DNA of 64,000 bases from Candidatus Undinarchaeota archaeon (GTDB lineage: Archaea > SpSt-1190 > DYHY01 > CAZGQF01), in NCBI GenBank assembly GCA_964527545.1, contig CAZGQF010000003.1, positions 1,461-65,460 on the forward strand, given 5' to 3'. Under the pieces are notes generated by a model that ran no database searches, was not told where the DNA came from, and saw nothing but the letters and a program-made list of their open reading frames with translations. Each line of letters begins with the position of its first letter. Position 1 is the stretch's first letter. Shown piece after piece: positions 1-64,000 of the stretch. Position numbers and translations under genes: made by a program.

Positions 1-208
1 TCTCGCCGAGCTTCTCGATTTTCTTCACCTTCGCAGAGTCGATGCCCACGTTGTAGCCTGATGAGAGCTTGAGGACAATGCAGTCGGGGTCGCCAGCGGT
101 GACGCGGGGAAGGAGAAATCCCTCGAACTCGCTCGTTTCGGTGACGACATTGATGAGGTCCCCGACCTCTGCCCCCTCCAGCTTGCGCTTGGCAGACGGG
201 GAATACAT
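1..208 (-). CDS. gatD: Glu-tRNA(Gln) amidotransferase subunit D, N-terminal fragment (gene runs off the window start)
   Basis: Manual reverse translation from the ATG at 208 gives MYSPSAKRKLEGAEVGDLINVVTETSEFEGFLLPRVTAGDPDCIVLKLSSGYNVGIDSAKVKKIEKLGE. This fits the characteristic GatD N-terminal domain pattern (...GD.V.V......YEG.LMPR...GD...VLKL.NGYN.GI). It is absent from the ORF track because it is truncated by the window edge. Confidence 0.6.
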   Translation of the reverse strand, partial: MYSPSAKRKLEGAEVGDLINVVTETSEFEGFLLPRVTAGDPDCIVLKLSSGYNVGIDSAKVKKIEKLGE

Positions 209-228
209 GGCCTTCGCCAGCAGCCGGC

Positions 229-528
229 CTATATTTGGTTTGTGCTGTCCTTCTCCCCTGCCAGCTCGTAGTAGACCTTCGCTATGAGCGGACGGTCCTC
301 CCTGAAGAGATCGCCCTTCTCCATGAACTCTTCCGCGTCGAAGCCGGACTCCCTCCTCTTCTCCAGGACCCCCTCGTATTTTTCACGGCAGCCCGCCTCC
401 AGGTAGCAATAGGCCGCATACTCGAGGGGGGCGATCGACCTGCCGCAGACGACGACGTGGACGAGAGGGCAGTCGCAGGAGAGAAAACGGTCGCCTTTTC
501 TCTCCCAGTTCACAAGCCGTCTTTTCAT
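229..528 (-). CDS. hypothetical Cys-containing 99-aa protein upstream of gatD
   Basis: ORF with the E/K/R-rich composition typical of the other genes here. It is co-directional with gatD and ends 20 nt before it. The overlapping plus-strand ORF (235..558) looks like a shadow. No family recognised. Confidence 0.45.
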   Translation of the reverse strand: MKRRLVNWERKGDRFLSCDCPLVHVVVCGRSIAPLEYAAYCYLEAGCREKYEGVLEKRRESGFDAEEFMEKGDLFREDRPLIAKVYYELAGEKDSTNQI

Positions 529-881
529 ATCAACTTTAAAGTGAATAAGGACTTATAACCCTTTCCCAAACCCCGTTTTTCATCAGTTTGAGGTCAATGA
601 GCTCAATGAGGTCATTGAACATATGTAATTGAAAATATGTTTCCTAATAGTGATGAGGATAAATATCCCTCGGGGGATGTAATAATATCCGTAAATGGTG
701 CTTCCAGCATTGGTGGTGCTTTGCTGGTGTGGTTTACGGTGATGGGCTCGCTTGGTGAGCGATCCCAATCGGTGCTTGTTTTTGGTTTGGTGTAGGGTAG
801 TAGTAGGTCTACCAATATTTAGCGATATTGGTGGCCCGTATCATATTGCCCGCAAAAAAGGACTAGAGGGTGAAACAAAAG

Positions 882-1952
882 ATGGACTTCCTCATACAGG
901 ATGCGAAAGAGAACCAAAGGCCAGAAGAGAAGAACCTTCAGGCTGGGCTGGCAAGAATAGTCGTGGCAGGGTGCGGTGGCGCTGGATGCAACTCCGCCGA
1001 CACCTTGTACCGCAAGGGCGTCAAGGGCGCCAACGTGGTTTCGTTCAACACCGACAAGCTCCACCTGGACGCTAGAGAGTCGGACGTAAAGGTCCTCATC
1101 GGCAAGGAGCTGACCAAGGGGCTGGGAGCGGGCGGCTACCCAGAGGTGGGAAGGGCTGCGGCAGAGGAGAGCAAGTCAAAGATCAAGGAGATACTAAGGG
1201 GAGCTGACCTCGTCTTCGTTACTGCGGGGATGGGCGGCGGAACAGGGACGGGCGCCGCTCCAGTGGTCTCCGAGATCGCGAAAGAGACGGGTGCAATAGT
1301 GATCGGCGTGGTGACCATGCCCTTCAAGATGGAGAAGGCCCGCCTCTACAAGGCGGAGACCGGCCTCTACGAGCTGAGGCAGGTGGCCGACACCGTGATC
1401 GTCATAGACAACAACAGGCTGGTCGAAGTGGCGGGCAAGCTGCCAATAGGGCAGGCCTTCGCCGTGGCCGACGAGCTGATTGCGACCATGATAAAGGGCA
1501 TAGTGGAGACCATCAGCACACCGAGCCTAGTGAACCTCGACTACGCCGACGTCAAGGCGACCATGACCAACGGCGGCGTGGCAGTCATCGGAATAGGGGA
1601 GTCCTCCAGCGAGAAGAGGGCGCAGGAGGCTGTCAGGAAGGCGCTTTCAAACCCCCTGCTCGACGTCGAGTACAACGGGGCGAGCGGCGCGCTGATCCAC
1701 GTGACCGGCGGCTCTGACATGACACTCGAGGAAGCGAACGAGACCGGCGACCTGGTGAGCAAGAACCTCTCCACGGACGCGCAGGTCATCTGGGGCGCAC
1801 GAGTTGACCCGACACTGGACGGGACCATCAGGGTGATGACAATAATCACCGGGGTCCAGTCCCCACACATCCTAGGCCCTGTGAACGTCAGGGAGCCGAG
1901 CCTCCAGGCGAAGGAGACTGCGAGCAACCTAGGCATCAAGGTCCTTGCGTGA
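882..1952 (+). CDS. ftsZ: cell division GTPase FtsZ
   Basis: Tubulin/FtsZ signature [18 protein letters not shown], an N-terminal GCGGAGCN motif, and the VIVIDNNRL region. ATG at 882 is preferred over the GTG at 870 because a GAGGG Shine-Dalgarno-like motif lies about 10 nt upstream. Confidence 0.95.
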
Positions 1953-2060
1953 GCTTTGCTCACGCAGGACGAAAGGCAGGGAGTTCTAGATACCACCCCC
2001 GACCCGAGACCCTCTAGGCCACCCCCTGCCTTTCTCTTTTCTCTCTTTTCTCCAGACCGA
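1941..2060 (+). terminator. two consecutive hairpins plus a pyrimidine/T-rich tract downstream of ftsZ
   Basis: Hairpin 1 is gtccttgcgtgag-ctttg-ctcacgcaggac (1941-1970) and spans the ftsZ stop codon. Hairpin 2 is a perfect 11-bp stem, gaaaggcaggg (1971-1981) with ccctgcctttc (2024-2034). It is followed by tcttttctctcttttctcc. Confidence 0.35.
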
Positions 2061-2094
2061 CATCTTTTTATAACTTTACAGTGATTATTTGAAG

Positions 2095-3003
2095 ATGAAG
2101 AAAGGGGTGAAGAAGGCAAGAAAGGCGCTCGCCAAGGCGCTCTATTTCGAGAGGACTGGGAACTTCGAGGCCTCGAACGTCTGGAAGAGGAAGGCGGAGA
2201 AGCACTTCTGGGGCCTCCCCCGAAAAGAGGTCCGCGAGACAAGAAACGATCCTTGCGTAGCGGAGGAGGCCCTCCGCATGGCGAAGAGAAAGCTGAAAGC
2301 CGAACTCGTCCGGATGAAGAAGGAGGCAGCGTCAGGAAACTGCAGGTACGTCAACAAGAACTCCCTGAAAGCCTTCTCGCTCGCGCGCGGCATGAACTCC
2401 CTCATCGACGACGTGGGCTGCCGCGGAGAGAAGCCGAAGATGAACTTCCCTGCATTCTACTCTGCCGCGGGAGAGCTCTGCGTCGACTACTGGGAAAGGA
2501 TGATGAGGTTTTCCGCGGAGATGGGTGCCGTCCTCGGCATGGAGAAAGAGCTCGAGAGGTGGAAAAAGGCGAGACGAGCGTTTGGAGCAGGTCCGGGAGA
2601 GCCGGAGAAGCTCAAGCGCGAGATACTCAATGAAGCCGTCCCGAAGCTCTTGGAGAAAGTGAAAAACTGCTACAGGGAGCTGGAGAAGTTCGAGGCGGAC
2701 AAAAAAGAGTGGGACGAGATAGTGGTTGAGGACGATTATGCAGTCAATCTAAAGATAGATGAGTGGACTGTGGAGGCCTACAAGGAGGTCTGCTTCAAGG
2801 CGATAAGGAGAATCACCGGCCTGAAAAAGGCAGCAGACGAAGGGATGGAGTTCGAGCTGCCTGAAGAGGTGGAGAAGGGGATCTACGCCCACACGGCCAG
2901 GTGGCTGGAGAGGGGGATCGAACTCGCCAGGGAGAGGGGCGAGAAGCCTGACGGTTGGGACGAGAAAAACCTGGAGAAGTACACCAGGCTTGGCGGCCTT
3001 TAG
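2095..3003 (+). CDS. hypothetical charged (K/E/R-rich) protein
   Basis: Long ORF with ATG at 2095. A TATA-like tttttataa at 2065-2073 lies about 25 nt upstream, consistent with a leaderless start. No family recognised. Confidence 0.6.
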   Translation: MKKGVKKARKALAKALYFERTGNFEASNVWKRKAEKHFWGLPRKEVRETRNDPCVAEEALRMAKRKLKAELVRMKKEAASGNCRYVNKNSLKAFSLARGMNSLIDDVGCRGEKPKMNFPAFYSAAGELCVDYWERMMRFSAEMGAVLGMEKELERWKKARRAFGAGPGEPEKLKREILNEAVPKLLEKVKNCYRELEKFEADKKEWDEIVVEDDYAVNLKIDEWTVEAYKEVCFKAIRRITGLKKAADEGMEFELPEEVEKGIYAHTARWLERGIELARERGEKPDGWDEKNLEKYTRLGGL

Positions 3004-3046
3004 GGGAAACCGTTTTAAAGCAAACTCCAGGGGCCCGCTTCCCAAG

Positions 3047-3220
3047 ATGGTAGAGAGCGCAGAGTACGTAGGGCTGGGCAGGAGCAGCTATGGAGTGGTG
3101 GGAATACCCGTCGACGAGAGAAAGATAATGGAGTATGCCGAAGTCCCAACGCAGGGCTCGTCGCACGAAGAGATAGTGGAGAGAATAATCACCGCCTACG
3201 TCAACCTCTACCGCGGTTGA
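3047..3220 (+). CDS. hypothetical small protein (57 aa)
   Basis: MVESAEYVGLGRSSYGVVGIPVDERKIMEYAEVPTQGSSHEEIVERIITAYVNLYRG. A TATA-like ttttaaag at 3013-3020 lies about 27 nt upstream of the ATG at 3047. No family recognised. Confidence 0.3.
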   Translation: MVESAEYVGLGRSSYGVVGIPVDERKIMEYAEVPTQGSSHEEIVERIITAYVNLYRG

Positions 3221-3258
3221 GTCATTACCCTTTTTTACTTCCTCTGCCCAACCCGGCC

Positions 3259-4518
3259 ATGCACGTGGAGGATGTCTTTGAGAGAGTCGGGGAGGAGGTC
3301 TCCCTCCGCGGGTGGGTCTACAGGATCCGCTCCACGAAGACCAAGGTCTTTCTCGTTTTGCGCGACAGGACAGGGATACTCCAGTGCGTCGTGGACGCCG
3401 ACAGCGAAGAGTTCGAGAAGGCGGAAGAGCTGACCATGGAGTCGAGCGTTGCAGTGAGAGGCAGAGTCGAGGCTGATGAGAGGGCGCCCGGCGGGGCGGA
3501 GATGAGAGTGAAAAGCCTTGAAGTCTTCCAGAACGCCCAGAGGTTCCCAATCACGGAAGACCAGTCCACCGAATTCCTGCTCGACGTGCGCCACCTCTGG
3601 GTGCGCTCCCGCGAGCTGACACACGTCTTCAAGATCAAGTCGGAGATGCTGAAACTGGGCAGGGAGTGGTTCGTGGAGAACAACTTCCTCGAGGTGACGC
3701 CCCCCATACTGACAGGCTCCAGCTGCGAAGGGGGGGCGGAGGCGTTCTCACTCGACTACTTCGGGGAGAAGGCCTACCTCTCCCAGTCCGCCCAGCTCTA
3801 CCTGGAGGCGCTGATCTTCTCCCTTGAGAAGGTCTGGTCCTTGACGCCGAGCTTCAGGGCAGAGAAGAGCAGGACGAGGAGGCACCTCACAGAGTACTGG
3901 CACCTGGAGGCTGAGGCTGCCCACTGCGACCTGGAGGGGATTCTCAAAGTCCAAGAAGAGCTGCTCGCCCACATGGTCAACGGAGTCGCGGACGTCTGCG
4001 AGAAAGAGCTGTTGAAGCTGGAGAGGAATCCAAACAAGATCAGAGTGGAGCTCCCGATCAAGAGAATAGAGTACGACGAGGCTCTCGAGATTCTAGCAGA
4101 GAGAGGTGAGGAGGTGGAGTGGGGAGAGGACATAGGGAGCAGGGAGGAGGAGGTTTTGATGGAGGGCTTCGACCAGCCCATCTTCGTGGTCCGCTACCCT
4201 GCGAAGGCGAAGGCGTTCTACATGAAGAGAGATGGCGACAGGGCAGAGTGCGCCGACCTCCTCGCTCCGGAGGGGTATGGGGAGGTTGTGGGTGGCAGCG
4301 AGAGGGAGAGCGACATCGAAAAGCTCCTCGCCGCCATGAAAGAGAGGGGCCTGAAAGAGAAAAACTACGGCTGGTACATCGACCTGCGGAGGTACGGCTC
4401 AGTCCCCCACAGCGGCTTTGGCCTCGGGGTTGAGAGGCTGGTCAGGTGGGTCTGTGGCCTCGAACACATCAGGGACGCCACACCCTTCCCGCGCCTCATC
4501 AACAGGGTGACGCCTTGA
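3259..4518 (+). CDS. asnS: asparaginyl-tRNA synthetase (class IIb; AsnRS-type motif 2)
   Basis: OB-fold N-terminus (VSLRGWVYRIRSTKTKVFLVLRDRTGILQCVV). Motif 2 FRAEKSRTRRHLTEYWHLEAE is AsnRS-like rather than AspRS-like. Motif 3 is GFGLGVERLVRWVCGLEHIRDATPFPR. The start is placed at the ATG at 3259 (MHVEDVF...). The ORF track start at 3217 is a TTG. Confidence 0.8.
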   Translation: MHVEDVFERVGEEVSLRGWVYRIRSTKTKVFLVLRDRTGILQCVVDADSEEFEKAEELTMESSVAVRGRVEADERAPGGAEMRVKSLEVFQNAQRFPITEDQSTEFLLDVRHLWVRSRELTHVFKIKSEMLKLGREWFVENNFLEVTPPILTGSSCEGGAEAFSLDYFGEKAYLSQSAQLYLEALIFSLEKVWSLTPSFRAEKSRTRRHLTEYWHLEAEAAHCDLEGILKVQEELLAHMVNGVADVCEKELLKLERNPNKIRVELPIKRIEYDEALEILAERGEEVEWGEDIGSREEEVLMEGFDQPIFVVRYPAKAKAFYMKRDGDRAECADLLAPEGYGEVVGGSERESDIEKLLAAMKERGLKEKNYGWYIDLRRYGSVPHSGFGLGVERLVRWVCGLEHIRDATPFPRLINRVTP

Positions 4519-5132
4519 AGGCGCTGATCTTCGACTTCGACGGCGTGATCGTGGAGACGCGGGAGACAGTGGTGGAGGCCTTCCAGGAGGCCTTTCAAGA
4601 GGTCCTCGGCGAGGAGGTGGAGGAAAAAAAGATAGATGGGGTACTCTCGAAGGGCCTGTCGCAGGTGGCGGTCAACCTCGGCGTGAGCGGGGAGGAGGCG
4701 GCGATGATAGCTGAAATGGCCTGGGAGAAAAGCAACCGGAAGACGACAGAGAGGCACATCGTCCCAGGGGTGAGAGAGTTCCTTGAGAAGGCGAGAGAGA
4801 GGCATAAGACAGCACTTGTCAGCATGAACAAGCGGCCCCATCTCGAGAAACTGCTGGACGAGTTCGGCCTCGACTTCGAGGTCGTGGTCACCATAGACGA
4901 CGTGGTGGAGAGGAGGCCGCACCCAGAAGGGCTCGAGAGGGCGATGGAAGAGCTTGGCGTGGGGGCGGAAGAGACGACAGTCTTCGGGGACACTCCCAAC
5001 GACATGCTGGCAGCGAAGAGGGCCGGCTGCAGGCCGGTCGGCGTCCTCACAGGCCTCGGCGACGAGGAGAGCCTGAAGAAGGCGGGAGCAGAGATTGTGC
5101 TGAGAAGCGTCAATGACTTCCCGCTCGACTGA
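4515..5132 (+). CDS. HAD-superfamily hydrolase (phosphatase-like)
   Basis: HAD motif I is LIFDFDGVIVET. The C-terminal motif is VFGDTPNDMLAAKRAG. The probable TTG start at 4515 overlaps the asnS stop (TTGA). The ORF-track N-terminus (4446) overlaps asnS. Confidence 0.75.
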   Translation: MKALIFDFDGVIVETRETVVEAFQEAFQEVLGEEVEEKKIDGVLSKGLSQVAVNLGVSGEEAAMIAEMAWEKSNRKTTERHIVPGVREFLEKARERHKTALVSMNKRPHLEKLLDEFGLDFEVVVTIDDVVERRPHPEGLERAMEELGVGAEETTVFGDTPNDMLAAKRAGCRPVGVLTGLGDEESLKKAGAEIVLRSVNDFPLD

Positions 5133-5171
5133 CCGAAGAGCTTTTTATATGAACGGCGCCTACTTTTTCCG

Positions 5172-5900
5172 ATGGCGAGGACAGAGCCGCCCCTGTGTGC
5201 GAAATGCGGCAAGAGAATAGAGGACGAGTACCTCGAGTGCCCAATCACCAAGGAGTGCTTCCATCTCGACTGCGCCCTCGACCACGTCAAGGGGTGCGAC
5301 TCTTTCCACCGAAAGAAGGAGGTCAGGATCTACCACTGGAGGGAGGAGGGTGAGGATGAAGATGAGGGGAAGCCTATCCTGACCAGGAAGGTTGAGAGGC
5401 ACGTGGAGAAGAACGCACGGCCACTAATCAAGGCGATCAAGAGCGGGAAGTTCATGGAGAGGGAGCTCCGCCAGCTCCTCGACTTCGAGAAGGAGAACAA
5501 GGAGAGGAAGACTGTCGTCACCGCCATCCAGAGGCTCCTCTCTCAGCTCTCCAGCACGGAAGTGAGCGACTACTTCAGGATGAACGCCCGGCCAATAATC
5601 AAGGCGGTGAAGAACGGCAAGTTCACGGAAGAGGGCCTCAAGCTGCTCCTCGACTTCGAGAAGGAGAACAAGAAGAGGAGCACAGTGATAGATGCGATAG
5701 AGAGCAAGCTGAAGGAGCTCTCAGGCACCAAGGCGCCCGAATACTTCAACCTGAACGCCAGGCCAATAAAGAAGGCAGTGAGGGGCGGAGAGATGAAAAG
5801 GAGGGGGCTGAAGCTCCTGCTCGAGTTCGAGAAGGAGAACAAGAACAGGAAGACAGTTATCAAGGCGATAAAGTCCAAGCTCGAGTCCTGGAAGCGATAG
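5172..5900 (+). CDS. zinc-finger protein with three tandem ~57-aa repeats
   Basis: The N-terminal Cys/His cluster is CAKCGKRIEDEYLECPITKECFHLDCALDHVKGC. It is followed by three copies of NARP(L/I)IKA(I/V)K.GKF.E..L..LLDFEKENK.R.TV..AI...L. Confidence 0.65.
   Translation: MARTEPPLCAKCGKRIEDEYLECPITKECFHLDCALDHVKGCDSFHRKKEVRIYHWREEGEDEDEGKPILTRKVERHVEKNARPLIKAIKSGKFMERELRQLLDFEKENKERKTVVTAIQRLLSQLSSTEVSDYFRMNARPIIKAVKNGKFTEEGLKLLLDFEKENKKRSTVIDAIESKLKELSGTKAPEYFNLNARPIKKAVRGGEMKRRGLKLLLEFEKENKNRKTVIKAIKSKLESWKR
5398..5890 (+). repeat. in-frame coding tandem repeat, 3 units of about 171-174 nt
   Basis: Units begin near 5407 (aacgcacggcc), 5581 (aacgcccggcc) and 5752 (aacgccaggcc). All three share ctcgacttcgagaaggagaacaag. 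Confidence 0.75.
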
Positions 5901-5902
5901 AG

Positions 5903-6256
5903 TCAGTCTCCTTTCTCAAGGGAGTGGCCTGCCGCCTTCCAGCCCATTATGCCGCCCTCGTACTCCAAGACGTCCTCGTACCCCATCTCAACCAGTCTCT
6001 CGGCCGCCCTGGTCGAAGCCTTGCAGCTCGGGCTGGAGCAGTGGACCACTATCTTCTTCTCCTTGCCGGGCAGTCTCTCTTTCGCCCTCTCCTCGAAGCC
6101 CTTCCCGATGGGGACGCTGATGCTCCCGGGGATGTGCTCCCGCTGGAAGGCCTCCTCTGACAGTGCGTTCACCAAGACGAACTCCTTGCCGCTCTCCATC
6201 AGCTTTTTCAGCTCCTCTGTCTCTATGGTCTCCATCACGGAATCTTGTGATGACAT
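5903..6256 (-). CDS. rhodanese-domain sulfurtransferase
   Basis: Single rhodanese fold with EHIPGSISVP and the active-site loop VHCSSPSCKAS. The C-terminus is GGIMGWKAAGHSLE. Confidence 0.8.
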   Translation of the reverse strand: MSSQDSVMETIETEELKKLMESGKEFVLVNALSEEAFQREHIPGSISVPIGKGFEERAKERLPGKEKKIVVHCSSPSCKASTRAAERLVEMGYEDVLEYEGGIMGWKAAGHSLEKGD

Positions 6257-6329
6257 GCTTATAGTCCTTCCCCCCGACGGCCTCGCACCTCAAACATCCA
6301 AAGAAGTCACCTAAATGCGTATTCCAGAA

Positions 6330-7382
6330 CTAATCTTCAACAATGTCGGAGAGTTCTTCTTTTAGCCTGGAAAGCTCTTTGACGGCCCCGCTCACCACGT
6401 CCCTGCCGCCGCAGCCGCCGCCCAGCTTCTCGACAAGCTCCCTTGCCGCCTTTCTCCCCTCCCCCCTCGCAATCAGGAAGCCGTCGAGCGAGGAGACGAG
6501 CAAGAGGTCTTCGTCGTCTGATGAGTTGAAGAGCCGCGTCAGCTCCTCCTTGGGGAGGGGGAGGGCCGCACAGTTTTCCTCCAAATCAAAAGAGTCTGAG
6601 AGCTCCCTCGCCGTTTTCGCCAGCCTCTCCTCCATCTCGGACCTCTCCTTGAGGAGGTTCCTGACTGTCGCCTCCAGCTTGTCGGGCTCAGTCCCCAAGG
6701 CAACGCTCGCCTCGAGAGCGCTGTTCGCGATATTGCGCGACAGCTCGAGCGCGGAAGGGCCGGCCGCGAACTCGACTGTCGTCTTCGAACCGCTCCTGTT
6801 GACCCAGAGCACCTTGAAGAAGACGATTTCCGACGTGTTCTCCACGTGGGTGCCTGCGCAGGCCGCCGCGTCGAAGTCGCCGATCCTGACGACACTCACC
6901 CTCTCAGGGACCCTCTCCTTCTTTATCCTGACGTCGTCCGGAACTTTTTTCTTCTCCATCTCCTCAACCACGACAGGAAGCCCCTCCGCTATCTTTTTGT
7001 TCACTCTCTCCTCCGCCGCTGTTATCTCGTCCCAACCGACATCGCCATCGATCACGACCTTTCCCGTCTCCTCACCGAGGTCTATCTTCTCCAGCTCGAC
7101 GTCGCTCTTCTTCAGGAGGGAGCCCATGAAGAGGTGCTCCGCTGAGTGGAGGAGGCACATCCTCTCCCTGAAGAGGTCGTCGACTTCGCACTCGACCTCT
7201 CCGTAGGCGGGGGCGTCGGTGTAGTGGGCAGTGCCGACAACGTCCTTCACATTGGCCTCTCCGATGGTGCCGCGGTCTGCCAGCTGGCCGCCGCCGCGCG
7301 GGTGGAAGTGGGTCTCTGCGAGCTCGACGACGTAGCCGCCGTCGCTCGGCGAGCAGGAGAGGACTGTGGTCGTCCAGCGCAT
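6330..7382 (-). CDS. alaX: alanyl-tRNA editing protein (AlaX-type)
   Basis: Contains HPRGGGQLADRGTI, zinc motifs HSAEHLFMGS (HxxxH) and CAGTHV (CxxxH), and a C-terminal GGGCGGR DHHA1-like tail. Confidence 0.8.
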   Translation of the reverse strand: MRWTTTVLSCSPSDGGYVVELAETHFHPRGGGQLADRGTIGEANVKDVVGTAHYTDAPAYGEVECEVDDLFRERMCLLHSAEHLFMGSLLKKSDVELEKIDLGEETGKVVIDGDVGWDEITAAEERVNKKIAEGLPVVVEEMEKKKVPDDVRIKKERVPERVSVVRIGDFDAAACAGTHVENTSEIVFFKVLWVNRSGSKTTVEFAAGPSALELSRNIANSALEASVALGTEPDKLEATVRNLLKERSEMEERLAKTARELSDSFDLEENCAALPLPKEELTRLFNSSDDEDLLLVSSLDGFLIARGEGRKAARELVEKLGGGCGGRDVVSGAVKELSRLKEELSDIVED

Positions 7383-7460
7383 TCAGGAATCTCGTAGAGC
7401 CGGATTATAAACAGTTGCGATAGGGCACACCTATTTATCTCCAAACGTGGGGAGCGGCTC

Positions 7461-7928
7461 ATGGAGGTCGAAGTGAGGTTGGGGAGGCCGGACGACTTCA
7501 AGGAGGTGAGAGCTCTCTTCCTAAAGCTCTGCAGGCTGGAGAGCGACGAGTTCGACCCTACAATCGACCCCGAATTTCCCCTGACTGAAGAAGGCACGTC
7601 GTTCTTGGAGAAGCGGCTCTCAGAGGGCGCCTGCTTTGTTGCTCTGGTCGAGGGAGAGACTGTCGGCTATCTCGCAGGCATCCTGGAAAAGCCCAAGGCG
7701 TACAGGAAATGTGGAAAAATTGGCCTTCTTGAGAGTCTCTTCGTGGTCGATGAGATGAGGGAGAGGGGGGTAGGGAATGGCCTTTTCAAGAGTTTCAAGG
7801 AGTGGTGCGCCTCCCAGGGCGCAGGACGCATAAAGGTCGAGGCCTCCTTCTCGAATCCAAGGGCAATCGAGTTCTACAGGGAGCTCGGCTTCTCCGACTA
7901 CGTCCTATCTCTTGAGATGGAGCTATAG
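7461..7928 (+). CDS. GNAT-family N-acetyltransferase
   Basis: Acetyl-CoA binding motif VDEMRERGVGNGLFKSFKEWC and the ...AIEFYRELGF tail. Confidence 0.8.
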   Translation: MEVEVRLGRPDDFKEVRALFLKLCRLESDEFDPTIDPEFPLTEEGTSFLEKRLSEGACFVALVEGETVGYLAGILEKPKAYRKCGKIGLLESLFVVDEMRERGVGNGLFKSFKEWCASQGAGRIKVEASFSNPRAIEFYRELGFSDYVLSLEMEL

Positions 7929-7929
7929 G

Positions 7930-8106
7930 CTACTCGGGAGAAGAGAGCTGCCTCACCGCCTCCGCGGCCTTCAGGCCGTTGTCGGTGACATAGACAGGCT
8001 TCGCCTTCTGTGAACGGCCGCATCTGGGGCACTTCGCCCTCCCCCTGGCCGTGGTCACGAAGAAGTTCCTGCACTTGAGGCATCTCACGACTTTGTGGAG
8101 CATCAT
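7930..8106 (-). CDS. small zinc-ribbon protein (CxxC...CxxC)
   Basis: MMLHKVVRCLKCRNFFVTTARGRAKCPRCGRSQKAKPVYV... The N-terminal extension given in the ORF track (to 8226) has an implausible W/S/C-rich composition. Confidence 0.5.
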   Translation of the reverse strand: MMLHKVVRCLKCRNFFVTTARGRAKCPRCGRSQKAKPVYVTDNGLKAAEAVRQLSSPE

Positions 8107-8134
8107 AGAGGGATGGCGGAGGTCACTTAAAGCG

Positions 8135-8236
8135 CTAACTGGGGCCGTCCCACTCCATTGTGTCGTAGGAGAGGCGGAAGACCAAGTAGACCCAATAGAT
8201 GCCCAGCAGCACAGCAGCAATCTCAAGCATGGACAT
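8135..8236 (-). CDS. possible 33-aa single-TM micropeptide
   Basis: Manual translation gives MSMLEIAAVLLGIYWVYLVFRLSYDTMEWDGPS. A GGTGA SD-like motif lies about 6 nt upstream. It is too short for the ORF track, so this call is speculative. Confidence 0.2.
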   Translation of the reverse strand: MSMLEIAAVLLGIYWVYLVFRLSYDTMEWDGPS

Positions 8237-8275
8237 TTTTATCACCAATGGGTTGTTAATAGACCTTTCTGGAAT

Positions 8276-8911
8276 TTATAAGCCTTCCTGAATCGTCCAT
8301 AACTTTTCAGACGGGTCGAACTCTATGAAACCTCTCCTCTGAAGCGACGAGAAGAGCGACGAGAGGTCCTCGAAGGAGAGCCTCTCCAGCCGCCCCATCT
8401 CGCCGCCGTTGACCACCAGCTCCACGAGGGCTGCCTTCTCCCTCCCATCCAGCCCCTCTTTCTCCGCCTTCAAACTCGCCCTCCTCGAGATCCCGAGCAG
8501 CCTGCCCCTCAACCTCTTCGCCGCCGACTCGAGTTTCTCGAGCTTTGCCCTCGTCTTTCTCGCCTCCACCCTCATCTCCTCAAGGCCCGGACTTCCCTTC
8601 GCCAAGGCCCCCTTCGCCTCAAGCTCCCCTGAGAGGCCCGTCTCGTAGAGGGCTGGGCCGAAGGAGGCTGTGAAGCTGAGAGACTTTGAGAGGCGGACGT
8701 ACTTGCGGGGGCGCCCCCTGTCCTGGCGGGAGAGGCGGAACTCCACTATGCCGCTCTCCCTGAGCAGGGAGATGTGGTCGTTGACCGCCTTCTGTCCAAC
8801 CCCCAGCTTTTCAGAGAGCTCGGACTTGAAGAAAGGCCTCTCGCTCAACAGGCGTAGCATCCTCCTTCGGGTGCTGTTGCCCATTATCTCGAAGAGCTCG
8901 TCCACCAGCAT
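8276..8911 (-). CDS. ArsR-type winged-helix transcriptional regulator with a coiled-coil C-terminal extension
   Basis: The HTH region is NSTRRRMLRLLSERPFFKSELSEKLGVGQKAVNDHISLLRESGIVEF. The start is placed at the ATG at 8911 (MLVDELFEIMG). The gene is divergent from the pilin genes. Confidence 0.7.
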   Translation of the reverse strand: MLVDELFEIMGNSTRRRMLRLLSERPFFKSELSEKLGVGQKAVNDHISLLRESGIVEFRLSRQDRGRPRKYVRLSKSLSFTASFGPALYETGLSGELEAKGALAKGSPGLEEMRVEARKTRAKLEKLESAAKRLRGRLLGISRRASLKAEKEGLDGREKAALVELVVNGGEMGRLERLSFEDLSSLFSSLQRRGFIEFDPSEKLWTIQEGL

Positions 8912-8928
8912 TGGATTAATGTAACAAA

Positions 8929-8970
8929 ATGTTATTAAAAGAGTTGCTGCGCAAACCATATTACTTTTCG
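8929..8970. promoter_or_regulatory. divergent promoter region (two A/T boxes) between the ArsR-type regulator and the pilin locus
   Basis: The box ttattaaaag (8931-8941) lies about 24 nt from the regulator ATG at 8911 on the minus strand. The box catattactttt (8957-8968) lies about 25 nt upstream of the GTG at 8986. Confidence 0.35.
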
Positions 8971-8985
8971 CCGCTCTGCAAGGAC

Positions 8986-9171
8986 GTGAGAGGGATAACC
9001 CCGGTCATCGCCATCATCTTGTTGTTGCTCATGGCCGTCGCCGCCGCGGGCGGCTTCTACTTCGTCTCGATATGTGGGAAACCTATGGTTTCCCCCCTAG
9101 CCGTCCACCACCCTTTCCTACGTCCTGTCTTCGCCTCCGGCTCGACAGGACACGGGGGTGAGTCGGCTTGA
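8986..9171 (+). pseudogene. 5' fragment of a pilin-adhesin gene (pilin signal/TM segment only)
   Basis: Codons from the GTG at 8986 encode VRGITPVIAIILLLLMAVAAAGGFYFV. The first ~33 nt are identical to the start of the 10842 gene. Similarity stops at about 9066, and the frame then continues as unrelated sequence to a stop overlapping the TTG start at 9168. Confidence 0.5.
9076..9094 (+). promoter_or_regulatory. perfect 8-bp hairpin (gggaaacc-tat-ggtttccc) between the pilin fragment and the first full pilin gene
   Basis: The inverted repeat was read directly from the sequence. It lies just after the point where the fragment loses similarity to its paralogs. Confidence 0.3.
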
Positions 9172-10805
9172 GAGGGATCACCCCTGTCATCGCCATCATC
9201 CTCCTCTTGCTGATGGCCGTCGCTGCGGCCGGCGGCTTCTACTTTGTTTACCAGGGCTTCACAGAGAGCGGAGAAGAGTCGGGCTCGACGCAGATAGAGC
9301 AGCTCGGCGAGACTTCGCTTGCCGCCATCCAGATCGAGTCCGCGGCGGGGGGGCGGCTCTACGTCCGCAACGTGGGCGCGTCGGACATAGACCTCTCGAA
9401 GATGACTGTCTACGTGGAGAACCAGCCTGTGAGCGTGAACAGGTCGTCGGACACTCTCGCGGAGAGGGAAAGGGCGGTCCTCAAGCTGACGGAGATGCCT
9501 TCGTGTTCTTCGGAGAAGTGCGAGGTGAAGATATCGGGTACTGCCTCGACTTCGAAGAAGGTCGACCTTGCGAAACTGCTCTGCTCCTCAGACGCGGACT
9601 GCTACTCAAGCGAGTCCTGCACGGACGGCGTCTGCGTGGGGGAGGGAGAAGAGGAGACCACCTGCGGGAACGGCATCTGCGAGACTGGCGAGTACGGCTA
9701 CGAATGCTTCGTCGACTGCCACCCGGAGTCGTTGCTCCTCGTAGCGAAAAACTCAACCGACGATGGAGACCTCGTCGCCATCTACGACTGGAACGGCACG
9801 AGCTACGCGAGGGCAGGCAACCTCACCAACACCGACCTGAAGTACTGGTGGCTCCCACTCACGACCTTCCTTCCCAACGGCGACGCTGTCTCAGCCTCCT
9901 ACTTCTCCTGGAACGGCCAAGAGGACTACAGGGACCTCTGGCACACGAGGTACGACGGCTCCTCCTGGTCCTCGCCGCAGAACATCACCAATTCGCCGAG
10001 CAGGAAGCTGTTCTATTTTGGTGGGGCGGAAGTCAACTCCACGGAGGACATCATGGCGGTCTGGGTGGAAGACGGATCCGACAAGAACGAAATCTACTGG
10101 GCCTCCTATGCTGACGGGAGCGTCTCACCTCCAAGCGCCATACCAGACACCAACACCGACACCTACCCCTACATGTGGTCCTTCGCCTTCGCCCCCGATG
10201 ACGAGGGCTACATCTTCTTCACCAACAGCACACTGAATGCCGGCATGAACAACCAGGTCGTCAAGACGGTCAGGTGGAACGGAGACGGGTGGGGTTCCCC
10301 CTCCACGCTTGTCTCCTACCCTTCCAACAACAGGGCATCCCACTACGCGCTCGACTTCGCCTCTGACGGCAACGGAATCGCGGCGTGGGTCCACCAGAAC
10401 TCAACAAACTATCGCAAGCTGAAGTACGCGACATACGACGGCTCCGCCTGGACCTACCAGGGCAACTTCGACGATTCTTCCCCCCCGACCAACGAAACGA
10501 CAATCGCGGCCACGTCGATGGCCTACGACCACCTGGGCAACCCAATGTTCGCCGCAATCCACACAAACAATGACCCGTCAGTCTTCACACAATACCACAG
10601 GTATGCCAACGGAGGGTGGAGCGAAGGGACCACCTTCCCGACTGGCATGGCCCTGGAGCAGACATTCCTCTCGAAGGCCGGCGACGGCTCCCTCTTCGCC
10701 TTCTCCATAAACTTCATGGCCATGCAGGTCGAAGGCAGGTCAGAGTACTACTGGAGCTCCTGGGACGGGAGCGCCTGGGGCGAGTTCGTGGAGATGGGCG
10801 AGTAG
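9168..10805 (+). CDS. large pilin-adhesin paralog 1: archaeal type IV pilin N-terminus, Cys-rich module and Asp-box-like repeat domain
   Basis: The N-terminus is (M)RGITPVIAIILLLLMAVAAAGGFYFV, the archaeal pilin N-terminal type. TTG start with GGGGGTGA about 8 nt upstream. The C-terminal part carries about 7 repeats such as YDWNGTSY, RYDGSSWSSPQNITN, RWNGDGWGSPSTL, TYDGSAWTYQGN and SWDGSAWGEF. Confidence 0.8.
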   Translation: MRGITPVIAIILLLLMAVAAAGGFYFVYQGFTESGEESGSTQIEQLGETSLAAIQIESAAGGRLYVRNVGASDIDLSKMTVYVENQPVSVNRSSDTLAERERAVLKLTEMPSCSSEKCEVKISGTASTSKKVDLAKLLCSSDADCYSSESCTDGVCVGEGEEETTCGNGICETGEYGYECFVDCHPESLLLVAKNSTDDGDLVAIYDWNGTSYARAGNLTNTDLKYWWLPLTTFLPNGDAVSASYFSWNGQEDYRDLWHTRYDGSSWSSPQNITNSPSRKLFYFGGAEVNSTEDIMAVWVEDGSDKNEIYWASYADGSVSPPSAIPDTNTDTYPYMWSFAFAPDDEGYIFFTNSTLNAGMNNQVVKTVRWNGDGWGSPSTLVSYPSNNRASHYALDFASDGNGIAAWVHQNSTNYRKLKYATYDGSAWTYQGNFDDSSPPTNETTIAATSMAYDHLGNPMFAAIHTNNDPSVFTQYHRYANGGWSEGTTFPTGMALEQTFLSKAGDGSLFAFSINFMAMQVEGRSEYYWSSWDGSAWGEFVEMGE

Positions 10806-10841
10806 GAAAAGCCATAATACTGCAGAAGGAGAAAGAGGGAC

Positions 10842-12509
10842 ATGAGAGGGATAACCCCGGTCATCGCCATCATACTCCTCCTTTTGATGGCGGTCGCGGC
10901 AGCTGGAGGATTCTATTTTGTTTATCAAGGCTTCACAGAGGAAGGGGAAGAGTCTGGGTCGACGCAGATAGAGAGCCTCGGGGAGCAGTCTCTCGCCGCC
11001 ATCCAGATCGAGTCGGCGGCGGGAGGGAGGATCTACGTGAAGAACGTGGGGGCAAGCGACATCGACCTGAGCAAGGCGAGAGTCTACGTCGAGAACGTCC
11101 CCTACAACGTGAACACCTCTTCTGACACTCTCGCGGAGAGGAGTCGTGCCGTGCTCAAGTTCACGGAGAGACCTTCTTGCGCGTCTGACGAGTGCGAAGT
11201 CAAGATCTCCGGTGCTGCCTCGACGTCGAAGAAGGTCGACCTTGCGAAACTCCTCTGCTCCTCAGACGCAGACTGCCTATCAGGAGAGGCCTGCCAGGGA
11301 GGAGTCTGTTTTGAAGGGGGCGGGACAAGCTGCGGAGACGGCACGTGCGACGAAGGCGAGACTTCATCGAGCTGTCCGGCAGACTGCTATTGCGGAAACG
11401 ACCAATGCGACTCTGACGAGGACGGCGAGACCTGCTTCCCCGATTGCGGCCCAAGGTCGCTCTTTTTCACTGTCCTTGAAGACCAAGTGACCCTCGACAG
11501 CGACGTCGTCGTCCACGACTGGAACGGGACGACCTACTTGAGGGGCGAGAACCTCACCAACGACACAATCACATACAGCGCCTTCGGCGCAGAGTACTGG
11601 GACGGGACATCGCTCTCACTCGGCATAACTGGCAGCATCATGGATAGCTCCAGCATGGAGGTCTTCTGGTCGCAAAACGACGGCTCCGGGTGGTCTGTCC
11701 CCGACAACATCACTGAGAACAGCTGGTTCGACATGTACCTCCTCGACAACGTCGGCTTCAACTCGACGCACGCAATAGCGGTCTGGGCTGCTGGCAGCGA
11801 CTTCGAGAACGTCAGCTGGTCCTCTTTCGACGGGACTGAGTGGTCGGAGGCAGAGAACATCACGGGCGTGAGGAACACAGACGACCTCCCCACCTTCGAG
11901 TTTCACCCGGACGGGAAAGGAATCGCCCTCTGGCCTGACAAGATATCGACGTCCGCCTGGCTCAACTACTCTGTCTGGGACGGCGGATGGCTGCCACCCG
12001 ACGACACCTTGGTCGGCTTTGAAGGTGGGGGGTGCGAGTACGAGATCGAGGATATCAAGGTTGCCTCGAACTCGACCCATCTCATGGCGGTCTGGGACGT
12101 GCTCTACGGAGAGTGCGGGCTTGACCCTTACAGGATCACGCAGTGGGCGACCTGGGACGGAAGCGGCTGGAGCAGTGTGGAGAACGTAAGCGACGAGTTC
12201 AGCGACCTCCGTCCTTTCGCGCTGGGAGCCGACGACGGCGGATGGGTGCTCGTCTCCAACAATGGAACGTCACCGCAATACTGGCCGGAGTGGTTCTCCT
12301 GGCAGGACGGCTGGATTTACGAAGGGAACATCACCGGCGACCCAGAGGGGTTCCCGGTCTACATCGTGGAGAACGAGAACGGGGCGAAGCTGCTCCTGAT
12401 GTTCGATCTCATCAACGACTACGAATCGATTGCGAGGTTCTCGCACTGGACAGGGGAGACCTGGTCCGGGGTCACCGAAATCCCAGAGCCTGTCTTCTTC
12501 CTCGGCTGA
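10842..12509 (+). CDS. large pilin-adhesin paralog 2
   Basis: The first ~140 aa are the same as paralog 1, with about 18 substitutions by manual alignment. Two CG.G.C..GE....C..DC modules follow. The C-terminal domain is divergent, with WNGTTYLRGENLTN, NDGSGWSVPDNITE, FDGTEWSEAENITG, WDGSGWSSVENVSD and WTGETWSGVTEI. Confidence 0.8.
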   Translation: MRGITPVIAIILLLLMAVAAAGGFYFVYQGFTEEGEESGSTQIESLGEQSLAAIQIESAAGGRIYVKNVGASDIDLSKARVYVENVPYNVNTSSDTLAERSRAVLKFTERPSCASDECEVKISGAASTSKKVDLAKLLCSSDADCLSGEACQGGVCFEGGGTSCGDGTCDEGETSSSCPADCYCGNDQCDSDEDGETCFPDCGPRSLFFTVLEDQVTLDSDVVVHDWNGTTYLRGENLTNDTITYSAFGAEYWDGTSLSLGITGSIMDSSSMEVFWSQNDGSGWSVPDNITENSWFDMYLLDNVGFNSTHAIAVWAAGSDFENVSWSSFDGTEWSEAENITGVRNTDDLPTFEFHPDGKGIALWPDKISTSAWLNYSVWDGGWLPPDDTLVGFEGGGCEYEIEDIKVASNSTHLMAVWDVLYGECGLDPYRITQWATWDGSGWSSVENVSDEFSDLRPFALGADDGGWVLVSNNGTSPQYWPEWFSWQDGWIYEGNITGDPEGFPVYIVENENGAKLLLMFDLINDYESIARFSHWTGETWSGVTEIPEPVFFLG

Positions 12510-12585
12510 AAACCCCTGCAAATCGTGCTAATTGATTAACATAACAATTGTCATTAAAACTGCCACTGGCGTGCAACCGACCTAT

Positions 12586-13725
12586 TCATCCAAGGCTCCA
12601 GCTGCCTAGGTGCGCCTCGACAGGTATGCTTTCCTCGACGCTTTCAACACCTGTGTAGAGAGTAAACTCCAGATTTAGGGGTTCTGCAGGCCTTGAGACC
12701 AGGCCGCGCCAAGCACCCTTGAGGAATGCACCCATAAGCTCCTTCTTGGAGAGATTGTAGTGCTGATGGTCCTGTTTCCCCCTGAGAGCGTCCACGAACT
12801 TGAGGCCCGCATAGGAGATCAGGCTCGGTATCGCTGTCAAGGCGTTGTTCACCCTCTTCAGCATACCAACCGTGTTGGCATTGCGCTGGACCTCGTAATT
12901 GAAACCCTCATCTCCGTTGTGGACTTCGTCCCTGCAACCGCCGTAGTCGACCCTGAGATGGAGCACTTCAGCGCCTGGGACTATCACTATCTTTCCGTAT
13001 TTCTTCAGTTTGTTGCACAGCAGTGTCTCTGCCCTCAGCGAAGGGGAGTTGAACGATGGGTCGAAGCCGTTCACTTCGAAAAGAAAGTCCCTGCGAATCG
13101 CACAGTTCCCTCCTGGTACGTGATCTGTCTCCTGCAGTTCCTCGACCGCCCCGTTGACGCCATCTGAATGCAGGTAGGGAAAAGAACGGAAACGCCTGTA
13201 TTTTTTCGTGCCGTACTTCACCAGCTCCGGTCTCTGCTCTGTGTAGACAGCGCCGCATGAGACTGCCGCCCCATTTTCGAGAGGCTTTGTCAGCTCCGTC
13301 GCCCATCTGTCCGGGAAGAAAGGGAGCACATCATCGTCGGCGAACAGGATCTTGTTTCCGGAAGCGGCCGCGATACCGACGTTCCTTGCATCTGCCAACC
13401 CCCTCCCGTTCTTGAGCGTCACGAGCTTGAACTTGGCTCGTCCGTGCTCCGTGTTGATAGCAGAGATGCCATCTTTGAGCACTGATCCTGAGCAGTCAGT
13501 GGAAAAGTCGTCAACAACCACTACCTCGTCTATTCCCTTCAGCGAGTCCAAATAAGCAAGATGGCCCTTCTCCCCGACCAAACCCTCCTTCCAGATTGCC
13601 TCCCTGTTCTTCGTCGGGACGAAAAGAGTAACTCCTGTCACAGAGTCACATTTAATTAACCCTTTATAGTAGTTTGTGAGGGGCGGCAGGACTTGTTCGC
13701 AAAAGACTGGACCGGAAAAAGACAA
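12586..13725 (-). CDS. family-2 glycosyltransferase
   Basis: GT-A features: LFVPTKNRE, VVVVDDFSTDCS and the FADDDV (DxD) motif. The start is uncertain. It is either the TTG at 13725 or the GTG at 13641, which lies about 27 nt downstream of a tataaaggg box. Confidence 0.75.
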   Translation of the reverse strand: MSFSGPVFCEQVLPPLTNYYKGLIKCDSVTGVTLFVPTKNREAIWKEGLVGEKGHLAYLDSLKGIDEVVVVDDFSTDCSGSVLKDGISAINTEHGRAKFKLVTLKNGRGLADARNVGIAAASGNKILFADDDVLPFFPDRWATELTKPLENGAAVSCGAVYTEQRPELVKYGTKKYRRFRSFPYLHSDGVNGAVEELQETDHVPGGNCAIRRDFLFEVNGFDPSFNSPSLRAETLLCNKLKKYGKIVIVPGAEVLHLRVDYGGCRDEVHNGDEGFNYEVQRNANTVGMLKRVNNALTAIPSLISYAGLKFVDALRGKQDHQHYNLSKKELMGAFLKGAWRGLVSRPAEPLNLEFTLYTGVESVEESIPVEAHLGSWSLG

Positions 13726-13776
13726 ATCATGCTAAAGAGTAGCAATGTTTAAGAAGGTGTTCCTCTTTCTCGCGGA

Positions 13777-15045
13777 GTGCTCCAGTTCGGTATAGGGAGC
13801 GCTGTGGGTGACGGCGAAGAGACGCCTGTCGGCTTCGTCAACGAGGAGGGATACTTCGTCGACCTGCCGCCCCTCAGCGACGACGACCTCTTCAGGATAG
13901 TGAGAATAGCTGAGAAGTACGAGGAGACGGAGCTGAGCGTTGAGGAGATAGTGGAGGCCTATGAGAAAGAGCTGGAAGAGGAGAGGGGCGTCTCTTTGGG
14001 AGAGGGGAAGAGAGTCTACTCGCGCATCCTCCGCTCCCTCACTGACGAGTCGCTCGGGCCGATCCACTTCCTCCTGCAGGACCCGCAGATAGAGGAGATA
14101 ATGGTCAACGGTGTGGGGGAGCCGATCTTCGTCTGCCACAGGGAGAGGGGGATGCTCTCCACCAACCTCTTCTTCAAGAGCGGCGACTATTTCTGCGAAG
14201 TCGCCAACAGGGCGCTCCGGTCGCTGGGGAGGAGGGTGGACGAGAGGAGTCTCAGGGGGCATGGCCTCCTGCCCAACAGGGACCGAATCTCAGTGATGGT
14301 CCCGCCCTACGCGAAGAGGCACACCCTTGCAATCCGGCGGTTCTCTGTCGCGCCGTTCACTGTGGCAGACCTCGTGAGGAGGGGGATGCTCTCCTCTCGC
14401 CAGGCCGCCTTTCTCTGGATGGTGATGGAGAGCGGCTCCGCCAACCTCGGTGTGGTGGGGAACACGGGGGCGGGAAAGACGACACTCCTCAACGCCCTCC
14501 TCCGCTTCGTGCCGAGAGAGGCGAGAGTTATCTGCGTGGAGGAGACGCCTGAGATAAGGCCGCCCCAGTCGCAGGTGGTCCAGCTGGTCTCCACACAGGG
14601 CCTCTCGCTCAGGGACGCAATCAGCGACAGCTTAAGGCTGAGGCCAGACCGCGTCGTCATAGGCGAGGTGAGGAGCGACGAGGAGGTGAGGGCGCTCGTG
14701 GAGAGCTGTCTGGCCGGGCAGGCGCTTGGGACCTATTTCACCTACCACGCAGAGAACGCCCAGTTCGCCCTCAGGCGGATGGTGGGGCAGGGCGTCAGGG
14801 AAGACGACCTCGAGGCGATCGACCTGCTGGTGGTCTGCAGGAGGGACGTCAGCAAGGGAAAGGTCAGGCGGAGAGTCGTCTCCATCTTCGACAGAGAAGA
14901 TGGAAAGCTGACCGACTCGTGCGAGTCTAAGAGGATGAAGAGGCTGGAGAAAAGGACTGGGAGCCTGGAAAAGAGGGAGAGTTTCCTGGAAGGGTTCGAG
15001 GGAAGCGACGAAAAGTTCTTCGAGGAGGCCTCCCGTGTCCATTAA
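13777..15045 (+). CDS. type II/IV secretion-family ATPase (FlaI/VirB11/CpaF-like pilus assembly ATPase)
   Basis: Walker A is VVGNTGAGKTTLLNALL. Also present are the Asp box VCVEETPEI, the Walker B/His-box region RPDRVVIGEVRSDE, and N-terminal QDPQIEEIMVNG. GTG start. Confidence 0.85.
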   Translation: MLQFGIGSAVGDGEETPVGFVNEEGYFVDLPPLSDDDLFRIVRIAEKYEETELSVEEIVEAYEKELEEERGVSLGEGKRVYSRILRSLTDESLGPIHFLLQDPQIEEIMVNGVGEPIFVCHRERGMLSTNLFFKSGDYFCEVANRALRSLGRRVDERSLRGHGLLPNRDRISVMVPPYAKRHTLAIRRFSVAPFTVADLVRRGMLSSRQAAFLWMVMESGSANLGVVGNTGAGKTTLLNALLRFVPREARVICVEETPEIRPPQSQVVQLVSTQGLSLRDAISDSLRLRPDRVVIGEVRSDEEVRALVESCLAGQALGTYFTYHAENAQFALRRMVGQGVREDDLEAIDLLVVCRRDVSKGKVRRRVVSIFDREDGKLTDSCESKRMKRLEKRTGSLEKRESFLEGFEGSDEKFFEEASRVH

Positions 15046-15676
15046 GCTGGCTGTTGGCCTCGCCCTGGCCCTGCTCTTTCTCTTCTTCAGGGCGCCGGAG
15101 ATCTGGAGGGCCTACAAAAAAAGAGAGCGGAGGAAGAAGGTGGAGGCTGATCTTCCCTTCGCCGCCCACTACGTCGCGAGTCTCCTCGAGGCAGGACTGC
15201 CCCTCGAGGACGCGCTGGAGAAAACTGTGGATAGCAACTTCGGGGAGCTGTCAAAAATTCTGGGAGAGGCGATGGAGAAATTCGGAAAAGGCCGGTCGCT
15301 CGCCAAGTCGCTTGAGTCGGCGGGAAAGGGGATGGAGAAGAGCTCACTCTCGGATCTTCTCGCAGTTTTCTGCCACATCAACCGCACGGGGAGCCACAGT
15401 AGGGCAACAGAGAGCCTCAAGCTGCTCGCCGACTGTTTCGAGGAGAGGGCGGTCAACGGCTACAGGGAGTTCATCTCCCGTTCGCAGGTGCTCCTGACCG
15501 TCCACGTAGCCTTGACAGCCCTCCTGCCCGCAGTCCTACTCTTCCTCTCCGGGGTCTCCTCCTCTCTCGGGGACCCACTGCTCTCCCGAGGACAGCTCTC
15601 CATCCTTTTCTGCGCTCTCTTCCCCCTCACCGCGGGCGCGGCCAACATGATGCAGGGGTTGATGAGGCCGTGCTGA
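15035..15676 (+). CDS. pilus platform membrane protein, half-size TadB/TadC (T2SSF-domain) type
   Basis: N-terminal TM segment, a cytoplasmic helical T2SSF-like segment (LPFAAHYVASLLEAGLPLEDALEKTV...SLAKSLESA), and C-terminal TM helices. It overlaps the ATPase gene by 11 nt. Confidence 0.65.
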   Translation: MSIKLAVGLALALLFLFFRAPEIWRAYKKRERRKKVEADLPFAAHYVASLLEAGLPLEDALEKTVDSNFGELSKILGEAMEKFGKGRSLAKSLESAGKGMEKSSLSDLLAVFCHINRTGSHSRATESLKLLADCFEERAVNGYREFISRSQVLLTVHVALTALLPAVLLFLSGVSSSLGDPLLSRGQLSILFCALFPLTAGAANMMQGLMRPC

Positions 15677-16185
15677 GCTCCGACCTCTACAGGGCAGCCA
15701 GGTCTGAGAGCAGCGACCTGGCCGAGATCGTGAAAGTTTTGGAGTCAGAGTTCTTCGGGGAGGCGGCCCGCGCCATACCCCGCTCCTCCCGCTCCGCGGC
15801 GACAGTGCTGAGGGAGAGAGCGAAGGGCGACCCCAAGATGGAGAGCGCAGTCGAGATACTCGTGCTCGGCGCCAGGGAGAAGTCGCTCCTCCTCGACGGC
15901 GCCAGGAGGATGGAGAGGATGGAGCGGCTGGAGAGGGAGAGAAAGAGCGCCACCTCTGCGCAGAGGTACACTCTCCTCGCGGCGAGCCTTCTCTTCGTCC
16001 CCTTCATCCTCGCGGCGACTGTCTCCATCTCCCGACAGCTGGGCGGCGCCCTCCCAAGCGAAAGCATACTCTTCTACGTCGCAGTGCAGGCCGCCGTCTC
16101 CTCTTTCGCGCTGGAGACGAGGGCAAAAGCGCTCTTCCCCCTCCTCTCGATCGCTGTCTACAAGTTGACGGAGGTGATAATGTGA
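15670..16185 (+). CDS. second half-size platform-like membrane protein
   Basis: Same architecture: a soluble helical N-terminal part followed by TM helices (YTLLAASLLFVPFILAATV...). The GTG start overlaps the previous stop. Pairing of two half-size proteins resembles TadB/TadC and Methanococcus EpdJ/EpdK. The family assignment is inferential. Confidence 0.5.
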   Translation: MLSSDLYRAARSESSDLAEIVKVLESEFFGEAARAIPRSSRSAATVLRERAKGDPKMESAVEILVLGAREKSLLLDGARRMERMERLERERKSATSAQRYTLLAASLLFVPFILAATVSISRQLGGALPSESILFYVAVQAAVSSFALETRAKALFPLLSIAVYKLTEVIM

Positions 16186-16340
16186 AAGGCATAGCGACGC
16201 TGGAATGGATAGTGATAGCTGCAATCGTCCTCTTGATGGTAGCAGGCGCCGTAGAGGTCTGGCAGGGCGCCTGGGAGCCTGCAATGGCAAAGGCGGTCTC
16301 TGCGAGCGGCTCTTTCGAGTCTGCAATCTCTTCCATATGA
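16182..16340 (+). CDS. unannotated 52-aa Flp/class-III-signal-type pilin
   Basis: Manual translation from the GTG at 16182, which overlaps the upstream TGA (GTGA), gives (M)KGIATLEWIVIAAIVLLMVAGAVEVWQGAWEPAMAKAVSASGSFESAISSI. KG|IATLEW followed by a hydrophobic helix matches the G/xxxxE[YW] prepilin motif. It is below the ORF-track length cut-off. Confidence 0.55.
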   Translation: MKGIATLEWIVIAAIVLLMVAGAVEVWQGAWEPAMAKAVSASGSFESAISSI

Positions 16341-16376
16341 GCCAGGCTTAAAAACCAGCTCTCTCAAGTCTGCCCG

Positions 16377-17303
16377 ATGGGGCGGAAGCTCGAAGTTAAG
16401 AGGCTCTCCAAGAAGGTCAACGGCATCCCCATAGCAGAGGGCCTCTCCTTCTCCGTCAACGGAGGAGAGATAGTGGGACTCCTGGGGGAGAGCGGGAGCG
16501 GGAAGACCACCATTCTCAAATCGATAGCGGGGATATTGAGAAAGGATGGGGGAGAAGTTTACATCTCAAAAAACGGTGAGAAAGAGAGGCTTAAGCCGGA
16601 GCAGACAGGCTTCGTCTTCCAGAGCGAACACCTCTACGACGAACTTACAGCTTGGGAGAACGTTGAGTGCTTCACTTCGCTCTATGGCAAATTCGAGTCA
16701 GGACAGGCCGAGACTCTGCTGGAATATGTGGGGCTGGGGGAGTCCAAGCATGTCCGGGCCGGCGACCTCTCAAGCGGCCAGAGGAAGAGGCTCAACCTGA
16801 TCTGCTCGCTGACCCACGAGCCGGAGGTCCTCTTCTTTGACGAGCCGACTGCAGGGCTCGACCCCGTCTCCAAGCAGTTGATCTGGAAGATAATCAAGAA
16901 CTTGAAAGAGTTGGGCCTCCCCATCCTGATGGCCACCCACAGGTTCGCTGAGTCAGAGCTGCTCTGTGACAAGATAGCAATCCTAGAAAAAGGAAGGTTC
17001 TCCATGTTCGGCACGCCCGACCGGCTGTTGGAGGAGATGAAGGGAATCGAAGTCATAAGTTTCAAGACGGAAAAGACAGACCCGTCGAACCTGAAGGACC
17101 TCTACATGAACCTGGATGGTCTGTCTCCCGTCGTGGAGGTCCAGGTGGAGGGACGCTCTTTCACCCTCTACGTGACAGATGAGGCCCCAGTCACGGATGT
17201 CCTGAAAAAATTCAAGGAAGCAACTGGGACAGGGATCTCCGCACTTTCACGGAGGAACCCCTCACTCGAGGACGTCTTCAAGGCAAAGCTGGGGGCGAGA
17301 TGA
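16377..17303 (+). CDS. ABC transporter ATP-binding protein
   Basis: Walker A is GESGSGKTT, the signature is LSSGQRKRL, and Walker B is LFFDEPTAGLD. Confidence 0.9.
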   Translation: MGRKLEVKRLSKKVNGIPIAEGLSFSVNGGEIVGLLGESGSGKTTILKSIAGILRKDGGEVYISKNGEKERLKPEQTGFVFQSEHLYDELTAWENVECFTSLYGKFESGQAETLLEYVGLGESKHVRAGDLSSGQRKRLNLICSLTHEPEVLFFDEPTAGLDPVSKQLIWKIIKNLKELGLPILMATHRFAESELLCDKIAILEKGRFSMFGTPDRLLEEMKGIEVISFKTEKTDPSNLKDLYMNLDGLSPVVEVQVEGRSFTLYVTDEAPVTDVLKKFKEATGTGISALSRRNPSLEDVFKAKLGAR

Positions 17304-19210
17304 TGCTGAGGCTACTGAAAAAGGACCTGCTGCTATTCTTCCGCTCCGGCACCAGCACCCTATTCATAATGCTGACGCCCTTTCTTGTAATAGGTGTATT
17401 GGGGGCGGTCCTGGGCTCCGGTTTCGGGACTTTCAAGGGCATCCCCATCATGATCTGCGACTTCGATGACGGCGAACTCTCCGATGAGTTCATACAGGCG
17501 ATAATGGACTCCAATTCATTTCAGTCAGAGATTTCCAACGAGACCGGCCAGGAAGACTGCAGGAAGACTGCAATGGAAAGAATACGAAGTGGCGAACTCG
17601 ACGCAGCGATGGTTTTCCCTCAGGGGATGACCAGCAGGATGTTGTCAGGCGAAGGCCAGGTTATTGAGGTCATCACAGACTCTTCACAGACAGAAGTCTC
17701 CAACTTCGTTTCGCTCTTCTCTCAAGGTTTCACGCAATACTTGAGTTCGGAGATGCGCTCAAGATTCGTCCAGAGCTCATGGGACCGACTCAAAGAACTG
17801 GAGAAGGAACTTGAGAGAATGAATTCGACAGCCAAGGAAGCGAACGCCAGGATCGGCATTATGCTGGAACAAACAAAGGCGACACGTAAAGACCTCGACG
17901 CCGTGGACGTGGAGGGTCTCACCGGCGAAGTGGAGGCCATCAGAGAGCAGAGCAGGAAAATCGACACCATGCCGCTGGGGAGAATAAGAAACGACCTCAT
18001 CGACCTGGGGACTGCGGCCGAGAGTTCAACCTACCCCCTCTCAAGGGCGAAGTTCTTTCTCGAAAGGATCGAAAATGAGAAGCAGAACTCTATCTCTGAC
18101 ATGAGGTCCCTCGACTACGAGCTATCCTCCGCAGAGGCGCTGCTGGGGTGTCCGGAAGGCAACGAAACACTCTGCCCCCTCATTGACAACGCCAGGGACG
18201 GGATCGCCTCAAGCATAAGCGATCTGCAGAGCATGCCAACTACGGAGGCGCTTTCTGAGCTCGGGAGTGTGGAACTAGGCGACCCGGAGAGGATTGAGGA
18301 CAACGAGGAGCTAGCCAAGGAACTCGAGGAGAGCATACATGCCGCCAACCAGCGCATGGAACAGAACAACGCCTCCGTGGAGCGCCTGCTCACGGAGATG
18401 GAATCCCTCAGCCAAACCAAGCAAGAGGGGGCGGATGCCCTGGATGATGTGGAAGAGGGGCTGCTGGTGATGGAGAATGGGACCCTTGAGCTCATTTCGG
18501 CTTCAGAGATAGCTGACAACGAGATTGAACGAATAATCGAGAAGCAGCCCACCGCACTGGTCAACCCGATAACAGTTGAAGAGAACCGCCTCTTCGTCGA
18601 TGTCAGCTTTTTCGAAGCCGTTTTCCCAGCCGCTACAGCGATGATCTTGATGTTCTCAGCCATAATGCTGCCCGGCCTCTCTTTGATAAGGGAGAAACAG
18701 TGCGGGACCCTCTTGAGGGTGGCAATATCCAAGACTCCACTGAGCATCTTCCTCCTCTCGAAGATGATTTCGAACCTTGTATTGTGTCTCATCCAGTTCA
18801 CTGTCGTCGTCGCCATCGGAAAGTTCCTCCTCGGTATCAAATTCGGCGGCTCGCCGCTCCTGCTCCTCGCCAGTGTCCTCTCTTTCAGTTTCGCTTTCTC
18901 AGGGCTCGGCCTCCTTATCGGCTCGCTCTCAAAAAGCGACAACACAGTGATCCTGGCAGCGATAGCGATCACGCTCCCTTCACTCTTCCTCTCTGGGGCG
19001 ATGTTCCCCCTCGAACTGATGCCGCTGCAAGTAAGGAACCTCTCCACTCTCCTACCTCTCAGCTCTGGCGTCGAGGCTATCGAGTCGATAATGATCTACG
19101 GCGCGGGGGCGGAGCTGGTTAAGTGGCCAGTGATCAACAACCTGTCCTACGGCCTGGCCCTCTCTGCACTCTCGCTTGCAGCTATGCGGCTTTTCGGGAA
19201 GGACAAGTGA
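17300..19210 (+). CDS. ABC-2-type permease with a ~390-aa coiled-coil ectodomain (YhgE/Pip-like architecture)
   Basis: One N-terminal TM segment, a long E/L/S-rich helical region (aa ~40-440), then 5 C-terminal TM helices. There is a 4-nt overlap with the ATPase gene. Confidence 0.7.
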   Translation: MMLRLLKKDLLLFFRSGTSTLFIMLTPFLVIGVLGAVLGSGFGTFKGIPIMICDFDDGELSDEFIQAIMDSNSFQSEISNETGQEDCRKTAMERIRSGELDAAMVFPQGMTSRMLSGEGQVIEVITDSSQTEVSNFVSLFSQGFTQYLSSEMRSRFVQSSWDRLKELEKELERMNSTAKEANARIGIMLEQTKATRKDLDAVDVEGLTGEVEAIREQSRKIDTMPLGRIRNDLIDLGTAAESSTYPLSRAKFFLERIENEKQNSISDMRSLDYELSSAEALLGCPEGNETLCPLIDNARDGIASSISDLQSMPTTEALSELGSVELGDPERIEDNEELAKELEESIHAANQRMEQNNASVERLLTEMESLSQTKQEGADALDDVEEGLLVMENGTLELISASEIADNEIERIIEKQPTALVNPITVEENRLFVDVSFFEAVFPAATAMILMFSAIMLPGLSLIREKQCGTLLRVAISKTPLSIFLLSKMISNLVLCLIQFTVVVAIGKFLLGIKFGGSPLLLLASVLSFSFAFSGLGLLIGSLSKSDNTVILAAIAITLPSLFLSGAMFPLELMPLQVRNLSTLLPLSSGVEAIESIMIYGAGAELVKWPVINNLSYGLALSALSLAAMRLFGKDK

Positions 19211-19234
19211 AAAAGTCCGGACATCTGAAGAGCC

Positions 19235-19795
19235 CTAAATGTAGAGGTTGCGGACTCCCCTGAGGCGCCTGTTGCTCTCCAGGATCCCCTGGTAGGTCTT
19301 TTCCGCCTCATCGACGAGCTCCTCCATCTCTTCCGGCCGGAGCGGCTTGGCGGTCAGGATGAGTGTCCCCTTCCCTGTGGTGAGGGCAGCCCTGTCGCGG
19401 GTGAAGCGCAGGCCATTCTCTCCCGTGTAGAGGAAGTTTTCGCCACTGCCTTGCTCCTTGAAGTGGGCATCGCCGTGGATGAGGACCATCACGCCGCCGT
19501 CGAACTGGTCTTCGTAGAGCTTCGAGGCAGACTCGAGCAGGAGGTCGTAGGGCGTGCATTCGCCCTCGCAGATCTTGGGGACTCTCATGAAGGGGGCAGG
19601 GAACTCTGTCTCCCTCACGCCCTCCGTGGGGCCACCCCAGCTCTCCTGCACCTTTTTGGAGATGGGGAACTGGCAAGCATGTTGTGCGTATTCAGAGGGA
19701 GAGAAACCCAACAGCCACATCTGTGCCGCAGCCAGGCCCCTGTCCGACTCGCCGAAGTATCCCACCGTCTTGATCCTGCCCAGTATCTTGCCCAT
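19235..19795 (-). CDS. hypothetical protein (186 aa)
   Basis: ORF with normal composition. No family recognised. Confidence 0.5.
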   Translation of the reverse strand: MGKILGRIKTVGYFGESDRGLAAAQMWLLGFSPSEYAQHACQFPISKKVQESWGGPTEGVRETEFPAPFMRVPKICEGECTPYDLLLESASKLYEDQFDGGVMVLIHGDAHFKEQGSGENFLYTGENGLRFTRDRAALTTGKGTLILTAKPLRPEEMEELVDEAEKTYQGILESNRRLRGVRNLYI

Positions 19796-19882
19796 TTTAA
19801 CACCTTCAAAGTCGCAACATAAATGCGACTTATAAGATTTCCGTCCGTAAGGGTAAAATAGGATTGAAGAGGGGCTTGTAGC

Positions 19883-20752
19883 GTGAAAAGGGCTCTCATC
19901 CTCGCGCTTATGCTGCTCTCCAGCGCCTGCACCTACGTGCGGCCAGGCTCACCGCTTGGGAGCCTCGTGGAGGAGGTGGAAGAGCAGCAGAACGTCAACG
20001 CCAAGGAGGAGATGCCCGTCCTCTTCGGGAGCATATGGGAGATACCTGACCTTTCGCTGCAGGGCGTCATCTACAGGAAGGACCCTCCCCTCTCCATTGA
20101 GGGGAGGCAGACGCCCCACCAGGCCACCCTCTTCTACGAGGACGGGACAGAAGTCTCCGTGGTCACCTTCTCGCCGCTGGAGAGGCAGAAGCAGTCGCTC
20201 CCTGCAGGGAGCACTGAGACTCTCCACGGGACGACTGTCAGGTTCGGCGACAGCTGGTGCTCCTGGTTCAACGGAAGCGACCTCTATGAGATAAGCGCTC
20301 AGGACCCGCTGGCCGTGGCCAACGATTTGCTCGGCTCCGACGAGCGGCTCGACATGGACTGGAACCAGTTCCTCTGGTTCTACAAAGGCCTGCCCGATCC
20401 GCCCGAGGGGACGCACCTGCTTGAGGTCGAAGTGAGCCGCGACGGGGAGAAGAGGTTCGCAAGGGGGCTCTACTCCACAGGGGACGAGGACATTGAAGTG
20501 GAGCTGAGGCTGGCGAAAAGCGACACTTTCGAAGTGCCCTTCGAGCCCCAGATTGTGGAGGCCGCGGGAAAAGAGTTCAAAGTCGGCTACAGGGAGCAGG
20601 AATACGTCATGGTCAAGAACGGAGAGCCGGTCTCCATAGAGGCCTCCACCGACGGCGCCTACGCGATGGCCAACTACCCTTTGATGGAGAAGCTGGCCGC
20701 GGACGTGGTGCCGAGGATAGTCTCCAACCGGACGAGCGAAGCCCCTAGCTAG
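19883..20752 (+). CDS. hypothetical secreted protein or lipoprotein
   Basis: GTG start. The signal peptide MKRALILALMLLSSAC carries a Cys at the end of the hydrophobic stretch, which is lipobox-like. Confidence 0.55.
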   Translation: MKRALILALMLLSSACTYVRPGSPLGSLVEEVEEQQNVNAKEEMPVLFGSIWEIPDLSLQGVIYRKDPPLSIEGRQTPHQATLFYEDGTEVSVVTFSPLERQKQSLPAGSTETLHGTTVRFGDSWCSWFNGSDLYEISAQDPLAVANDLLGSDERLDMDWNQFLWFYKGLPDPPEGTHLLEVEVSRDGEKRFARGLYSTGDEDIEVELRLAKSDTFEVPFEPQIVEAAGKEFKVGYREQEYVMVKNGEPVSIEASTDGAYAMANYPLMEKLAADVVPRIVSNRTSEAPS

Positions 20753-21188
20753 ACGAGCGGTTGGCGTTGAGGAGATAGCGCTGGATCGCTTCCGGATCGT
20801 TGACGCTCTCTATCCTCATCTCGTAGATGTCGCTCCCCGCAGTGTTGATGACGACGTCGCCGATGTCGAGAAACCTGCCCAGGGCGCCTTTGGAGATGGA
20901 GACGTCCGTCACCTTGTCGTAGAAGATGTGCTTCCAGTCCTTGGAGAGGAGGCCCCTCTCAGCTATCACCCTGTTGTTGGTGTAGTGGTAGTTGACCGCC
21001 ATCAAAGAGACCTCCGCCGCGGCGACCGGGAGGAAAGCGAGGGCGACTCCCCACCACCTGCCCAGATAGACTGAGAAGAGAAAGACAAGCAGGGAGGCGC
21101 CGTACCAGCGGAGCTGTGTGAAGCGGGAGGGGCGGTTGGTGAAGACCACCCTCTCGCCCGGATAGAGCGTCTCCGTTATCTCGCTCAT
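20745..21188 (-). CDS. membrane protein with a bacterial-type PH domain (YdbT/DUF304-like)
   Basis: Two TM helices are followed by YTNNRVIAERGLLSKDWKHIFYDKVTDVSISKGALGRFLDIGDVVINTAG. Confidence 0.65.
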   Translation of the reverse strand: MSEITETLYPGERVVFTNRPSRFTQLRWYGASLLVFLFSVYLGRWWGVALAFLPVAAAEVSLMAVNYHYTNNRVIAERGLLSKDWKHIFYDKVTDVSISKGALGRFLDIGDVVINTAGSDIYEMRIESVNDPEAIQRYLLNANRSSS

Positions 21189-21218
21189 GGAAGAGGGACT
21201 GGCTCTCTGCTATTATGT

Positions 21219-22976
21219 TTAGCGCTCGCTTCGCTTCTTGGCAGCAGCCACCAGCTCCCTGAAGAGGGGGTTGGCGCGGAGCGGACGCGAAGTGAGCTCA
21301 GGATGGAACTGTGCGCCCACGAAGAACAGCTTGTCGGGAAGCTCCCCTATCTGCATTATCGGCGCGTCCGGGGCCTTGCCGCTGAAGACGAAGCCCTTTT
21401 TCTCAAGGGCCTCCACGTAGCCGGGGTTGATCTCGTAGCGGTGCCTGAACCTCTCCCTCGCCTTCTCGGAGCCGTAGAACTTGCGGGCGAGAGTCTCTTT
21501 CTTTATCTCGACGTCGTGCCCCCCCAGCCTCATGGTCGCTCCCACATACTCTTTCTGGAGCTGTTCTGGGAGGAGGAAGACGACAGGCTCCTCAGCCTCT
21601 TTCTCCACCTCGGTGGTGTGGGCCTCAAGGCCGCAGACGTTCCTGGCGAACTCGATTACTGCGAGCTGGAAGCCGTAGCAGATGCCGAGGAAGGGAAGGT
21701 CGTTCTCGCGCGCCACCTTGATGGCCGCTATCTTGCCCTCCACGCCCCTCGTGCCGAAGCCGCCAGGCACTATCAGGCCGTCGATCTCCTCCAGCTCCCG
21801 CCTTATCTCGTCCTCGTCGAGGCCTGTCGTCTCAACCCAGCTTATCTCCACGTCCACGTCGTTCTCAGCCCCGGCGAACTTCAGCGACTCTATTATGCTG
21901 GCGTAGGAGTCGGCGAGAGCGGTATACTTGCCAGCTATCGCTATCTTCACGCTTCCGGACGGGTTCTTTATCCCCTCCACATACTTCTCCCACGCGGAGA
22001 GGTCGAGAGAGGTGCCGTTCCATTCGAACTGCTCGCTGATCAGTTCGAGGATTCCCTGCCTGTGGAGTATGGACGGCAGCTCATAGACCGTGGAGACGTC
22101 AGGAGAGCTGATGATGCGGGAGACGGGGAGGTTGGAGAAGACTGAGAGCTTCTGTTTTATCTTCTGGTGGAGGGCGTTCTCCGACCTGCAGACTATTATG
22201 TCAGGCTGTATCCCCTGTCCCATCAATGCCTTCAGGCCGAGCTGTGCCGCCTTGCTCTTCTGCTCGCCGATGGCCTGGGGCTCCAGTATGTAGGTGACGT
22301 TGAGGAAGCAGACGTTCCGCCTCCCCTCCTCGTTGGCGAACTCCCTCATCGCCTCTATGAAGTAGGAGTTCTCTATGTCGCCTATGGTCCCGCCTATCTC
22401 CACCATCACCACGTCAGCCTCCGTCTTCACTCCGAGCTCGCGGATGAAGCGCTTTATCTCGCCGGTGACGTGGGGTATGAACTGGACGTCCCTCCCCAGG
22501 TAGCCGCCGCGCCTCTCCTTCTCTATCATCCTCTTGAAGAGCTTGCCGCTGGTGAGGTAGTTGATCTTGGAGAGGTCCTTGTCGAGAAATCGCTCGTAGG
22601 TGCCGAGGTCCATGTCGCACTCAGTTCCGTCGTCCAGCACAAACACCTCGCCGTGGCGGAATGGGTTGAGCGTCCCAGCGTCGACGTTGAGGTAGCCGTC
22701 GAACTTGATGGGAGAGACCTTCTTGCCGCACTCCTTGAGGAGACGGCCAAGGGAGGCGGAGACTATCCCCTTGCCAAGGCCGCTTATCACAGAGCCGACG
22801 ATGACGATGTACTTGGTGTCGCCGACCTTGTAGCCCTCGGGAACGGGATTGAAATCCTCGACGTCCCCCCTCTTCTTGGAGAGACTCTGCAGGACATCAG
22901 ACAAGACCGGGCACCTCAAGAGAACGCTCGAGCATAGACCGGTTTGTGGAGACAACTTAAAAGAGTTGGTCTCCAC
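21219..22976 (-). CDS. pyrG: CTP synthase
   Basis: Contains KYIVIVGSVISGLGKG and the glutamine amidotransferase domain GICYGFQLAVIEFARNV ... QFHPE. The true start is probably an internal TTG about 35-40 codons downstream of 22976. Confidence 0.95.
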   Translation of the reverse strand: METNSFKLSPQTGLCSSVLLRCPVLSDVLQSLSKKRGDVEDFNPVPEGYKVGDTKYIVIVGSVISGLGKGIVSASLGRLLKECGKKVSPIKFDGYLNVDAGTLNPFRHGEVFVLDDGTECDMDLGTYERFLDKDLSKINYLTSGKLFKRMIEKERRGGYLGRDVQFIPHVTGEIKRFIRELGVKTEADVVMVEIGGTIGDIENSYFIEAMREFANEEGRRNVCFLNVTYILEPQAIGEQKSKAAQLGLKALMGQGIQPDIIVCRSENALHQKIKQKLSVFSNLPVSRIISSPDVSTVYELPSILHRQGILELISEQFEWNGTSLDLSAWEKYVEGIKNPSGSVKIAIAGKYTALADSYASIIESLKFAGAENDVDVEISWVETTGLDEDEIRRELEEIDGLIVPGGFGTRGVEGKIAAIKVARENDLPFLGICYGFQLAVIEFARNVCGLEAHTTEVEKEAEEPVVFLLPEQLQKEYVGATMRLGGHDVEIKKETLARKFYGSEKARERFRHRYEINPGYVEALEKKGFVFSGKAPDAPIMQIGELPDKLFFVGAQFHPELTSRPLRANPLFRELVAAAKKRSER

Positions 22977-23000
22977 CAGTTGGTGACTAAAGAGACAGGA

Positions 23001-23378
23001 CTACTCCTCTTTCATCATGTCGGCCCAGTCGACCGGACTGACGAAGCCCTTGACGCCTTCGTCGCCGACCACGATTATTCCGAGCGGCTTCTCTTCGTCG
23101 ACCTGTTCCTTCACGTCCGATACGTCGTCCTCTGGGGAGACCTCTATGATGTTGTCGCTCATCGCCTCGCTCACTTCAGCCTCCGGCTCGCCCTCGACGA
23201 TGCCCTTCTTGGCCAGCATGTGAAGGTAGACGACCCCCACTGCCTCGTCGCCGTCGGTCACTATAACTTCGACCTGCTTGGGGAAGAGGTCGAGGATCTT
23301 GCGCGTGACTTCGCGGACAGTCTCGTCGGCCTGGACCAGGAGGTACTCGTCTTTGTAGTCGATGTCCTTAACCTTCAT
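23001..23378 (-). CDS. CBS-domain-like small protein
   Basis: MKVKDIDYKDEYLLVQADETVREVTRKILD... plus a second half ..SDNIIEVSPEDDVSDVKEQV...GIIVVGDEGVKGFVS, which resembles a CBS pair. A TATA-like ttatattg lies about 25 nt upstream of the ATG at 23378. Confidence 0.55.
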   Translation of the reverse strand: MKVKDIDYKDEYLLVQADETVREVTRKILDLFPKQVEVIVTDGDEAVGVVYLHMLAKKGIVEGEPEAEVSEAMSDNIIEVSPEDDVSDVKEQVDEEKPLGIIVVGDEGVKGFVSPVDWADMMKEE

Positions 23379-23453
23379 GCTGGATGTAAGCACAAACCAC
23401 AATATAAACCCTACCATCTAAAGAGATAAAAGCCGGCGGCAAGGCCTCCCGAC

Positions 23454-24719
23454 ATGTTCCAGACTCCAAAAGGCATGCGCGACTTCCTGCCCGAAGAGAT
23501 GTACGCGAGGAACGACATCATGGAGACCATCCGCAGGGTCTTCGAGCTCTACGGCTTCGTCCCCCTCCAGACGCCCGCCCTCGAGAGCGGCGAGCTCCTG
23601 ACTGCGAAGGGCGGGGAGCAGATACGCGACGAGATCTATGTCTTCAAGGACAAGGGAGGCCGGGAAGTGGGGCTTAGGTTCGACCTGACCGTGCCGATGT
23701 GCCGCGTCATCGCAGCAAATCCCCATCTAATCAAGCCCTTCAAGCGTTATGCGACAGGAATGGTGTGGCGTTACGACCAGCCACAGGCAGGGAGATTCCG
23801 TGAGTTCCAGCAGTGCGATGTGGACATAGCGGGTGTGGACTCCATCGAGGCAGACATCGAGTGCGTCGAGCTTACCGATGCGGTTATGAAATCACTCGGG
23901 TTCAAGGACTACACCATCAAGCTGAACAACAGGAAGCTCCTCCTCAAGATGGTCGAGGAGCTTGGGATAGGGGGGGAGAGGGAGGAGGACGTGATGATCT
24001 CCATCGACAAGCTGGAGAAGATTGGAAGGGAGGGCGTGATGAAGGAGCTGAAAAGCCGCGGAATCTCGAAAGAGAAAGCGGAGGAGATACTGGAGATTGC
24101 CTCCATCAAGGGCGGTCTCGAGGTCCTCGACGAGCTGGAGGAGAGGGTGGGCGACTGCGAGGGAATGAAAGAGTTGAGGGAGCTGGCCGAAGGAGTGGAA
24201 GGCCTCGGCAGGATTGAGATTGACGTGGGCATGGTCCGCGGGCTTGCCTACTACACAGGGAGCATCTTCGAGGTGAAGGGCCCGGAGAGCCTCGGCTCCC
24301 TCGCCGGGGGCGGGAGGTACGACAGGATGATAGGCCAGTTCGGCGGCGAGGAGACGCCGGCGGTGGGGATCTCGTTCGGCTTCGAGAGAATAGTGGAGGC
24401 CATGAAGCAGGAGGGACGGGTGGAGAAAAGAAAGACAAAGACGAAAGTCCTTGTCGCGCCGATCGACGAGAATTTCATGGAGGAGGGAAAGAAGGCGGTC
24501 AGGGCTTTCAGGAAGGCTGGGGTCGCCTCAGAGGTGGACTTGATGGACAGGAGCATCTCCAAGAACTTGGACTACGCCGACAGGATGGCCATACCTTTCG
24601 TCGTTCTGATTGGGGAGGAAGAGGCAAAGGCGGGAAAAGTCACGCTCAAGGAGATGGAGTCGGGAGAGCAGGAGACTGTCAGCCTGGAAGAGGCAGTCAA
24701 GAAGCTCTCAAAGTCTTAA
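23454..24719 (+). CDS. hisS: histidyl-tRNA synthetase
   Basis: Contains MFQTPKGMRDFLPEEM, motif 2 FRYDQPQAGRFREFQQCDVD, and the motif 3 region GGGRYD...GISFGFERI. Confidence 0.95.
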   Translation: MFQTPKGMRDFLPEEMYARNDIMETIRRVFELYGFVPLQTPALESGELLTAKGGEQIRDEIYVFKDKGGREVGLRFDLTVPMCRVIAANPHLIKPFKRYATGMVWRYDQPQAGRFREFQQCDVDIAGVDSIEADIECVELTDAVMKSLGFKDYTIKLNNRKLLLKMVEELGIGGEREEDVMISIDKLEKIGREGVMKELKSRGISKEKAEEILEIASIKGGLEVLDELEERVGDCEGMKELRELAEGVEGLGRIEIDVGMVRGLAYYTGSIFEVKGPESLGSLAGGGRYDRMIGQFGGEETPAVGISFGFERIVEAMKQEGRVEKRKTKTKVLVAPIDENFMEEGKKAVRAFRKAGVASEVDLMDRSISKNLDYADRMAIPFVVLIGEEEAKAGKVTLKEMESGEQETVSLEEAVKKLSKS

Positions 24720-24755
24720 GCTTCAGAACCATGGCCTTAGGATTCAGAACGGGCC

Positions 24756-24971
24756 TCAATCGACTTCCAGCCGCTCTTTCTTTCCGCCCGGCAGCTCTCG
24801 GACGACCACCATGGGTATCTTCCCCTTCTCGAACTCCTCTTCCGCCACTTCGAGCGGGTCAACGTTTGAGGACTTCATTAGCGGCGGTGCCCCCAAGGCC
24901 AGCTGGAGGGCCCTGGCACCCATAACACGCGCCTTCTCGAACTTGGTCAGCTTCTCCTCTTTCTTGGCCAC
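24756..24971 (-). CDS. rpoK: DNA-directed RNA polymerase subunit K (Rpo6)
   Basis: LTKFEKARVMGARALQLALGAPPL...DPLEVAEEEFEKGKIP is the classic Rpo6/RpoK motif. Confidence 0.85.
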   Translation of the reverse strand: MAKKEEKLTKFEKARVMGARALQLALGAPPLMKSSNVDPLEVAEEEFEKGKIPMVVVRELPGGKKERLEVD

Positions 24972-24973
24972 GC

Positions 24974-25735
24974 TCAGTCCCCCGAAGCCCTGTTTTTAAC
25001 ATTTTTCACCCTTTTCAGCTTGCCCCGCTGCAGGTCCCTCACAACCAGCTTGGCTGCGAAATCGATGTTTGGCCTGCCCCCTGAGAGGAGCTTGCCCCTC
25101 GACTCTGCCAGCTCCTTGAGAGCGGGCTTCCCCTTCTTTTCCAGGCCGTAGACCTCGGCCGCATCTGTCATCTCCAAGATCTTCAATGCCACGCCTTCCG
25201 GGTCCTTGAGGAGGTCTGGGTCGAAGGCGTTGGCCAGGGCGAGAAAGGACTCGCTCTGGTCTCCTGGGAGGACCCCGGGCGTATCGAGGAAGAGGATGCT
25301 GCCGGAGCGGATCCACTGCTCGCCCTTGGTCCAGCCAGGGACTGGTGATGTCGAGGCGACCTTTCTCCCAACCAGGACGTTGATGAGGGAGCTCTTCCCC
25401 ACGTTAGGGTAGCCGGCCACCCCCACCTTCACTGGCCTCTCGCCCTCCTCGGAGAGGATTGCGGAGCGGAGCTTCCGAGTCCCGCGCCTCTCCTTAACGG
25501 AGAAAGGGATGCACCTCTTCTCAAGACGCTTACAGAACTCCCTGACTTTCCGTTCAGGGGCGAGATCCGCCTTGTTGAGAACAAGTATGAGGGACTTCCC
25601 AGACCTCTCCACCATCCTCTCCAGCTTCTTGGAGCGGAGAGGCGTCCTGGCGTCCAAGACTTCCAGAACGACGTCGCTCTTTTTGACGACTCTCCTGACT
25701 CGTCCCCAGGGCCCCGCCCTACTCCGACGCCGCAT
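24974..25735 (-). CDS. circularly permuted ribosome-biogenesis GTPase (YlqF/RbgA-like)
   Basis: The G motifs are in permuted order. G4 (LVLNKADL) precedes G1 (GYPNVGKSSLINVL) and G3 (DTPGV). Confidence 0.8.
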   Translation of the reverse strand: MRRRSRAGPWGRVRRVVKKSDVVLEVLDARTPLRSKKLERMVERSGKSLILVLNKADLAPERKVREFCKRLEKRCIPFSVKERRGTRKLRSAILSEEGERPVKVGVAGYPNVGKSSLINVLVGRKVASTSPVPGWTKGEQWIRSGSILFLDTPGVLPGDQSESFLALANAFDPDLLKDPEGVALKILEMTDAAEVYGLEKKGKPALKELAESRGKLLSGGRPNIDFAAKLVVRDLQRGKLKRVKNVKNRASGD

Positions 25736-25913
25736 TACCGCTCAGTTTGTGAGTGATGTAGCCTGCAATCATGTTCCTCAGCCTCTTGCTCGAGGCGACC
25801 TCCATCTCGTCGAGGATCTTCTTGTTCTCCTCGAAGCCATCGCCGAACCTGTCGCTCTTCTCAATGAACTTCTCTGCGGTCCGCTTGATCAGCGTGGTCC
25901 TTATCTTTCCCAC
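25719..25913 (-). CDS. rps17e: 30S ribosomal protein S17e
   Basis: From the GTG at 25913: (M)GKIRTTLIKRTAEKFIEKSDRFGDGFEENKKILDEMEVASSKRLRNMIAGYITHK. The upstream part of the ORF-track call (to 26003) overlaps sepF and is discarded. Confidence 0.85.
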   Translation of the reverse strand: MGKIRTTLIKRTAEKFIEKSDRFGDGFEENKKILDEMEVASSKRLRNMIAGYITHKLSGNAASE

Positions 25914-25959
25914 TCTAGTACCCTCTCCAGTCGCCGGGAGGGTGGCTATAAAAGAATTG

Positions 25960-26328
25960 TCACTCCATGAACGAGCGCTCAAGCTCCACCGTCGGCGGGA
26001 CAATAATGACCCAGTTGTCGTCCAGGGCGGCGAGCTGCGAGTCTGTCGCGGTGCAGTGGGTCTTCAGCCTGTTGACTGCCCTCTTGAGCTCGCTCATGTC
26101 CTTCTCCCTCAGGGGCCGTATCTTCACGACCACCATGGTCTCGCCCGTCCGCAGGGCGCGGAGTATGTCCTCCGTGTCACCGTAGGACTCCATCACTATG
26201 AGGCGGAGCGTAAGCATCTTGCTAGCCTCTTCCGAGATGCTGGCCTCAACCAGTTCAGGCGTCTTTGACTTCTTTTCTCCCTTGGGGCCGAGAACCTTTG
26301 ACCTTAAATCTCTCAGAGTTTTCTTCAT
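25960..26328 (-). CDS. sepF: SepF-like cell division protein
   Basis: Size and pattern fit SepF/DUF552: ..IVMESYGDTEDILRALRTGETMVVVKIRPLREKDMSELKRAVNRLKTHCTATDSQLAALDDNWVIIVPPTV. Confidence 0.65.
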   Translation of the reverse strand: MKKTLRDLRSKVLGPKGEKKSKTPELVEASISEEASKMLTLRLIVMESYGDTEDILRALRTGETMVVVKIRPLREKDMSELKRAVNRLKTHCTATDSQLAALDDNWVIIVPPTVELERSFME

Positions 26329-26363
26329 GACACTCCCTCGACATCCTCACTTAAGAAGACTAT

Positions 26364-26621
26364 TTATTCTTTTTTCCTACTCGCCGATTCCAACAGCCCC
26401 GCAGCCTCCATTATCAGAGTCCGGGTATGAAAAGGCATGTTCGGGTCGTTGCTCACCTCGTCGAGAAGGGATGTGGCAGCGTTTACCCTGACGCTGATGC
26501 CCTGGTCCTCCCTCTTCAGGCGCTGCGACGCCTCCTCCGCTGCGCGTCGGATGTTCTTCGGGACTGCAGTGTCGTTCCCGACCTCTTCCAGGATCTTGAA
26601 AGCCTCCTCTAGATCTCCCAC
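26364..26621 (-). CDS. UPF0147-family protein
   Basis: DTAVPKNIRRAAEEA...LLDEVSNDPNMPFHTRTLIMEA matches the conserved archaeal UPF0147 pattern. Confidence 0.7.
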   Translation of the reverse strand: MGDLEEAFKILEEVGNDTAVPKNIRRAAEEASQRLKREDQGISVRVNAATSLLDEVSNDPNMPFHTRTLIMEAAGLLESASRKKE

Positions 26622-26665
26622 AGAATCGCCTCTTGCAGACTCCTGGAGGTGCGGTTATAAGCTTT

Positions 26666-27541
26666 TCACTCCGAAAGCTCGTCCTTGACTGCGGAGACGA
26701 ACTCGGACAGAAAGTCCCCCGGCAGGTTCATTGTAGCGGCGCGGTCGTGGCCGCCCCCTTCGCCCCCCTTCTCCCTCGCGAATCTCTCCATCATCCTCCC
26801 GAAATGGAGGCCGACCTCCCTCGCCCTCACGCTTATCCTGTGGGAGCTGCCCTTCCTGGAGGAGACCACTGCGACGTCCGCTCCCATCCTCACCAAGGCC
26901 CTCGCCGCGTCCGCCTCGTAGCTACCGACCTCGCTGACCACGAAAAGCGGCTCTTTCATCCTTATCTTAAGCCTCTTGGCAGCCTTTAGGAGTGCGAGCC
27001 TCTTGTCGATCGGAGAGGGCGCGAAAATCAGCGAGGCCGCCTCCTCGACTCCGGCGCTCTCAGCCAGGCGGGCCGCGGCACTGAAGGTCTCCGGGACTGC
27101 GAGGCGGAAGAACCTGGTGTCGGAGATGATGCCTGCGAGCAGCGCGCGGGAGGAGAGAGGGGTGAGGTCGACCATTCCGGCGACCATCTCCGCACAGCTC
27201 GGCCTCTCCTCGAAGAAAACAAAGTCGGCCTTCCTCTCCTTGCTGAAGTGGTGGTCTATCATTCCGACCGGCCGCGAGAACTTTTCGAATCCTGTCTGGG
27301 CGAGGGAGAGGCAGTCGACCACAATCGTGCCCTCTGCCTCGGGCAGCTCCTCTCTCTCCTCGAAATCGACGCCCAGCCCTTCGAGCATCCTCCTTCCCTC
27401 CCTGCGCAGGGATTGAACGACAATCCTCCCTCCGCCGAAGTGCTCTTTCAGTGCGACCGCGCAGGCGACGCCGTCCGGGTCTGCCTGCTTGTGGGTGGTA
27501 AAGACAAGTTCACCAGAGAAGTTCTCCAGGAAATTTCCCAC
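26666..27541 (-). CDS. DHH/DHHA1-family phosphoesterase
   Basis: Contains HKQADPDGVACAV, MIDHH and the DHHA1 motif GGGHDRAA. Confidence 0.75.
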   Translation of the reverse strand: MGNFLENFSGELVFTTHKQADPDGVACAVALKEHFGGGRIVVQSLRREGRRMLEGLGVDFEEREELPEAEGTIVVDCLSLAQTGFEKFSRPVGMIDHHFSKERKADFVFFEERPSCAEMVAGMVDLTPLSSRALLAGIISDTRFFRLAVPETFSAAARLAESAGVEEAASLIFAPSPIDKRLALLKAAKRLKIRMKEPLFVVSEVGSYEADAARALVRMGADVAVVSSRKGSSHRISVRAREVGLHFGRMMERFAREKGGEGGGHDRAATMNLPGDFLSEFVSAVKDELSE

Positions 27542-27543
27542 GC

Positions 27544-27912
27544 TCAGCCCGCCTTTGCGACATTGGCTCCCCCTGAAAGGGCGCCTGAGAGCTTCCCTGA
27601 GATGTCCTTGAGCTTCTCCTTGAGGCGCTTCTCCTGCTTCTCCAGGGACTCCAGCCTCACGTTCACAGTCTCCTTGGTCTCCTTCATCTCCTTTTTCGCC
27701 TTGGACGTCTCCATCTTCACGAGGACTGGGCCGACCGACTTGAAGACTGTCTTTTTCTTGACATTCTCCAGCTCGTCGAGGGCGGTCTCTATCTCGCTCA
27801 GCTGCATCTCCAGCTGCTGCTTCTGCATCGCAATGACCTGCGCCTGCTGCTGGTACTGCTGTAGCTGGACTAGTTGCTGCTGCATCTGTGGAGTGATCTG
27901 TTTCTCTGTCAT
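27544..27912 (-). CDS. pfdB: prefoldin beta subunit
   Basis: Coiled-coil, beta-hairpin, coiled-coil layout. Contains LQQYQQQAQVIAMQKQQLEMQLSEIETALDELE...VFKSVGPVLVK. Confidence 0.8.
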   Translation of the reverse strand: MTEKQITPQMQQQLVQLQQYQQQAQVIAMQKQQLEMQLSEIETALDELENVKKKTVFKSVGPVLVKMETSKAKKEMKETKETVNVRLESLEKQEKRLKEKLKDISGKLSGALSGGANVAKAG

Positions 27913-28136
27913 GGAAGCACCTTCAGCGTATCCCGCGCAACCGCAAGCATGCGCAGGTACGAGTTCGAGGCTGCCCGGAGGGCATTAAAGTCTTTCGCCT
28001 CTATCTTCACCTTCAGCTCGTCTCCGTTGAGGGAGAGGTCGACGCGGGAGCGGGAGGTGAAGGAGCTCTCGCAGGCAATGGAATCGTGGAGCTCTTTCGC
28101 GGAGGGATGGACTATCCTGAACTCCGCCTCCATCAT
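27909..28136 (-). CDS. pcc1: KEOPS subunit Pcc1-like
   Basis: 75 aa with ...LKVKIEAKDFNALRAASNSYLRMLAVA. It occupies the conserved position between rpoP and prefoldin beta. Confidence 0.6.
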   Translation of the reverse strand: MMEAEFRIVHPSAKELHDSIACESSFTSRSRVDLSLNGDELKVKIEAKDFNALRAASNSYLRMLAVARDTLKVLP

Positions 28137-28270
28137 TTAGCCTTCACGACTTTCATCATTGCCGGCGAACGCCTCTTGATAAGTATCTTGTAGCCGCAGA
28201 AAGGACAGCGTATCCTCCTGAAGGCAACGTCGAGCTCGACCTCTTTCCCGCAACGCATACAGACGTACAT
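28133..28270 (-). CDS. rpoP: DNA-directed RNA polymerase subunit P (Rpo12)
   Basis: Manual translation gives MYVCMRCGKEVELDVAFRRIRCPFCGYKILIKRRSPAMMKVVKAK, a CxxC...CxxC zinc ribbon. It is below the ORF-track cut-off. The 28137..28439 track ORF is in another frame and is rejected. Confidence 0.75.
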   Translation of the reverse strand: MYVCMRCGKEVELDVAFRRIRCPFCGYKILIKRRSPAMMKVVKAK

Positions 28271-28275
28271 TTAGA

Positions 28276-28500
28276 TCACAGTTTGTAGGCCCCGCCAGCG
28301 AACTTCGCGCCGCATTTGGAGCACTCCCAGATCCCCATCGCCAGCCTCTTGACGCTCCGCTTCTTGCACTTGGGGCAGAGCTGTGGCCGCCTCTGGGCCT
28401 TCTCGATGCTGGCCACCGCCTTCCGCTGCTTTGTGCCATAGCGGGAGCCGTAACGGCCTGAAGAGCCGACCTTCTTGGTGCGGCGCCTGGTCTTGGGCAT
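28276..28500 (-). CDS. rpl37ae: 50S ribosomal protein L37Ae (L43e)
   Basis: TKKVGSSGRYGSRYG...CPKC...GIWECSKCGAKFAGGAY. Confidence 0.9.
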   Translation of the reverse strand: MPKTRRRTKKVGSSGRYGSRYGTKQRKAVASIEKAQRRPQLCPKCKKRSVKRLAMGIWECSKCGAKFAGGAYKL

Positions 28501-28530
28501 GGAAAGGCCTCCAGAGGAGGGTATAAAAAG

Positions 28531-28758
28531 CTATTGGCCGAGGGCCGCGGTCAAAACCAGGGCGCCGCCCACCACGACAAGAAGCAGGACTTCGACGGGG
28601 AGGGATGAGAAGAACTCCATCACCATCTCAACGCCGCCAATCTGGTATCGCTGGTAGGTCAGGTAGGCAGAGTAGGCGAGGCCTGCGTAGAAGAGGATGG
28701 AGAGGAGTGACTTCAGCTTGCCAAGGATGCTCTTGAGCTCCATGCCGCCTCCATGCAT
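28531..28758 (-). CDS. small membrane protein (75 aa, 2 TM)
   Basis: Hydrophobic segments LLSILFYAGLAYSAYL and LLLVVVGGALVLTAAL. No family recognised. Confidence 0.4.
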   Translation of the reverse strand: MHGGGMELKSILGKLKSLLSILFYAGLAYSAYLTYQRYQIGGVEMVMEFFSSLPVEVLLLVVVGGALVLTAALGQ

Positions 28759-28785
28759 CAGCAGCTAAAATGGTTTTTGAATCGC

Positions 28786-28893
28786 TCAGGCCATCAAGCC
28801 CTTCGCTATCCACCTGCCGAAGAGCATGCCAGACTCGCAGAAGCAGAAGAAGAGCAGGACGGAGACGAGCGGTCCCATGAACCCCATTTTCAT
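28786..28893 (-). CDS. possible 35-aa TM micropeptide
   Basis: MKMGFMGPLVSVLLFFCFCESGMLFGRWIAKGLMA. Its start overlaps the stop of the upstream 24-codon ORF (ATGA). Confidence 0.25.
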   Translation of the reverse strand: MKMGFMGPLVSVLLFFCFCESGMLFGRWIAKGLMA

Positions 28894-28964
28894 CGACCCC
28901 CTTCCGGGCGGCAGTACGGCCCGGCCGCTTCCGGGACCGCATTGACGCAGGTTTCTGTTTTCAT
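28890..28964 (-). CDS. possible 24-aa leader peptide
   Basis: MKTETCVNAVPEAAGPYCRPEGGR. It is preceded by a strong SD, agaGGAGGcggaaaagATG. Confidence 0.25.
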   Translation of the reverse strand: MKTETCVNAVPEAAGPYCRPEGGR

Positions 28965-29132
28965 CTTTTCCGCCTCCTCTGAACCCTTTAACAAGGTTTT
29001 CATCTTTTAAAGAGCCTCCCAGAGGGTAGGGGGCCGGTAAAAATCCGGCCTCTCCGGCGTGATTTCCTCTCAGTGAGGCGTTCGCTCCAGAGGCTCACAA
29101 AGTTTATATTACCCTGTATTACACCTTCCTAC

Positions 29133-30245
29133 ATGAGCATAAAGAAGGCCATAGTCCTGGCAGGGGGGTTCGGGACGCGCCTCCAGCCTCTCACGTTCTA
29201 CACGCCGAAGTGCCTTATCTCTCTCGGGAACAAGACTGCCATAGAGCACACTCTGGACGCACTGCGGGAGGCCGGCATCGACGACATCACAATAGTGGGA
29301 AACAAGATCTTCATCGACCTGCTGAGGGGAAAGCTCAACGGCGCCAAGCTCAACTACCTTGTGGAGGACTCCTACCACGACGAGAGCAAGCTGGGCGCCA
29401 TAGGGGCTATAGAGTTCGCGACGAAGGAGCTTGAGCCCGACAGCTACCTTGTCGTGGCGGCCGACAACTTCTCGCCCAAGTTCGAGTTCAAGAGACTGAT
29501 AGACGAGCACGAGAAGGGCGGGGCGCCCGTGACCATCGCCCTCTACAACCTCCCCGAGAAGTCGAAGATCTCGCAGTTCGGAGTGGCTGTGATCGACAGG
29601 AAGAACAACATCAGGAAATTCCAGGAGAAGCCTGCAGAGGACGAGGCGATCTCCAGCCTCATCTCCACCGGCTTCTACGCAGTCGACAGCGAGTTCCTGA
29701 CCGAGATGGTACCAAAATACTGCAAGGAGAAGAAGAAGCGCGGGGAGAAGCCGGACAACTTGGGCGAAATCTTCGAGATGATGCTCGAATGGGGGAAGAG
29801 GGTTCACGGCTTCGTCTTCGACTGGTTCTGGACCGACATAGGAAAGTCATGGGGTCTGGTCGCGGGCAACAAGTACGCCATCAAGCTGGCCACCCTGGGC
29901 AAGTACCACCGCCTCATGATCAGCGACCACGCCCAGATAGACGAGAACGCTTTCATCGAGGGGCCTGTCATAATAGAGGAAGGCTGCAGGGTGGACGCAG
30001 GCGCAGTAATTGGTCCCTACACCCACCTGAAGACTGGCGTCCAGGTCGACGACGACGCAGTGGTGAGGGGCTCGACAGTCTGCAGCAACGTGGTGATAGG
30101 CAAGAACACGAAGGTCCTCAACTGCGTGGTGGACGCCCGCGCCCACCTCGGTCACGACGTCATCGTCGAGGACTTTGCCATCATCGGCAGGAACACCAAG
30201 ATAGGGAACGGCTCTTTCATAGCGAAGAACACCAGAGTTCACTGA
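29133..30245 (+). CDS. sugar-1-phosphate nucleotidyltransferase with a C-terminal left-handed beta-helix
   Basis: Contains KAIVLAGGFGTRLQPLT. The C-terminal hexapeptide-repeat region is (..IGKNTKVLNCVVDARAHLGHDVIVEDFAIIG..). A TATA-like aagtttatatta lies about 25 nt upstream of the ATG at 29133. Confidence 0.85.
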   Translation: MSIKKAIVLAGGFGTRLQPLTFYTPKCLISLGNKTAIEHTLDALREAGIDDITIVGNKIFIDLLRGKLNGAKLNYLVEDSYHDESKLGAIGAIEFATKELEPDSYLVVAADNFSPKFEFKRLIDEHEKGGAPVTIALYNLPEKSKISQFGVAVIDRKNNIRKFQEKPAEDEAISSLISTGFYAVDSEFLTEMVPKYCKEKKKRGEKPDNLGEIFEMMLEWGKRVHGFVFDWFWTDIGKSWGLVAGNKYAIKLATLGKYHRLMISDHAQIDENAFIEGPVIIEEGCRVDAGAVIGPYTHLKTGVQVDDDAVVRGSTVCSNVVIGKNTKVLNCVVDARAHLGHDVIVEDFAIIGRNTKIGNGSFIAKNTRVH

Positions 30246-30421
30246 AGCCGCCGAAGCAGGCGGCGGATGTTCTTTCTCGCCCTCCTGCTCTTCTTCCATA
30301 GTCGTATGTGGGGGACGAGGTCCTCCAGCATCTTTCTCAGCGCCTCCATCGACTCCACTATCTCCTCACCTATCTTGTGGTAGCGGCGCAACACTCCCTT
30401 CCATCGCAGGCGCCGTATAAA

Positions 30422-31009
30422 TTACTTCTTCCAGTCAGAGCCGAGACGGACTGAACTACCCAAGAAGCTGACAAGCTGCTCAGTGAAGCGGCCCCTGCAC
30501 GTGGCTGCGAAGAGGCCGAGGAAGAGAAGAAGAAATGCTCCTGCCGCCAGTGTGACCCAGCTCTCATCTGCGAGATGCCTCCCTGTTCTCCCGTTGCCGT
30601 CGGGGCCGAGTACGTCCATCACAGCCTCCAAGGTCTTTCTGATGCCATCAGTCTCGCCGCCCTGGAGGGAAGGGACCAGGTAGTTCTGGGAGATGGAAAA
30701 AAGCTGGACGTCGGTCAGGCCGACGCCCCTTTTCCTGAACTGGAACTCGCCCCTCTCCGCGTCGACCAAAAGTAGGACGCCCTTGCCTTCGCTTCCCACG
30801 CCGTCGAAAAAAGAGTCGGCGAGAGAGCTGATCTTTTCTTCGCCCTCCACGGTCACCAGGACCATCTCCACGGCCGAGCCCTCCTCATATTCAGCGAGCG
30901 AGAGTTCAAGATCAGCGCGTTCCGCCTCGGGGAAGAGGCCTGCGAGGTCGTGGACGTGCTGTGCCGAAGCGGCGGAGAGAAAGAGCAGAAGAACAACAAG
31001 GCGTTTCAT
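30422..31009 (-). CDS. TPM-domain (TLP18.3/MOLO-1-type) protein with signal peptide and C-terminal TM
   Basis: The signal peptide is MKRLVVLLLFLSAASA. It is followed by VHDLAGLFPEAERADLELSLAEYEEGSAVEMVLVTV...GVLLLVDAERGEFQF. Confidence 0.65.
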   Translation of the reverse strand: MKRLVVLLLFLSAASAQHVHDLAGLFPEAERADLELSLAEYEEGSAVEMVLVTVEGEEKISSLADSFFDGVGSEGKGVLLLVDAERGEFQFRKRGVGLTDVQLFSISQNYLVPSLQGGETDGIRKTLEAVMDVLGPDGNGRTGRHLADESWVTLAAGAFLLLFLGLFAATCRGRFTEQLVSFLGSSVRLGSDWKK

Positions 31010-31094
31010 CCTGTCACTCCCGGGGAGCTGGCAAGGCGGTTAAAACAGTTTCGCCCTGCGATAGTCTCTTAAACCTCCCTCCTACACCCCGCCC

Positions 31095-31871
31095 ATGAGG
31101 TTTGGGGTGGGCGCCTCTCAGCTGAAACACCTCCCACCAGAGGAGGCCCTTTCCGAGGCTGCGGAGATGGGCTTCGACTTCTTCCAGTGGAACCCAATCG
31201 TCAAGGGGAAAGAGAACTGGGGGAGCAAGTGGGAGTCTGACTACGACTTCACCAGGCTTGAGAGGCTCAAGAAGAAGGCGGAAAAACAGGGAGTGCCGCT
31301 CCTCTCGATGCACCTGCCCTATCTCCCCACGCCGTCCCTCGGGCTCGACTTCATCAAGGAGAGCATCAAGGCTGCGAAGACCGCAGGCGCCGAGTATATG
31401 GTGGTCCATCCCGTCGCCTACGGCAGCTACATCGACCTCTTCACGCAGGCCGCCAAGCTCTGCAGTGCGGTCAACCTCCAGCTCCTGATAGAGAACCCCT
31501 CCCGTCAGGAGGAGAACATCGGGATCTCCATTCCCACAGTCTACTCGCCCTTGCGGTTCCTGAGGCTGGTCAGGCAGAGCGGCGCGGGAGTCTGCTACGA
31601 CTGCAACCACGCCGTCCGCGTTGGCCTCGACCCCATCGCATTCTACGCCATGGTCTCCAAGTTCACGAGCATGATCCACATCTCCGACGCCTCCAGCGAC
31701 CTGTCGGTACAGCACGCGCCAATGGGAAAAGGCGAAGTGAACTTCGACAAGCTCTTCTCACTTATCAAGGCCTCCAGGTTCAGCGGCCTCGTCGTCCTGG
31801 AGTTGAGGAGCAGGTACCACCACTCCCTCAAGTCCCAGCTTGAGGAGCTGAGACGGGGGCTGGGCAGATGA
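31095..31871 (+). CDS. xylose-isomerase-like TIM-barrel protein (sugar-phosphate isomerase/epimerase or AP-endonuclease-2 fold)
   Basis: Contains GAEYMVVHP, LLIENP and HISD...P.G.GEVNF, typical of this fold. Confidence 0.65.
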   Translation: MRFGVGASQLKHLPPEEALSEAAEMGFDFFQWNPIVKGKENWGSKWESDYDFTRLERLKKKAEKQGVPLLSMHLPYLPTPSLGLDFIKESIKAAKTAGAEYMVVHPVAYGSYIDLFTQAAKLCSAVNLQLLIENPSRQEENIGISIPTVYSPLRFLRLVRQSGAGVCYDCNHAVRVGLDPIAFYAMVSKFTSMIHISDASSDLSVQHAPMGKGEVNFDKLFSLIKASRFSGLVVLELRSRYHHSLKSQLEELRRGLGR

Positions 31872-32410
31872 AGGTCGTCGTGGGGAGCGGGAACCCCGTC
31901 AAGATAAAGGCGGTGAGGGACGGCCTGGGGAGATTCTACGAAGTAGAGGTGGAGGGTGCGAGGGTGGAGAGCGGCGTGAGCGACCAGCCCATCACCCTCG
32001 AGGAGATTCAGCTGGGCGCGATCAACAGGGCAAGGAAGGCGTTGGAGAAAGGAGGGGAGTGGGGTGTGGGGATAGAGGCGGGCATCGTGCAGGCCAGCAA
32101 CACCATCACCAACTATGTCGATGTCGCCTGGTGCGCGATAGTGGACAGCGAAGGCGGCGTAACAGTGGGCAGTTCGCCGCAGTTCGAGTGGCCTCCCCAC
32201 TTCGTCGCCCACGCCGAGAAGGGGAAAGAGATTGGCCTGCTCAGCGCGAAGCTGACCGGTGACCCTGACGCGAAGAGAAAAGAGGGCGGAATCGGCTTCC
32301 TCTCGAAAGGCGCCATCCCAAGAAAAGATTTCTGCGAGATGGCTGTGGTCTGCGCCGCTATTCCTCGGCTCCATCCAGAGCTCTACGGCCTGGAGGGGAA
32401 AGACTTATAA
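31868..32410 (+). CDS. non-canonical purine NTP phosphatase (YjjX/DUF84 family)
   Basis: MKVVVGSGNPVKIKAVRDGL...VESGVSDQPITLEEIQLGAINRARKAL. There is a 4-nt overlap with the upstream gene. Confidence 0.8.
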   Translation: MKVVVGSGNPVKIKAVRDGLGRFYEVEVEGARVESGVSDQPITLEEIQLGAINRARKALEKGGEWGVGIEAGIVQASNTITNYVDVAWCAIVDSEGGVTVGSSPQFEWPPHFVAHAEKGKEIGLLSAKLTGDPDAKRKEGGIGFLSKGAIPRKDFCEMAVVCAAIPRLHPELYGLEGKDL

Positions 32411-32432
32411 TCAGAAGTCGCGTGAGACTGTA

Positions 32433-32522
32433 TGCGTGTCGTCGAAGATACCAAGAACTTCGGTTCTTGAATATCAAGAAACAGTGCGTCGCAAGACATG
32501 CTAGTTTCTAAGGCGACACGCA
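32433..32522 (+). other. structured A/T-richer intergenic element (candidate terminator or small RNA)
   Basis: A perfect 9-bp outer stem pairs tgcgtgtcg (32433-41) with cgacacgca (32514-22). Two mutually exclusive inner hairpins are present: caagaac-ttcg-gttcttg (32452-69, UUCG loop) and ttcttga-ata-tcaagaa (32464-80). A cttttccctccctccc tract follows. Confidence 0.3.
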
Positions 32523-32579
32523 CTTTTCCCTCCCTCCCATTCCAAACGCATTTTTACATCCTGCCGTCCCACCTCTCCA

Positions 32580-33587
32580 ATGGAGCTCTTCTACCGCCGC
32601 GGCCTCTGGCTGGAGTCTGACGGCGAGAAGATTCTCTTCGACCCCACTGCCAAGATGGCCCTTGAGAAGGCGGACCACATCCTCGTCACTCACGGCCACA
32701 CCGACCACGCGAGCGCCTTCAGGAACGCGTCGGGCGAGAGCATCCTCTCGAGCAATATCACGCGGGAGGTTATAGAGGCAAGGTACGGCGTAGAGCTCGG
32801 CGACCACGACTTCGACGCGAAGACTTTCAACGCCGGCCACGTGATGGGCTCGAGGCAGTTCATGGTGGGGAACGTCCTCTACACGGGAGACATCAACACA
32901 GCCAGGCAGGTCTCTGTCGAACCGGCCGAGACGCCCAGCGCCGAGACGCTGATAGTGGAGGCTACCTACGGCTCGCCGGAGAACGTCCTCCCGCCCCATC
33001 AAAAAGTGGTGGAAGAGATCGACGCCTTCGTGCAGGAGGCGTTCGCCCGCGACAGGCCCGCAGTCTTCTACGCCTACTCCCTCGGCAAGGCGCAGGAGCT
33101 GGCCGCCCTGCTCCAGAAGTATCCCCTCTTCGTGGACGAGGAGATCCACACAATGAACGACATCTATTCGCGGAACGTCCGCAAGCTGGGATGCCACCTC
33201 CTCCCGGAAGGGATGAGCCTCGACAGGAACGACTTCGTCGCCATCTTCACGGCGAGGAAGATGAGGCAGAACAAGTTCCTGCTCGGGAAGGGATGGGAGA
33301 CAAACGACCCCATGACTGCGGCCGCCACCGGTTGGGCGATGGTCGACTGGTTCAAGGAAGGTGTCGCAAGGAAACTCCAGCTCGACGGCGTCTTCCCGCT
33401 CTCCTCCCACGCCGACTTCAACGGCCTCTGCGACTTCGTGGAGGCTGTCTCGCCCAAGAAAGTCTACACACTCTACGGCTCGACAAGGGAGCTGGCGGCC
33501 GAGCTGAAGAAGAGGGGCTACGACGCGGAGCCTGTCAGGTCCGTGAGGGGGAGGGAGAGGAGCGAGGAGAAGTGCAGGGCCTGCTAG
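32580..33587 (+). CDS. metallo-beta-lactamase-fold hydrolase with beta-CASP-like features
   Basis: The HxHxDH motif is THGHTDHA. The C-terminal SSHADFNGLCDFVEAVSPKKVYTLYG resembles beta-CASP motif C. Confidence 0.7.
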   Translation: MELFYRRGLWLESDGEKILFDPTAKMALEKADHILVTHGHTDHASAFRNASGESILSSNITREVIEARYGVELGDHDFDAKTFNAGHVMGSRQFMVGNVLYTGDINTARQVSVEPAETPSAETLIVEATYGSPENVLPPHQKVVEEIDAFVQEAFARDRPAVFYAYSLGKAQELAALLQKYPLFVDEEIHTMNDIYSRNVRKLGCHLLPEGMSLDRNDFVAIFTARKMRQNKFLLGKGWETNDPMTAAATGWAMVDWFKEGVARKLQLDGVFPLSSHADFNGLCDFVEAVSPKKVYTLYGSTRELAAELKKRGYDAEPVRSVRGRERSEEKCRAC

Positions 33588-34420
33588 AACGAGAAAAGCC
33601 TACTGAGGAACTCCGCCCTCCGTAGGTCGACGTAATTGGCGAAGAGAAGGGCGAAGTCCTTGAAGATGGGCCTGACGCGGGGGAGCCTCTTCCAGATCCC
33701 CTGCTGGAACTCCAACCCCTGTTTGGCCTGCTCCATCGCCTTTTCGTACTCTGACAGCGTCCCGGCGCGGCCGCACTCCCAGCCGCTCTTCAGCTGGAGG
33801 GCGAGGTCAAACCCGTAGAAAGGCGAGGCGAAGCCAGCTGCCCTTCCTGCGAGGAGGGTGTCTGAACTGAAGCTGACTGGCGGGAGGGGGAGAATGAAAG
33901 TGAACCCCTTTGCAGGATCGCATCCATGCCTCTCAGCCACCCCCTTCGCCGCCTCCAAATTGACAGGCCCGCTCGAGACAAAGCAGAGAGTCGAGTAGTC
34001 GGGAGCGGGGACAAGTGTCATGACGCCTCCCCCGTAGAAGTGGATTGCGGGGCAGTCGGCCGGCTCGCCCGTGGAGACGCGGACGTGGAGGTCAGAGCCC
34101 TTCGCCTCGGTCCGTATCCTCTCTCCCTCGCCGTCTTCCGTGGCCTGCTCGAACAGCTGCGACTCGACAGAGTCTTCCCTGTCGCCTGTGTAGAAAGAGA
34201 AGCACTTCCTGCGGAGAGAGTGTTCTTTTTTGCAGACCAGCTTGATCTCGTCGAACTCGGCGGCTGGCGAGAGGCCGAGCTCGTCGACGAGGGAAGTGGC
34301 ATCCACGCTACCGTCAACTGCAAGGAAAGCGTGCTCAGGCTGCGGCGACCCGCGGGCGGGGAGGCCAGAGGCGAGAGCGGCAGCGGCGGCCGCAGGGCCC
34401 CTGCCTTCCACGAAGCTCAT
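33584..34420 (-). CDS. hypothetical protein, possibly a divergent or truncated geranylgeranyl-reductase-family FAD protein
   Basis: The C-terminal LLAGRAAGFASPFYGFDLALQLKSG resembles the G-D-A-A-G...G-x-G-I second FAD motif. The N-terminus (GPAAAAAALASGL) is only a degenerate GxGxxG. The assignment is weak. Confidence 0.4.
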   Translation of the reverse strand: MSFVEGRGPAAAAAALASGLPARGSPQPEHAFLAVDGSVDATSLVDELGLSPAAEFDEIKLVCKKEHSLRRKCFSFYTGDREDSVESQLFEQATEDGEGERIRTEAKGSDLHVRVSTGEPADCPAIHFYGGGVMTLVPAPDYSTLCFVSSGPVNLEAAKGVAERHGCDPAKGFTFILPLPPVSFSSDTLLAGRAAGFASPFYGFDLALQLKSGWECGRAGTLSEYEKAMEQAKQGLEFQQGIWKRLPRVRPIFKDFALLFANYVDLRRAEFLSRLFSF

Positions 34421-34497
34421 GTCCAGCCGACAGAAGAGGGCTATTTAACTCCCGCGGCCGGGACAACCTAAATATAGCTGCCTCCCATAGGAAAGCC

Positions 34498-35457
34498 ATG
34501 GACAGGAACGAGCTGAGAGTCGACCCCTTCACCGGCGAGAAGGCCATCATCTCCGCTCAAAGGTCCAAGAGGCCGAGCGACTTCAAGGGCGAAAAAAAGG
34601 AGAGGGGGAAGACGAAGAGGGACGAGAGCTGCTTTTTCTGCCCGGGCAACGAGAAGACAACGCCGCCCACCATCGCGAAGAAGGGAGAGCCCTGGAGGAT
34701 AAGGGTCTTCGAAAACAAGTTCCCGGCCGCGACCACTGCGCACGACTTCAGCTTGAAAAGCGGCCTGCTCAAGAGTTCGCCGTCCTACGGCCACCACGAG
34801 ATCATAGTGGAGACAGACGAGCACTGGAAGCAGCCCCAGGACTTCAGCAGAGAAGAGATGAGGGAGCTCCTGGAGATGTACCAGTCGCGTGAGAAGGCAC
34901 AGTACGAGGACGAAAACGTGAAGAGCGTCCTCCTTTTCAGGAACCACCTCGAAGGGGGAGGGGCGTCGCTCGAGCATGCCCACTCCCAGCTGGTCTCGCT
35001 CCCCTTCGTCCACCCGCGCCTCGCGAAAAAGAGAGAGAGGTTCGAGGCTTTCGAGAAGAACAAGGGAGGATGCCTCTTCTGCCGAGTCGCGGAGCTGGAA
35101 AAGAAAGAGAGACTGGTCAAGGCGACAGAAAACTTCCTCGTCTTGGCGCCTTTCGCGTCCAGGTGGGCTTTCCAGACCCTCATTCTGCCGAAAAAGCACT
35201 CGCCGTTCTTCGGCGAAGCAGAGCTGGGAGAGCTCGATGCCCTCCTGCTCTCTCTCCTCAAGGCCTACGACGAGCTCTTCTCCGACCCGCCATACAACTT
35301 CTTCTTCCAGTCTGCCCAGGACGGCTTCCACTGGCATTTCGAGCTCTTCCCAGTGCTCCAGACGCCTGCAGGCCTGGAGAAGGGCGGAGACATCTTCATC
35401 AACACTATGCCGCCTGAAGACGCGGCCGAGTCGCTCGGGAAGGCGATGGAAGACTGA
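34498..35457 (+). CDS. galT: galactose-1-phosphate uridylyltransferase-family (GalT-type HIT superfamily) nucleotidyltransferase
   Basis: The zinc motif is CFFCPGNE and the active site is HAHSQL (HxHxQ). A second half-domain contains CLFCRV. Confidence 0.75.
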   Translation: MDRNELRVDPFTGEKAIISAQRSKRPSDFKGEKKERGKTKRDESCFFCPGNEKTTPPTIAKKGEPWRIRVFENKFPAATTAHDFSLKSGLLKSSPSYGHHEIIVETDEHWKQPQDFSREEMRELLEMYQSREKAQYEDENVKSVLLFRNHLEGGGASLEHAHSQLVSLPFVHPRLAKKRERFEAFEKNKGGCLFCRVAELEKKERLVKATENFLVLAPFASRWAFQTLILPKKHSPFFGEAELGELDALLLSLLKAYDELFSDPPYNFFFQSAQDGFHWHFELFPVLQTPAGLEKGGDIFINTMPPEDAAESLGKAMED

Positions 35458-35483
35458 AGCTTTTTATGTGAGATGGATGGGGT

Positions 35484-36518
35484 GTGGGCGTGAAGCTGGT
35501 CAAGGAGTCCATGGAGGCGGATTTCGACAGCGGAGTCTGGCGGGCCGAAGAGGCCTCGGGCCGGACATGGCAGTGGTGGTTCTGGCTCTTCTTCATAAGG
35601 GGCGGAGACAAGCCAAGACAGCTGATGACGCTCTGGTCCTGCAAGGAGTGCGACCACATCAAAGTCAACGACAAAGACATCTTCAAGAGCGGCCTTGTCG
35701 AGAGGGGGGAGGGGGAGGACCTCATGAACGGCGCGGCGGCGACCTGGTATTTCAACGGCTCCGGGATGCGCCACATAATCCACCCTGAAAAGGTGAGAGT
35801 GAGGCGGGGCGAGAGAAAAAAGCTGTTCACCGATGACGGGAGATATCTCTTCTCGAGCGAAGGAAAGGGGTTCAGGGTGTTGGGAAAAGAGCCTGAGTAC
35901 GATTTCAGGATCAAGCCGTCACTCAATGCCTCCCCGCTGAAGAGGGTGGACTACCCGCTCGGCCTCAACTTCAAGATAGCGAACATAGACAGGTGCGAAC
36001 TGAGCGGGACTTTGGAAGGAAAAGAGGTCGAGGGGACTGCCTACTTCCAGAAAGTGGTCTGCAACGCCCCTGCCACCAGCTGGTACTGGAACATCACCCA
36101 CTTCGAGAACGGCGCCAACTTCTCCTACTTCAAGCCGGTGGTCGGCGAGCAGAACTTCAACTTCTCAGACAGGCACAAGGGAACTCTCGACCTGACGCTG
36201 CACAAGAGCTGTCACCTGCAGCTCGACAAAAACAAGCTTTTCTTCCCCGATTTCACGCTGAGAAGGGAGGGCGGGGACCTCCCGACATGGAAGCTGAAAG
36301 GGAGGGGGGAGAAAGGAAGCATAGAGGTGGAGATAGAGTCCTACGCCAGGGCCTGCTGGAGGTTCCAGAGGCCGACTGCGAGGGTCTCCCCGGTGCTCCA
36401 CTACAACGAGTACCCCTGCCGCGTCACCAAGCTCGACTTCAACGGCGGCGACATCACCCTGGAGGACCTCGGAGAGGGGCTGGGCAACTGCGAGCACGCA
36501 TGGGGGCTGCTGCTTTGA
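35484..36518 (+). CDS. hypothetical protein (344 aa, Trp-rich N-terminus)
   Basis: GTG start. Contains TWQWWFWLFFIRGG. No family confidently recognised. Confidence 0.55.
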   Translation: MGVKLVKESMEADFDSGVWRAEEASGRTWQWWFWLFFIRGGDKPRQLMTLWSCKECDHIKVNDKDIFKSGLVERGEGEDLMNGAAATWYFNGSGMRHIIHPEKVRVRRGERKKLFTDDGRYLFSSEGKGFRVLGKEPEYDFRIKPSLNASPLKRVDYPLGLNFKIANIDRCELSGTLEGKEVEGTAYFQKVVCNAPATSWYWNITHFENGANFSYFKPVVGEQNFNFSDRHKGTLDLTLHKSCHLQLDKNKLFFPDFTLRREGGDLPTWKLKGRGEKGSIEVEIESYARACWRFQRPTARVSPVLHYNEYPCRVTKLDFNGGDITLEDLGEGLGNCEHAWGLLL

Positions 36519-36656
36519 GAGTGAGAGAAGCGGCGATTGCCGTTCTTTTCCTCTTCCTGGCGCAGACCTATCTCGCGGAGTCCAACTACTACGTCAGGAA
36601 GCAGATGACGGAACTCGCCCTGGCAGCGATCCTCGGGCTCTTCGTCGCAAAACTGG

Positions 36657-37217
36657 TCACTGATAGGCCTTGCACGCAATCTTCTTCCCCTTGAGGGCGT
36701 CGAAGACAGCCTCGACCGTCCAGGACTCCTCTTTCTTTTTGAGGTAGCTGATGAAGGGCCAGTTCTTCAGGACAAAGCTCCACGTGGAGGTGCCGAACTC
36801 CTCGTTGAAGATGGTGAAGGCGCTTGAGACGAGCCTGATGTGTGGCGCCTTCTTGGCCGCCCTCTTCAACTCCTTCTCCTTCTTCAGCAGCTTCAGCGCC
36901 TCGTCTTCAGAGAGGAACTCCTGGCTCTCCGCGAACTCGGCCTCTTCCTCCATCTCGCCAAGCTCCTTGTGGAGGTCCTTTCTCTCAGAGCTCCACTTCT
37001 TGCCGTCGAACTCGAGGAGGACCTGCCACGGCCTTTTCTTATCGTCGCAGACAAGCAGCTCGCCTTCGCAGAGGGTCTTCTTGTCTGTCCTCCGCCAGGC
37101 CATGTCAGAACTGAGGACTGCCCCGCCCAGCTCCGACAGGACCTCCGCCACCTCCTCGCCGGGGGCAGGGGTATCCTTGAGAAACTTGACCCTGCCGTCG
37201 TAGTTTTCACTTATCAC
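36657..37217 (-). CDS. hypothetical protein (186 aa)
   Basis: Last gene of the minus-strand pilin-GT4-HIT operon. It overlaps the HIT gene by 11 nt. No family recognised. Confidence 0.55.
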   Translation of the reverse strand: MISENYDGRVKFLKDTPAPGEEVAEVLSELGGAVLSSDMAWRRTDKKTLCEGELLVCDDKKRPWQVLLEFDGKKWSSERKDLHKELGEMEEEAEFAESQEFLSEDEALKLLKKEKELKRAAKKAPHIRLVSSAFTIFNEEFGTSTWSFVLKNWPFISYLKKKEESWTVEAVFDALKGKKIACKAYQ

Positions 37218-37608
37218 TCTTCAGCCTCTCCAGCACTTCGTCCATGGTCTCCTCCGGGAGCTCCCGCTTGTTGTCGAGGTCGGCAAGCGGTCCCATGAGG
37301 TCGTAGTCGTAGCGCGGTATCACGTGGATGTGGAAGTGGGGTATGGCCGCGGGCGCGGTGGTTATGTTGAATCCGTCGCTGTCCAGTCTCTCGACAGCCC
37401 TCTTTGCCATGGAGCGTGCCACCTTGAAGAGGTGGACCATCTCACCTTCCGGTATCTCAAACAGCTCCTCGTAGTGCTTTTTTGGGAGGATCAGCATGTG
37501 GCCCTCATTCACGGGGAAGGCGTCGAGGACAACCCTGCACTTTTCATCGGAGTAGACAGTCCAGGACTTCTCCTTTCCCTCGGCGATGTCACAGAATATG
37601 CAAGCCAT
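37207..37608 (-). CDS. HIT-family (histidine triad) nucleotide hydrolase/transferase
   Basis: Contains MACIFCDIAEGK and the histidine triad HFHIHVIP. Confidence 0.85.
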   Translation of the reverse strand: MACIFCDIAEGKEKSWTVYSDEKCRVVLDAFPVNEGHMLILPKKHYEELFEIPEGEMVHLFKVARSMAKRAVERLDSDGFNITTAPAAIPHFHIHVIPRYDYDLMGPLADLDNKRELPEETMDEVLERLKSDK

Positions 37609-37642
37609 GAAAGAACGCCTCAAAGGAGTTTTATATTGCTTC

Positions 37643-38326
37643 CTAATCGGCCAGCTCGCCTATGAGATGAAAGAGATCTTCCTCGCTCAGCTCGCCGCCC
37701 CGGCGGGAGACCCTCATCTTGCCGTTGGAGTTCAGGGCGACAGTGTGGAGGGCTCCGCTCGGCAGCGAGACCTTCGCCACCAGCTCCTTGACCTTGCCCT
37801 TCGACCTGAAACTCTTGAACGGCTTGGAAGAGGAGAGGCTGTCGCCCTTGAGCTGGAGGTCGCGCAGGTAGGGGTCCTCTATGGAGTGTATCCTCGCCTT
37901 TCTTACGTCTTCGGCCATCTCCACCAGCCTGTTCATGGCGATGGCGTCGAAAGACTGCCGAGTCAGGGAGCAGCCGAGTGCGGAGGCGACCTCCTCAACG
38001 ACCTCCTCGACCACGCTCGAGTTGGACGACTCCACAATCAGGAGGTCGAGCCTCACGTTGAACCTCAGTCGGAGAGTGTAGACTTTCTCGTAGGAGAGCT
38101 CCCTCTCAACGAGGCCGCCGTCGTAGCTCCGGAAGCTGATCGCCCTTTTCTTGGTGAAGAGAAAGTCGAACCTGGTCTCCTGGAGCACGTCGTCCCTCTC
38201 GCTCTTCACTATCCCCCTCTCCCCGTCGAACTTGAGCGGCGCTAGGCGCGAGCGGAGGGGAGTCGGGTCCATCAACGCCAGGTTCTCGGGCGTGTAGAGC
38301 CAGATTGTCTTGCTCCTCGCCATCAA
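37643..38326 (-). CDS. hypothetical protein (227 aa)
   Basis: There is a 4-nt overlap with the upstream GT4 gene. No family recognised. Confidence 0.55.
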   Translation of the reverse strand: MMARSKTIWLYTPENLALMDPTPLRSRLAPLKFDGERGIVKSERDDVLQETRFDFLFTKKRAISFRSYDGGLVERELSYEKVYTLRLRFNVRLDLLIVESSNSSVVEEVVEEVASALGCSLTRQSFDAIAMNRLVEMAEDVRKARIHSIEDPYLRDLQLKGDSLSSSKPFKSFRSKGKVKELVAKVSLPSGALHTVALNSNGKMRVSRRGGELSEEDLFHLIGELAD

Positions 38327-39453
38327 AGCGCCCCCCCGTAGACCGCCTTGGTCTTCTTCGCTATCTCGTCCCAGTCGAAGAGCCCTGCTCTCTTCCTCCC
38401 CTTCATTGAAAGCTCCTCGCGCAGGGCCTCGTCCTCAAGGAGCATGTCCAGCTTTTTCGCTATGTCGGTCGCGCTCTCCGGGTCGACCTTGAGGCCCGCT
38501 TCGCCGACCACATCTTTCATCCCGCCGACGTCCCCCACCACGACCGGCTTGCCCATCGCCATCCCCTCGAGAGCGACTATGCCGAACGGCTCGTACCTGG
38601 AGGGGAAGCAGCAGATGTCTGCGGCGGCGAGGAGGTCCAGCCTCTCCTCCTCGCTGACGAACTCGTTTTTGAAGACAACCCTGTCGGTGACGCCCGCCTC
38701 TGCTGCGAGGGACTTGAGGTGGCCTTCCCACCCCCCGACGCCGAGGACGACAAGGCGCGCATCGTGGTTGATCTTGCTCATCGCCAGTATCAGCTTGTCG
38801 ATCCCCTTCACCCAGTCGAGGCGGCCTATGAAGAGCACCAGCGGCTCCCCGGGCAGTCCCAGCTTCTTCCTCTCCACTTTTCGCGGGGAGAATTTCTCCA
38901 TGTCGATTCCGTTGGGCACGACCTCAATCTTCTCCTCCGGGAACTTCATCTTCACCAGCTCCGCCTTCATGAAGTCGCTGACGGTGATGACCTTGTCTGC
39001 CAGCCTACCCCCCATGTGCTCCAGCTTCCTGACAACGTCGGAGCCCCGGCCGCCGGTCCTGCCTTCCTCTGTCGAGTGCATCGTCAAGACGAACTTCTTG
39101 CCGCGGTTTTTGGCCAGCGCCCCGGCCAGGACTGAGAGCCAGTCGTGGCAGTGGACGACGTCGCCCTCTGCGAGGGCGGAGGCGAGTATGTTGAACTGGA
39201 GGTAGCGGGTCATGATGGAGGGGTCGCCCCACCTCTGGAGCTCCTCGGCGAGGAGGAAGTCCATGTAGTTGGCGTCGAACTGCCGCAGCCGCTTCACCTC
39301 CACGAAGCCCTCCATGCCGCTCTCCTCTCCCGGTGTCAGGACCTCGACCTTGTCGCCCAGCTTGGCCAGGGAGCGCGTCAGGTAGTAGCAGTGGACCCCG
39401 AGGCCGCCCACGGTGTTGGGCGGGAACTGCTCTGTCACGAAGCTCACGAACAT
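38323..39453 (-). CDS. family-4 (GT-B) glycosyltransferase
   Basis: The N-terminus is FPPNTVGGLGVHCYYLTRSLAKLGDKVEV. The EX7E-type region is PSRYEPFGIVALEGMAMGKPVV. Confidence 0.85.
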   Translation of the reverse strand: MFVSFVTEQFPPNTVGGLGVHCYYLTRSLAKLGDKVEVLTPGEESGMEGFVEVKRLRQFDANYMDFLLAEELQRWGDPSIMTRYLQFNILASALAEGDVVHCHDWLSVLAGALAKNRGKKFVLTMHSTEEGRTGGRGSDVVRKLEHMGGRLADKVITVSDFMKAELVKMKFPEEKIEVVPNGIDMEKFSPRKVERKKLGLPGEPLVLFIGRLDWVKGIDKLILAMSKINHDARLVVLGVGGWEGHLKSLAAEAGVTDRVVFKNEFVSEEERLDLLAAADICCFPSRYEPFGIVALEGMAMGKPVVVGDVGGMKDVVGEAGLKVDPESATDIAKKLDMLLEDEALREELSMKGRKRAGLFDWDEIAKKTKAVYGGAL

Positions 39454-39491
39454 GTAAGAGCCCTGACGCCCGAGAATTTAACCTTTGGGCC

Positions 39492-41099
39492 TCAAGCCGC
39501 CTGCCATGGCCCCACGTAGACAGGATCTGACCAGGAGTTGCCGTTCCAGACCGTCCAGCGCCAGGGGTTATTCGCACCCATCACGAAGGCGCCGTAGTCC
39601 ATGTCGATGGCGAAAAGGGTGTTGTCCGGAGTCTTCGAAATGGACGGGAGAAACTTGCCGCTCGCCTCCGGGAAGGTCTGGTTGGAGCTCCAAGTGCCGT
39701 CGTAGGTGAAGTAGAAGTCCCAGAACGTCGAACCTCCGTCGTGAGCCATGGCCGAACAGATCGACTTCCCCTCGTTGTCGTGGGCGACGCCCATAGGCAC
39801 GTACTCCGACCCCGATACAGACTCCACGGGCGTCCAGCCCTCGAAGTTGCCCTGATAGGTCCAGGAGGAACCGTCATAGGTAGCGTATTCGAAAACGAAG
39901 TAGTTTGTCTTGTTGGAAAGCACCCAAACCGCCATGGCATCACCGTTGTCGGCGAATGAGAGAAGAGGCCAGTAACCGAAGTTGAGGGCGTTGGCGTTCT
40001 CGACGTTGGGGTAGTTGGCGACGACGCCCTGGTCGTCCCAGGCGGAGCCGTCCCAGTGAGAGTAGAGAATCTTGTGGTTGTTGTGGGTCCCGAAGTCTGA
40101 TGTGTTCGCGTAGATGGCAAAACCAGAGTTGTCGGGAGCGAAAGCAAATGTAAGTCCGCTGTCCACACCCCAGTCCGTCAGGTTGTCTGGGTCAGAAGCA
40201 ACGCCGTCCTGAAGAGAAACCCACTGGGGCCTCCTGTTGAAGGACGGCCCCAATCTCCCTTCCCAGACGAACATAGCATTACCTGCAGAGTCGACGTCCG
40301 ACCAGGAGTCGACCAGTCCTCCTGAACCGACGTCGTATTGGCTGCTGAGGTTGGAGGGATACGACCAGCTCGAGCCGTCGTACTTGGAGTGAAAGCAGGA
40401 GCTCCAGTCTCCATTGTAGGAAGAGCCGGACACGATGTGGTTCCCGTTGGAGAGAAAAGAGGTCTGATGCAGTGTCGCAACCGAGGGGTCATCCGCGTCG
40501 GTGACATTCTCCGTGAAGTCGTAGGTGGTGCCGTTCCAGTCGTATCTCGCCAGCCAGCTGTCCTGGCCGATTCCTACGGGAAGCAGGAGGGGCCCAGGCA
40601 TTTCGTCATCGGTCGTCTCTTCCTCCCCCACACAGACTCCACCATAGCAGTTCTCGCCCGGGTAGCAGTCCGCATCTGAAGAACAGGACAACTTCGAAAG
40701 GTCGAGAGTCCGCGACGTCGAAGCCGCTCCCGAGATCTTGACTTCGCACCTTTCCGACGAGCAGGACGGCCGCTGCGTGAACTTGAGCACGGCACGACTG
40801 CGCTCCGCGAGAGTGTCAGAAGACGCGTTCACGTTGTAGGGGACGTTCTCGACGTAGACGGAGACTTGAGAAAGATCTATGGCCGACGCACCGACGTTCT
40901 TCACATAGATCCTGCCGCCTGCGGCCGACTCTATCTGGAGTGCTGCAAGAGATGTCTCGCCGAGCTGCTCGATCTGCGTGGAGCCGGACTCCTCCCCGCT
41001 CTCTGTGAAGCCCTGGTAGACGAAGTAGAAGCCGCCCGCCGCGGCCACGGCCATGAGAAGCAGGAGGACAATGGCGATGACTGGGGTGATGCCTCTCAC
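39492..41099 (-). CDS. large pilin-adhesin paralog 3
   Basis: GTG start. The N-terminus (M)RGITPVIAIVLLLLMAVAAAGGFYFVYQGFTESGEESGSTQIEQLGE... is near-identical to the genes at 9168 and 10842. The C-terminal repeats are YDWNGTTYDFTENVTD, KYDGSSWSYPSNLSS, HWDGSAWDDQG, TYDGSSWTYQGNFEG and VWNGNSWSDPVYV. It has no CG.G.C module. Confidence 0.8.
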   Translation of the reverse strand: MRGITPVIAIVLLLLMAVAAAGGFYFVYQGFTESGEESGSTQIEQLGETSLAALQIESAAGGRIYVKNVGASAIDLSQVSVYVENVPYNVNASSDTLAERSRAVLKFTQRPSCSSERCEVKISGAASTSRTLDLSKLSCSSDADCYPGENCYGGVCVGEEETTDDEMPGPLLLPVGIGQDSWLARYDWNGTTYDFTENVTDADDPSVATLHQTSFLSNGNHIVSGSSYNGDWSSCFHSKYDGSSWSYPSNLSSQYDVGSGGLVDSWSDVDSAGNAMFVWEGRLGPSFNRRPQWVSLQDGVASDPDNLTDWGVDSGLTFAFAPDNSGFAIYANTSDFGTHNNHKILYSHWDGSAWDDQGVVANYPNVENANALNFGYWPLLSFADNGDAMAVWVLSNKTNYFVFEYATYDGSSWTYQGNFEGWTPVESVSGSEYVPMGVAHDNEGKSICSAMAHDGGSTFWDFYFTYDGTWSSNQTFPEASGKFLPSISKTPDNTLFAIDMDYGAFVMGANNPWRWTVWNGNSWSDPVYVGPWQAA

Positions 41100-41392
41100 G
41101 CTCGGGCGGCTCGGCCGCCGCTAATATGTTTTTTCTCGGCGGCCATGGCAAATCTTATTAGGGAAGAGTGCGTAAGTGTGGCATGGCCGGACAGCACTCG
41201 TGGCCGTGGACCAACACAAAGGCCACAGCGCGAGAGCTGACAATTTTGCGTGATTGGGACCGCTTGGCCGCAGTAGTTGCCGGCAAGGGGTTCTACAATT
41301 TTGAGGGATGACCCCTCCGGGTGACCTCTCCTCTGACCTCCCAACTCCAACAAACGCGAAAAGCTGATAATGGCGTCCACTCTCTTTCACCT

Positions 41393-41602
41393 ATGCTGAA
41401 GAAGATTGGTTATCGCAAGATTGCCGGGAAGCCCCTCTTCAGGATAGTGGGCATCCTGGCCTTCCTCTCGTTCCTCTTCACGGCGACTGTCCCTTCGCTG
41501 ATCAGAGAGGGTATCCTCCAGGCACCGTTCCAGCTTCATTTCTGGGCCGCATATGTCTCCATCTCCCTGATGGTTCTCCACGTTGCCCTGATCAAGCTTT
41601 GA
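41393..41602 (+). CDS. small membrane protein (69 aa)
   Basis: MLKKIGYRKIAGKPLFRIVGILAFLSFLFTATV...WAAYVSISLMVLHVALIKL. It has two hydrophobic helices. Confidence 0.4.
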   Translation: MLKKIGYRKIAGKPLFRIVGILAFLSFLFTATVPSLIREGILQAPFQLHFWAAYVSISLMVLHVALIKL

Positions 41603-41606
41603 GTCT

Positions 41607-42452
41607 CTAGACGAGCTCGTCCATCAGGTCGTCCACATCCACGTCGCTTATGGGCTGGTGGACCAGCGAACTGTCGGCGATCTGCGGGAGGCCGTCGCCG
41701 TAGGTGGGCCGCTCCTCTCGATAAAATATACCGAGGGGGATGCCGTCCCACTCCTGTGCCTTCTCCCAGGCCGCGCCAAAGTCGGACGGGTCGTGGCCAG
41801 ACTCTTCAAGGAGGTATACTCTCTCGTTGTAGTAGTCGTAGCCGTAGCTTTTGTTGAAGGTTACGCAGGGCTGGAGGACGTCGACCAGGGCGATGCCGCG
41901 ATGGCCTATGGCCGCCTTCAGAGTCTCCTTGAAGTGGTCCATCTTCGCGGGATAGGCGCGGGAGACGAAGGTTGCGCCCGCCGCCAGCGCGAGAGCTATC
42001 GGGTTCATCGGCTTCTCCAGGACGCCGTGGGGCGTCGACTTGGTCTGGTGGCCCTGCTTGCTGGTCGGCGAGACCTGGCCTGTGGTGAGGCCGTAGATCA
42101 GGTTGTCGTGCCCTATCAATGTGATGTCGACGTTTCGCCTCATCGCGTGGATGAAGTGGCACGTCCCGATTCCGTAGGTGTCGCCGTCGCCAGCGTTGAC
42201 AACAACAGTCAGCTCGCGGTTGGCCAGCTTTATCGCTTGGGCGACTGGGAGGGCCCTGCCGTGGATCGACTCGAAGCCGTAGGTGTCAATGAAGTGGGGG
42301 AACTTTCCGTGGCAGCCGATGCCTGAGACGAAGACAGTCTTCTCCCAGGGGAGGCCGAGGTCGAGGACGACGTTTTTCACCGCGTTGAGGATGCCGAAGT
42401 TCCCGCAGCCCGGGCACCACTCCGGCTTGGCCCGGGTCTCTATCTCGGCCAT
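41607..42452 (-). CDS. korB: 2-oxoacid:ferredoxin oxidoreductase beta subunit (TPP-binding)
   Basis: Contains WCPGCGNFGI and the TPP motif GDGDTYGIG. Confidence 0.9.
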   Translation of the reverse strand: MAEIETRAKPEWCPGCGNFGILNAVKNVVLDLGLPWEKTVFVSGIGCHGKFPHFIDTYGFESIHGRALPVAQAIKLANRELTVVVNAGDGDTYGIGTCHFIHAMRRNVDITLIGHDNLIYGLTTGQVSPTSKQGHQTKSTPHGVLEKPMNPIALALAAGATFVSRAYPAKMDHFKETLKAAIGHRGIALVDVLQPCVTFNKSYGYDYYNERVYLLEESGHDPSDFGAAWEKAQEWDGIPLGIFYREERPTYGDGLPQIADSSLVHQPISDVDVDDLMDELV

Positions 42453-44123
42453 CTAGACCACCTCCTTAATCTTCTCTGCCAGCTTTGAGGGGAAGAAGGG
42501 GCGGCCGTCGAACTTCAGGACCTTGGCGTCGACCTTGAAGTCGAGGTACTCCTCCATCATCCCTGCCAGCTGGGCAGAGGCGTTGCACTCCACGTCCACG
42601 ACCTTCTTGCCCTCCAGGGCGTGGGCTATCTTCTCTGTCATCGGGAAGAGGTGCGTTATCTGAGTGAAGCTGACTTCGCCTCCGAGGAGCTCGAGCGCCT
42701 CCAGGATTGCGCCCTTTGTCGAGCCCCAGCCCACCACAGTCGTCTCCGCGTTTTCCGGACCAAACACTCTCGGTTCCGGCATTGCCAGCTTGATGGAGTC
42801 GAACTTCTTCAGCCTCTTCACGTACATCCTCGCGCACTGGAAGGCGTCCTCCGTGGTGAATCCCTCCTCGTCGTGCTCGTAGGATGTCGCCTTGAACATC
42901 CCGCCCTTCTGTCCGGGAAACCACCTAGGCGAGACTGAGTCGTCCGTGAAGGCGTATCGCTTGAGCCCCTCCGGGACGTCGCCCTCCACGACCTTTCCCC
43001 TGTCGACCACATGCTGGGAGGTGTCGAAGAAGAGCTCAGACTTGGCCGACTCTGCGAGGTGCTTGTCGCTCATGACGATGACTGGAACCTGGAATCTGTC
43101 GGCCAGGTTGAAGGCGTCGAAGGCGAGATGGAAAGCGTCCTTTGTGTCGCCTGGCGCCAGCACGATTCTCGGGAACTCGCCCTGCGAGGCGTTGACCACG
43201 AACTTGAGGTCTGCCTGGGAGGTCCATGTCGGCATCCCCGTGCTTGGGCCAGGCCTCTGGACCTCTGCGAGGACGAGGGGGAGCTCGGAGATCCCTGCGT
43301 TACCGAGGGCCTCCGTCATAAGGGCGAAGCCGCCGCCAGAGGTGGCGACCATCGCCCTCGCCCCAGCGTAGCTCGCGCCCAAAACCATGTTGATTGCCGC
43401 CAGCTCGTCCTCTGTGTGCTTGACCACGAGCGATTTCTCGCGCGCGTGAGAAGCCATGTAGTGGAGTATGGAAGAGGCGGGCGTCATCGGATAGGCGGCG
43501 TAGAACTTCATCCCTGCCTTGATGGCCCCCATGGAGAGAGCGTCGTTGCCTGTGAGGACCATTCTCTTCTCGCTCTCCCGTCTCGCAAGGTCGATGTGAA
43601 AGCTCTCCTCTTTCGCGAAGTCATGGCCTCTCCTCAAGGCCTCCACGTTCGCCTTCACCACTTTTTCACCCTTGTCGCGATAGGCGTCGGACAACGCTAT
43701 CTCAGCGAGGGAGAGGTCGTAGTTGAGGAGGGCGACGGTCACGCCGAGGGCGACAGAGTTGCGCATTATCTCTTTCCCTGCCAGCTCCTCGAGGGGGACT
43801 GGCAAGAGGCGCTTCTCACTCTTCGGAGAGAAAGAGTCGTCGTGGATGACGACGGACTCTTCAGCCATCTCCTCCGCGTGGACAGAGACGCTCTTCTCGT
43901 CGAGGGCAACGAGGATGTCCGTTCTCAGTACTGGGCCGAGCACCTCTTTTTCGGACGCGCGGACCTGGTAGGTGTTGTGGCCGCCCTTGATGAGGGACGG
44001 ATACTCGGGGTAGCAGAAGACGTTCCAGCCGCCTCGGGAGAGAGTCTTGGCGAAGACGAGGCCGGTGGTCATTATGCCATAGCCTGCAGGGCCTGCTATC
44101 TTCCAGGAGAGTTCTGTCGCCAT
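42453..44123 (-). CDS. korA: 2-oxoacid:ferredoxin oxidoreductase alpha subunit (gamma-alpha fusion)
   Basis: An N-terminal gamma-like domain (AGPAGYGIMTTG...KGGHNTYQVR) is followed by the alpha domain (AAYPMTPAS, GGGFALM). The start is placed at the ATG at 44123 (MATELSW). The track extension to 44270 is discarded. Confidence 0.9.
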   Translation of the reverse strand: MATELSWKIAGPAGYGIMTTGLVFAKTLSRGGWNVFCYPEYPSLIKGGHNTYQVRASEKEVLGPVLRTDILVALDEKSVSVHAEEMAEESVVIHDDSFSPKSEKRLLPVPLEELAGKEIMRNSVALGVTVALLNYDLSLAEIALSDAYRDKGEKVVKANVEALRRGHDFAKEESFHIDLARRESEKRMVLTGNDALSMGAIKAGMKFYAAYPMTPASSILHYMASHAREKSLVVKHTEDELAAINMVLGASYAGARAMVATSGGGFALMTEALGNAGISELPLVLAEVQRPGPSTGMPTWTSQADLKFVVNASQGEFPRIVLAPGDTKDAFHLAFDAFNLADRFQVPVIVMSDKHLAESAKSELFFDTSQHVVDRGKVVEGDVPEGLKRYAFTDDSVSPRWFPGQKGGMFKATSYEHDEEGFTTEDAFQCARMYVKRLKKFDSIKLAMPEPRVFGPENAETTVVGWGSTKGAILEALELLGGEVSFTQITHLFPMTEKIAHALEGKKVVDVECNASAQLAGMMEEYLDFKVDAKVLKFDGRPFFPSKLAEKIKEVV

Positions 44124-44192
44124 GGGAGGGGGAAGCAGTGGGACACTTAATCCTTTGCGCTCGGCTTTTAAGCTGGGGGTGAAGATGAGAGA

Positions 44193-44690
44193 GTGATGAC
44201 AGTGAAGGTGAGAGAAGGGAGAGAAGAGGAGGTCCCGGCCATGCTCGAGGTGGCGAAAGACCTCCAGCACGGCGAAAAGGAGAGGTGGTTCACTGAGAAG
44301 GCGGTGGAGACGATGGAGAGAGAGTTCCCGGCGCAGGAGAGGCTGGTCGCCGTCGAGAAAGGAAAAGTAATCGGCTTTCTCACGTTCTCTCGTTCAGACG
44401 GAGGCGACACAGGCGAAGTCCCTGAAGGCGAGTGGATGATCGACTGGATCGGCGTCCTGAGAGAGAGGCAGGGAGAGGGAATAGGGACGGCGATGGTGGA
44501 AGAGATGGTCGAAAGAGTTGAGGGCGACATCTATGTCGAGACTGTCAGCCCGAGGGAGAAAGACGAGCGCTACCTCGAGACGGTGGAGTTCTACGAGGGG
44601 GCGGGTTTCGTTCTCTGGAAGGAGAAGGACATGAGGGGAGAAGGGCCGAAGTGCTGGATGGCAATCTACAGGAAGACTGCCAAAAGATAA
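44193..44690 (+). CDS. GNAT-family acetyltransferase
   Basis: Contains IGVLRERQGEGIGTAMVEEM and ...TVEFYEGAGF. Confidence 0.7.
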   Translation: MMTVKVREGREEEVPAMLEVAKDLQHGEKERWFTEKAVETMEREFPAQERLVAVEKGKVIGFLTFSRSDGGDTGEVPEGEWMIDWIGVLRERQGEGIGTAMVEEMVERVEGDIYVETVSPREKDERYLETVEFYEGAGFVLWKEKDMRGEGPKCWMAIYRKTAKR

Positions 44691-44696
44691 ATCTGC

Positions 44697-45983
44697 GTGG
44701 CGAAGCTGGTCGGCGTGAAAGGGCAGACTGCAATAGGGACGCTGCTGGTCTACGGCTTCGTCCTGGTCATAATCTCCATCGCCGGCTACGTCCTCATCAG
44801 GGGAGGGATAATCGACTCCACCTCCTACGCCAGCTCCCACTGCGTCGGGCTCGGGAAGCTCTCCTACAGGGATCACCTCCTCCCCAAAAACGGCCAGTTC
44901 AGGATAGAGGTCGGGAACGGCGTAGGCTACAGGATAGACGACCTGCGAGTCGTCGAAGTGGGGAGCAGCCACGTCTCCTGCGGGAGCGGCGGCGAGAGGA
45001 CTATGAGGTCGGGGAGCTTCGACATCCTGAAGTCTGGCAGCTGTGAGACAGAGCTGGAGGAGGGCGAGTCCTACCAAGTGAACATCACCATAGAGTACTC
45101 TCTCAAGGGACTGACTCACAGGGAGAGGGGGGAGTGCACCGGCCGCATAGAGCCGGGGAGGCCGACCTTCGAGGTGGGGGATGCCGAGGCAGGAAGCTCC
45201 TGGGTCTCCGTTGAGATGGAGAACACATACATCTCGCCGGTGGTGGTGGCCAGCTTCCTGGAGGAGAGCAACACGCTTCCCGCCTCAGTCAGGATCGCCA
45301 ACGTGACGTCAAACAGCTTCGACTTGAAACTCCAGAACCCAGGCAACTCCTCGCTCTCTGAGGAGGAGGTCCACTACCTCGTGGTCGAGGAGGGGAGATG
45401 GACTCTCGACGGCGTGAAGCTGGAGGCGCACAAGTACGATACAGACACTGTCGGCCACAGCGGAGACTGGGACGGCGACGCATTCTTTTTCGCCCACTCT
45501 TTCAGCTCGCCGCCCGTCGTGCTGCATCAGGTGATGAGCAGCAGCGACTCGTCCTGGATAACCACCTGGGTCAGCGACCCGTCATCTGCCGGGAGCCCGC
45601 CCACGGCGACTGGCCTCCAGATCGGCCTCAACGGGGCGGAGGCGACGACGTCGCACGGCGAGGAGACCGTGGGCTGGGTCGCCATCGAGAACCAGACTCA
45701 AGGCGAGACAGAGGAGTTCACCTTCGGGACCATGACTGTGAGCGGTGTGAAGGGCCACGACAACGGCTGCTTCTCCTCGAGCCTGCCCTCGGGGGGCATC
45801 AGGGTGCCGAAGGTTGTGGCGAGCCAGCTGTCGATGGCCGGCAGCAACGGCGGCTGGTCGGTGCTCTGCCAGCTCTCCGGCTCAAGCGTGGGCGTCCACA
45901 TAGAGGAAGACCAGGAAGCGGACAGCGAGAGGAGCCACGCGGACGAGGAAGTGGGAGTCGTCTTTTTCAGGGAGAGAGATTAG
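44697..45983 (+). CDS. class-III-signal (prepilin-like) surface protein with three tandem beta-rich repeats
   Basis: GTG start. The N-terminus is (M)AKLVGVKGQTAIGTLLVYGFVLVIISIAGYVLI, which carries the KGQ prepilin motif. Three colinear ~90-aa units follow, each with P.VV... and a ...EE.VG(W/V)V(A/F) ending. Confidence 0.65.
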   Translation: MAKLVGVKGQTAIGTLLVYGFVLVIISIAGYVLIRGGIIDSTSYASSHCVGLGKLSYRDHLLPKNGQFRIEVGNGVGYRIDDLRVVEVGSSHVSCGSGGERTMRSGSFDILKSGSCETELEEGESYQVNITIEYSLKGLTHRERGECTGRIEPGRPTFEVGDAEAGSSWVSVEMENTYISPVVVASFLEESNTLPASVRIANVTSNSFDLKLQNPGNSSLSEEEVHYLVVEEGRWTLDGVKLEAHKYDTDTVGHSGDWDGDAFFFAHSFSSPPVVLHQVMSSSDSSWITTWVSDPSSAGSPPTATGLQIGLNGAEATTSHGEETVGWVAIENQTQGETEEFTFGTMTVSGVKGHDNGCFSSSLPSGGIRVPKVVASQLSMAGSNGGWSVLCQLSGSSVGVHIEEDQEADSERSHADEEVGVVFFRERD

Positions 45984-46014
45984 TCATATAAAGGAACATT
46001 AAGGCCACTAAATA

Positions 46015-47274
46015 ATGGTGAAAACAACCACGGTGAGGGACGGCCCGACAGGCAGGCTTGTCGACATCTCCGAAGTCACAGGCATCACGAGCACGAAAGA
46101 GTTCAACCGGCTCCGCTCAGTCCGCCAGCTCGGGTGCGCCTGGACCGTCTTCAACGGAGCGAGGCACACGCGGGCAGGCCACGGTTTTGGGACCTACGAC
46201 AAGACGAGAGAGTACGAGGAAGTCCTCGGCCTCGACCCTGAAGTGGCATTGGTCGGCCTCATCCATGACATCTCCCACACCGCCTACTCCCACGACGGCG
46301 AGACTGCGCTGAAGTTCTACGACGAGAAAAACCATGACGAGCGGCTCGACCACCTCTTCGAGATCGAGGACGAGATAGAGGAGAGCTTCGACTTCACGAA
46401 GGTGAAGCGCATCTTCGAGAGGAGAGACCCGCAGTGGCGGGTGATCTGGACGAGGATGGGAACAGACAAGCAGGACTATGTCAATCGCGACCTCTACTAC
46501 TGCGGCTTCGACCCGGTCGAGACCGCCGGCTTCGCGAAGTACGCCAGCTACGACAAAAAGGACGGCCTCTGCTTCGACGTCAGCCAGGCGAAGTGGGCGA
46601 AAGACTTCATGAACGCCTGGTGGGGCGGCCACCAGGAGATCTACTTCCGCAAGAAAGTCCTGCTCGTGCAGGAAGAGATGATACGCGCCATCTACCACGC
46701 CCTGGAGACGGGAGAGCTCGAGAGGAGGGTCCTGCTCGACGGCGTTGACTCCCAGGTCGAGGCTGCGCTCCTGGGGGCGCGAAAGAGGGGCTCTTCCCAA
46801 CTCTCGCCAAGCGAGATGATGAAGTCAGTCTTGGGAGGACGCGGCACATACAAGACTGTCCTCACGCTCAAGAACGAGGGGAGGGGGATGATGGAGAGCA
46901 GGAAAAAAAAGGCGCTGGCCGTTGCAGAGCTCCCGAGAGAGGGGATGAAAAGGTTCGAGGAGAGGATAAGGGGGAGGAGAGTCATAGGCGAGGAGGAGAA
47001 ACTCTCCAAAGAGCTCGGCTACTCTGTCCTTGTCTGCAGGATGGCCAACGCGGACAGGTTCGAGCCGGAGGACGCCGTTCTCAAGAACGGCAGCGAGAAG
47101 ACGACGCTCTTCACGCAGTACCCAGCCTTCAAAAAGTCCCTCGAAGAGGCGACAGACGCGTTCTATGCATTGAGAATCGCCGTCCCCGCAGAGAAGAGGG
47201 GGAGAGTTTTCAGGAACGACGTCGAAACAATCATGGAGTCACTGGAGATAGAGCCTTCCAAGGTCTACAGGTGA
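46015..47274 (+). CDS. HD-domain phosphohydrolase (dNTPase/SAMHD1-like family)
   Basis: The HD motif residues are ARHTRAGHGFG...GLIHDISHTAYSHDGE. Confidence 0.75.
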   Translation: MVKTTTVRDGPTGRLVDISEVTGITSTKEFNRLRSVRQLGCAWTVFNGARHTRAGHGFGTYDKTREYEEVLGLDPEVALVGLIHDISHTAYSHDGETALKFYDEKNHDERLDHLFEIEDEIEESFDFTKVKRIFERRDPQWRVIWTRMGTDKQDYVNRDLYYCGFDPVETAGFAKYASYDKKDGLCFDVSQAKWAKDFMNAWWGGHQEIYFRKKVLLVQEEMIRAIYHALETGELERRVLLDGVDSQVEAALLGARKRGSSQLSPSEMMKSVLGGRGTYKTVLTLKNEGRGMMESRKKKALAVAELPREGMKRFEERIRGRRVIGEEEKLSKELGYSVLVCRMANADRFEPEDAVLKNGSEKTTLFTQYPAFKKSLEEATDAFYALRIAVPAEKRGRVFRNDVETIMESLEIEPSKVYR

Positions 47275-47310
47275 AGAAAAGGTTAAGAGTGACTTCAGCC
47301 ATACGGACAG

Positions 47311-47838
47311 GTGGCCAAGAAAGAGGAGGTCAAGCTGAAGGAGACAGAGTACGGCGAGGTCCTCCTCGGCAAGTCACCCTCCATAATCTTCCAGAGAAAC
47401 TTCCCAGCCCAGCTCCAGACGGCGATGGTCGAAAGCATGGGAGCTCCTGCGTTGCGGCTGCTCTACCAGACAGCAAAAGAAAACGCCTCCGCGTCAGCCA
47501 AGGCGGTGGCAGACTCAATAGTAGGGATGCTCGGCAAGCTCGACAGGAAGAGAATGGCGGAGGAGATGCTGAAGCAGTTTCCGAAGAGGGGCTACGGAAT
47601 CGCCACGCTGGAGTCGATCGACCCGAGTTCGGACCGCATAGTCATCTCTGTCGACAACTGCTTCAATGCGCCGAGCGAAAAAGACCCGAACCACACCTGC
47701 GCCATCGCGGCCGGGATCTTGGCAGGAGCCGCCTTTTCCGTGACTGGAAAAGAGATGGACGCTGTGGAGACCAACTGCGTGGCGAGGGGGGACCCCTACT
47801 GCAGGTTCGAGCTCAACCCGGTCAAGGGCTGGAAATGA
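47311..47838 (+). CDS. V4R-domain protein
   Basis: The C-terminal CAIAAGILAGAAFSVTGKEMDAVETNCVARGDPYCRFEL is the typical V4R (4-vinyl-reductase) Cys pattern. GTG start. Confidence 0.6.
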   Translation: MAKKEEVKLKETEYGEVLLGKSPSIIFQRNFPAQLQTAMVESMGAPALRLLYQTAKENASASAKAVADSIVGMLGKLDRKRMAEEMLKQFPKRGYGIATLESIDPSSDRIVISVDNCFNAPSEKDPNHTCAIAAGILAGAAFSVTGKEMDAVETNCVARGDPYCRFELNPVKGWK

Positions 47839-47905
47839 GGTTCTGGGCACGCAGAGAGAAAAACCAACAGCTTCGCATAAATAACCGGACTCCCTCATTA
47901 CTCTG

Positions 47906-48238
47906 ATGGTCGAGCTGGCCGAGGGTCTGAACATTCTCTTCTCCAGGGAGATAGAGCTGTCGTCACGTTTGGAGGTCGCCCGCCACAAGAACATCCAGAA
48001 GCTGAAGAAGGTCGAGTTGGAGTCGGAGAAGGTGAGAGAGAAGGCGAGAAAGAAGGCGAGGGAGAAACTGGAGGCGATGGAGAAGGAGCTGAAGTCGAGA
48101 GTGAAGAAGAGGATGGCGGCCAAGAGGAGGGAGAGCGAAAAAGAGACTGAGCAGATGAGGGGGCGGTTCGAGAAGAAGGGGGATGAGATAGTGGAAAAGA
48201 TGAGGGAAAAGCTCCTGGAGGTGCTGGAAAGTGTTTAA
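47906..48238 (+). CDS. atpH: A-type ATP synthase subunit H
   Basis: Small coiled-coil K/E-rich protein located immediately 5' of atpI. This is the conserved first position in the archaeal atpHIKECFABD order. Confidence 0.7.
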   Translation: MVELAEGLNILFSREIELSSRLEVARHKNIQKLKKVELESEKVREKARKKAREKLEAMEKELKSRVKKRMAAKRRESEKETEQMRGRFEKKGDEIVEKMREKLLEVLESV

Positions 48239-50012
48239 GCCCGCCCCGCTCTGGAACGTCGTCGTGATCTTCCCCAAGAAATTCCAGGACGAACTTTTGA
48301 AGGAGATGGGAAGGGAGGGCATAGCTGAGATAAGGAAGCCGCCCGGGAGAGTGGAGAAGAGCCACTACTTCAAGGCAGTGGAGGCAGAGACGGGAGAGAT
48401 AGCCAAGGTCCTGATGGGCCTGGACAGGGAGATCGCCAGGCTCGGAGTGGTAAAGGGAGAGAGGCGGAAGGAGAGAGAGGAGCCTGTCAGGGAGGCAGAA
48501 GAGCTACTTGAAAAACTGAGGCTCGAGGAGGAGGGGGTCCGCTCGCTTCTGAAAGAGGAGAGGGAGAGGAAGGAGCACCTCCGGAGGGAACTGGAGATGG
48601 TCAGGTCGCTCGAGGACCTGAAGCTTGAGTACCAGCCCCACCTGCACCTCGCTGTGATGAGCCCTTCCGAGTGGGAGAAGACCCACAAGAGACTCGAGTC
48701 AAGAGTGGGGACGTTCACTTCGCTGAGGGAGGCGGTCAGCGTCAGCAGGGAGCTGGTAGCGGTCATCTCCACGGAAAAGGACTCCAAAAAGATAGGGTCG
48801 ATACTCTCCGGCTTCAGGTCGGGGCCGGCGGATGTCGTGGCAGAGGAGATAGGGGAGGAAAGAGAGGAGATCGAAGCCTCCATCGAGGAGGAAGAGGAGA
48901 AACTGAAAAGACTCCCCGAAGAGTACGGCCCAGACCTGCTGGCGCTGAGAGAACAGCTCGAGTTCATGCTGAAGCGCGAGAACCAGAAGAGGAAGCTGGT
49001 CGAGTCCAAGTTCTCCAGCGCCCTGACCTGCTGGGTCTCGAAGAAAGAATACCAAGTCCTGAAGAACCTGGTCTGGAGGGTCTGCGGACCCCACGCCGCC
49101 GTCTTCATCGAGGAGCCGAAACCGGAGGAGGCGCCGACCAAGCTGGAAAACCCTCTGCCCTTCCGCCCGTTCGAGACATTCCTCTACCAGTTCTCTCTCC
49201 CCTCCTACGACGAGATCGACCCAACACCGATCATCGCCCTCGTCTTCCCGCTCTTCTTCGGGATGATGCTCTCGGACGGCGGCTACGGCACGCTTCTGCT
49301 CCCCCTCTCCCTCGCCATGAGGAGAAAAAAGGACCTCAAGCCGCTGGGAAACATACTGCTCCCCTGCGCCATCTCCACGATCCTTTTCGGCTTCGTCTTC
49401 GGGAGCTGGTTCGGCTATCCCCTGACAGGTCCCCAGATCGATCCCCTGCGGAAGCCTCTCCTCTTGATGGGGCTGACGCTCCTCGTCGGCTTCTTCTACG
49501 TCAACCTCGGCCTGCTCCTCGGCGTCGCACAGCGATGGGTGAAGGAGGACTGGGAGGGGATGGCCGAAGAAGAGGGGCTCTGGCTGGTCTTCGAGGCAGG
49601 TCTCGCCGCAATGGTTGTGGGTGAGTGGGTGTTCGGGGGCGTCGTGGCGGGCGGCGCAGTTTTCTTCAGGCTCTGGAGAAAAGGCGTGCTCAAGATACTC
49701 GACTTCCCCAAGTTCTTCTCCACATTCGTCTCCTTCGTCAGGCTGGCCGCCCTCGCCATGGCCACCGCCTGGATAGCCTTCACAGTAAACCTGCTCTTCA
49801 GCGTGTTGAGACCCATCCCCTACGGCTTGATACCGGGCGTCCTCGTCCTGGCTGGCGGCCACCTCTTCAACTTCGGCTTCAACGCCTTCGGCGCATTCCT
49901 CCAGGCGATGCGCCTCCACTACGTCGAGTTCCTCGGCCAGTTCTTCCAGGGCAACGGCAGGGCGATGGAAGTCTTCAAGCTCACCAGAGAACATACTTTG
50001 GAGGTGAAATAA
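48231..50012 (+). CDS. atpI: A-type ATP synthase subunit I (stator a subunit)
   Basis: A soluble coiled-coil N-terminal half is followed by a polytopic C-terminal half. The latter carries the conserved Arg region AFLQAMRLHYVEF. Confidence 0.85.
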   Translation: MFKPAPLWNVVVIFPKKFQDELLKEMGREGIAEIRKPPGRVEKSHYFKAVEAETGEIAKVLMGLDREIARLGVVKGERRKEREEPVREAEELLEKLRLEEEGVRSLLKEERERKEHLRRELEMVRSLEDLKLEYQPHLHLAVMSPSEWEKTHKRLESRVGTFTSLREAVSVSRELVAVISTEKDSKKIGSILSGFRSGPADVVAEEIGEEREEIEASIEEEEEKLKRLPEEYGPDLLALREQLEFMLKRENQKRKLVESKFSSALTCWVSKKEYQVLKNLVWRVCGPHAAVFIEEPKPEEAPTKLENPLPFRPFETFLYQFSLPSYDEIDPTPIIALVFPLFFGMMLSDGGYGTLLLPLSLAMRRKKDLKPLGNILLPCAISTILFGFVFGSWFGYPLTGPQIDPLRKPLLLMGLTLLVGFFYVNLGLLLGVAQRWVKEDWEGMAEEEGLWLVFEAGLAAMVVGEWVFGGVVAGGAVFFRLWRKGVLKILDFPKFFSTFVSFVRLAALAMATAWIAFTVNLLFSVLRPIPYGLIPGVLVLAGGHLFNFGFNAFGAFLQAMRLHYVEFLGQFFQGNGRAMEVFKLTREHTLEVK

Positions 50013-50251
50013 TGGCAATAGAACCAGGTCTGATAGGGCTGGGCGCGGGCATAGCGATAGGGCTGGCCGGCCTCGGGTCCGCAATAGGGCAGGGAATGAG
50101 TGCTGCTGCGGCTGCCGGGGCCACTGCGGAGGACAAGACGCTCTACGTGAGGGAGCTGACCTTCGCCGTGCTGCCTGAGACCCAGGCGATCTACGGCTTC
50201 ATCATAGCCATCGTAATGATCGCGCTTGCCTTTGGACTGATACAGGTATAG
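50012..50251 (+). CDS. atpK: A-type ATP synthase subunit K (proteolipid c)
   Basis: 79 aa, MAIEPGLIGLGAGIAIGLAGLGSAIGQG...LPETQAIYGFIIAIVMI, with the ion-binding Glu in helix 2. The ATG overlaps the atpI TAA. Confidence 0.85.
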   Translation: MAIEPGLIGLGAGIAIGLAGLGSAIGQGMSAAAAAGATAEDKTLYVRELTFAVLPETQAIYGFIIAIVMIALAFGLIQV

Positions 50252-50254
50252 GAG

Positions 50255-50815
50255 ATGAGACTCGACTACGGCTCGGTGGAGCACATAGTGGCCACCCTGG
50301 AGAAGGACGTGAAAAAAGAGATTGAGGAAGAGGGAAGAAGAGTCGATCTTTTGGTGAAGGAGAAGAGGGCGCAGGCGAAGAAGGAGGCTGATGAGATCGA
50401 GAGGGAGGTGCTCTCCAAGGGTGAAGAGAGGCTGGAGGAGGAGGCAAAGAGGATAGAGGACGAGGAGATCGCAAAGATGGAGAGGAAAAAGAGGGAGGCG
50501 AAGAAGGAACTCCTTGAGGAGGCCTTCGAGAAGCTGGAGAAGAAACTGAAGAGGTTCACGAAGACCAAAACCTACGGCAAGCTGCTCCGCAAGCTGGTGA
50601 AGAAGTCAGGCATCCCCTCACCTCTCGTCCGCTGCCGGAAAGAGGACGAGAAGCACCTAAAGAGAAGAAAGACGGTGGGGGACCTGGAGGGCCTCGGAGG
50701 CGTAGTCGCGGAGGACAGGAAGAGAACTAAGAGGGTGGACATGACCTTTGAGAGCGCAATCAGGAGGCACGAGGGCGAGCTCGCCGCAGTGGTCTTGGAG
50801 GCGATAGAGAGATGA
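50255..50815 (+). CDS. atpE: A-type ATP synthase subunit E
   Basis: Operon position, an N-terminal long K/E helix and a globular C-terminus. Confidence 0.75.
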   Translation: MRLDYGSVEHIVATLEKDVKKEIEEEGRRVDLLVKEKRAQAKKEADEIEREVLSKGEERLEEEAKRIEDEEIAKMERKKREAKKELLEEAFEKLEKKLKRFTKTKTYGKLLRKLVKKSGIPSPLVRCRKEDEKHLKRRKTVGDLEGLGGVVAEDRKRTKRVDMTFESAIRRHEGELAAVVLEAIER

Positions 50816-51780
50816 GCTTCCTTTTCTGGGCAGGCATCGGATTCGGCCTCTCCCTCCTCGCCGCGCTGCCCATGCTCGGCTGGGTGAAGAAGACTGGCTC
50901 CTACGCCTATGCGACTGCGAGGTGCAGGGCGATCACGGGGAAACTTCTCGGCGTCGAAGAGATGGAGAGGGTGGGTGATGAAGAGATGTCGTCCTGGCTA
51001 GAGGGGTCCGACTACTGGCCGCTGCTCCAGAAAGCCGACGGCAGGCTCGGCTACGAAGCGGGTCTGGAAAACCTGGAGAGAGGGAGGGAAAGAAAGCTCC
51101 TCTCCTTCGCCCCGGAGGACTCCAAAAAGTTCCTGAAGTGCCTTTTCCGGCTGGAGAGAAAACTCGAGGCCATCAAGGCGGTCGTCAACGCTGTGGAGAG
51201 CGGTCGGAGCCTGCCTCTCTACCTGCTGCCCGAGACAGAGAAATTGGACAAGCTGCTGGAGGCTGAAGGGATTGAGGAGCTGGTCGGCATTTTGCAGGAG
51301 AGAAATGAGGGGAGGTTCGTCTCCATGAAGACGCTCTACGCCTACGGCTCGACAGGCGTGGAGTGCGCGCTCGACAGGTACTTTTTCCACGAGCTCAAGA
51401 AGTCGTCCGGCAACAGGGAGTGCGAAAGAGTGAGAAAGGCGATGAAGAGGGTCTACCTCTACAGGACAGTCGCCCGCCTCAAGAAGAGGGGTTACGGGCC
51501 GGCAGAGATAGCGGAACTGCTCGGCCTGAAAGAGAAAAGACTGGCGGAGATGGAGATGGAGACGCTGATGAGGGAGATTGCAAGAGAGTCGCCCTCCCTC
51601 AGCGAGAGCATAATGAAGGGGTCGCCCTATGAGATCGAGAGGGCCTTCGACAAGCTCCTCCTGCAGGAGATTGAAAAGATAAAGCACACCAACCAGCTGG
51701 GCTTCGGTGTGTTGGCGGAGACTGCATTCAGGTCAAGGGCGGAGGCCGATGCGGCCAGGAGGGCGTGGTGGTTGAGATGA
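50812..51780 (+). CDS. atpC: A-type ATP synthase subunit C
   Basis: Operon position and size (322 aa, helical). There is a 4-nt overlap on both sides. Confidence 0.75.
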   Translation: MSFLFWAGIGFGLSLLAALPMLGWVKKTGSYAYATARCRAITGKLLGVEEMERVGDEEMSSWLEGSDYWPLLQKADGRLGYEAGLENLERGRERKLLSFAPEDSKKFLKCLFRLERKLEAIKAVVNAVESGRSLPLYLLPETEKLDKLLEAEGIEELVGILQERNEGRFVSMKTLYAYGSTGVECALDRYFFHELKKSSGNRECERVRKAMKRVYLYRTVARLKKRGYGPAEIAELLGLKEKRLAEMEMETLMREIARESPSLSESIMKGSPYEIERAFDKLLLQEIEKIKHTNQLGFGVLAETAFRSRAEADAARRAWWLR

Positions 51781-51977
51781 GGGGCGGAGCAATACTCCCG
51801 AGCCCCCTCTGCGAGAGCTTTGCCCTCCTCGGCTTCCGTGCCTTTTCTGAAGAGGAGCTGGAGAGGGCCTTGGAGGAGTTCAAGATGGACCACTCCGTCA
51901 AGCTGGTGGTGGTCTCCAAGGAAGAGGAGGTAAAAGTGAGCGAGAAGCTAGAGGGGAAAACGGTGGTGGGGATATGA
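51777..51977 (+). CDS. atpF: A-type ATP synthase subunit F (short form)
   Basis: Operon position. Contains ...FALLGFRAF...KLVVVSKE. It is shorter, at about 66 aa, than the usual ~100 aa. Confidence 0.6.
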   Translation: MRGGAILPSPLCESFALLGFRAFSEEELERALEEFKMDHSVKLVVVSKEEEVKVSEKLEGKTVVGI

Positions 51978-53698
51978 AGGGGGAGATAAGGAGGGTGTCC
52001 GGGCCGCTGGTGGTTGGCGAGGAGTTGGAGAGGCCGAAGGTCTCTGAGATAGTCAGGATAGGGGAAGAGAGGCTCTTCGGCGAGGTGATAAGGCTGCTCG
52101 GCGATAAAACTGCCATCCAGGTCTACGAGCCTACGGAGGGCTTGAGGCCGGGCGACAGGATAGAGCAGACCGGCGAGCTGTTCACAGCCATGCTGGGTCC
52201 CGGCATGCTGACCCACATGTTCGACGGCATACAGAGGCCGATGGAGGGCGAGTCGCTCTTCCTGGAGAGGGGGATGGAGAAGAAGGCGCTGGACATGAAG
52301 AAAGAGTGGCACTTCACTCCGAGGGAGGGACTCGCGAAGGGGTCGAAGGTCTCCGGGGGAGAGGTGCTCGGGCACGTCCAGGAGACCCATCCCGTCAGCC
52401 ACGCCATACTTGTCCCCCCTCTCGTACACGGGAGGCTGCAGGGAAAGCTCACCGAAGGGGACTACACCCTGGAGGAGTCCCTCTGCTCGCTCAAGACTCA
52501 AGAAGGGAAGAGGGAGCTGAAGCTCTATCACGAGTGGCCGATAAGGAAGCCGAGGCCCTACAGCTTCCGCGCCCGGCCGAAGAAGATCTTCCTGACCGGT
52601 CAGAAGGTGCTCGACTTCTTCTTCCCCTGTGCCAAGGGGGGAACGGTCGCCCTGCCCGGCGGATTCGGGACAGGAAAGACGATGCTCATCTTCCAGATTG
52701 TGAAGTGGTCCAACGCCGACATACTGATCTACGTCGGATGCGGCGAGAGGGGGAACGAGATAGTGACAATAACCAAGGAGATAGCGAACCTCAAGTCCCG
52801 CGGGGAGCTTCTCGACTCGCGGACTGTCTACGTCGCCAACACATCCAACATGCCGGTCGCCGCAAGGACGAGCGGCGTCTTCTCCGCCATGACCATAGCG
52901 GAGTACTTCAGGGACCAGGGCAAGAGCGTCGTTTTGGTGGCCGACTCCCTCACCAGGTGGGCGGAGGCGATGAGGGAGATGTCCAACCGCATAGGCGAGT
53001 TCCCGGGCGAGGAGGGCTACCCGACCTATCTTGCCAGCGAGATAGGGAGCTTCTTCGAGAGGGCGGGCAACGTGGGGACTCTGGGAGGGGGAGCTGGCTC
53101 CCTGACAGTGATAGGCTCCATCTCCCTCTACGGGAGCGACTTCAGCGACCCCGTCGCCCAGTCGGCAATGAAGGTCGCCAACTCATTGTGGGCGCTCGAC
53201 CCGTCCCTTGCTTACGTGAGACACTACCCTGCCATCAACAGGAAGCTGAGCTACACCAAGTTCACCCACATCGCGGAGGAGTTCTGGCAGGAGTACGGCA
53301 ACTGGCGGCTCCACTACGACAGATTGAGGGCGCTCTTCGGCAAGATGGACGAGCTTGAGAAGCTGACCGCCGTGGTCGGGCCGGAGATGCTCCCTGCCAA
53401 GGACCAATTCCTCCTCCAGTTCGGCGAGCTCTTCACAGACATCTTCCTCAAGCAGAGCGCCTACGAGATCGCGGACGCCCACAGGCCGCCCAAGGAGCAG
53501 ATGGCGATGGTAGAGGCGCTGATGAAGTACTATGAGCGGGGGAAGGGGGCGATAGAGGCGGGGAGAGGCGTGGAAGAGGTGGCCAGCCCGGAGATAAAAA
53601 AGTCCCTCATGGAGCTCAAGAAGGTGAGGGGGAAGAAGCTGGAGAAGAAGGTCTCCGAGATGGAGAAGGGGCTGGTCTTCGTGGAGGAGGAGGTCTGA
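51974..53698 (+). CDS. atpA: A-type ATP synthase catalytic subunit A
   Basis: The P-loop region is PGGFGTGKTMLIFQIVKWSNADILIYVGCGERGNE, followed by the Walker B region VVLVADSLTRWAEAMRE. Confidence 0.95.
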   Translation: MKGEIRRVSGPLVVGEELERPKVSEIVRIGEERLFGEVIRLLGDKTAIQVYEPTEGLRPGDRIEQTGELFTAMLGPGMLTHMFDGIQRPMEGESLFLERGMEKKALDMKKEWHFTPREGLAKGSKVSGGEVLGHVQETHPVSHAILVPPLVHGRLQGKLTEGDYTLEESLCSLKTQEGKRELKLYHEWPIRKPRPYSFRARPKKIFLTGQKVLDFFFPCAKGGTVALPGGFGTGKTMLIFQIVKWSNADILIYVGCGERGNEIVTITKEIANLKSRGELLDSRTVYVANTSNMPVAARTSGVFSAMTIAEYFRDQGKSVVLVADSLTRWAEAMREMSNRIGEFPGEEGYPTYLASEIGSFFERAGNVGTLGGGAGSLTVIGSISLYGSDFSDPVAQSAMKVANSLWALDPSLAYVRHYPAINRKLSYTKFTHIAEEFWQEYGNWRLHYDRLRALFGKMDELEKLTAVVGPEMLPAKDQFLLQFGELFTDIFLKQSAYEIADAHRPPKEQMAMVEALMKYYERGKGAIEAGRGVEEVASPEIKKSLMELKKVRGKKLEKKVSEMEKGLVFVEEEV

Positions 53699-55035
53699 TG
53701 GAGTTCTTCTGCGTCGACGAGATCAAGGGGCCGGTCGTCGTGGCGAGAGGCGACTTCAGGGCGATGTACGGCGAAGTGATTGAGCTGAACACGCCGTCCG
53801 GCGTGGTGAAGGCGCAGGTGATGGATTCGTCTAAAAAGATGGCAGTGCTGAGGACGTTTGAGAGGCTGGAGGGGGTCAGCAGTGAGGCGATCTCCGCAAG
53901 GTTCACCGGCGAGCTTTTCCAGATGGCCGTGAGCGAGGAGCTCCTGGGCAGGCGGCTCGACGGCTCGGGAAGGCCGACAGACGGCGGCCCAATCATCCTC
54001 GGAGAGAGGAGGGAAATCCAGGGAACCCCGATCAGGCCCTCCCGGCGCGAGCCGCCCCGCGGGATGGTGGAGACAGGCATCAGCAGCATCGACGTGCTGA
54101 ACTCCCTCGTGAAGGGCCAGAAGCTGCCCATCTTCAGCGGATACGGGCTCTCCCACCTCGAGATGCTGGGGAGGCTGCTGAAGGACAGCAGGATAAAGAA
54201 CGGCGAGCTGAAGGTGGTCTTCGCGGGGATGGGCCTCACCTTCGGCGAGTACAGCTTCATCAACAACCTCTTGGAAAGGACAGGGGCGATCCAGCGCAGC
54301 TCCGTCTTCCTGAACAAGGCGACAGACCCCGTTGTCGAGAGGATAGTTTTGCCGCGATTGGCATTGACGACTGCCGAGTTCCTCGCCTTCGACCAGGGCA
54401 TGGACGTCCTCGCCGTCCTCTACGACCTGACCAACTACGCGGAGGCGCTGAGGGAAGTCTCCTCGATGCAGGGCGAGCTTCCTGGGAGGATGGGCTACCC
54501 GCCCTATCTCTACACCGACCTCGCCTCCCTCATGGAGAGGTCGGGAGTCGTCTCCGGCTCTGACGGCTCACTGACGCAGATCCCAATTCTCACCATGCCC
54601 AACGACGACTTGACACATCCCGTACCCGACCTGACAGGCTACATCACTGAAGGCCAGCTGATACTTTCGCGGGAGCTGGAGAAGGAGGGCATCTTCCCGC
54701 CGGTCGACATAATCCCCTCGCTCTCCCGCCTCATGCACTCCGGGACCAAGGGCCTCGTCAGGGAGGACCACAAGTTCATCGGAAACCTGCTCTACTCAAG
54801 CTACTCGAAATACCGCCGCGCAAAGAAGCTCCGCCTCATCTCCGGCGAGGAGGCGCTGAGCGGCGAGGACAAAAAGTACATCGAGTTCGGCGAGGCGCTT
54901 GAGGGAAAGTTCCTCGACCAGGAGGAGAGGAGGGGCTTCGAAAATTCGCTCGACATCGCCTGGGAGGTCGCGAGCCTCCTGCCCGACTTCGAGCTGTCGA
55001 AAGTGCCGGAAGAGTTCAGGGGGCTGCTGAAATGA
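53698..55035 (+). CDS. atpB: A-type ATP synthase subunit B
   Basis: Contains GRRLDGSGRPTDGGP, YDLTNYAEALREVS and PGRMGYPPYLYTDLA. Confidence 0.95.
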   Translation: MEFFCVDEIKGPVVVARGDFRAMYGEVIELNTPSGVVKAQVMDSSKKMAVLRTFERLEGVSSEAISARFTGELFQMAVSEELLGRRLDGSGRPTDGGPIILGERREIQGTPIRPSRREPPRGMVETGISSIDVLNSLVKGQKLPIFSGYGLSHLEMLGRLLKDSRIKNGELKVVFAGMGLTFGEYSFINNLLERTGAIQRSSVFLNKATDPVVERIVLPRLALTTAEFLAFDQGMDVLAVLYDLTNYAEALREVSSMQGELPGRMGYPPYLYTDLASLMERSGVVSGSDGSLTQIPILTMPNDDLTHPVPDLTGYITEGQLILSRELEKEGIFPPVDIIPSLSRLMHSGTKGLVREDHKFIGNLLYSSYSKYRRAKKLRLISGEEALSGEDKKYIEFGEALEGKFLDQEERRGFENSLDIAWEVASLLPDFELSKVPEEFRGLLK

Positions 55036-55661
55036 GCTACTTCGTCAGGCCGAGCAAGGACGAGCTGAGGGGCGTGGAGGAGGAGATAGAGACGCTGAAG
55101 GAGTTCGTGGGCATCATGGAGGAGAGGGCGGCGGCGCTCAGCAGGGAAAGGACCGGCATAGAGCGGGAGATAAAGGAGAAGAGGGCGCGCCTCGACGACA
55201 GGAAGAAAGAGCTGGAAGCCAAGGCCGCGGAGGCGGTAAAGAGGCACGGGCTCCTCGGGTTGAGAAGGATAGCCTTCCTGAGCGGGAGCCAGCTAGAGGT
55301 GGAGACAAAGAAGGAGACCATACTGGGCGTTGACTATCTTTATCCGTCAGTCTACGTGGAGCCGAGGTACTCCTTGACACTCTCCAGCCTGGTGGTCGAC
55401 GACCTGGCCGACTTCTCGGAGAGGTTCTTGGACGACCTCCTCGCGGTAGCCAAGTTCGTGGAGGCTGAGAGATGGCTGACCCGCGAGCTGAAGATGGTGA
55501 GGCGGAAGCTGAACGCGATCAGCAATCTCGTTCTGCCCGAGCTGAAAGAGAAGAGAAAGAAGATCAAGAAGTACCTGGAGGAGAAGGAGAGGGACAACTG
55601 GGTGAAGAGGAAGCAGGTCATCGAGAGCGTGGAAAGAGGAAGCAGGGGAAACCATATTTAG
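55032..55661 (+). CDS. atpD: A-type ATP synthase subunit D
   Basis: Operon position. The long coiled-coil central-stalk protein begins MSYFVRPSKDELRGVEEEIE. Confidence 0.85.
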   Translation: MSYFVRPSKDELRGVEEEIETLKEFVGIMEERAAALSRERTGIEREIKEKRARLDDRKKELEAKAAEAVKRHGLLGLRRIAFLSGSQLEVETKKETILGVDYLYPSVYVEPRYSLTLSSLVVDDLADFSERFLDDLLAVAKFVEAERWLTRELKMVRRKLNAISNLVLPELKEKRKKIKKYLEEKERDNWVKRKQVIESVERGSRGNHI

Positions 55662-55681
55662 TCCGAGGGCGTTGGGAAGCC

Positions 55682-56371
55682 ATGGTCAACATGGCCAACC
55701 TGCAGGCTGTCGCTTCGGACGTGGGAACGAACATCATCATCGGCCTCCTCATCATGGGAGTGGGCTACGGCGTGGCCGCCTTCATCGAGCGGTTCCTCCT
55801 CGAGATCTTCAGGAAGATGGCGGTCGAGAAGGCCCTCAAGGAGAGGGGGCTGGACGACGCCCTGATGGGCTTCACCCTGCCAGGGATCATAGGGGGCATC
55901 GTCAAGTGGACAGTGTTCCTCGGCTTCTTCACCTCCGCCGTCAACGTGATAGAGTCGAGCCTCATCGCCAACAACATAGCGACAACGCCAGTTCTGACCA
56001 ACTTCACAATAACCCTGGTCAATTTCCTGCCCGCCCTCTTGAGCGGCGTGGTGACAATCGTGGTCGGCTTCCTCCTGGCAAAGCACGTCTCCACACAACT
56101 CTCGGAAGGGGAGGGCATCCACTCCAAGACGGTCGGCGCCTTCGCGAGGCTCCTGACAATCTACTTCACGCTGGTGGTGGCTCTCAGCAACCCAGCCTAC
56201 GGCCTCAACTTGAGGCCGGTGACAGACCTCTTCAACAACATCATCCTTGCCATCGCCGTGGGGCTGTGCGGCGGCGTCGGCCTTGGCATAGGCCTCGGGA
56301 TAAAGGACTCAGTCGCCAATGTCTCCAAGAAGTACGAGAAGAGGATAGAGAAGAGTCTGGTGAAGAAGTAG
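55682..56371 (+). CDS. polytopic membrane protein with repeated TM-helix motif
   Basis: Starts at the ATG at 55682 (MVNMANLQAV...). It has several G/I/V-rich helices, and the family is uncertain. The upstream part of the ORF-track call overlaps atpD. Confidence 0.6.
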   Translation: MVNMANLQAVASDVGTNIIIGLLIMGVGYGVAAFIERFLLEIFRKMAVEKALKERGLDDALMGFTLPGIIGGIVKWTVFLGFFTSAVNVIESSLIANNIATTPVLTNFTITLVNFLPALLSGVVTIVVGFLLAKHVSTQLSEGEGIHSKTVGAFARLLTIYFTLVVALSNPAYGLNLRPVTDLFNNIILAIAVGLCGGVGLGIGLGIKDSVANVSKKYEKRIEKSLVKK

Positions 56372-56463
56372 CTGTCGGAAGGGCTGCCCAAAGCCATTGT
56401 CCCATTTCAGGCCGCCCTCCACCGTTAAATATCCGTCCCGCGGGTCCTTGGAGAGGGTGAGAA

Positions 56464-57297
56464 TTGATAGCTGAAGTCTTCTTGGAGACGGTGAAGATCC
56501 TCTCCATGGTCTTCGTCTTGATGACTTTAGTGGAGTATCTCGTCTTGCGGTTCGAGGAGGAAATCAAGAGGAAAGTGACGGGCAGGCCCTGGACGCAGTA
56601 CGTCGCCGCCTCCGCCCTAGGCGCCATCCCTGGCTGCATGGACGCCTTCTTCGTGGTCTCGCTCTACATCTCCGGCGTGGTCGGCTTCGGCGCCCTATCG
56701 TCGGTGATGCTCTCGACAGCTGGCGACGAGGCCTTCGTGATGCTGGCCATGATACCTGACGCCGCGATTCAGGTCTTCGCTGCCTGCTTTGCCCTGGGCG
56801 TGGTGGGAGGCTACCTGGGCGACCTCTTCGCCGAGAAGCTGGACCTCAAGCTCTGCAAGAGCTGCGAGGTTCCGATCCACAAGGTCGAGAAGAGAGTCGA
56901 CCTCCGCCACTTTCTAAAGGAGCACGTCTGGGAGCACATAATCAAGCAGCACATCCCCCAGCTCTTCGCCTGGCTCTTCTTCACTCTTATCGCCGTCGAA
57001 TGGCTGATCTCAAACTTCGATCTGGAGGCCCTGCTGCCTGAAAGCAGGCTCTGGCTGATAATCTTCGCCGCCCTCCTCGGCGCCATCCCAGAGTCAGGCC
57101 CCCATCTCATGCTCGTCGTCCTCTTCTCCAAGGGCCTCATCCCCTTCTCAGTCCTCCTCGTCAACACCCTCAGCCAGGACGGCCACGGCCTCCTCCCCCT
57201 CCTCTCCCACTCCCTCGAGGACACACTCTACGTCCAGGTGTTCACCACGCTCTTCGCCCTCGGAGTCGGCCTCCTGCTCTTCCTGCTAGGTTTTTGA
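56464..57297 (+). CDS. polytopic membrane protein (possible ArsP_2/DUF2899-type permease)
   Basis: About 8-10 predicted TM helices, with a GAIPGCMDAF motif. TTG start. The family assignment is tentative. Confidence 0.55.
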   Translation: MIAEVFLETVKILSMVFVLMTLVEYLVLRFEEEIKRKVTGRPWTQYVAASALGAIPGCMDAFFVVSLYISGVVGFGALSSVMLSTAGDEAFVMLAMIPDAAIQVFAACFALGVVGGYLGDLFAEKLDLKLCKSCEVPIHKVEKRVDLRHFLKEHVWEHIIKQHIPQLFAWLFFTLIAVEWLISNFDLEALLPESRLWLIIFAALLGAIPESGPHLMLVVLFSKGLIPFSVLLVNTLSQDGHGLLPLLSHSLEDTLYVQVFTTLFALGVGLLLFLLGF

Positions 57298-57311
57298 CAA
57301 AGAGAAATTAG

Positions 57312-57386
57312 TGCCCCCGCCGGGATTTGAACCCGAGTCACCGGATTGAGAGTCCGGTATTCTTGGCCGAGCTAAACTACAGGGGC
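57312..57386 (-). tRNA. tRNA-Glu (anticodon CUC)
   Basis: Manual cloverleaf. The acceptor stem is GCCCCUG/CGGGGGC. The anticodon arm is CCGGA-CUCUCAA-UCCGG. The T arm is UCGGG-UUCAAAU-CCCGG and the discriminator is A. No CCA is encoded. Confidence 0.9.
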
Positions 57387-57408
57387 TCCCTAATGAGGGG
57401 CTCCAACC

Positions 57409-57421
57409 GGTTTTTAAAACC
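57409..57421 (-). promoter_or_regulatory. TATA box for tRNA-Glu
   Basis: GGTTTTTAAAACC is centred about 29 nt upstream of the tRNA 5' end. Confidence 0.5.
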
Positions 57422-57426
57422 ACCGC

Positions 57427-57564
57427 TCACGTCGGCGACGAGAACTCAAGAGAGTAGATGACAACCAGGCCGATGAGCCCGAGTCCCCAGGCGAGGTTCC
57501 TGTCCTGGACAAGCATCATGACTCCTATCAGGATCAGGGCGAGAAATATGTACTTCGCTATCAT
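57427..57564 (-). CDS. possible 45-aa two-TM micropeptide
   Basis: Manual translation gives MIAKYIFLALILIGVMMLVQDRNLAWGLGLIGLVVIYSLEFSSPT. It is below the ORF-track cut-off, so this call is speculative. Confidence 0.25.
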   Translation of the reverse strand: MIAKYIFLALILIGVMMLVQDRNLAWGLGLIGLVVIYSLEFSSPT

Positions 57565-57744
57565 CCAAAAGGGAAGTGGACCTGATAGTTATATTAATTA
57601 CGCGAGCGTAAGGGGTATGGAGGGAGGGGTGTGAGTCTACCTGTGCTCTTAGCCGTAGGTCTGTTCACCGGAGCCCTGATACTCTACTTCAGCGGCGAGC
57701 TGATGTAAGAGGGGGAGGGTCTCTCTTGTAGGCACCCCTATTGA

Positions 57745-58494
57745 CTACAACTCCTTCACGAGCTTCTTGATCTTCTCAGTCCTGTACTCGTAGGGGATCT
57801 TCTTCTTTGCCAGGGCGGCCCGGACAGCGTAGGCGCCGGCGAGGCCGCGCACTTCGGGCATGACGAACGGGAGAGTGTCCATCACCTTCTTGCCTAGGCC
57901 GGGGTCTATCGCCTTCTTTGTCTCGTCGATCATCCCCTCGAAGCGGGAGATGTCGACGCCAAGCTTATCGAAGAAGAAGGGAAGCTTGAGGAGTACTTCG
58001 TCGTCGATCCTGGCCGCGAACTCGATGAACTTGCGGAAGTGGTCGCCCTCCTCTATCTCCAACTCTATGGTCTTGTCCCAGAGCTTGTGCTTCGCCTGGA
58101 ACCTGAGCCTGCCCGCCGTCTTGAAGGTCCGCGACTCCTCGACTGTGGAGGGGTCGTAGGCAAGCGGGACTTCGCTCACGATCATGGCGTTCCTCATGAC
58201 ATAGGCAAGTATCATCCTCCGCAGTCCGCGAGGCACGGAGGTCACCGCCTTGCGGACCGCCTTCTTCAGGTTTTTGTCGAGGACCATTCCCACGCTGTCC
58301 CTTGCCTTCTTCAGTTTCGTCTTCTCCACGCCGAGCTCGACGAGGAGGTCTGGTATCTTCCTCTCCACCTCTTTGTCGAGGATTGTCGCGAAGGTCAGGA
58401 ACTTGCTTATCTCGTCCGTCGGTCTCACGCGGCTCCTGTAGACCGCTTTCCAGGAACGGTGGCTCGCCAAGAAATCGAGTGTGCCTTTCTCCAT
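57745..58494 (-). CDS. hypothetical protein with an internal duplication (2 x ~100 aa)
   Basis: The two halves align colinearly. Half 1 is KFLTFATILDKEVERKIPDLLVELGVEKTK...AYVMRNAMI. Half 2 is KFIEFAARIDDEVLLKLPFFFDKLGVDISR...AYAVRAALA. No family recognised. Confidence 0.6.
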   Translation of the reverse strand: MEKGTLDFLASHRSWKAVYRSRVRPTDEISKFLTFATILDKEVERKIPDLLVELGVEKTKLKKARDSVGMVLDKNLKKAVRKAVTSVPRGLRRMILAYVMRNAMIVSEVPLAYDPSTVEESRTFKTAGRLRFQAKHKLWDKTIELEIEEGDHFRKFIEFAARIDDEVLLKLPFFFDKLGVDISRFEGMIDETKKAIDPGLGKKVMDTLPFVMPEVRGLAGAYAVRAALAKKKIPYEYRTEKIKKLVKEL

Positions 58495-58515
58495 GGCCGT
58501 CCCCCACCCGGCCTG

Positions 58516-58531
58516 TTAATAAAACTTATAT
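58516..58531 (+). promoter_or_regulatory. TATA box for tRNA-Leu
   Basis: ttaataaaacttatat is centred about 28 nt upstream of the tRNA 5' end. Confidence 0.5.
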
Positions 58532-58553
58532 CGGGTCCGCGCCATGCTGGGAT

Positions 58554-58638
58554 GCGGGGGTACTCAAGTCCGGAAAAGAGGCAGGACTTAAGATCCTGTT
58601 GCCTAGCGCATGCGTGGGTTCAAATCCCACCCCCCGCA
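58554..58638 (+). tRNA. tRNA-Leu (anticodon UAA), class II with a long variable arm
   Basis: The acceptor stem is GCGGGGG/CCCCCGC. The anticodon arm is CAGGA-CUUAAGA-UCCUG. The T arm is GUGGG-UUCAAAU-CCCAC and the discriminator is A. Confidence 0.9.
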
Positions 58639-59976
58639 TTGGGAGAGAACGCGCGGCCTTGGAGACTCCTCCTGCTGTCGGTGGTTTTCGGCTCTTTTGT
58701 TTTCAGGGCTTTCCTGGTCGGCAACACCACCTTCAACTCGTGGGACGAAGCGGAGTTCGCCCTCCTCGCTGAAAGCCTGAGAGAGGGGCGGTACTCCCTG
58801 ATGGGCGAGCCGTTCAAGCTCCATCCTCCCTTCTTTGCAATGCTGAACGCGTCGGTCAGGGCAGCATCAAAATTGGGGCTCATCTCCTACAGGCTGGTCT
58901 CCGTCGTCATGGGCTCCATGGCCGCCGTCGCCCTCTACCTTTTCGGCAAGAAGCTGGACGGGAGAGCGGGCACCTATGCCGCCATGCTGCTCTCGCTCAG
59001 CCCTTTCTTCTTCCAGTTCTCCTCCAGGGCGTTCTCTGACGCGACACTCTCCTTCTTCCTTCTCTTCTCAGTCTACACGCACCTCTACAGGCGGGGTGTC
59101 TGCTGGCTGATGGTCTTCTCTTCCGCCCTTATCAAGCTCTCCTCGCTGGTCGCCCTCGTTCTCATGAACGCCCTCGACCTTTTCGAAGGCCGCCTGAGAG
59201 AGGGGATGAGCGTCTATCTCCCCTACCTCTCCGCCTATGCCTTCTGGAAATGCTTCTCATTCCTCAACTCCCTGCGCATGGGCGAGCCGGCCGGAGAGGC
59301 GGCAGGCGGGTACAACTGGCTCTTGGAAGGCCTCGGTGTGGTGGTGCCCGAGAGCTCGAGGCAGTCCGCCCTCTTCTACCTCCAGAACCTCCACTTCCTG
59401 GCGCCTTTCTTCCCCGTCCTCGCTCTCTCTGCCTTGGCTGTTTTCTTGGCGGAGAGGAGGAGAAAGGAGCTTGCCATGCTTTTGGTGCCGCTCCTCTTCA
59501 TGACACTCTGGAGCGTGAAGACGCCGCGCTACTTTGTCCCCGTGGCGCCCATCCTCTTCCTGCCAATCGGCGTTGCTCTCTCCCGACTGGAGAAGGTGAA
59601 CAAGCTGGTGCCGCTCGCCCTCATTTTCCTTGTCGCCCTACAGTTTCCGGAGAGAACGTCCTGGATGGCAGACGACAGTTTTGAGTGGCTCGACTGCGGG
59701 GCCTACTTGAAGGAGAACACTGAAAGCGGCATAGCGACAACTTCGCCAATGGAGGTCGGCCTCTACTCCGGCCGAGAGGTGGCAGTCCCCCACGAGCACA
59801 CACTGGAGCAGTTCACAAAGATCCAAGAAAACTCGGGATGGGTCGTCCTGGCGGAGAGGTACGAGGGGGACTTCCAGCGCATCCACGAAGACGTGGAGGG
59901 AAGGAGACTGCCGCTAGTCCAGGAGGTGCCTTACGCAGGCATCCGCGTCCTGGAAAACACGAGGCGTCAAGACTAA
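58639..59976 (+). CDS. GT-C-fold glycosyltransferase (PMT/ArnT-like, GT39/GT83-type)
   Basis: There are more than 10 TM helices, and the first-loop acidic motif is SWDEAEFALLAESL. The start is uncertain, either the TTG at 58639 directly after the tRNA or the GTG at 58681. The ORF-track N-terminus (58039-58638) runs through tRNA-Leu and antisense to the neighbouring gene, so it is discarded. Confidence 0.7.
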   Translation: MGENARPWRLLLLSVVFGSFVFRAFLVGNTTFNSWDEAEFALLAESLREGRYSLMGEPFKLHPPFFAMLNASVRAASKLGLISYRLVSVVMGSMAAVALYLFGKKLDGRAGTYAAMLLSLSPFFFQFSSRAFSDATLSFFLLFSVYTHLYRRGVCWLMVFSSALIKLSSLVALVLMNALDLFEGRLREGMSVYLPYLSAYAFWKCFSFLNSLRMGEPAGEAAGGYNWLLEGLGVVVPESSRQSALFYLQNLHFLAPFFPVLALSALAVFLAERRRKELAMLLVPLLFMTLWSVKTPRYFVPVAPILFLPIGVALSRLEKVNKLVPLALIFLVALQFPERTSWMADDSFEWLDCGAYLKENTESGIATTSPMEVGLYSGREVAVPHEHTLEQFTKIQENSGWVVLAERYEGDFQRIHEDVEGRRLPLVQEVPYAGIRVLENTRRQD

Positions 59977-60008
59977 AAAGAGACGGCCCCCACGAGGGAG
60001 GGAAGATC

Positions 60009-60428
60009 ATGGACAAGGAAGTTAAGGGACCGACAGTGGTCTGCAGCGCGTTCATCGAGAGGGGAGGGAAGTTCCTCCTCGTCTTCTGCCCAAGGTTCAA
60101 AGTCTGGAGGGTACCGGGAGGGCGGGCCGAGTTTGAGGAGAAACTGGAAAAGACATTGAAAAGGGAGATGAAAGAGGAGATAGGCGTGGAGGTGGAGAAG
60201 CCGAGGTTCGTCGGCTGGGGCCAGGACCACCAATTCCACGTGAAGGACGAGAAAAGGACCTCAAGGCTGCTGATGTTCTTCCACGCAGAGGTGGAGGGCG
60301 AACTGACACTGGACCCGGACGAGGCAGAAAACCACAAGTGGGTCACCTTCGGGGAGCTGAGAGAGCATCCCGACAAGGAAGGGGCGCTTGACGACTTTCT
60401 GCAAAAGAGCCCAGGCTTCAGCCCGTAG
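60009..60428 (+). CDS. NUDIX hydrolase
   Basis: The Nudix box is GGRAEFEEKLEKTLKREMKEEIGV. Starts at the ATG at 60009. Confidence 0.85.
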   Translation: MDKEVKGPTVVCSAFIERGGKFLLVFCPRFKVWRVPGGRAEFEEKLEKTLKREMKEEIGVEVEKPRFVGWGQDHQFHVKDEKRTSRLLMFFHAEVEGELTLDPDEAENHKWVTFGELREHPDKEGALDDFLQKSPGFSP

Positions 60429-60433
60429 ACTCA

Positions 60434-61090
60434 CTAATCCAACAGCGAGGAATTGACTTTTCTGACAAGCTCATCGAAGCTCTCCCTGCAGGCCTTCTCC
60501 TCTTTGTAGGAACCATTATCTCTCTTCTCATACATTTCCTTGGCCAAGGGAACCGACAGCTCATCGACTGCTGTGAGGACCGCCTCGTAGAGGCTCTCTC
60601 CGTAGGAGATCCCCCTCGGGTTGAAGCCCGGAATCGAGTGGAACTTCTCCTTGAGCCTGTTTTTCATCTCGTTTTTCTCTCTCTTCGTCTTCATGGAGCC
60701 GAAAGCGAATGCGAGCGGGGCCTTGAGGTTCTCGTCGAGCCTGCTCTCAGGCAGGCCGCTGATCGCCTCCCTCACCTCTTCGACATATCTGTCGTCTTCG
60801 AGCTTCTCCTCGTCGATTGGCACTATGGCATAGAAGCTCCCGCCCATCGACGATATGCTCCCATCCTTCTTGGCCGAAAGGTAGATCTTCTCATCTTCCC
60901 CTATCTCGCCCGTGGTCCAGACCACCGACTTGACGGAGATTTTCTCGTCGACTTCCAGCTGCTTGGTGAAAAACCAAAGCCGCCTCAGGGGGTTGGCTTC
61001 CCCTATCGCTGACTCCTCGATCTCGTCCTTCTGCTCTTGAGTGCCTATCAGGAAGCCTTTGAAGATGTATTCTGCTCTCTTCTTCTCCAT
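60434..61090 (-). CDS. hypothetical protein (218 aa)
   Basis: Normal composition. No family recognised. Confidence 0.5.
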   Translation of the reverse strand: MEKKRAEYIFKGFLIGTQEQKDEIEESAIGEANPLRRLWFFTKQLEVDEKISVKSVVWTTGEIGEDEKIYLSAKKDGSISSMGGSFYAIVPIDEEKLEDDRYVEEVREAISGLPESRLDENLKAPLAFAFGSMKTKREKNEMKNRLKEKFHSIPGFNPRGISYGESLYEAVLTAVDELSVPLAKEMYEKRDNGSYKEEKACRESFDELVRKVNSSLLD

Positions 61091-61140
61091 GCAAAAGATA
61101 GGAGCCCCTCTTCTTTTTAAATTTAACTATTATTTAGTGG

Positions 61141-61434
61141 TTAACCTTTCCTGCGGAGCACTTTCTTGAAGACGAAGAAGACGACGCCCGCGATGATCGA
61201 AAAATTGACGAGTTCGGAGAAAAAGGCGCCCCATGTCAGATTGATGGGGCCGACGACGGTGGCAGCGTCGGCGAGACGGCCTTCCCGCACGAGCGGCGCG
61301 ACCAGCGGCATCACCATGTTGTCGACAAAAGAGCGGGCGAGGTCATTGACCGCCTGGCCCATGATGAAGGCGAGGGCGATGGCGCCGACTTTGTACTCCC
61401 TCAAGAACTCGCGGAACTCTTTGGCAAGGCCCAT
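61141..61434 (-). CDS. mscL: large-conductance mechanosensitive channel
   Basis: MGLAKEFREFLREYKVGAIALAFIMGQAVNDLARSFVDNMVMPLV... 97 aa with two TM helices. The track ORF extension to 61743 is discarded. Confidence 0.85.
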   Translation of the reverse strand: MGLAKEFREFLREYKVGAIALAFIMGQAVNDLARSFVDNMVMPLVAPLVREGRLADAATVVGPINLTWGAFFSELVNFSIIAGVVFFVFKKVLRRKG

Positions 61435-61507
61435 GGGAAGGGGAGCGCATCCAGCTATATTTGGCTTTCCCCGCAAAGCAAATAACGGGGTGGGGGAAGG
61501 CGGGCGC

Positions 61508-62119
61508 ATGGTCAACGCCTGGGACCGCATCTTCAGGGAGAAGGGGCAGGTCTTCGAGGAGCCGCATCCTGAGATGAGGAGAGTGGAGCAGATGGTGAGG
61601 AGAAAGGGCGGCCAGCGCGTCCTCGACCTCGGCTGCGGGACTGGCCGCCACCTGGTTTTCTTCGCAGAGAGGGGATTTGAGGTCCACGGCATCGACGAGT
61701 CGCCAGAGGCCCTGAGAAGGGCGAGGCTCTGGCTGGCCGCCAAGCTGCAGAAAGCGGATCTCCGGGAGCAGTCGATCTACGATAAGCTGCCTTACGAGGA
61801 CGGCTTCTTCGACTGCGTCATTGCCACCAACTCCATCCACCACGGGATGAAGTACGAAGTCGAAGGGGCTGTGGAGGAGGCGGGAAGGGTCCTCAAAAAG
61901 GGAGGTGTGATTTTCGCCACAGTGCCAAGCGGCGTTGGCAAGGGCTGGAAGGCGAGAAAGATCGCAGAAGACACATTTTTCCCCACGGAGGGGGACGAAG
62001 CAGGCCTCATCCACTTCGTCTTCGACAAGACCTCCATCTACGATCTCTTCTGGCAGTTCAAGCTCGAGATCTGGGAGGAAAGAGGCAACCACTTCTGCAT
62101 CCTGGGCGAGAAGGAATAG
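61508..62119 (+). CDS. class I SAM-dependent methyltransferase
   Basis: Motif I is VLDLGCGTGRH. The post-I acidic residue is in HGIDES. Confidence 0.8.
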   Translation: MVNAWDRIFREKGQVFEEPHPEMRRVEQMVRRKGGQRVLDLGCGTGRHLVFFAERGFEVHGIDESPEALRRARLWLAAKLQKADLREQSIYDKLPYEDGFFDCVIATNSIHHGMKYEVEGAVEEAGRVLKKGGVIFATVPSGVGKGWKARKIAEDTFFPTEGDEAGLIHFVFDKTSIYDLFWQFKLEIWEERGNHFCILGEKE

Positions 62120-62156
62120 AGAAAGAGTTAAAAATGGTCTAAATGGCCTCCCATTT

Positions 62157-62504
62157 ATGAGAAGAGGGCCTACCAACCCCATACTCGCGGGGCTCATAGA
62201 GGAGCTGAAGAAAGCGGAAGCTCCAATATGGCGCGACGTGGCCCGGAGGCTCTCAAAGCCGAACAGGATACGGCCCGAGGTCAACGTCTCGCGACTGCAG
62301 AGGTACGCAAAGGAGGGTGAGGTCGTGATCGTCCCAGGCAAGCTGTTGGGGGCCGGCCTGCTCGACAAGAAACTGACTGTCAGCGCATTCTCCTTCAGCA
62401 GCAAGGCGAGAGAGAAAGTGGAAGGGGCTGGCGGAAAGTGCATCACAATCAAGAAGCTAACTGAAGAGAAGCCCAAGGGGTCAGGGGTGAGGGTGTTCCA
62501 ATGA
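62157..62504 (+). CDS. rpl18e: 50S ribosomal protein L18e
   Basis: MRRGPTNPILAGLIEELKKAEAPIWRDVARRLSKPNRIRPEVNVSRL... Confidence 0.9.
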   Translation: MRRGPTNPILAGLIEELKKAEAPIWRDVARRLSKPNRIRPEVNVSRLQRYAKEGEVVIVPGKLLGAGLLDKKLTVSAFSFSSKAREKVEGAGGKCITIKKLTEEKPKGSGVRVFQ

Positions 62505-62926
62505 CGGTCATAGACGCGACAGACTGCATACTGGGCAGGATGAGCTCCGCAATCGCGAAGAGGCTCCTGCTCGGGGAGAAGATAGATTTGGTCAACGCGG
62601 AGAAGGCCGTGGTGACGGGAAGGAAAGACGAAGTCACTCACGAATACTTGGAGAAGGCGAAGATAGGCTCGCGGGACTGGGGTCCCTTCTGGCCGAAGTC
62701 GCCGGAGAGGATAGTCAAGAGAACAGTCAGGGGGATGCTTCCCTACGGCAAGGCGAGGGGGAAGGAGGCCTTCAAGAGGCTAAGGACTCACATCGGCGTG
62801 CCGGAGAAGCTGGCCAAGGAGAAGGCCGAGAAGCTGGAGGAGTCGGAACTCTCACGCTCCTCCGCGCACAACTTCGTCAGGGTCGCGGAGATCTCCCGCG
62901 CGCTGGGAGGCAGTTGGAATGAGTAA
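62501..62926 (+). CDS. rpl13: 50S ribosomal protein L13
   Basis: VIDATDCILGRMSSAIAKRLLLGEKIDLVNAEKAVVTG. Confidence 0.9.
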   Translation: MTVIDATDCILGRMSSAIAKRLLLGEKIDLVNAEKAVVTGRKDEVTHEYLEKAKIGSRDWGPFWPKSPERIVKRTVRGMLPYGKARGKEAFKRLRTHIGVPEKLAKEKAEKLEESELSRSSAHNFVRVAEISRALGGSWNE

Positions 62927-63332
62927 GAAGAAAGAAAAAGTGATCCACGTCTCGGGCAAGAGAAAGAAGGCGATAGCCAGGGCTACACTGAAGAAGGGCG
63001 ACGGAACAGTCAGGATCAACTCCAAGCTGTTGGAGATAATGGAGCCGCGATACCACAGGCTGATTGTGGAGGAGGCGCTCCAGCTCGCGGGGGATGCGGC
63101 GAAGAAGGTCAACATCTCAATCAAGGTTGAAGGAGGCGGCAAGATGGGCCAGGCAGAGGCCGTGGCGCTCAGCATCGCCAAGGGGCTGGTCGAGTGGACT
63201 GGCTCCGAGAAGCTGAAGGAGAAGTACGAGGCCTACAGCAGGCACATGGTGGTCGCCGATTCAAGGCAGAAGGAGCCCAACAAGCCGGGCCGCTCGAGCG
63301 CTCGCTCCAGCGCCCAAAAGTCTAAGAGGTGA
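62919..63332 (+). CDS. rps9: 30S ribosomal protein S9
   Basis: Contains GKRKKAIARATL and VEGGGKMGQAEAVALSIAKGL, with a C-terminal ...QKSKR tail. Confidence 0.9.
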   Translation: MSKKKEKVIHVSGKRKKAIARATLKKGDGTVRINSKLLEIMEPRYHRLIVEEALQLAGDAAKKVNISIKVEGGGKMGQAEAVALSIAKGLVEWTGSEKLKEKYEAYSRHMVVADSRQKEPNKPGRSSARSSAQKSKR

Positions 63333-63336
63333 AAAA

Positions 63337-63534
63337 ATGATAATACCTGTACGCTGCTTCAGTTGCGGTGCGCCCGTGGGGGCGTGGTACGAGGAGTTCA
63401 GGAAGCTGAAAGAGAAGGGAAAGAGCCCAAAGGAGGCACTGGACTCCATCGGAGTGGAGAGATACTGCTGCAGGCGGATGATTTTGAGCCAGGTGGACCT
63501 CCTCCCCATGGTCAGCAAGTTCAAGAAGGGATGA
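63337..63534 (+). CDS. rpoN: DNA-directed RNA polymerase subunit N (Rpo10)
   Basis: MIIPVRCFSCGAPVG...YCCRRMIL. Confidence 0.9.
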   Translation: MIIPVRCFSCGAPVGAWYEEFRKLKEKGKSPKEALDSIGVERYCCRRMILSQVDLLPMVSKFKKG

Positions 63535-63539
63535 GCAGA

Positions 63540-63614
63540 GGGGCCGTAGGGTAGTTTGGTTTATCCTTCCAGCTCGGGGAGCTGGCGACCCGTGTTCAAA
63601 TCACGGCGGCCCCA
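63540..63614 (+). tRNA. tRNA-Pro (anticodon most likely GGG; unusual C at position 33)
   Basis: The acceptor stem is GGGGCCG/CGGCCCC. The anticodon arm is CCAGC-UCGGGGA-GCUGG. The T arm is CCGUG-UUCAAAU-CACGG and the discriminator is A. Confidence 0.85.
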
Positions 63615-63701
63615 CTCATCCCCTGTTTGTGAAGATGGTTTTCCTGGCGGAGGCCGGGCTGTAGGCGCTGTCTTTAAAATCGTGGAGCGTCGGGGAGTGG
63701 C

Positions 63702-64000
63702 ATGGCGACGGAAGTCTCCGGCTTGATGTTCAACGACCACAAAGAGATCTTCGACCTGCTGAAAAAGTTCGAGAAAAATGGGGGGGAGGACGCTGAGAAA
63801 AACGCACTGCTCTTCGATAAGTTCAAATGGAGGCTCGAGGTCCACATACTGATCGAGGAGAGGGTGATCTTCAGCGAGGCGAGTTTTTCGGAGAAAAACG
63901 GCGAGATGGTCCAGCAGCTGCTGTCTGAGCATCACCTGCTTCTCGACATGCTGAGGAGCCTGGAGAGGCGCCTTGCATCTGGCTACACAGAGTTCGTGGT
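63702..64000 (+). CDS. hemerythrin-like (HHE cation-binding) protein, N-terminal part (runs off the window end)
   Basis: MATEVSGLMFNDHKEIFDLLKKF...KWRLEVHILIEERVIF...LLSEHHLLLDML. It shows the H...HxxxE and HH spacing typical of hemerythrin-like four-helix bundles. Confidence 0.5.
   Translation, partial: MATEVSGLMFNDHKEIFDLLKKFEKNGGEDAEKNALLFDKFKWRLEVHILIEERVIFSEASFSEKNGEMVQQLLSEHHLLLDMLRSLERRLASGYTEFV

Follow-up and report, generated by a model that had tools for sequence, protein, structure and literature searches.

What might an archaeal protein do that opens as a type IV pilin and then continues into a large repetitive domain? The question arose from two adjacent genes in the 64,000-nt stretch of DNA analyzed here (the window), which comes from an uncultivated, probably DPANN-related archaeon. 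Both reading frames described in the earlier note were recovered with identical ends: gene A (9168–10805, + strand) has a TTG start and encodes 545 aa, and gene B (10842–12509, + strand), separated from it by 36 nt, has an ATG start and encodes 555 aa. At 545 aa, to call such a product giant, as the note had done, is an overstatement. The pair is also not the whole set, since the window holds a third full paralog, gene C (39492–41099, − strand, 535 aa), and a 5′ stump of a pilin gene (8986–9066, + strand) with 27 codons, VRGITPVIAIILLLLMAVAAAGGFYFV, after which the sequence departs from the family. The stump is identical to gene A at 68 of 81 nt and over its first 36 nt matches the beginning of gene B with 97% identity; its ORF continues to a stop at 9171 and thereby overlaps the start of gene A. 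We consider it fairly probable that the products of genes A, B, and C are modular type IV pilins with a predicted adhesin function, most likely the sticky subunits of a pilus built by the adjoining assembly genes.

The N-terminal pilin module

Both tandem products open with the archaeal pilin motif M-R-G/ITPVIAI (A and B start MRGITPVIAIILLLLMAVAAAGGFYFVYQGF). In a BLASTP alignment, A and B were 48% identical over 464 aa (E = 3e-105), with 100% identity in residues 2–32 and 83% in residues 33–137; this near-identity over about 137 aa agrees with the earlier count of about 18 substitutions in a common module of about 140 aa. In gene A the codons for the M-R-G leader (nt 9168–9176, + strand throughout) are followed by those for a hydrophobic helix (9177–9263), a beta-sandwich that belongs to the pilin module (9264–9578), two 4-Cys knots (9579–9722), and a predicted seven-bladed propeller (9723–10802). 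In gene B, also on the + strand, the pilin module occupies nt 10842–11252, a Cys-rich stalk with three 4-Cys units, longer than that of gene A, occupies 11253–11450, and a predicted propeller occupies 11451–12506. Gene C has the same pilin module with a single Cys knot only, and its propeller shares 33–36% identity with the A and B propellers. The stalks of the three window copies consist of one to three such 4-Cys units plus an acidic spacer.

A pilin N-terminus, as the note had anticipated, was supported by profiles and by fold. The NCBIfam model TIGR02537 (archaellin/type IV pilin N-terminal domain) gave 21.7 bits for A and B and 20.5 bits for C, above its curated cut-off of 20, and a profile of residues 1–140 matched PDB 8fk7 (E = 5e-5), a solved chain of 144 aa deposited as 'Flagellin'; the match covers the helix and the first part of the sandwich. 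UpsA showed weak whole-length similarity, over residues 1–133. With Foldseek, all six matches of the N-terminal module at E ≤ 1e-3 were archaeal proteins of the type IV pilus superfamily, including FlaG and FlaF (the top matches), the A. pernix archaellin, the Haloferax volcanii type IV pilus, and the S. acidocaldarius Aap filament. PF07790, the model named in the note, matched below threshold. Pfam Pilin_N and Arch_flagellin likewise gave sub-threshold matches only, which we counted against the pilin-adhesin reading, as we did the fact that the best fold matches, FlaG and FlaF, are superfamily proteins that sit anchored in the membrane and do not form filaments.

Among family members the leader ahead of [KR]G differs in both length and sequence (MRG, MSRG, MESDVKG, MIEVLSVRG), and the 25 residues after [KR]G are almost invariant. 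Because dN/dS in the helix was 0.01–0.04 while pS was 0.45–0.78, we attribute the helix identity to purifying selection; recent gene conversion as its source was rejected on the same values.

The repeats and predicted fold of the head

The C-terminal domains carry a repeat with the signature [YW]-D-G-S-x-W-S-x-P-x-N-[ILV]-[TS]. Six to seven units had been claimed; we counted seven in each protein, spaced 47–59 aa apart, at about 208, 262, ~315 (degenerate), 370, 423, 479, and 532 in A, at 227, 281, 329, 379, 438, 487, and ~540 in B, and at 188, 240, 296, 349, 408, 466, and 518 in C. All four motifs quoted earlier were located, RYDGSSWSSPQNITN in A and NDGSGWSVPDNITE, FDGTEWSEAENITG, and WDGSGWSSVENVSD in B. 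The C-terminal domains of A and B do not diverge almost completely, as had been stated, and are still homologous (29% identity) with a common repeat framework; nor does each blade carry a sequon, as motifs ending in N-x-S/T number two of seven in A and five in B. The whole gene B product contains 13 N-x-S/T sequons, and the family mean is 10.2 per protein versus 4.8 in composition shuffles (about twofold enrichment) or, expressed per 100 aa, 1.89 versus 0.25 in 12 cytoplasmic window proteins (about sevenfold). At ten columns of the alignment, 40% or more of the family members have a sequon. Since the repeat pattern is conserved throughout the 41-member family and sequons are enriched, we concluded that the pattern is not due to chance.

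AlphaFold modeled the C-terminal domain as a confident all-beta structure; the mean pLDDT of the model was 84.6, and most of the propeller reached about 90. The propeller that the note had expected was borne out by Foldseek, in which the best PDB matches were the seven-bladed Photorhabdus lectins PLL/PHL (E = 1e-11 to 1e-9, TMt 0.60–0.67, about 385–400 columns), followed by sialidases together with GH145 and PL25/PL42 propellers. The proposed likeness to Asp-boxes also held: the motif aligns onto the Asp-box of NanA and its following residues (YDGSSWSSPENLT, the family consensus, with YDGSSWSSPQNIT in gene A, versus DDGKTWSAPQDIT), and an exhaustive profile search yielded 16,648 relatives, of which some distant ones have Pfam BNR_4 or BNR_2 over the matched stretch and one also matches the NCBIfam 'beta propeller lectin' model. 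A, B, and C themselves had no match to that model (beta_propeller_lectin), none of the BNR Pfam models matched A or B directly, and the PDB sequence profile of the domain gave only Asp-box-level matches (E about 0.2). Sequence comparison links the predicted propeller domain to the BNR/sialidase clan.

In the propeller, conservation is restricted to columns of W, G, D, N, S, T, F, P, Y, A, V, or M, with Trp, Gly, and the repeat-motif residues D/N/T predominating. Across the 41 members no propeller column was at least 60% conserved for Arg, Glu, Lys, or His, and the sialidase-type catalytic set (Arg triad, Tyr/Glu pair) was not conserved. Family members have a mean pairwise identity of 0.91 in the helix but of only 0.29 in the propeller.

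Neighboring genes, relatives, and competing accounts

Assembly genes begin 1.3 kb downstream of gene B. A CpaF/TadA-type type IV filament assembly ATPase (13777–15045, + strand; Pfam T2SSE, E = 2e-32) matched the NCBIfam TadA-family (E = 6e-42) and FlaI (E = 7e-41) models, both below their equivalog cut-offs; its closest named homologs are CpaF-family proteins from Altiarchaeota MAGs (47–56% identity), and it is similar to BasE, the ATPase of the bindosome, as well (E = 1e-26). It is followed by a membrane platform protein of the T2SSF/TadB-TadC type (15035–15676, + strand; Pfam T2SSF, E = 4e-12) with three hydrophobic segments in a simple hydropathy scan, and by a small ORF (15670–16185, + strand) with no Pfam match and a hydrophobic C-terminal half (the last ~70 residues look hydrophobic in the translation), which from its position only is a possible second platform subunit. 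Between the pilin and assembly genes sits a family 2 glycosyltransferase gene (12586–13725, − strand; Pfam Glycos_transf_2, E = 6.5e-16), whose product may glycosylate the pilins. Divergently transcribed on the other side is an ArsR/HTH_20-type transcription regulator gene (8276–8959, − strand; Pfam HTH_5, E = 4e-10; HTH_20, PF12840, E = 1.6e-8), which may be linked to the pilin genes; pfam12840 regulators often lie near archaeal flaB genes (PMC4858521). The window ORFs that were scanned included no prepilin peptidase gene, a result counted against the pilin-adhesin reading.

About 40 independent homologs in other NCBI, JGI, and Logan assemblies have the same architecture and 494–566 aa (one 461-aa fragment). 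The family occurs in a few uncultivated archaea, probably DPANN-related, as 3–16 dispersed paralogs per contig, and most paralogs on related contigs stand alone amid housekeeping genes; their distance from assembly genes was likewise counted against the reading. In other DPANN genomes the pilin module is usually a pilin of 129–190 aa, and it is sometimes fused to LamG, fibrinogen-C, FG-GAP, or CARDB, in keeping with the interchangeable heads suggested earlier. Neither the window nor the relatives' matches yielded a short major pilin with this N-terminus, which was a further point against the reading.

Typical pilins with this N-terminus being so short, we considered an annotation or assembly artefact in which a small pilin gene was wrongly joined to a separate propeller gene. 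No support for this was found, and we give it next to no credence; the conserved full-length architecture refutes it, with uninterrupted reading frames in three window copies, equal architecture and length in the independent homologs, and a confident AlphaFold model across the junction. It is also quite improbable that the propellers are active glycoside hydrolases or polysaccharide lyases (sialidase/GH33, GH145, or PL25/PL42-like), displayed on a pilin to degrade extracellular or host glycans. The Foldseek matches to GH33 sialidases, GH145, and PL25 and PL42 lyases (E = 1e-11 to 1e-8) and the BNR_2 or BNR_4 domains of distant relatives would fit such enzymes, whereas identity to any enzyme is 9–17%, the PDB sequence profile does not go beyond the Asp-box, paralog surfaces are hypervariable (29% mean identity), and the conserved Arg, Glu, Lys, or His columns, Arg triad, and Tyr/Glu pair are missing.

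In archaea, class III signal peptides also occur on proteins other than pilins, for example in the Saccharolobus bindosome. It is conceivable, if somewhat unlikely, that A, B, and C are surface-anchored proteins rather than filament subunits, with the signal peptide serving only export and membrane anchoring and the propellers forming a coat on the cell surface or a short array resembling a pseudopilus; the bindosome sugar-binding proteins and the FlaF/FlaG stator proteins would be precedents. The FlaG and FlaF fold matches, the BasE-like ATPase, the missing short major pilin, and the scatter of members amid housekeeping genes all favor anchoring. However, the same module forms ordinary tandem pilins of 129–190 aa in neighboring lineages, a typical pilin-gene arrangement, its best sequence-profile match is the solved chain 8fk7, and the low helix dN/dS fits filament helix-helix packing better than a simple membrane anchor.

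If A, B, and C are pilin-adhesins, the M-[KR]-G leader would be cut off by a prepilin peptidase of the PibD/EppA type, with its gene elsewhere in the genome, exposing ITPVIAI..., and the invariant hydrophobic helix and 105-aa beta-sandwich, which match ordinary 129–190-aa pilins of related archaea in size, would form a complete pilin body that polymerizes into a filament, driven by the adjacent CpaF/TadA-like ATPase and T2SSF platform. The disulfide-knotted stalk and acidic spacer may keep the head away from the filament. The head would be a seven-bladed beta-propeller of the BNR/sialidase clan that has kept the repeat framework and not the catalytic residues, and its ligand would most likely be a glycan on another cell or surface; because the propeller surface differs strongly between paralogs, each may have a separate ligand. 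The conserved N-x-S/T sites suggest that the subunits are N-glycosylated. The proteins may sit at the pilus tip or along its entire length; as no short pilin was found, decoration of the shaft is possible. The filament would then need room for a head of ~40 kDa on many of its subunits or on all of them, unless the major pilin is of another, undetected type. The pilus-displayed lectin or adhesin proposed in the note is thus supported in its pilin module, propeller fold, and swapped heads; display and sugar binding are what we infer.

Comparison with known systems

The Photorhabdus lectins PLL/PHL are seven-bladed, soluble, and non-enzymatic. Their entries (PDB 5c9l, 5mxe, 6rg2, 8q83), solved according to their titles with fucosides, rhamnose, glucose, or galactose, are the best structural match of the C-terminal domain, but identity is only 12–14%, the repeat signature differs, and PLL/PHL are not pilin fusions. 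The sialidase/BNR propellers (BNR_2, PF13088; BNR_4, PF15892; GH33 NanA) resemble the heads in fold, with matches to E = 3e-11, and in the blade signature that aligns with the NanA Asp-box, although in the pilin-propeller motif the Asp has moved one position and [YW] takes its place. Solved GH33 sialidases are six-bladed, whereas seven repeat units were counted here, and the sialidase catalytic residues are absent from the family.

The PilY1/PilC tip adhesins of bacterial type IVa pili also place a beta-propeller on a type IV pilus for adhesion and are modular in their non-carrier part (PMC8179133), but PilY1 is not a pilin and docks onto minor pilins via its propeller. Because of this docking, the PilY1 propeller serves as carrier rather than as effector; PilY1 also has no sequence or family relationship to the window pilins.

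The same design is seen in the Streptococcus sanguinis modular pilins: PilB joins a pilin to a vWA module shown to mediate adhesion and is proposed to lie at the pilus tip (Raynaud et al. 2021, PMC8179133), PilC joins a pilin to a concanavalin A-like lectin module, and lectin-type modules are common among bacterial modular type IV pilins. In PilB and PilC, as in the window proteins, a complete pilin module of small size is joined through a short linker to a bulky module for ligand binding, and the LamG-headed DPANN relatives are direct architectural analogues of PilC. The archaeal module, however, is of the archaellin/TIGR02537 type (helix plus beta-sandwich) rather than the bacterial IPR012902 type, to which the published survey was confined; a seven-bladed BNR-clan propeller is not among the modules named in the passages of PMC8179133 consulted; and the archaeal family is expanded to 3–16 paralogs per contig, with no accompanying short major pilin seen. 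No description of a pilin-propeller family was found in the literature searched, and the archaeal family appears to be undescribed, its general design being already known from bacteria.

Finally, the ordinary DPANN [KR]G/ITPVIAI pilins of Aenigmatarchaeota, Nanohaloarchaeota, and Woesearchaeota MAGs have the identical cleavage motif, helix, and sandwich size, with 27–56% identity over residues 1 to about 90–140 at most loci and as much as 75% where the alignment is limited to the first ~25 residues. These pilins end at 129–190 aa and usually occur as tandem pairs or triplets, whereas the window family adds a Cys-knot stalk and a propeller.

The three genes and their pilin module

The earlier note had claimed a tandem of giant pilin-adhesins, and two same-strand ORFs were found at exactly the positions claimed: gene A, at 9168 to 10805 on the forward strand, starts with TTG and encodes 545 aa, and gene B, at 10842 to 12509 on the same strand, follows A by 36 nt and encodes 555 aa. 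A third full paralog, gene C, lies on the reverse strand at 39492 to 41099 and encodes 535 aa with one Cys knot only. BLASTP aligned A with B at 48% identity across 464 aa (E 3e-105). By region, identity between A and B was 100% in the helix (residues 2–32), 83% in the beta-sandwich (residues 33–137), 60% in a Cys-rich stretch (residues 138–185), and 29% in the C-terminal domain (residue 186 to the end); the value for residues 33–137 agrees with the approximately 18 substitutions previously counted in the shared module. Model and alignment together set the domain limits in A at 1–137 for the pilin, 138–185 for the Cys-knot linker, and 186–545 for the propeller. Among the 41 aligned members of the pilin-propeller family, mean pairwise identity was 0.91 for the helix, 0.65 for the sandwich, and 0.29 for the propeller.

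All three proteins carry M-R-G / ITPVIAIILLLLMAVAAAGGFYFV, a short charged leader followed by an uninterrupted hydrophobic helix, and MRGITPVIAIILLLLMAVAAAGGFYFVYQGF is the start of both A and B. Across the family, the leaders preceding [KR]-G differ in length and sequence (MRG, MSRG, MESDVKG, MIEVLSVRG), and the 25 residues that follow it are nearly invariant; this combination of varied leader and near-invariant helix is what a cleaved class III signal peptide would be expected to show. The proposed search with archaeal pilin N-terminal models was run. TIGR02537 (arch_flag_Nterm, the NCBIfam model of the archaellin/type IV pilin N-terminal domain) scored 21.7, 21.7, and 20.5 bits with A, B, and C, respectively, exceeding its curated cut-off of 20 bits in each case; whereas Pfam PF07790 (Pilin_N) reached 13.7–14.5 and remained below its cut-off of 25.2. 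Pfam PF01917 (Arch_flagellin), at 18.2 against a cut-off of 29.5, was also below threshold. Within NCBIfam, the 136-aa Ups pilin UpsA showed weak end-to-end similarity to the module. When a profile of residues 1–140 built from 23 family members was searched against PDB sequences, it matched 8fk7, a solved 144-aa chain deposited as 'Flagellin', at E 5e-5 over the helix and the first part of the sandwich; weaker matches were the Aap filament chain 8q30, Iho670, and the 142-aa 6w8u, deposited as 'pilin'. AlphaFold modelled residues 1–140 as a long helix and then a beta-sandwich, with pLDDT about 88 over residues 51–140, and Foldseek returned six matches to this model at E <= 1e-3 (TMt 0.31–0.63), namely FlaG, FlaF/FlaG, A. 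pernix archaellin, Haloferax volcanii T4P, and Aap filament structures. Judged from these sequence matches and the predicted structure, A, B, and C each begin with an entire archaeal pilin.

Within the helix, paralogs differed at synonymous sites with pS 0.45–0.78 and gave dN/dS of 0.01–0.04. Such high synonymous divergence rules out recent gene conversion or a cassette mechanism behind the identical N-termini, and we attribute the N-terminal identity to purifying selection. The propeller dN/dS among paralogs, 0.5–1.0, was saturated and is not taken as evidence of positive selection.

Directly upstream of A, at 8986 to 9066 on the forward strand, lie the first 27 codons of a pilin gene, a 5' stump whose peptide is the exact leader and helix sequence of the pilin module. 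The stump is identical to A at 68 of 81 nt, and its first 36 nt, with the 4 nt upstream included, share 97% identity with the start of B. Its frame then enters unrelated sequence, and its stop (ORF 8986–9171) overlaps the TTG start of A; the tail, 9067–9167, had no match elsewhere in the window or in the fetched loci. We take the stump to be the probable remnant of a paralog that was deleted or recombined. A promoter-like stretch rich in AT was seen directly upstream of the stump, not upstream of A.

Linker and propeller head

In A, residues 138–185 contain two four-cysteine units, C-x5-C-x5-C-x4-C and then CGxGxC...C..DC; the latter unit occurs twice in B and is absent from C. With these differing numbers of Cys units, the paralogs differ in the length of the spacer that separates pilin body from head.

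Beyond the linker, all the repeat-motif instances quoted in the earlier note were present in the proteins. Where six to seven propeller units had been expected, counting in the sequence gave seven per protein, spaced 47–59 aa apart, and the best fold matches were to seven-bladed lectins. The full-length AlphaFold model, built on the 41-sequence family alignment, had a mean pLDDT of 84.6 and a pTM of 0.70; in it, residues 188–541 were all-beta, with about 24–28 strands at high pLDDT. The best PDB fold matches found for the propeller by Foldseek were the seven-bladed Photorhabdus lectins PLL, PHL, PLL2, PLL4, and PLL5 (E 9e-12 to 1e-9, TMt 0.60–0.67), followed by GH33 sialidases, GH145, PL25 and PL42 lyases, and the fucose lectin AofleA; identity in all these PDB matches was 9–17%. 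Viral matches were to sialidase-like and tail-fibre propellers. On the model and the sequence repeats, the C-terminal domain is predicted to be a BNR/sialidase-clan propeller with seven blades.

Neither Pfam nor NCBIfam had a model that matched the propeller domain directly, and the BNR models had no match to A or B at E <= 1. An exhaustive search with a profile of 17 family propellers reached 16,648 proteins at E <= 1e-3, of which 187 were at E <= 1e-30. Among these, the homologues P0061 and P0071 were found at E 1e-50 to 1e-47 and themselves match BNR_4 at E 3e-12 and 8e-19; because the BNR Pfam link of A and B runs through these proteins, it is transitive only. The top matches listed were mostly 400–2,400 aa in length, with one of 7,019 aa, and had several matched stretches each; many of the top listed relatives (P0046–P0184) were large bacterial proteins. 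Sampled matches bore BNR_4 or BNR_2, sometimes over the same stretch, and some also bore a T9SS sorting domain, Big_5, or PASTA. Most of those sampled matched the NCBIfam model 'PDIAV motif-containing lipoprotein', all but one below its cut-off, and a distant relative, P0100, matched NF052348 (beta_propeller_lectin, NCBIfam) below cut-off; NF052348 itself gave no match to A, B, or C at E <= 1. For this large propeller-repeat set no specific family model was found, Pfam coverage being partial (BNR_4, BNR_2).

In a search of the propeller profile against PDB sequences, HMMER aligned the family consensus 'ysrYDGssWSspenlt' onto the Asp-box region 'YSDDDGKTWSAPQDIT' of the GH33 sialidase NanA, at E about 0.2, with matches at the level of the Asp-box only. 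Compared with the canonical Asp-box, S-x-D-x-G-x-T-W, the blade motif x-[YW]-D-G-[ST]-x-W keeps the G-to-W spacing and has the Asp shifted by one position; its sequon falls where the sialidase has D-I-T. This alignment and the BNR-bearing relatives agree, at the clan level, with the previous description of the repeats as Asp-box-like.

N-glycosylation sequons numbered 9 in A, 13 in B, and 8 in C, with a family mean of 10.2 per protein versus 4.8 in composition shuffles; A and C, each taken alone, were not significantly enriched over their own shuffles. Sequon density was 1.89 per 100 aa in the family versus 0.25 in 12 cytoplasmic proteins of the window, and 10 alignment columns held a sequon in at least 40% of members.

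Gene neighbourhood and relatives

Upstream of A and B is a divergent gene for an ArsR/HTH_20 regulator; regulators of pfam12840 have been observed in the vicinity of archaeal flaB genes (PMC4858521). The order downstream of B is a family 2 glycosyltransferase on the opposite strand, an ATPase, a T2SSF platform protein, a small protein, and an ABC-2 transporter pair. The ATPase (13777–15045, forward strand) is of the CpaF/TadA type, matches T2SSE at E 2e-32, and has as its closest named homologues CpaF-family proteins of Altiarchaeota MAGs, at 47–56% identity. The platform protein (15035–15676, forward strand; 213 aa) has the T2SSF match, and the small protein on the same strand, ending at 16185, has 171 aa with a hydrophobic C-terminal half and no T2SSF match. 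The platform seems to be split into two small ORFs (15035–16185), which resemble the TadB/TadC arrangement, unlike the single two-domain archaeal PilC/FlaJ. This adjacency of ATPase and platform holds for A and B only, the other family members being dispersed. Gene C lies 27 kb from A and B, and a glycosyltransferase is a neighbour in both places, GT2 by A and B and GT4 by C; the GT4 gene (38323–39453, reverse strand) comes directly after C on the same strand.

Among the window ORFs scanned, which included those for multi-pass membrane proteins, no A24 prepilin peptidase was seen. A short pilin with this N-terminus was found neither in the window nor among the matches from relatives' contigs. 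Elsewhere in the window, the 428-aa product of ORF 44697–45983 (forward strand) has an N-terminus, VAKLVGVKG/QTAIGTLLVYGFVLVIISIAG, resembling a different class III signal peptide, and a weak H-type lectin match (E 6e-4); it may represent another type of surface protein resembling pilins. The product of ORF 58039–59976 (forward strand), 645 aa long and crossing the membrane several times, has weak GT-C matches (PMT_2, Glyco_transf_22) and is a candidate lipid-linked-sugar glycosyltransferase whose substrates could include surface proteins.

The full-length family has about 40 members of 494–566 aa, one of them a fragment of 461 aa, and is confined to a handful of assemblies; relatives also occur in metagenomes such as SRR28370465. 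Sixteen paralogs are on a 479-kb NCBI contig, six on one of 78 kb, four on one of 488 kb, three on one of 47 kb, and three on the 130-kb contig to which the window belongs, with further members on a few Logan contigs; at those relatives' loci whose context was fetched, members stood singly among housekeeping genes. A scan of GTDB representative genomes gave no full-length member and N-terminal relatives only. There the [KR]G/ITPVIAI module occurred in Aenigmatarchaeota, Nanohaloarchaeota, and Woesearchaeota MAGs, almost always on proteins of 129–190 aa and often in tandem pairs or triplets, which indicates that residues 1 to about 137 of A, B, and C are equivalent to an entire ordinary pilin to which the remainder has been added. 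Other heads were found on the same module, namely Laminin_G_3 (a concanavalin A-like lectin domain), Fibrinogen_C, CARDB repeats, and FG-GAP repeats, in a few Aenigmatarchaeota, Nanohaloarchaeota, and unclassified archaeal MAGs (loci L002, L003, L018, L022, L032, and L035; proteins P0037 and P0043–P0045). One of these, P0037, with an FG-GAP head, is 62% identical to A over the first ~160 residues and has the same first Cys knot. With several heads on one module in several MAG lineages, modular pilins appear to be recurrent across several DPANN lineages. V-ATPase subunit A of the window's organism was 56–59% identical to Woesearchaeota-labelled MAG proteins and about 45% to everything else; we treat this organism as a deep, DPANN-like archaeon.

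Interpretation and known systems

The best-supported reading, which we consider reasonably probable, is that A, B, C, and their homologues are modular type IV pilins. The conserved pilin body would be the carrier, polymerised by the adjacent Tad/Epd-like machinery; the Cys-knot stalk would be the spacer; and the seven-bladed propeller would be the head, non-catalytic and probably binding glycans, with specificities that vary from one paralog to another. Diversified heads on a conserved carrier are as expected of a repertoire of binding modules. An assembly artefact joining pilin to propeller was excluded by the conservation of the architecture across the family.

That the propeller might instead be a displayed glycosidase seems to us quite improbable, because catalytic residues are not conserved. 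Propeller columns conserved in at least 60% of the 41 members contained only W, G, D, N, S, T, F, P, Y, A, V, and M, all within the repeat framework, and none was an Arg, Glu, Lys, or His column at that level; the Arg triad and Tyr/Glu pair of sialidases are therefore absent. The GH33 catalytic set (Arg triad, Tyr/Glu nucleophile pair, acid/base Asp) was not found across the 41 propellers, and an active sialidase was rejected on that ground. The main alternative, in which the class III signal peptide serves for export and anchoring only, as in the bindosome or in FlaF/FlaG, and the propellers form a coat on the cell and not on a filament, we regard as rather unlikely; it is kept alive by the FlaG/FlaF fold matches of the pilin module and by the missing short pilin. 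We entertain, as a speculative and still less likely extension, a filament in which, given that no short pilin with this N-terminus was found, the propeller-headed pilins would be the main or only subunits, with the paralog repertoire setting partner specificity.

If this were so, the headed pilins would be no rare tip subunits, and the pilus would be a 'bottle-brush' sheathed in lectin-like propellers, raising the structural question of whether an archaeal T4P could accommodate a 40-kDa head on every subunit. The 3–16 dispersed paralogs per contig, with differing propeller surfaces and stalk lengths, would form an attachment repertoire setting the partner cells or surfaces of this small archaeon, which probably depends on a host; such a repertoire would parallel, in archaea, the variable families of adhesins or receptor-binding proteins. 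Host attachment of the ultrasmall Saccharibacteria is driven by type IV pili (PMC9894109, PMC12206443). For the recognition of partner cells or surfaces, and attachment to them, by small uncultivated archaea (DPANN and their relatives), the family offers concrete candidates, combining a strictly conserved pilin carrier, a hypervariable lectin-like propeller, and many paralogs, with sister lineages bearing LamG, fibrinogen, FG-GAP, and CARDB heads on the same carrier; the heads would be expressible as soluble domains for glycan-array and host-binding assays.

No description of archaeal pilin-propeller fusions was found in the literature searched and, as far as that literature shows, the union of an archaeal pilin with a BNR-clan propeller, its expansion into paralogs, and the apparent lack of a plain major pilin are undescribed. 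In fold the propeller resembles the seven-bladed PLL/PHL lectins, and it lies outside their sequence family model, NF052348. The tip adhesins PilY1/PilC are non-pilin proteins whose C-terminal propeller docks on minor pilins; A and B, in contrast, carry a class III signal peptide and a pilin body of their own, and neither a PilY1-type Pfam domain in A or B nor a PilY1 structure among the best 50 fold matches was found. The modular pilin principle is itself already known. In Raynaud et al. (2021; PMC8179133), the design was shown experimentally for S. sanguinis PilB, which carries a vWA module, and the global survey covered bacterial pilins with the IPR012902 signature only, a signature that does not apply to archaeal pilins. 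The bacterial modular pilins described there consist of a pilin module, a linker, and an extra module that is not specific to T4P biology, a layout that A, B, and C share; if our reading is correct, a principle catalogued so far for bacterial pilins only would extend to the archaeal pilin superfamily.
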